From Fibrobacterota bacterium (GTDB taxonomy: Bacteria; Fibrobacterota; Fibrobacteria; UBA11236), in NCBI GenBank assembly GCA_043753995.1, contig JAYUVP010000208.1, positions 1 to 19,662 on the forward strand: DNA of 19,662 nt. The letters run 5' to 3'. The translations under genes and the position numbers were made by a program. Within the stretch, counting starts at the first letter, position 1, and every line of letters begins with the position of its first letter. Below the pieces are notes generated by a model. It was not told the origin of the DNA. It searched no databases and worked only from the letters and a program-made list of their open reading frames with translations. Shown here piece by piece: positions 1-19,662 of the stretch.

Positions 1-1
1 G

Positions 2-1945
2 TCCGATATCATAGCCGCCATCAATCTCAAGATTGTAGGTCCACTTTTGGTGCATGGGAACCCATTTTGACTGAGTCAAAACCGAGGTTCTGGTCAGGGC
101 ATTGCTGCCTTGGGCCAAATTCGAATCGGCAGCGGTAGTATCCGCATAAGGAACAAAGCCTTCAAATACGCTGAGATAATCACTGTGGAGGCCGCCTGCT
201 TCCGGACCCAAAGCCAAGGCTCCGGTTTTATATCTAAAGCTTTCGTCGCCCAATCGCCTTTTGTATTTGTCGGGAATGCTATTGTCCACCAAGTCATTAC
301 CCCAACGATTATAGCTGCTCTGGAAAAAGCTGAACTCGTCCTGACCATTTAAACGATGCGGGAAATAAATCAAATCGCGAGCCGAACTGAGTTGAAAATG
401 TTGACCATAGGTAATGCGAAAATGCCCATAACCCGGATTCGGAGTCCAGCTCAAATTCAAGCCCGCCATATTGCGGGCATAGGGAGATCCTTCACCGCGA
501 GCAATGAATTTTCCTGCTCCTACCAAATTAGAGCCAAAGGGATAAAAAGCATCCATGGGAGCAACAAAGGACATGGGAGAATAAAAGTCTTTGCTGATAT
601 AGGCGATATCGGCTCGGAAAGGGACAACTCCCTGATGCTTAACACTTACAAAAAGGGCTGGAGAAAAATCACTGCGTGCAACGCTGTCTTTAAAGCCAGG
701 CAGAAACCGATTGAGGGTCGCTCCTGAAGTGTCTTTGTGGGTCGTATCGATATTCCGGTAAAACACCCCCCAAGTGGTATCTACAATGGACGCACCGATG
801 TCGACATGCAGGGCCCAATTCTCATTGATCTCCCCTTTCAAATCCAGAGATGCTATACGTGGCTCTTTATAGAAATCTCGTCCGTTGAGTATGGTGACAC
901 GCTGACCCGTCAAAGGATCGAGTACGGACTGAGGGGGATTGAAAGGGAAAGAATTCCGCAAAGTGGTGTTTTGCAAATAATCACTGCTGGTGTGAAACCA
1001 ATTCAAGTTGAAGCCCATGGTGAGTCCAGGACCGATTTTTTCCTTGGCCAAACGCAGGTGAAATAGATGTCTATAGCTGTCGCCTATGCCGCGGCCTTTG
1101 GCTTCTGTGGTTTGGTCGGTATAACCGATATCTCCGGAAAAATCCACGTATTCGCGCTCGAAATTGTCATAGCGTTCAAAAGTCGCATACATCAGATTCA
1201 AATAGAGGTCAGCAGGTAGTTGAATGCTTTCAAGTTGTATGCCATTCAGGGCCTTTTTATTCCAAGCTGCGCGACCTGATTTTTCGCCCTTGGCGATATT
1301 GTATTCGTAATAACGGCCAATGGGTTGCTCAACTTCAAAGGGCAAATAATCCCAGGCAAAATTACGAGGCTGAGCCTTCCATACCGTGAGTGGCGAAGCT
1401 TCGGTCCACAACACATTGCCCATGCGCAGCCAAGCCGAAGCCGTATTCGTGCGAATAGCCATGCCTGCCGACATGTCTTCGTGAATATTGGCCGTTTCTT
1501 CCATTTTATCGTGACGGGTTTGCTGTCTCTCATAGCCTTGAGCTTGAGGGAAGTCCGTATCAATATTGGGCGATTCGGCGTATTGATTAGTGAAATTGCC
1601 GGGCAAGGTATGCTGAAAACCGATTTTCGCCCAAAGGACCGAATTGCGATTGGGTCGAACGACCATGCCCAAACGGAGCAGGCTTTCATTGCCCTCAAAA
1701 TTCGCATTGGTATAGGTGCGATCCTTCCGCATATACTCCGGGGCACTGTATAAATAATGCTCTTGGATTTTCAGGCGAGCTTCGCCCGCAAAGGAAACCG
1801 GGCTGCTACCCCCATACATCAAGGTCGACCGGACATGGGTTTCCAAGGACTCGAATTGGTCATTGGATATACCGAGCGAGTCCGAATTATCGGCTTGGGC
1901 CGCGAGGGCGGCAAGGCAAAGCAGGAATGCGGTTTGAGTCACCAT
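2..1945 (-). CDS. Exported protein, probable outer-membrane beta-barrel (partial, 3' end beyond the left edge; >=648 aa)
   Basis: Not in the ORF track. I read the minus frame codon by codon from ATG 1945 to base 2 and found no stop; an in-frame TGA lies just upstream (1949-1951). N-terminus MVTQTAFLLCLAALAAQA|DNSDS resembles a Sec/SPI signal peptide. Many alternating amphipathic strands: LRLGMVVRP, VLWAKIGFQH, LYLNLMYAT, LTMGFNLNWFH, WALHVDIGAS, FRADIAYIS, GLNLSWTP, HFRITYGQH, WTYNLEIDGGYDI. The CDS is secure; the barrel call is inference. Confidence 0.85.
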   Translation of the reverse strand, partial: MVTQTAFLLCLAALAAQADNSDSLGISNDQFESLETHVRSTLMYGGSSPVSFAGEARLKIQEHYLYSAPEYMRKDRTYTNANFEGNESLLRLGMVVRPNRNSVLWAKIGFQHTLPGNFTNQYAESPNIDTDFPQAQGYERQQTRHDKMEETANIHEDMSAGMAIRTNTASAWLRMGNVLWTEASPLTVWKAQPRNFAWDYLPFEVEQPIGRYYEYNIAKGEKSGRAAWNKKALNGIQLESIQLPADLYLNLMYATFERYDNFEREYVDFSGDIGYTDQTTEAKGRGIGDSYRHLFHLRLAKEKIGPGLTMGFNLNWFHTSSDYLQNTTLRNSFPFNPPQSVLDPLTGQRVTILNGRDFYKEPRIASLDLKGEINENWALHVDIGASIVDTTWGVFYRNIDTTHKDTSGATLNRFLPGFKDSVARSDFSPALFVSVKHQGVVPFRADIAYISKDFYSPMSFVAPMDAFYPFGSNLVGAGKFIARGEGSPYARNMAGLNLSWTPNPGYGHFRITYGQHFQLSSARDLIYFPHRLNGQDEFSFFQSSYNRWGNDLVDNSIPDKYKRRLGDESFRYKTGALALGPEAGGLHSDYLSVFEGFVPYADTTAADSNLAQGSNALTRTSVLTQSKWVPMHQKWTYNLEIDGGYDIG

Positions 1946-2027
1946 GTATCATTCTTTGGGACAAAACTGTCTTGTGCTGTGCTTGGTACCGTTTTCACGG
2001 CCTCGCGTTCAACGAATTGAGAAAGCA

Positions 2028-3902
2028 TTAATCCTTGACGGCACCGGCTGTAAGGCCAGAAACGATTTGTTTTTGCATCAGGAAAAACAGGAACATGACC
2101 GGCAAGGTAGATACCGTGGCTGCGGCCATCATTAAGTCATAGCGATTCTGGAAATTACCGACGAAGAGTCGTATGCCCACCGGTATGGTATAGGTCTTTT
2201 CGGAAGTAAGAACCCAGGCAAACATAAGTTCATCCCAGGCCGACAAAAAGACATAAACGCCGGTGGCGACAATGCCTGGCATGGCCGAGGGGACAATGAT
2301 GCGAAAAAAAGCCTTGAATGGACCGCAGCCATCGATTAGGGCCGCCTCTTCCAATTCCTTGGGAATGGAGGCAAAGAAACCCCGCAAAATCCAAATCGAG
2401 AAAGGCACGAAATAGGCCGCATAGGTCAAAATGAGTCCGAGATAGGTGCCCTTAATCACGAGCCCTGAGTGCTTGGCGATATTGACATACATCAAATAAA
2501 TCGGGAGGAGGAGCATGATGCCCGGAATCATTTGCGTGGCTAAAACCGAATAGCCAAAAGTGCTGCGACCGGGGAAATCATAGCGCGCCAGAGCGTACCC
2601 GCCCAAGGATGCCAGGACCATGGCAATAATCATGACGCTACCGCAAACGATAAAACTGTTGAACAAATAGCGCCCAAAGTCGATATAGCGCCAGAGGTCT
2701 ACAAAATTTCGCCACTGGAAATAAAAGGGGGGCTTCGGCAGGGAGAAAAAGGCTTGCTGCTTGCCGTCCTGTGCGGTCAAAGCTAAGGCTCCTCGCGTCC
2801 CCCCCGCTAAAACGGTCCCGTCCGCAAGAGCCAGTAAGGTCGTGGTTTCTGCGCCCGTCACATCAGTATTGTCCTCATCATATTCCGCACCCGTATAGGA
2901 AGGATGACGGGTCTGCCCCACGGTGCAAGCGGACCTGGAGGAATCCATCTCAATCGAAATGACGGCCTGGGAATTGCCAACCCAAATTCGATTGGCATCC
3001 GAGCTGCCAATAGGGGGAATCCCAAGCGCGGAAACAACGCTGGTGCCTAATCCTTCTTCTTCGCCCATCGAACAAGCGACACTGTCGCCATCACGATGAT
3101 ATATCAATACGGTTTTGCCCCGCAGGAAAGCCGAATAGGATCCTTTCAAATCGGCAAAACGAGAAATATCACCCGGAATTAGAGCTGGGGAAGGCATGAC
3201 CTTGGCCATGGCAGAACTTTGCATGGCGAAACGGTAATAGCCTTTGGATGTCAGCAAGCTCAAGGTGTCCCCTGCCCCACCCGACATTTGCCGTATGGCG
3301 CCTATTTGAGCCGTAGCCAGCGGTGTTACCGGCACAAAGATTTTATGCTGCGGGGAAAAACGCAAAACACCGGGGAAATCCACGAACAAATAGGCAAGAT
3401 AAAGGTCACCTTGCACCCTTACCAGGCTGGATGCCGCGACATCATTTACCCACAGGGTTTTCCAAGTATTTCCGTAAGCCTTGGCCATGGCCTCCACGGG
3501 ATAGTCCGCAATCACCTCAAGATTACTCGTCGACATGGCTTGTAAACCGCGATTGCTCGACAGGACCCACAGGGTGTCGCCTTGAAGGCTATAACTGGTA
3601 GCGAAAGTGCCTAGGTCCGCATGCTTTTTGAGCGCCAAATGCGGGTCGAGAAGATTCACTCCGCCGTCTTGAGTGCCCACCAAAAAACCGCCCGGCAAGG
3701 CTTCAGCGAAGGTCACGTCATTGTGACGTCTTCCCGGCATTACCGCACCGGAAAGGATTTCATTATTGTCTTTGAAGCTGCAATACACCATCCAAGCGAT
3801 GGGGACGAGATTGCCCAGCACCAGGAAAAAGGTCAAGGTGGTGAGGAAATTGGCCCCTAGGGCACGGCGCAAAGCGAGGCTCATGCTTTTCTTGTCTCTC
3901 AA
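2028..3902 (-). CDS. Carbohydrate ABC transporter permease (MalG-like) with a large extracytoplasmic beta-propeller-like insert
   Basis: TM1 LTFFLVLGNLVPIAWMVYCSFK, then a ~335-aa soluble insert, then a typical MalG core (NFVDLW..FGRYLFNS, GYALARYDFPGR), EAA loop ELEEAALIDGCGPFKAFFRIIVP and end GLTAGAVKD. The TTG start overlaps the upstream stop (TTGA); an alternative ATG is at 3884. Confidence 0.93.
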   Translation of the reverse strand: MRDKKSMSLALRRALGANFLTTLTFFLVLGNLVPIAWMVYCSFKDNNEILSGAVMPGRRHNDVTFAEALPGGFLVGTQDGGVNLLDPHLALKKHADLGTFATSYSLQGDTLWVLSSNRGLQAMSTSNLEVIADYPVEAMAKAYGNTWKTLWVNDVAASSLVRVQGDLYLAYLFVDFPGVLRFSPQHKIFVPVTPLATAQIGAIRQMSGGAGDTLSLLTSKGYYRFAMQSSAMAKVMPSPALIPGDISRFADLKGSYSAFLRGKTVLIYHRDGDSVACSMGEEEGLGTSVVSALGIPPIGSSDANRIWVGNSQAVISIEMDSSRSACTVGQTRHPSYTGAEYDEDNTDVTGAETTTLLALADGTVLAGGTRGALALTAQDGKQQAFFSLPKPPFYFQWRNFVDLWRYIDFGRYLFNSFIVCGSVMIIAMVLASLGGYALARYDFPGRSTFGYSVLATQMIPGIMLLLPIYLMYVNIAKHSGLVIKGTYLGLILTYAAYFVPFSIWILRGFFASIPKELEEAALIDGCGPFKAFFRIIVPSAMPGIVATGVYVFLSAWDELMFAWVLTSEKTYTIPVGIRLFVGNFQNRYDLMMAAATVSTLPVMFLFFLMQKQIVSGLTAGAVKD

Positions 3903-4831
3903 CGCGCCGACAGGCTATCCTTGAACGCCCGATACCACACGAATACCACGGTCACCATGCCCAGCATGAGCAGGGAAGACATGGCCGCGCCACTGCCGAA
4001 ATCCCACATTTGAAAACTGTTGCGAAAAATATTGGTCATGAGCAAGTCGCCGTTCTTTCCGGGAAAGCCCGCGCCATTGCCGAACATCATGATCACGATA
4101 TTGAAACTATAGACGTTGAAAATCAGGCCATGCAAAATCAAAATGGCCCAAACCGGCTTGAGTAAAGGCCAGGTGATATTCCGAAAGCTTTGCCACGGGC
4201 TCGCGCCGTCTATATGGGCGGCCTCATAAACATCCTTGGAAATGCCCTGTAAGCCAGCAAGCAGCATCAGCATGGAAAAAGGCCATTGCCGCCAAATCGT
4301 GGGGATGATGATGGCCCAAATGGTATTCGGTCCGATGAGCCAAACGGGTTTTTCGTCCATCAGATGCAGCCAATCCACCAAAATGATATTGACCAGGCCT
4401 ACGTCTTTTTGCCAAAGGAAACCCCATAGCAAGCCCACCACATAAGTCGGAACTATCCATGGAAAAAGCATCAAGGTGCGCACCACGGAGCGGCCCCGGA
4501 AATCGCGATTGACGAGCAGGGCTGCGGCCATGCCGACAATCAAGGTCCCCACCGTGACCGCGACGGTGTATTCTATGGTATTGCGCAAAGCGTCCCAAAG
4601 CCCCGAACGCATGGGGCTGTCTGTATTGAAAAGAACATTGCGATAATTTTCCAGGCCCGCGAAGGGTGCCGCGAGATAGTCGAGAAGCTTGTCCTTGCGG
4701 CTGCGAAGGAAACCAAGATAAAGGCCTTGGCCGATGGGCAATATTTGCAGCACCAACATGCCGAGCACGGTGGGCAGCAAAAACAGGTAGGCGACCCGGT
4801 GCTTGCGCAGCGTATAAAAGAGCTTGGTCAT
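3899..4831 (-). CDS. Carbohydrate ABC transporter permease (MalF/UgpA-like)
   Basis: AYLFLLP N-terminus, FAGLENY, multiple TM helices, EAA loop DVYEAAHIDGASPWQSFRNITWPLLKP, DFGSGAAMS. Confidence 0.95.
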   Translation of the reverse strand: MTKLFYTLRKHRVAYLFLLPTVLGMLVLQILPIGQGLYLGFLRSRKDKLLDYLAAPFAGLENYRNVLFNTDSPMRSGLWDALRNTIEYTVAVTVGTLIVGMAAALLVNRDFRGRSVVRTLMLFPWIVPTYVVGLLWGFLWQKDVGLVNIILVDWLHLMDEKPVWLIGPNTIWAIIIPTIWRQWPFSMLMLLAGLQGISKDVYEAAHIDGASPWQSFRNITWPLLKPVWAILILHGLIFNVYSFNIVIMMFGNGAGFPGKNGDLLMTNIFRNSFQMWDFGSGAAMSSLLMLGMVTVVFVWYRAFKDSLSAR

Positions 4832-4832
4832 G

Positions 4833-4868
4833 AAAAAAAAGGTCGTGAGGTGTACGCCGTCACATCAC
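4833..4868 (-). terminator. Weak stem-loop plus T8 tract between the binding-protein gene and the first permease (possible partial terminator or mRNA stabiliser)
   Basis: Minus strand reads GTGA-T-GTG-acggcgta-CAC-C-TCAC-gacc-TTTTTTTT-c-ATG: a 7-bp stem with one mismatch and a U-run 4 nt later. Confidence 0.3.
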
Positions 4869-6328
4869 TCAGCAGGAACCGCCGCCACGCGTTTTTCGAG
4901 CAAGGCTCGGTGTTCCGGGTGATTTTGGAAATGCTGGGCTATCACGGCGTCGATTTCCTTTACCATGGCTTCGACTTCAGTTTTCACAGCGGCTTCGCTA
5001 TAAGGGCCATTCACCTCGGCCGCAATGTCGAGGAGATTTCCAAGGCGCTTGGTGAGTATGGAGGTTTCGATTTCACCCCAATACGGCACACTGGGATATA
5101 CGCGGCCATATTGCACGATGTCCTTGAAGACCGAGCGCTTCTCGTCTTGGGTGAACCAGGGATCTTCGAAGGCGGTTTTCAGCGCGGGTAAGAAACCAGA
5201 AATGCGGCTATAGGCCATTTGCTGCGCAGTTTCAGCCGTGAGGTATCGGATCAATTCCTTGGCTAAAGCAGCTTGGGTCGAGCTTTTGAAAACGGCCAAT
5301 TGCGATGCACCCATGAATACCGCGCGGCTCTTGGGACCGGCTGCGGGCACCAAAACTCCGTAATTTCGCGCCACTGGAGAATTGCCTATGCCGCCCTGCT
5401 CCGGGGGCAAATTCAAATAAATGTTTTTGGTGGTGGTTTCGAAAAGAGTTGCCAAACGGCCAGCATCGAATTCCGAGGAAATTTGCGCGGTATTCTTTTC
5501 CAAATTGGTTTTGGCATTAAGCCCCCGACGCACCATGTCGAGGAAAAACGTGATGCCCTGAATGGCTTCTGGACTCCCCAAGGCGCATTGGGTGCCCGCG
5601 GGATTCAGAAAATCACCGCCATTGCCCCAAATCCAAGGGGCGAAATTATGCACCACATTCCAGTCATTTTTACCGGGAAAGCCCACCGGCGCCACCACGT
5701 CCCCATTGTGCTTTATCTTGGCGGCTTTGATTTTTTCCAAAGCGGCGATATAGTCGCCCCAAGTATTCAGAGATTTGGGGTCGACCTTGGCTTTGGCGAA
5801 AACATCGCTACGATAATACATGGGGCGCACATCGAGAAACCATGGCAAGGACGTCGCATGCTCCGATGCGCGCGGAATAATGGCTTCATAAAGATTGGGC
5901 AAAAACACATTCTTGGCATCGACATCCTTAGCAAGGTCATCAATGGGCAATAAGGCGCCGAGATCGGTGATGGAAGAAACCCAGGTGATTCCCAATTGCA
6001 CCACGTCGGGACCGTCGCCAGCGATGGCGGCGGTGGTGATTTTGGTCCAGGCACTGGACCAATCCAAAACCGATACGGTCACCTTGAGTCCAGAATGCGC
6101 CTTGCGAAAGCCCGTGAGAAGGGTATCCATGTCATCTTGGGGCTTGGGCGTATTCGGCATGACCCAAATTTTCAATTCTTGTGGGCCAGGTGCCGAGGCG
6201 GCGGCGGTATCGCCCTCTTGCTTATTCGCTTTTTGGCATCCCGTGAATCCCAGGATGGCGAACAAGCTGGCGGCTAGGATTCCGAAAAACGGACACGCGC
6301 CCAAACGATTTATTTTGAAATGCATCAT
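4865..6328 (-). CDS. Sugar ABC transporter solute-binding lipoprotein (family 1, oligosaccharide type)
   Basis: Signal peptide with lipobox LGFTG|C, Ala/Pro-rich linker, LKIWVMPN, VLDWSSAWTKITTAAIAGDGPDVVQLGITWV, SLPWFLDVRPMYYRSDVF, TWGDY, GKNDWNVVHNFAPWIWGNGG. AGGA lies upstream of the ATG. Confidence 0.93.
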   Translation of the reverse strand: MMHFKINRLGACPFFGILAASLFAILGFTGCQKANKQEGDTAAASAPGPQELKIWVMPNTPKPQDDMDTLLTGFRKAHSGLKVTVSVLDWSSAWTKITTAAIAGDGPDVVQLGITWVSSITDLGALLPIDDLAKDVDAKNVFLPNLYEAIIPRASEHATSLPWFLDVRPMYYRSDVFAKAKVDPKSLNTWGDYIAALEKIKAAKIKHNGDVVAPVGFPGKNDWNVVHNFAPWIWGNGGDFLNPAGTQCALGSPEAIQGITFFLDMVRRGLNAKTNLEKNTAQISSEFDAGRLATLFETTTKNIYLNLPPEQGGIGNSPVARNYGVLVPAAGPKSRAVFMGASQLAVFKSSTQAALAKELIRYLTAETAQQMAYSRISGFLPALKTAFEDPWFTQDEKRSVFKDIVQYGRVYPSVPYWGEIETSILTKRLGNLLDIAAEVNGPYSEAAVKTEVEAMVKEIDAVIAQHFQNHPEHRALLEKRVAAVPAE

Positions 6329-6375
6329 GGTTCTAATTCCTGAAATGGCTTATTACTCAGCGAAAAAGCCGTGCT

Positions 6376-7437
6376 TCAATCGATGAAAAAGTGAAGGTGT
6401 TCGACCGCCGGGGACAGTTTCACGCGATCGCCGCGTTTAACCAATTGCGTCGGATCGATGCGAGCCACTAAGCGATGTTCGCCGGTTCGGCAATAAACCA
6501 TGGTCTCGGCTCCCAAGGGCTCGACTATTTCGATTTCAGCCGCCAAACCTTCGGCTTCTGAACCCAGGACTCGAATATGCTCGGGCCTTGTGCCCAAGGT
6601 TTTCACCGCGGATCCAAAGCGGGGACGGGATTCGACCTGGGAAATGCCGATACCCAAGGAACCTTGTGCTCCCGGAATGGAAAGCTTTCCATCGTCGATT
6701 CGCAAGGGAAGAAAGTTCATGGGGGGCATGCCGATAAAACCAGCCACGAAGTGATTGGCAGGTTGGTGATACAGGTCCAAAGGCGTGCCCAATTGCTGAA
6801 TGACTCCGTCCTTCATGCAACAGATGCGATGCCCCATGGTCATGGCCTCGGTTTGATCATGCGTGACATAAATCATAGTGGTTTGCAGGTCAGCGGAAAG
6901 GCGCGAAATTTCCACTCGCATTTGCACGCGCATTTTGGCGTCGAGATTGGATAGCGGTTCATCGAAAAGAAACACCTTAGGCTTGCGGACAATTGCTCGG
7001 CCCAAGGCCACGCGCTGCCTTTGCCCACCGGACAAAGCTTTGGGCTTGCGCTTGAGATAAGGCGTGAGCCCGAGCAACTCAGCAGCCTCATTCACTCGTT
7101 TTTGAATTTCTTGGCTTGCAACTTTGCGCAACTTGAGACCGAAAGCCAGATTTTCCTCTACGCTCATATGAGGATAAAGCGCGTAATTCTGGAAGACCAT
7201 GGCAATATCGCGGTCCTTGGGCGCGACGTCATTGCATCGGCGATCGCCGATGAGCAATTCTCCGCTCGAAATTTCTTCAAGGCCGGCAATCATGCGCAGC
7301 AAGGTGGACTTGCCGCAACCCGAAGGCCCGACGAGTACCATAAATTCGCGATCAGTGATTTTCAGCGAGAGGTTGTCGACAGCTGTAACGTTCCCGTCAT
7401 AGACCTTGACGATGTTTTTGAGGGTGACCTCGGCCAC
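6376..7437 (-). CDS. Sugar ABC transporter ATP-binding subunit (MalK/MsmK/UgpC family)
   Basis: Walker A GPSGCGKST, Q-loop VFQNYALYPHM, signature LSGGQRQR, Walker B FLFDEPLSNLD, H-loop YVTHDQ, C-terminal TOBE-like EIVEPLGAET. Start moved from the track's 7587 to GTG 7437 (VAEVTLKNIVKVY matches the usual family N-terminus); ATG 7455 is also possible. Confidence 0.96.
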   Translation of the reverse strand: MAEVTLKNIVKVYDGNVTAVDNLSLKITDREFMVLVGPSGCGKSTLLRMIAGLEEISSGELLIGDRRCNDVAPKDRDIAMVFQNYALYPHMSVEENLAFGLKLRKVASQEIQKRVNEAAELLGLTPYLKRKPKALSGGQRQRVALGRAIVRKPKVFLFDEPLSNLDAKMRVQMRVEISRLSADLQTTMIYVTHDQTEAMTMGHRICCMKDGVIQQLGTPLDLYHQPANHFVAGFIGMPPMNFLPLRIDDGKLSIPGAQGSLGIGISQVESRPRFGSAVKTLGTRPEHIRVLGSEAEGLAAEIEIVEPLGAETMVYCRTGEHRLVARIDPTQLVKRGDRVKLSPAVEHLHFFID

Positions 7438-7720
7438 GTAGCGATCCCATTCCATGGAGGCGCCAGGGCGGCTTTCGATAATACCTAAGCTCTCTAGTAT
7501 GCCAGAAAACTTGTGTATTTCGACTTTGCAGGGCATTCCGACCCGACGGAATGCCCCCCCAGCATTGGATAGTTGACTTAGTGGCAATCAAATCTAGCCG
7601 GTTCAGTGACCAAGCTGGCCATAAAGGCTCCAGAACTCCCGAAGGGGCCAGAAATTCCTCCCAAGGGAAGGGCGCTAATTGTGAGTTTGTAACTGAAGCC
7701 CAATTTGTATATCGGAGCCA

Positions 7721-9520
7721 ATGCTGAAGCTTGCCCGAAATCTGCTTTTGTTTTGTGCCGCCCTGCCTTTTACCACCCTAGCCGCGACCATTCAAGCCAG
7801 ACCGCTTTGCGCCACGGCGAACTTTATGCGGACGGTCAATCTATCTCTCGGACAAGGCCCCGACGCCGTAAAAGCCAGGGCAGAATTGGCTGCCTCCGCT
7901 CGACGCGCCAAGGTACAAGCCACCAAGGCCAGGGCACGAACCTGGGTTACGCCTCATTTCACAATTCGATATGCCTTATTCGGTATCCATCAGGCGAAAA
8001 GAGGTGCCGCCGATAGTGTCCTGCTTCAGCGAATCGCCGAGGCCCAAAAAGCAACAGCCACCCTCACCGGAGACAATCGCGAAGCCGCCATATACCGATT
8101 CCTCGACAGCCTTCAAGCCCCCCACCCTGTTTATGTGCAAGAGGTTGGGCAAATTTTCGAAGACGCAAGGGCCTATTATGTCGACACTTTGAAAATGCGG
8201 ACACCTCAAGGGATTTCGCATTCCTTGGCCTTTGACGCCGAAATAGGCCCCAGCAATCACTTCTCCATCGATATCGCCGATATTGGCAGTTATGACTCAC
8301 CGAAATACAAATACGACCCCTATTATGGCCTCACCTTGCCGCCCCCAGATCTGGCCATAGTGCTTGAAAATGATTTTCTATGGAATGCGACCCTAAATTC
8401 CGACGGATCGGTTCGAGGCGATACAGTGGAAAGCCTTTTAAACGGCAGGGTTCTGCACAATTATGCCAGGGAATACGCCTTAGGTTTGCGAGTAACCATT
8501 TACCATGAATTCTATCACGCTATTCAGTTCAGCTATATCCCCAGAACAAGTTCTAGCAGCTATCACGCATGGTATGAACTATCTGCCGTAGGCATGGAAG
8601 AGCGCAAAGTTCCCGAAGCGAATGACTACTTGCAATACCTTCCCTGCCTTTTCGAGTCTCCAGGAAAATTCGGCTTATTCGCTACCGGGAGCCGATTTTG
8701 TAATCCGGAAGCGTCTTATTCCAATGCTCCCTTTCACCTCTTTTTGACCAAGGCCGTCGGGGAAAATTTCGACACCCGAATTTGGGAAAATCTCTCTAGC
8801 AATGGCGATGCTATTCAAAAGGCATTGCCCCTGTCGCTCAGTCAATTGGGTAGCTCTTTGGCAAAAACTTTTCCTGCTTATGCTGCCAATTTATTGCTTG
8901 CGGGTCAGTCTCCGAGCCCCAACCCTTTTTCCAGTGACATGCCCGAATGGCCGAGTATGGAGGCCGACAGTCTGAATCCCGATCAGCCTACCGTTTCTAT
9001 TTCTCAAACTTTGCCGCCCTTGTCCTATTTGCCTTTCAAATTGCCGGCAAACTTCAAAGCGGGCCGCATTTCGGGCCGCTTCACAGGGGATAGTTCCGCG
9101 GCCATGGTGCGTATTCACAGGGACTCTATTTTTATCGAGCCCTATGCTAATTCGCAGGCACTTTTAACTCCGCAAATGGGCGAGGGTGAAAAATGGTTGG
9201 TTTTAACCAATCTCAATCCTAATGGGAGTGAAGTCGTCAGCGTGAAAACCACGCAAATCCCTTTTTTGGCTTATCCGAATCCGCTTTCCAAGACTCAAAA
9301 TGATCGTTTACGATTTACCCAATCCAGCTTGGTCTCCTATCCCTTAAAGGTGGAAGTCGCATCAGAAATCGGTGAGGTCATTTTTTCCCAAGTCTTTGCC
9401 AGTCTCGATTCCATTTCCGACTGGACTTTGAAGGATTTAAAAAAGCAGGCCGTCAAACCAGGAATTTATCACCTGCGAGTTAACCAAAAACCCTGGGAAA
9501 CTCTCGTGCTCTTGCCTTAA
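7721..9520 (+). CDS. Secreted putative zinc metallopeptidase (HExxH, gluzincin-like) with a YPNP-type C-terminal domain
   Basis: Signal peptide MLKLARNLLLFCAALPFTTLA and GGAG upstream. IYHEFYHAIQFSY (HExxH at 8504-8518) is followed by AWYELSAVGMEE (candidate third Zn ligand). The C-terminal ~85 aa AYPNPLSK...VKPGIYHLRV resembles T9SS type A/FlgD-like tails. From memory the motif pattern resembles the MXAN_6640 family (unverified). Confidence 0.8.
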   Translation: MLKLARNLLLFCAALPFTTLAATIQARPLCATANFMRTVNLSLGQGPDAVKARAELAASARRAKVQATKARARTWVTPHFTIRYALFGIHQAKRGAADSVLLQRIAEAQKATATLTGDNREAAIYRFLDSLQAPHPVYVQEVGQIFEDARAYYVDTLKMRTPQGISHSLAFDAEIGPSNHFSIDIADIGSYDSPKYKYDPYYGLTLPPPDLAIVLENDFLWNATLNSDGSVRGDTVESLLNGRVLHNYAREYALGLRVTIYHEFYHAIQFSYIPRTSSSSYHAWYELSAVGMEERKVPEANDYLQYLPCLFESPGKFGLFATGSRFCNPEASYSNAPFHLFLTKAVGENFDTRIWENLSSNGDAIQKALPLSLSQLGSSLAKTFPAYAANLLLAGQSPSPNPFSSDMPEWPSMEADSLNPDQPTVSISQTLPPLSYLPFKLPANFKAGRISGRFTGDSSAAMVRIHRDSIFIEPYANSQALLTPQMGEGEKWLVLTNLNPNGSEVVSVKTTQIPFLAYPNPLSKTQNDRLRFTQSSLVSYPLKVEVASEIGEVIFSQVFASLDSISDWTLKDLKKQAVKPGIYHLRVNQKPWETLVLLP

Positions 9521-9547
9521 GCCAAGGCTCCAAAGTCAAATGTCTCG

Positions 9548-10042
9548 CTAGGCGAGCACCGAATTCGATTTGCGCGGAGATCTTCCATCTGGTGCGGGTC
9601 GAAGAGGGTTACCAACCGATGGCGGTTTCACTTGAGGTGGATTCGCCTTCAATTGCTTTTGGGCGGCCAAATAAACTTCCATTTCGCGCCGCCAGGCTTT
9701 AACACCCTGATGCCTATGCAAGGCCAGGCGACGGGCCTTGAGGTTCCGCAAGGCTCGCTGGGTGTTCATGCGAAAAACCAAGGCTCGCGTCACTTCCTGT
9801 TGCGTTAAGTTGCCATTATTGGACAGCCGATTCGGTCTTTGTGTGGAAACCATTTCCAAATTCAAAGGACTAGGTGTTGAAGTCCCCTGGTGCGGCGCGG
9901 CAACAGGTTCAACCACGACCATGGGAAATTCAAAGCGCTTGAGATTTGTCCCATAGGCAAAAACCGAAGAAATGGGAATCACTCCAACCAGAGCTATGGG
10001 TAATGCCCAGGAGCAATTTTTTATCCATGGCGGGAAAAACAT
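9548..10042 (-). CDS. Hypothetical exported, basic, Pro-rich protein
   Basis: GAGG Shine-Dalgarno upstream (gagttgaggatgtcATG), hydrophobic N-terminus ending SVFA|Y, Arg/Lys-rich helical middle. It fills the gap up to the convergent peptidase gene. Confidence 0.65.
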   Translation of the reverse strand: MFFPPWIKNCSWALPIALVGVIPISSVFAYGTNLKRFEFPMVVVEPVAAPHQGTSTPSPLNLEMVSTQRPNRLSNNGNLTQQEVTRALVFRMNTQRALRNLKARRLALHRHQGVKAWRREMEVYLAAQKQLKANPPQVKPPSVGNPLRPAPDGRSPRKSNSVLA

Positions 10043-10266
10043 GACATCCTCAACTCATTGGCTGAAATCGAGACTTCCTCATGCGGATAGTCCCGTTGCC
10101 AAGCCTTCATCATAGCCACGACATACGGAAAGGAGCTCTCCATTTGATGGGGACGAAATCGGTGCCCCAGGTTCCACGGCTGGGTATGAGAATTGGCAGA
10201 TCCATGGTAACCCCAGACTCCAAAAGGCCTTAGAGCCTCAACTAAATCCGGGAATTGGGGTTCCAT
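10021..10266 (-). CDS. Small hypothetical protein (81 aa)
   Basis: ATG starts 11 nt after the regulator stop, with AGGA immediately upstream; overlaps the next gene by 22 nt; no recognisable motif. Confidence 0.4.
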   Translation of the reverse strand: MEPQFPDLVEALRPFGVWGYHGSANSHTQPWNLGHRFRPHQMESSFPYVVAMMKAWQRDYPHEEVSISANELRMSCFSRHG

Positions 10267-10277
10267 AATCCTAAGCC

Positions 10278-12077
10278 CTAAACGCGGTTGGGCTTATAGT
10301 CTTCTTTGTGAATGCCTAACCTATCCATAATGTCGCGCAAGACCTTGCGATCAATGCCCAGAAATGAGGCCGCCAAAGTCAAATTGCCACGTGCCTTGGT
10401 CATGGCGGTTTGAATCGCATGCATTTCGGCCTGCTCTCGTACCGCCTTGAGCGAAATCAATTCCGGCGCTTCATCTAAAGGCAAATCCAAGGTTTCAGCG
10501 TCAATCACGCGTGAGCTCGAATTCAGCAAGGCTTTTTGGATTTTGTTTTCCAATTCGCGCACATTTCCCGGCCAATGATATTTGAGCAAGGCCTTCTCCG
10601 CCGACTTAGTCAGGGCTGCCAAATTCATATTGAAGGCAGAGCATGCCTTTTTCAGGATGTGATTGGCTAGGAGTAGAACATCCCCTTCGCGATCTCGCAG
10701 TGGAGGCAAATGCAATTGGAAAAGGTTGAGCCGATAAAACAAATCCTCGCGGAATCGGCCTTCCCTCACTTCGTATTCAAGATTGTGATGCGTCGCTGCG
10801 ATGATCCGCACGTCTACGGGAACATCTTCATGCCCACCGATGCGGCGAATGCGGGCGCTTTGAAGTGCTCGCAAAAACTTCACCTGCATGAGCAAGGGCA
10901 ATTCGCCCACCTCATCCAGAAATAGGGTGCCGCCATCGGCTTGTTCGAATAACCCTTTTTTCAAGCCCGTCGTACCAGCGATGGCACCGCGCTCATGTCC
11001 GAAAAGCTCACTCTCAATGAGATGCTCGGGCATGGCCCCGCAGTTCACGGAAATGAAGGGTCCCGTCGACCGGGTACTGCGTTTGTGTATGGTATTGGCC
11101 AATACATCCTTGCCCGTGCCGCTTTCCCCCAGAATGAGAACAGGGACATGGCTGGTGGCGACCCGCGCCGCGGCCTCAACCACCTTGACCATTTGCGGCG
11201 AGGAATAAATCAAGTCACCGCTGCCTTTGACATCTTTCAGGGAGCGTATCTGCTCTTCTTGGCGCAAGTGCTGTTGATTGATTCCCAAAATGGCGCCAAG
11301 CACTCGCTCAATGCGTTCGAAAAGACGGCGTTGAGCTTCAGTGAATGCGTTTTCGCTGCGACGGCGATGCAAGTAAACCAGGCCGCCAATTTTGCCGGTA
11401 TAGCGGTTCTTCAGGGGAGAGACAAGAATACTGTGGATGTTTTTGTGTTGAAGCGATTGCAGGCTTGAACCCGTTAATTCGTCGCTCACCGACCAAAGCA
11501 CGGTTTCATTGCCTTGCATGGCCGCCTTTACCGCCGAATGCGAGTAGAGGTCATTGTCTTCAGGTACCGAATGCAAGAGACGCAGTCCACCCAATTCATC
11601 GACGGTGAAAAGAAACCCGCCATCGGCTTCGATTAATTGCATGCCCAATTCAAGTATGTCTTCCGTGGACTTGCGCTTATCGGGGTTTTCCAAAAGACGG
11701 ATCACGCCTTCCAACAAGGCCTCGACAGCCGTGTCCTGTGGGACCTCGCCTCCTCCCGTTTTCGAAGGAGCGTCTGCCTTGGTCAAAACCGCCGCATCAG
11801 GGGGAGGTTCGGGGGTATCTACCCGATAGATTTCCGATCCGATATGAATGCGATCCCCTTGCCCTAAGGCCAATTCCGAGACGGGAGAGCCGTTGACTTC
11901 CACCGTTCCGTTCAGGGCGATAAGGCGATAGATTCCGCCCTGCTTCAGAATTTGAAAATGAATCTTCCGCACTTGATCGCCGCGAACGACCAAATTGTTG
12001 ATCGAACCGCTGCCGACCGTAAAAACTGCCGTGGAAAGCCCATGGCTTTCGCCGGTTTGCTCATGGATGAGGTTCAG
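10278..12077 (-). CDS. NtrC/Fis-family AAA+ enhancer-binding protein, FHA-GAF-AAA-HTH, with non-canonical GAFTGA loop
   Basis: FHA-like N-terminus (FTVGSG...IHFQI...VNG...LGQGDRIHIG), GAF-like region (ADGGFLF...SILVSPL...GGLVYLH), Walker A GESGTGKD, ESELFGHERGAIAGT, Walker B LFLDEV, RFREDLFYRLN, WPGNVRELEN, Fis-type HTH GNLTLAASFLGIDRKVL. Start uncertain: CTG 12077 (perfect SD) or TTG 12134 (track). Confidence 0.93.
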   Translation of the reverse strand: MNLIHEQTGESHGLSTAVFTVGSGSINNLVVRGDQVRKIHFQILKQGGIYRLIALNGTVEVNGSPVSELALGQGDRIHIGSEIYRVDTPEPPPDAAVLTKADAPSKTGGGEVPQDTAVEALLEGVIRLLENPDKRKSTEDILELGMQLIEADGGFLFTVDELGGLRLLHSVPEDNDLYSHSAVKAAMQGNETVLWSVSDELTGSSLQSLQHKNIHSILVSPLKNRYTGKIGGLVYLHRRRSENAFTEAQRRLFERIERVLGAILGINQQHLRQEEQIRSLKDVKGSGDLIYSSPQMVKVVEAAARVATSHVPVLILGESGTGKDVLANTIHKRSTRSTGPFISVNCGAMPEHLIESELFGHERGAIAGTTGLKKGLFEQADGGTLFLDEVGELPLLMQVKFLRALQSARIRRIGGHEDVPVDVRIIAATHHNLEYEVREGRFREDLFYRLNLFQLHLPPLRDREGDVLLLANHILKKACSAFNMNLAALTKSAEKALLKYHWPGNVRELENKIQKALLNSSSRVIDAETLDLPLDEAPELISLKAVREQAEMHAIQTAMTKARGNLTLAASFLGIDRKVLRDIMDRLGIHKEDYKPNRV

Positions 12078-13572
12078 AGGACCGTCCCTCCTTCTCGAAC
12101 TGAAAAACCGTCGGCTCGCCAGGCACAACGGCAATGGAATCTGACATCACGTGCCGCTTGCGATTATCGCGGATCTCCAACATATATCGGTCTTCAGGCA
12201 GTTGTATGGGTTTGCGAGAGCGGTATTCGGAACCATTTACCCAATAAGTGTATCCGCGCGGCAATCCTTCGACCACTAGCACGCCATAAGCCCTTGAAGT
12301 TGGCCCAACATTCGCAGTCGAACGCGCCGACTCGGTCCCTAAGCCATCCGGATCGTTTTTGAGCTGTTCATTTTGCCTTTCCATCAGGCTTTGACCGAGG
12401 TCCTCTACAAAGCCGACATGACTAATGCTGCGATAGAGGGTGAGTATGAAAACCAAAGAAAGTACACCCATGGCTATGGCCATTTTGTGCCGAGTAGAAA
12501 AGAGCATCCGTCTCTGAGTCTCGGCGAGAGAGCGAGTATCCATTCTCTCATTCAAACGCGTTCCCAGCTCAATCAAGCTTGCCTGGGCCTCCTCGTCCTC
12601 GGGAATAAGGTCGAGCAATTCCTTGGCAAGGGCAAAAGCAGCTTCGATGCGCCCTTCTTGGCGAGCCCTTACCACTTCACTCCATAGCCATTGCCGATGA
12701 TCTCTCAATAAATAGGGCTGCAAGGCCATGCCGGTTTGCAGCATATCGGCTCCTAATACTTCGCTCTCGGCATGAATGGCCTCTAGCAACCCGTGCAAGG
12801 AGGCCGGCCTTTCTTGAGGGTCTTGCCGAAGACAATCGCGAATCGGCTGGCGCATGGCCGGAGGCAGGGCCTCAAAGGATTCGGGGGGTGGGCCCGCTTG
12901 AATGCGTGATAAAACTTCATTCGCAGATCCGCCCCCAAGGAGGCGCTTTTGAGCAAAAATTTCGAGCAATACCAAGGCTAGGGCATAGTATTCACTGCGT
13001 GGAGTATAGGGTGCCTGCCCACGCAAAAGCTCGGGCGCAATATAAGCCAAGGTGCCACGCAAGGTCGCCCCTTGGGGATCGGTCATCATGGTGGGATTGG
13101 CTCGCGCCAGGCCCAAGTCAAGCAGCTTCACCCGTCCCTGGCGATCCACCATCACATTTTCAGGCTTGATGTCACGATGGACCACATCGCTATTGTGCAA
13201 GAAATTCATTACCTCGACCAGTTGCCGCGCCAAATTGAGTTTGAAAGGGAGTGGCAAAGGAGGAATGCCGACCAGGGGTTGCAATAATTTGCCAAAGTCC
13301 AGGCCATTCACATATTCCATCACAATGCACCAGTACGAGCCTTCTTGCCCGTAATCGAAAACCTGTACCAAGCTTGGGTGTTTGAGAGACGCACTGAGCC
13401 GGGCTTCGCCGCCGAAGCGCTGAATGGCCCCGGAATTCACCAAGGCGGCATATTTCAAACGCTTGATGGCCACCAGCCTATCCAGGCTGTTTTGCTTGGC
13501 GCGAAAAACTTCGGCTTCGCCGCCTTCGGCTACCAATACCCAGTCGCGAAAATCAATGGATGAAAAAGCCAT
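12061..13572 (-). CDS. Membrane-anchored Hanks-type Ser/Thr protein kinase with C-terminal PEGA-like domain
   Basis: AEGGEAEVF (Gly loop), VAIKRL, HRDIKPEN, DLG, GTLAYIAPE, DPQERP. These are followed by a TPR-like helical hairpin, TM helix MAIAMGVLSLVFILTLY and PEGA-like YGVLVVEGLPRGYTYWVNG...LPEDRYMLEI. Start moved to ATG 13572, 2 nt after the TPR gene stop. Confidence 0.93.
   Translation of the reverse strand: MAFSSIDFRDWVLVAEGGEAEVFRAKQNSLDRLVAIKRLKYAALVNSGAIQRFGGEARLSASLKHPSLVQVFDYGQEGSYWCIVMEYVNGLDFGKLLQPLVGIPPLPLPFKLNLARQLVEVMNFLHNSDVVHRDIKPENVMVDRQGRVKLLDLGLARANPTMMTDPQGATLRGTLAYIAPELLRGQAPYTPRSEYYALALVLLEIFAQKRLLGGGSANEVLSRIQAGPPPESFEALPPAMRQPIRDCLRQDPQERPASLHGLLEAIHAESEVLGADMLQTGMALQPYLLRDHRQWLWSEVVRARQEGRIEAAFALAKELLDLIPEDEEAQASLIELGTRLNERMDTRSLAETQRRMLFSTRHKMAIAMGVLSLVFILTLYRSISHVGFVEDLGQSLMERQNEQLKNDPDGLGTESARSTANVGPTSRAYGVLVVEGLPRGYTYWVNGSEYRSRKPIQLPEDRYMLEIRDNRKRHVMSDSIAVVPGEPTVFQFEKEGRSSEPHP
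12087..12093 (-). promoter_or_regulatory. Shine-Dalgarno AAGGAGG inside the kinase 3' end, 9 nt before an in-frame CTG of the regulator
   Basis: Minus strand reads gagAAGGAGGgacggtcctCTGaacctcatc. Confidence 0.5.
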
Positions 13573-13574
13573 GA

Positions 13575-14273
13575 TTATGGAGCGGTGATTTTCTTCACAG
13601 CCGCACCCATACGAGACATCAAGGCTCCATTCCCCGGCGAGCGGCCCAAACCCTGTTTCCAAGTGACAAGTGCCGCCTCAGCATCCCCTGACTCCCAAAG
13701 AACATTGCCCAAATTCAGGTAGGCGCTGATGAAGTCGGGATCAATGGCGAGCAAATACTCCAAAGTTTGCTGAGCCTCGTGATAATCACCCAAGCGATAG
13801 GCCACAATGCCGGCGAGATTGAGAACATATTTGTTGCGAGGCTCAATGACACGTGCGACTTTCAAATAGTCGCGCGCCTGTGAAAATCGCTGCTTTTGAT
13901 AAAGCTTATTACTGAGATGAAATAAAGCAAAAGCCTGATTGGGTGCCTGAGAAGGAGCCGAGCCGAGCTTGGTGGAAATTTCATAGGCCCGAACGACTTC
14001 CAGCCAATCTCCCACCTGATCTTGACCCAAAGCTTTTTTATGAAGACATAGCTCCTGCTCAGCGAGGGCAAAACCGTAGCGCGCGTCAAAATCAACGGGA
14101 TCCTTGTCAATGGCCTTTTCGAAATAAGCCTTGGCACGCACAAAATCACCGATGCGATAGCATTCGCGAGCCATTTTCATTTCATTGCTACAAGCGGTTA
14201 AACCGATGACAATGGTCAAAACGCCACCCCATACCGCGGCGCGCCCGACCCTTTGCTTCAGCAATTCCAGCAT
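13575..14273 (-). CDS. TPR-repeat lipoprotein
   Basis: Lipobox GLTA|C. TPR patterns: GDFVRAKAYFEKAIDKDP, AGIVAYRLGDYHEAQQTLEYLLAIDP, AYLNLGNVLWESGDAEAALVTWKQGLGRSP. AGGGG upstream. Confidence 0.9.
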   Translation of the reverse strand: MLELLKQRVGRAAVWGGVLTIVIGLTACSNEMKMARECYRIGDFVRAKAYFEKAIDKDPVDFDARYGFALAEQELCLHKKALGQDQVGDWLEVVRAYEISTKLGSAPSQAPNQAFALFHLSNKLYQKQRFSQARDYLKVARVIEPRNKYVLNLAGIVAYRLGDYHEAQQTLEYLLAIDPDFISAYLNLGNVLWESGDAEAALVTWKQGLGRSPGNGALMSRMGAAVKKITAP

Positions 14274-14290
14274 AGTCTTAAACCCCTACG

Positions 14291-14296
14291 ATTATA
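14291..14296 (-). promoter_or_regulatory. Possible -10 element (TATAAT) upstream of the TPR-kinase-regulator cassette
   Basis: Exact TATAAT in the 62-nt intergenic gap, 17 nt before the ATG; no convincing -35 element. Confidence 0.3.
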
Positions 14297-14335
14297 ACCC
14301 CAATGTCCCCTGCTATTGCTAGCATGAACAAGAAC

Positions 14336-16618
14336 CTAGGCCCCCAGCAACTCCTTGATCCGCTGTTGGGAGCTGCGAACCTTGTCCATTTCCAAATCCT
14401 CACACAGTCTATCGAGATTCCCCTGAATTTCGGTAAAATGCATAAGAAGTTGTCGATCGAGATCGGCCCCAGACCGCTCAATCACCTCTTTGATTTCTTT
14501 CATATAACCACGCTCGCATCCCAAAAACCAACCTGGCCTCAAAGGATGGTTCCGCAAGGTTGGGATGATCACCGCGCTACGCCCCAGCTTGACACGAAAA
14601 CTTACCCGTCTCGCATACCAATTGGCTTGGGTTTCTTCATCCATGCTGCGCAGAAAGTGCCGGCTAGCCACGGGATCGCGACCCGGAATTTGGCCGGTTT
14701 TTGCCAAACAAACCGCCAGAAAAGCCGAATAGGCGGTAAAGGGATCCCCCACCGGAGCAGGTCCTCGCCCAGCCTTGACTGACTTCTCTTGCAATAAAGC
14801 CTGCTCTTCGAGTCCCATGACCCCCATGAGCAAACCCAATCCGGCTTCGTCCAGTGCCGACTCATCGCCCCAAAGTTGGGTTTGAAATCCCTGGCCTTCG
14901 CCTTCTTGCCCCATGGTTTGGGCCGGATGCTCGATGCGATCACGATAACGAAACTGGACATTTTCCAATTTTCCGCGAAAACCGTAAATCGCGCAGATGA
15001 GCGACTCAAGCGATGCCAAATACACGGCATCCCCTGAATTCAAAGCGGATTGAACGGAAATTCCCGTGGCCGACGACAAGCCAAGACGAGCGAAGAAATC
15101 ATCGCCTTGCACAAGCCGGGAGAGGCGTCCAATACAACGGCTCCCACCCGGAGTGAGGCCATAAGAAAGGCAGGTATCCAGCGATCTCACCTTGGCGATT
15201 TGCGCCACCATGGATTTGAATACCGGAGACTTGGCCGTTAGCTTGCGTCGCACGGTTTGCAAGGTGGCGTCCCACTCCTCTAGGACTTCGCGCGAAAACT
15301 CCTCGGCCTTGGGCTTGACCAAAACGTCGCTACTGTCCGCGGAGGCTTCGGGGGCTTGCTTCGCCGTCTCGACCTTTTCGTCCGGCGAAGGCATGGCGGC
15401 ATATTGACCGGTTTGTAAGTCCTGGGCCAATTTGCTCGCGCGTTGAATGGCCTCCATATAATCAAAGCGAGCCTGTTTGCGCTCGGCACTCACGCGAGCT
15501 GCGGAGCGTCGCTCGCCTTGAAGCAAACCATTGAAATGATTGAGCAAGACTTGGATTTGATAATCCTTATGCTGATCCTGCTTTTGAATGCGATAAATCA
15601 GAGCATCCGAAAGCGTATTCAAGGTCTTGTCCATTTGGCTTGGGGCCGTCACCAAGCGGGCGCCCCCGGCTGCCACCATTTCCAAGGCCGAGTAGCGACC
15701 GCCCGGCAGGTTATAGCCTTCTGCGCAAAGGCTATCTGGCATGAGCAAGGTCAATTCCGACCCGAATATCCCCACGCTTTGCAGCCATTCCAGCAAATCA
15801 TCGTGATAAAGTCCGCCCTCTTCGAGCACCAATTCACGCAAAAGGGTCAAGGTGGGGTTGGATACACTGCGATTGAAAAGCACCGAACGTGCGCCTAGAA
15901 ATACGTCCATGGGGCTGACCTGGAATTCAAGTCGGCCTTCGGAGGATTGATTGAAACGCACCGCCAATTCCGTGACCTGTATCAAGGTGGTGACACTTAA
16001 TGCAGGCACGTCCTGGACATTGCCCATCAGGGGTAGGCGGGCGGCGCGACCCACCAAGCGAGTCAAATCGGCGAGACCCCGCAAGGTGGCGGGATCATTA
16101 TGCTGTAGCAGGGCTTGAAAGCATTCCACACGATAGGGATCAAAATGCTCCCCGCTTTTTCTGGAATACGCGGCCCGACGCCAAAGTGCGTGTAAGGCAC
16201 CCCGTTCCGATGCCGTGACATAGGTCGAACCTGTTTGATCAAGATCGGCCGCCAGACGCATGAGCCCGAGATAGGAGCCCAATTCATAGTCCGACTTGGT
16301 TTTTTTCAATTGCACTTCGACTTCAGCGAGGAATTGATAGGACGGAGGTTGCCCTATTACGCCCATTTGCGGCTTGCGATATTGCAAAAACTTATAGATG
16401 TCATCATCCAGGCGGCGCCATGGATCGAAATCCTCATGGCCGCCCATTAAATAGTCGGGCTCCGCCCCGAGCCTATCCAGGGAACGATGACGAAAACGCG
16501 GTCCGGTTGCCATGCCCGCTTCTAGCGGTTCTAGCCGGCCGGGACGGGCGACTTCCTGCCGGGATTGCACCACCACCTGCCGGATGATGTCTTGAGTCTC
16601 CCTGACGCCGATAGCCAC
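14336..16618 (-). CDS. Large hypothetical cytoplasmic protein (~760 aa)
   Basis: Long uninterrupted ORF. GAGGAG lies 6 nt before GTG 16618, which I prefer to the track's 16669. No signal peptide or clear TM helix; largely helical appearance with an acidic linker (PSPDEKVETAKQAPEASADSSD). No family recognised. Confidence 0.85.
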   Translation of the reverse strand: MAIGVRETQDIIRQVVVQSRQEVARPGRLEPLEAGMATGPRFRHRSLDRLGAEPDYLMGGHEDFDPWRRLDDDIYKFLQYRKPQMGVIGQPPSYQFLAEVEVQLKKTKSDYELGSYLGLMRLAADLDQTGSTYVTASERGALHALWRRAAYSRKSGEHFDPYRVECFQALLQHNDPATLRGLADLTRLVGRAARLPLMGNVQDVPALSVTTLIQVTELAVRFNQSSEGRLEFQVSPMDVFLGARSVLFNRSVSNPTLTLLRELVLEEGGLYHDDLLEWLQSVGIFGSELTLLMPDSLCAEGYNLPGGRYSALEMVAAGGARLVTAPSQMDKTLNTLSDALIYRIQKQDQHKDYQIQVLLNHFNGLLQGERRSAARVSAERKQARFDYMEAIQRASKLAQDLQTGQYAAMPSPDEKVETAKQAPEASADSSDVLVKPKAEEFSREVLEEWDATLQTVRRKLTAKSPVFKSMVAQIAKVRSLDTCLSYGLTPGGSRCIGRLSRLVQGDDFFARLGLSSATGISVQSALNSGDAVYLASLESLICAIYGFRGKLENVQFRYRDRIEHPAQTMGQEGEGQGFQTQLWGDESALDEAGLGLLMGVMGLEEQALLQEKSVKAGRGPAPVGDPFTAYSAFLAVCLAKTGQIPGRDPVASRHFLRSMDEETQANWYARRVSFRVKLGRSAVIIPTLRNHPLRPGWFLGCERGYMKEIKEVIERSGADLDRQLLMHFTEIQGNLDRLCEDLEMDKVRSSQQRIKELLGA

Positions 16619-16646
16619 GTAAATCTCCTCAAAAGACGACGAGGCA

Positions 16647-16764
16647 CCCCCAGGGGGCCCCCGGGCCACTCCAACAGGATAGGCCTAGCCTATCTGGAAG
16701 ATAATTCCTAAGGACCTTACCTCGCCAGGCGGAACCCAAACCCTGCAGGGAATGGCTAGCTTTG
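16647..16764. promoter_or_regulatory. Divergent intergenic region with clustered inverted repeats
   Basis: GGGGGCCCCC (16653-16662), GATAGGC-cta-GCCTATC (16678-16694), CCCTGCAGGG (16741-16750), TAGCTTTG (16757-16764). Confidence 0.35.
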
Positions 16765-16773
16765 CTCCCCCTT

Positions 16774-17829
16774 ATGATAATCCCGCTGCCCCCCCGACTG
16801 AGCGAAACTGAACTCAAAGAGCTGGAAGACGTCGTCGCTGAATTTGGCGTACGCATTCAAGCTATTCACGGGGCTCAGCGTTCGATTTACGCCATTTTGG
16901 GCGATGAGACTTCCCAAGAGCTTATCAATCGCATCGAGGGCTTGCCCTATATCGATCGCGTCGACCGTATTCAGGTGCCCTATAAGCTCATGGCCAAGGA
17001 GAGCAAACTCTCCCATCACCGTGTGCAAATCGGAAACCGACAAATTCCCGGCGATTTTTGCGTGATAGCCGGGCATTGCACCATCGACCCCAATAATCCG
17101 AATTATTTCCTCGAAAGCTCGCTCGCCGTAAAGGAAGCGGGAGCCGACATGATTCGCGGCGGAGTTTGGAAGCCCCGTACTTCGCCCCATTCCTTTCAGG
17201 GAGATGCCCGTAGCCTAGAGGTTTTATTGCGTGCGCGTGAGGTCACGGGGTTGCCCATCAATACCGAAGTCATGGACTTTGAGCAGCTCAAAATCTGCGT
17301 CGATGCCAAGGTCGACTGCTTGCAAATCGGCGCTCGCAGCGCCTTGAACTATCGGCTTCTCGCCCAAGTCGGCGCCCTGACCAAGGACTCACAAACACGC
17401 GTCTTGCTCAAGCGCAGCATGCACATGGGTCCGGTTTCCGAATTCATCCTCGCCGCCGAATACGTGGTGGCGCAAGGCAATCCCAATATCATTCTTTGTC
17501 CGCGCGGCACCTTGCCAACCATGGACGGCTATCGCAATCACCCCGATGAATGCATTACCCCCTTGCTCAAGGAAAAAACCTGGGCACCGGTGGTGGTCGA
17601 TCCGAGTCATAGCGTGGGCAAGGCCCACTATGTTCCCCATGCTTGCCTTGCAGCGGTCGCATATGGCGCCGATGGGCTATTGATCGAAACTCATATTCAG
17701 CCGAAAAAAGGCGTGGGTGATGATCCCAAGCAAGCCGTGACGCCCGACCTACTCGCGCAAATCATTCGCGATGCCCGCAGCTTACATACGGTGACGGCCA
17801 AATACCTTTCCCGCATTACCGGAGCCTGA
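16774..17829 (+). CDS. aroF: 3-deoxy-7-phosphoheptulonate (DAHP) synthase, type I-beta, with N-terminal ferredoxin/ACT-like regulatory domain
   Basis: MIIPL...IHGAQRSIYAILGD...IQVPYKL regulatory domain; IAGHC, RGGVWKPRTSPHSFQG, QIGAR, LLKR, VVVDPSH, GADGLLIETH, DDPKQ. Start ATG 16774 (TTG 16762 possible). Confidence 0.92.
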   Translation: MIIPLPPRLSETELKELEDVVAEFGVRIQAIHGAQRSIYAILGDETSQELINRIEGLPYIDRVDRIQVPYKLMAKESKLSHHRVQIGNRQIPGDFCVIAGHCTIDPNNPNYFLESSLAVKEAGADMIRGGVWKPRTSPHSFQGDARSLEVLLRAREVTGLPINTEVMDFEQLKICVDAKVDCLQIGARSALNYRLLAQVGALTKDSQTRVLLKRSMHMGPVSEFILAAEYVVAQGNPNIILCPRGTLPTMDGYRNHPDECITPLLKEKTWAPVVVDPSHSVGKAHYVPHACLAAVAYGADGLLIETHIQPKKGVGDDPKQAVTPDLLAQIIRDARSLHTVTAKYLSRITGA

Positions 17830-17865
17830 GGCGGTTTTTTCCCCCTCAGTAGCCCCATCTCTCAC

Positions 17866-19089
17866 ATGACCAAGGCCAAGGCGGGCTGGGATTTTCTGCC
17901 CGCAACTTTTCGCCAAGCCCTGGCGAAATTGAGTTTTCAGCAACCCACTCCGGTACAAAAATCAGCCTTGCCTGCCGCTTTAGGCGGAGAAGATTTGGTT
18001 TTGCTCGCTCCCACGGGAACCGGCAAAACCTTGGTGTATTTGCTACCGCTTTGGCAATTGCTCGATAGCCGTCGAGGCACGGCTTTGGTGCTTGTCCCCA
18101 CGCGTGAGCTCGCCTATCAGGTTTCGCAAATGTTGCAGCAATTGCAAGCCGACTTGCGCGACCACCTAGTGGTTCTGGTCGGCGGCCATGCCGATGAGCC
18201 GCAAACGCGGGCTTTGCAAGGCCCTTGGCGCATACTCATCGCGACGCCAGGACGTCTGCGCGATCATTTGCAAAGACGTCCGCGCCTACTTCAAGAGACG
18301 CGACTTCTTGTGCTGGATGAATTTGATAGGCTCATTGACTTGGGCTTTGAAGAAGAAGTCGGGGCCTTGCTCAAAAGCATACCCCAATCCAGCCAAAGGC
18401 TTTTGCTAAGCGCGACGCCCCAAGAGGAAAGCCTGGCGCGACTCGGTTTTCAAAATTTGAAAACCATTAGCATAGAGCGCGAGCCGGGTGAACACCGGCT
18501 GGAAGAACGGTTTTTTCTGCTTAAAACCAGCAAGGCCAAAGGCAAATTGCTGGTGGATTCCCTCTTGACCATGCCTCAAGGTGAACAAGCCTTGATCTTC
18601 GTGAACAATATTGCCAAATCGCATCACTTGCATGGCCTGCTGAAATTGCGCGGCATAGACGCGGCCTTTTTACATGGCCACCAATTGCAGCCCCAGCGCG
18701 CCGATGTATTTCAACGCTTTCGCGAAGGACGTTTGAAAGTCTTGGTCGCCACCGATTTGGCTGCGCGAGGTTTCGATATTCCTGAAGTATCGCTTATCGT
18801 TAATTTCGATTTGCCGCGCAATCAGAAGCAATACATTCATCGCTCTGGCCGCACGGCGCGCCGAGGGCGCTCCGGGCTTTGCCTTAGCTTTGCCGGCCCG
18901 GAAGATTGGTTGGCGATGCGCAATTTGCGCGATGCCAATCCCCAGGGCCTACCCTATCAACCCAAATACGATCAAGAAGAAGCTTGGTTCCGTAATGCCA
19001 AGCGCCAACATGACATCTCGGTCCGGCGTGACGAAAAGGCCGATCGCATTCGTAGCGAACAGGGTCTCGACGACGACTCTGAAACTTAA
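17866..19089 (+). CDS. DEAD-box ATP-dependent RNA helicase (DEFD variant)
   Basis: Q motif FQQPTPVQ, I APTGTGKT, Ia PTRELA, Ib TPGRL, II LDEFD, III SAT, IV LIFVN, V TDLAARGFDI, VI HRSGRTAR. Confidence 0.95.
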   Translation: MTKAKAGWDFLPATFRQALAKLSFQQPTPVQKSALPAALGGEDLVLLAPTGTGKTLVYLLPLWQLLDSRRGTALVLVPTRELAYQVSQMLQQLQADLRDHLVVLVGGHADEPQTRALQGPWRILIATPGRLRDHLQRRPRLLQETRLLVLDEFDRLIDLGFEEEVGALLKSIPQSSQRLLLSATPQEESLARLGFQNLKTISIEREPGEHRLEERFFLLKTSKAKGKLLVDSLLTMPQGEQALIFVNNIAKSHHLHGLLKLRGIDAAFLHGHQLQPQRADVFQRFREGRLKVLVATDLAARGFDIPEVSLIVNFDLPRNQKQYIHRSGRTARRGRSGLCLSFAGPEDWLAMRNLRDANPQGLPYQPKYDQEEAWFRNAKRQHDISVRRDEKADRIRSEQGLDDDSET

Positions 19090-19631
19090 CGCCTGACTTG
19101 CTCGCTTCCCTTTGCTGGAAGGGATTGCAAAGTGAAATTCAAATTCAAGCGGGGATAGGCTTCCGCGATTTTTCCATCCTGAACCGCTTTATCATCCTCG
19201 ATTTTAATTCCCGATTTCGCGGGAAAGACCCAGGTCCCTAGATAGCTACCGCGTGATTCCTCAACGCGAAAGCGTAAGGCTGTCACCTCGCGACGGGTTT
19301 CCACTCCATCCATCAGCAGGGTTATGCCCACGCAATCCCACATGCCCTCGGGAATTCTCAGGGCATAGTCATCCTCTCGTCTGGCATAAAGATGATCGGT
19401 GAAATCCCGCTCATAGGTTTTGATTTTTCCGGTCATGGCATTTTTCATTTCCAATGCGATGCGAGTCACCTTTCTATCCTCAAGGACGAGCTTGCCGTAA
19501 ATGAAGCCTTCCCCTCGTGCCTGAAAATCGTATTGGCTGTCCGGTGCCTTCAGGGCGCGACTGCACCCCACTAGAACCAGGAAGACTCCGATGAGGGTCA
19601 CCCCGATGATACTCTTAACTTTGACGTCCAT
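19086..19631 (-). CDS. Hypothetical lipoprotein
   Basis: GGAG/AGGA upstream; MDVKVK, hydrophobic stretch and lipobox LVG|C; beta-rich mature part. Its stop shares TTAA (19086-19089) with the convergent helicase stop. Confidence 0.8.
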   Translation of the reverse strand: MDVKVKSIIGVTLIGVFLVLVGCSRALKAPDSQYDFQARGEGFIYGKLVLEDRKVTRIALEMKNAMTGKIKTYERDFTDHLYARREDDYALRIPEGMWDCVGITLLMDGVETRREVTALRFRVEESRGSYLGTWVFPAKSGIKIEDDKAVQDGKIAEAYPRLNLNFTLQSLPAKGSEQVRR

Positions 19632-19662
19632 TATTCCTGCTCCAAAGGGGAAGTTGAAACTC

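Follow-up and report, generated by a model that had tools for sequence, protein, structure and literature searches.

How do the fragments released from cellulose pass the outer membrane of Fibrobacter and its relatives? In PMC6851124, cellodextrin transport was stated to be unknown, no MalA-like barrel was found and a TonB route was favoured, the last of which counts against a plug-less barrel channel. The window analysed here, a stretch of 19,662 nucleotides from a Fibrobacterota bacterium (GCA_043753995.1, contig JAYUVP010000208.1, hereafter C208), brings the question to a single locus, in which the genes of a sugar ABC importer are followed by that of a predicted outer-membrane barrel, hereafter named B1.

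Organization of the locus

Five genes of the window, all on the minus strand, encode in order a MalK-type ATPase, a solute-binding protein (SBP), a MalF-like permease, a MalG-like permease and B1 (Table 1), separated by spacers of 47, 33, 14 and 82 nt. Their co-orientation, claimed in a first-pass annotation, was confirmed, and the same order is unbroken in a metagenome locus (L125, 1.14-Mb contig), which runs from MalK, SBP, MalF and propeller-bearing MalG through B1 to a second barrel (B2) and a Cel51A-like gene. A scan by consensus only listed no terminator-like site in the 2028-1945 interval, and six promoter-like sites were observed versus 7.4 expected by chance.

Table 1. Features of the importer-barrel locus in the window
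Feature	Position	Strand	Basis
MalK/UgpC-type ABC ATPase, 353 aa, GTG start	6376..7437	-	PF00005 (ABC_tran) E 4.8e-34, TOBE_2, OB_MalK; UgpC 490 bits, MalK 428 bits
Lipoprotein SBP, CbpB / beta-glycoside-binding group	4865..6328	-	SBP_bac_1; lipobox FTGC
MalF-like permease, 310 aa, without large loop	3899..4831	-	PF00528; best models UgpA/MalF
MalG-like permease, 618 aa, propeller between membrane helices 1 and 2	2028..3884	-	PF00528 (BPD_transp_1) only at residues 429-609
Predicted seven-bladed beta-propeller, ~325 aa, periplasmic by MalG topology	2742..3716	-	AlphaFold2 and VIA; no Pfam family
Permease-barrel spacer, 82 nt	1946..2027	-	No terminator-like site listed
B1, N-terminal 648 aa (of ~790) of a predicted 22-strand outer-membrane barrel, signal peptide, no plug domain	2..1945	-	Barrel fold of relative; no Pfam/NCBIfam family

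The window begins at base 1 of C208, and the B1 reading frame leaves the contig after 648 aa. Its C-terminal 133 aa, ending in the barrel-type C-terminus EIKMWF, were found on contig C40 (positions 3-404), so the full reading frame was recovered except for about 12 unassembled residues in between. B2 and the Cel51A-like gene, both downstream of B1, were located on contigs C40 and C312. Because of the contig end, the first-pass annotation had missed the two invariant partners of B1, namely B2 and the CBM30 protein.

The importer and its likely cargo

The features of a CUT1 importer are all present, namely an SBP_bac_1 protein, two BPD_transp_1 permeases with the EAA loop and a MalK ATPase with a TOBE domain. 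A sequence search against solved structures matched the window SBP to 7c63 (E 1.7e-98) and CbpB (7x0i, E 3.7e-79), the next different protein following at 5e-20. The nearest solved relatives are the T. thermophilus beta-glycoside-binding protein and C. thermocellum CbpB, described in PMC9601137 as the cellodextrin binder of transporter B, and a CUT1 layout is common to both. Unlike the CbpB transporter as described there, the window cluster includes the ATPase, a propeller in MalG and outer-membrane barrels downstream.

The window SBP likely binds cellodextrins, as judged from these homologues, which also support, for the beta-glucan class, the earlier suggestion that polysaccharide breakdown products are the cargo. 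At other B1 loci an Opp-type importer takes the upstream place, and the nearest solved structures of its SBP5 protein are the Thermotoga sugar-binding proteins 4pft, 1vr5 and 2o7i. Both importer types thus point to beta-glycan oligomers.

A predicted beta-propeller in the MalG-like permease

Hydrophobic segments of the MalG-like protein occupy residues 18-36 and then begin again at 408. The large insert between them, which matches no Pfam family, was modelled by AlphaFold2 with 28 strands, four to each of seven groups (pLDDT 80-92 over most of this part, 64 for the whole model), and was aligned by VIA with WD40 propellers (Z 25.5, rmsd 3.0, 283 aligned), bearing out the propeller proposed at first. 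Thirteen full-length relatives were found, the window copy counted. A Trp patch around blades 2-3 of the propeller is conserved. No description of a beta-propeller-bearing MalG permease was found in the literature. A comparable case is the P2 loop of MalF in E. coli, where a CUT1 permease likewise holds a folded domain in the periplasm (MalFGK2); unlike P2, the window insert is a 325-aa propeller, predicted only, in the first loop of a MalG-type subunit.

Barrel, propeller and ABC importer had been proposed as one fixed route. A single physical trans-envelope conduit of propeller, SBP and barrel would agree with the finding that each of the 17 genomes matching the propeller strongly has B1 as well, and with the position of propeller-MalG directly 5' of B1 in 10 genome loci and five of six metagenome loci (the remaining one is truncated). 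The co-occurrence holds in this direction only, since propeller matches were found in 45 of the 296 genomes versus B1 in 230. Furthermore, the propeller cassette is separate from the barrels in all six loci examined of family f6, is some 11 kb distant and divergently oriented in genome G274, and was found in none of the 101 genomes of genus g21, though 97 of these have B1. Of the 59 B1 loci, 8 carry propeller-MalG ahead of the barrel gene and 35 an Opp-type importer. Since importers can thus be exchanged and the cassette also occurs unlinked, the propeller is regarded as an accessory instead of a trans-envelope bridge; on its short inner-membrane linkers it would be unlikely to reach across the periplasm. 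The fixed route was therefore not upheld, and the conduit appears very improbable. By analogy with P2, the propeller is likely a docking or sugar-holding accessory domain of the importer.

Predicted fold of B1

A full-length relative, 91% identical to window B1, was modelled with high confidence as a 22-strand barrel that has no TonB plug. In the B1 model (P0001; pLDDT 88.3, pTM 0.87), 22 long strands are connected by alternating short and long loops, and strand 1 begins at residue 43, preceded by the signal peptide and one conserved helix. The N-terminal plug of TonB-dependent receptors (~130-150 aa, with a TonB box) is missing from the model, VIA aligned B1 to receptor structures only from their residues 134-289, beyond the plug, and TonB receptor or plug profiles matched none of 20 B1 proteins with an E cut-off of 0.1. 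Elsewhere in the window's genome (G000) there are seven TonB-dependent receptor matches (PF00593), none on C208 or C40, an observation on the side of the TonB route. The four long loops that point outward are well ordered in the model, conserved and rich in Trp and Tyr, the conserved loop residues being largely aromatic, with conserved aromatics predicted in loops 3, 4, 7 and 8.

The sugar porins LamB and OprB are 18- or 16-strand barrels of 400-450 aa, LamB itself having 18 strands and ~420 aa. B1-family proteins span 750-950 aa (window B1 ~780-790 aa), LamB/OprB profiles did not match B1, and PF02264 was unmatched in all of G000, so the initial description of a barrel longer than LamB and devoid of TonB-plug or LamB features stands. 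Sequence searches of Pfam, NCBIfam and the PDB placed neither B1 nor B2 in a family, and B1 has no solved relative by sequence. Weak generic matches to PF13505 were obtained for 4 of 20 B1 and 9 of 72 B2 proteins, the Foldseek matches of B1 were all generic barrels, with query TM-scores no higher than 0.34, and the VIA rows were tied at Z 9-13, indicating no specific fold relative.

The top row, OmpM1 (Z 12.8, rmsd 5.8, 247 aligned), level with unrelated barrels, and the conserved helix ahead of strand 1 would suit structural or adhesive proteins without selective transport, such as an OmpM- or SlpA-like oligomeric scaffold or a cellulose-adhesion platform, as would the constitutive abundance of the barrels and the three tandem paralogues in f6. 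This role seems improbable, given that profile search found no peptidoglycan-binding or SLH domain in B1 proteins and that B1 is lost from whole genomes along with cellulose-binding genes, as detailed below. Language-model look-alikes of B1 and B2 include DUF6029 clusters (0.95 and 0.96, respectively), for which PMC9603273 suggests a role in polysaccharide secretion. Membership in DUF6029 (PF19494) was rejected, as even with an E limit of 1 its profile found no match in G000. Export of capsule or exopolysaccharide, as proposed for DUF6029/Wzi-type barrels, is the least probable role considered; the neighbours are importers and degrading enzymes, and no OPX, Wzx/Wzy or synthase family was found among 31 neighbour proteins scanned (cluster representatives).

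A conserved core of two predicted barrels and a CBM30 protein

Scanning the genomes with a single protein yielded no B1 relatives, and an alignment-based scan yielded 59 loci. B2, a B1 paralogue (hhalign 95.5%, E 1.5e-8, 598 columns) with a barrel-type C-terminus in 50/50 listed copies and on both grounds considered a barrel, follows B1 in all 54 loci with at least 1 kb of flank. A CBM30 protein resembling Cel51A comes after B1/B2 in all 49 loci with at least 2.5 kb of flank. Importer parts lie upstream of B1 in 51 of 59 loci (8 propeller-CUT1, 35 Opp-type, 5 other SBP1, 3 ATPases only), in line with the expected linkage of barrel homologues to sugar ABC genes. Four of the eight loci without such parts have less than 600 bases of flank; in f6, where three paralogous barrels stand in tandem, nine of ten loci have no importer within ~8 kb upstream, and a lone SBP1 is directly 5' of B1 in some loci. 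The fixed core is thus B1, B2 and the CBM30 protein, and the inner-membrane importer is exchangeable. Enzymes near B1 in the 59 loci include GH94 (20), GH9 (18), GT35 (11) and GH1 (5).

The gene after B2 has the predicted domain order CBM30-CBM30-CBM11-GH51 of Cel51A/endoglucanase F, reported for Cel51A of F. succinogenes S85 in PMC6851124. On the C40 and C312 pieces, the CBM30 domains scored 47 bits and 25 bits (the second against a cut-off of 27) and CBM11 66 bits, and the GH51 part matched GH51 structures (E 9e-23) with the GNE and EWN motifs aligned. Cel51A-like proteins, Cys-less forms included, carry a short conserved peptide directly after the signal or lipobox. A FastTree tree, from which no root or transfer is claimed, divided the B1 family into one clade with Cel51A downstream and another with a stand-alone CBM30 protein upstream. 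Complex prediction covered a single pair, B2 and the first 230 residues of the Cel51A-like protein; its score of 0.18 (mark 0.32) speaks neither for nor against binding.

Like the window, the LamB-MalEFGK2, CymA-CymEFG and chitoporin systems encode a plug-less barrel with a CUT1 oligosaccharide importer and spend energy at the inner membrane only. Unlike them, B1 has 22 predicted strands, ~780 aa and no LamB/OprB sequence match, comes with one or two paralogous barrels and a fixed CBM30 partner, and is served by importers of varying class. SusC/SusD loci of Bacteroidota resemble B1 loci in that the gene of a 22-strand barrel precedes that of a glycan-binding lipoprotein and glycan enzymes are encoded close by; SusC also accounts for one of the tied structural rows (5t3r; Z 12.4, rmsd 6.3, 415 aligned). 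B1 differs from SusC in lacking a plug and a TonB-receptor profile, in its CBM30 partner and in the ABC importer at the inner membrane, and no SusD family match was found among the same 31 cluster representatives.

Distribution in the Fibrobacterota

B1 was found in 230 of 296 Fibrobacterota genomes and not in 66, complete ones among them. CBM30 is present in 76/80 B1-positive versus 6/66 B1-negative genomes, or 51/51 versus 2/32 in good assemblies only, and in the window's family GH9 is present in 12/13 versus 1/17, although these counts overstate the association, as related genomes are not independent. Loss of B1 went along with loss of CBM30, and in family f1 also of GH9. GH9 also occurs in 28/66 B1-negative genomes, and three good genomes of genus g44 hold 10-11 GH9 matches each without B1 and CBM30, so cellulase-rich members can manage in its absence.

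Counterparts in F. succinogenes S85

FSU_2008 (Fisuc_1526) of S85 is a B1-family member and FSU_2007 a CBM30 protein; by gene order and size, the 78-kDa membrane proteins FSU_2009 and FSU_2010 would correspond to B2 and B2'. The S85 cluster FSU_2007-2012 (Fisuc_1525-1530), considered with Cel51A (FSU_0382/Fisuc_3111), thus joins a B1-family barrel to a CBM30 protein as in window-type loci. Its barrel falls in the second clade, ordered CBM30-B1-B2-B2' with no adjacent importer and with Cel51A encoded elsewhere, unlike the window type, in which a Cel51A-like gene follows B2. A vesicle complex from the FSU_2007-2012 gene cluster was reportedly described by Arntzen et al. in 2017, and this work and that of Jun et al. 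in 2007, both on S85 outer-membrane proteins, may describe FSU_2009/2010.

Supplementary data place FSU_2008/Fisuc_1526, with Fisuc_1527 and Fisuc_1528, in the outer-membrane and extracellular fractions (PMC4668043) and in the cell-envelope proteome (PMC4619616), and record constitutive expression (PMC6204037). Published data showed no induction on cellulose (FSU_2008 1.11-fold; FSU_2007 1.26-fold down; 427 versus 382 RPKM). In the papers examined, proteins of the S85 barrel locus appear only in tables, as hypothetical or membrane proteins; of the locus tags, Fisuc_1525 alone was found in main texts, three in number, and nothing from 2021 on was found that joins Fibrobacter, AlphaFold, beta-barrel and cellodextrin.

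The tightest partner of B1 is the CBM30 protein and not the importer, an association that fits equally well a dedicated export or anchoring device, Slam- or MtrB-like, for the CBM30 protein (Cel51A or stand-alone CBM30), the importer being adjacent only through shared cellulose use. CBM30 is an invariant neighbour that tracks B1 almost one to one, Cel51A-like proteins keep the short peptide even in Cys-less forms, and constitutive barrel expression matches that of Cel51A, which is listed without a T9SS signal (PMC6851124, Table 1) yet has been described both at the outer membrane and on the surface of cellulose (PMC6204037). However, two unrelated importer classes, both of sugar-oligomer type, stand directly 5' of B1, the lone SBP1 of some loci suits a channel feeding binding proteins, and the conserved B1 loop residues are largely aromatic; moreover, the Cel51A gene of S85 is far from the barrels (Fisuc_3111 versus 1526), and one study found the enzyme in the periplasm (PMC4668043). 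An export or anchoring function is the main rival explanation, credible but rather unlikely.

A candidate route for cellodextrin uptake

The reading slightly favoured here is that B1/B2 and the CbpB-type ABC importer form a cellodextrin uptake route in which the barrels may serve as the outer-membrane entry channel. Against it speak the absence of induction in S85, the f6 loci devoid of an upstream importer and the GH9-rich genomes that have no B1. From the observed gene order, predicted folds, importer families and conservation, we infer four transport steps. The CBM30-CBM30-CBM11-GH51 lipoprotein would bind and cut cellulose chains at or near the outer membrane, and B1 with B2 would act as a sugar-selective diffusion channel without a TonB plug, driven by sugar binding and removal in the periplasm. 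The lipoprotein SBP would then catch cellodextrins and hand them to MalF/MalG/MalK, following which they would be degraded by GH1 or GH94 enzymes, whose genes often lie close to the locus in relatives. A bolder version, put forward tentatively, is that a CBM30-capped hetero-oligomer of plug-less 22-strand barrels (B1+B2 or B1+B2+B2') threads cellulose chains or long cellodextrins across the outer membrane and feeds the lineage's own ABC importer, constituting a third kind of glycan capture with no kinship to SusCD or cellulosomes.

The barrel family is without a profile or solved relative, and the propeller-bearing permease is a second architecture of which no published description was found. 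Fibrobacter and its relatives are major cellulose digesters of the rumen, termite gut and sediments, and the locus gives named candidates for the passage of cellulose fragments through their outer membrane. Gene order links these barrels to an importer of the cellodextrin type and to Cel51A, which in S85 is the main endoglucanase that binds cellulose, and the candidates map onto proteins already detected in S85 membrane fractions (FSU_2008-2010), making the question testable with purified proteins. If the proposal is true, the CBM30-capped barrel oligomer would fill the outer-membrane gap in the account of how Fibrobacter digests cellulose.

Architecture and Assembly of the Locus

ORF calling placed the five ORFs of the importer operon exactly where the first-pass annotation had drawn them. 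Pfam and NCBIfam identified the CUT1 parts as a MalK-type ATPase, a family-1 binding lipoprotein, and two CUT1 permeases, and no family of either collection matched the last ORF (hereafter B1). The window starts at base 1 of its contig (C208), so B1 is cut there; its final 133 residues open contig C40 of the same genome, followed on that strand by a second large gene, B2, and by a third gene that begins on C40 and extends onto contig C312. Since the contigs share no overlap, we infer the C208/C40 join in B1; the whole gene order is unbroken on one piece in a closely related metagenome locus, L125.

Features of the window and of the adjoining contig C40
Feature	Position	Strand	Remarks
B1 (truncated)	2-1945	-	
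Propeller-bearing MalG-like permease	2028-3884	-	
Propeller insert	2742-3716	-	
MalF-like permease	3899-4831	-	
Binding lipoprotein	4865-6328	-	
MalK-type ATPase	6376-7437	-	
HExxH protein	7721-9520	+	MXAN_6640-like, 73 bits, below cut-off
164-aa ORF	9548-10042	-	no Pfam or NCBIfam family
TPR protein, Ser/Thr kinase, FHA-GAF-sigma54 activator, in a row	10278-14273	-	
777-aa ORF	14336-16669	-	no Pfam or NCBIfam family
181-aa lipoprotein-like ORF	19086-19631	-	no Pfam or NCBIfam family
B2	C40:417-2420	as remainder of B1	

The HExxH protein, divergent from the operon, has a weak T9SS-type tail, and L125 carries a 598-aa ORF at the equivalent position. Homologues of the TPR/kinase/activator set adjoin a stand-alone CbpB-like binding protein with no permeases nearby in two loci of genus g21 (L122 and L123); the set is possibly a conserved sugar-sensing module.

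Predicted Barrels

The first-pass annotation had read the truncated ORF as an unassigned outer-membrane barrel, and folding of its full-length relative P0001 (782 aa, 91% identity) bears this out as a prediction. The model (144 sequences; pLDDT 88.3, pTM 0.87) comprises 22 long strands running from residue 43 to a C-terminal Phe, with long loops alternating with short turns, and the modeled barrel leaves no room for a plug. Loops 3, 4, 7, and 8 (49, 36, 42, and 117 aa) are ordered in the model. Conservation in loops 3 and 7 equals that of the strands, and near-invariant Trp, Tyr, and charged residues are numerous there. Sequence searches of solved structures returned no relative of B1, and fold searches returned generic barrels only, hence no specific fold relative. 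B1 does not qualify as a TonB-dependent receptor or as LamB/OprB, nor do the barrels qualify as DUF6029. Profile comparison showed that B2 is a distant paralogue of B1, ending in a barrel signal.

Importer and Binding Protein

The best solved relatives of the binding lipoprotein are 7c63-7c71 (E 1.7e-98) and CbpB (7x0i, E 3.7e-79), the next protein reaching only E 5e-20. Entry 7c63, named just sugar-binding protein, is presumably the T. thermophilus beta-glucoside binder. According to PMC9601137, C. thermocellum imports cellodextrin solely through the transporter of CbpB, and the T. thermophilus beta-glucoside binder is a close CbpB relative. Since its binding protein is nearest to these two, the importer likely takes up cellodextrin or beta-glucoside. 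The window's genome also holds an Opp-type cassette (L112:189-5682, on contig C225), the type preceding the barrels in most other lineages; sugar-binding proteins of Thermotoga are the nearest relatives of this cassette's binding protein.

Conservation across Fibrobacterota

The B1 alignment recovered 59 mutually related genome loci, with a second clade left out. B2 follows B1 in all 54 loci with enough flank, and a CBM30 protein lies downstream in all 49 with enough flank. Upstream stands a propeller-bearing CUT1 cassette in 8 loci, an Opp-type cassette in 35, another family-1 binding protein in 5, ATPases only in 3, and no importer in 8, four of which have the flank cut within 600 bases. Source-named relatives are Fibrobacterota; L033 and L052 are labelled otherwise, yet nest among Fibrobacterota sequences with identical gene order, which may reflect mis-binning or transfer. 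All 10 loci of family f6 are arranged as CBM30-B1-B2-B2' (B2' being a further B2 paralogue), one with an upstream importer.

Among 296 Fibrobacterota genomes, 230 carry B1 and 228 carry B2; these tallies, like those of 45 and 17 genomes for all and strong propeller matches, include the unpublished genome G254, on which no other claim depends. CBM30 occurs in 76 of 80 B1-positive genomes tested (from 83 outside f6) versus 6 of 66 B1-negative ones, four of the six being f6 genomes 62-87% complete. In the window's family GH9 is found in 12/13 B1-positive versus 1/17 B1-negative genomes, the B1-positive set having been held to a stricter threshold. Phylum-wide, 28 of 66 B1-negative genomes have GH9, three with 10-11 matches, which argues against a strict tie of B1 to cellulose. 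Three genomes of the window's family (G264, G252, and G253; L104, L105, and L106) show the second-clade layout of a CBM30-like gene, B1, two B2 genes, and a 618-651 aa ORF; G253 has this type alone and no GH9 match, hinting at a different glycan.

Propeller Permease

The MalG insert sits between membrane helices 1 and 2. AlphaFold2 (13 sequences) predicted seven four-stranded blades well at residues 58-382 and the membrane part poorly (mean pLDDT of the whole model 64). Structure searches returned WD40-type (Z 25.5, rmsd 3.0), BamB, and sensor propellers. Conservation in the propeller peaks in an insert rich in Trp that separates blades 2 and 3. The f6 permeases (L113:6712-8886 and L115:3805-5838) have an extra insert of ~100 aa immediately before this Trp motif.

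All 17 genomes with strong propeller matches are B1-positive, as a fixed conduit of barrel and propeller, part of the single trans-envelope route first proposed, would have it. However, the propeller is outside the conserved core: it has no match in any of the 101 g21 genomes, and among 28 f6 genomes with weak matches, the six examined all encode long MalG proteins, five with a visible cassette and none adjoining barrels. The fixed conduit is thus very improbable.

Link to F. succinogenes S85

The f6 barrel cluster includes FSU_2008 (Fisuc_1526) of F. succinogenes S85. Fisuc_1525-1528 are constitutive (mean rlog 11.35-11.87, CV about 2%) against 13.5 for Cel51A on the same scale (PMC6204037), Fisuc_1526-1528 are in the outer-membrane and extracellular fractions (PMC4668043) and, whether cells grow on glucose or on cellulose, in the cell-envelope proteome (PMC4619616), and cellulose changes FSU_2008 1.11-fold (PMC6851124). 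The last of these papers calls the transport mechanism unknown and proposes a TonB route. The portions seen of these four papers assign no fold or role to Fisuc_1525-1528, nor do those of PMC3079729, PMC6291624, PMC9603273, PMC12098361, and PMC6606855.

Proposed Function

Domains in the third gene are arranged as in F. succinogenes Cel51A, CBM30-CBM30-CBM11-GH51, and the gene also encodes a lipobox and the two GH51 motifs. In Cel51A-like proteins (L110:2589-2620 and relatives) a short Q/K-x-K-P-L peptide directly follows the lipobox or signal, ahead of a variable linker, and is retained in forms without the Cys, making it a candidate anchor. After B2 in six loci (L049-L052, L102, and L103) the protein has only ~630-660 aa. 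This length cannot accommodate the GH51 domain, and the partner in some lineages is therefore likely a binding protein only.

This conserved N-terminal peptide and the invariant link of CBM30 to the barrels are what one would expect if B1 and B2 exported or anchored the CBM30 protein. This is the main rival reading, held to be rather unlikely. Sugar importers of two unrelated classes and lone binding proteins repeatedly stand directly before B1, which is the main argument for import. The simplest account, towards which we lean, is that the CBM30 enzyme would handle cellulose at the surface or in the periplasm, B1 and B2 would form a two-barrel diffusion gate in the outer membrane, and the ABC importer would act as a high-affinity sink inside. 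Sugar entry and CBM30 export or anchoring may also both be true, one barrel per job. The arrangement has a working likeness to sugar porin-ABC importer systems and to SusCD loci, and that it constitutes a categorically new capture machine is a tentative, somewhat doubtful proposal. At this locus, a CbpB-type importer is joined directly to the barrel module, and its binding protein points to beta-glucans as the substrate class.
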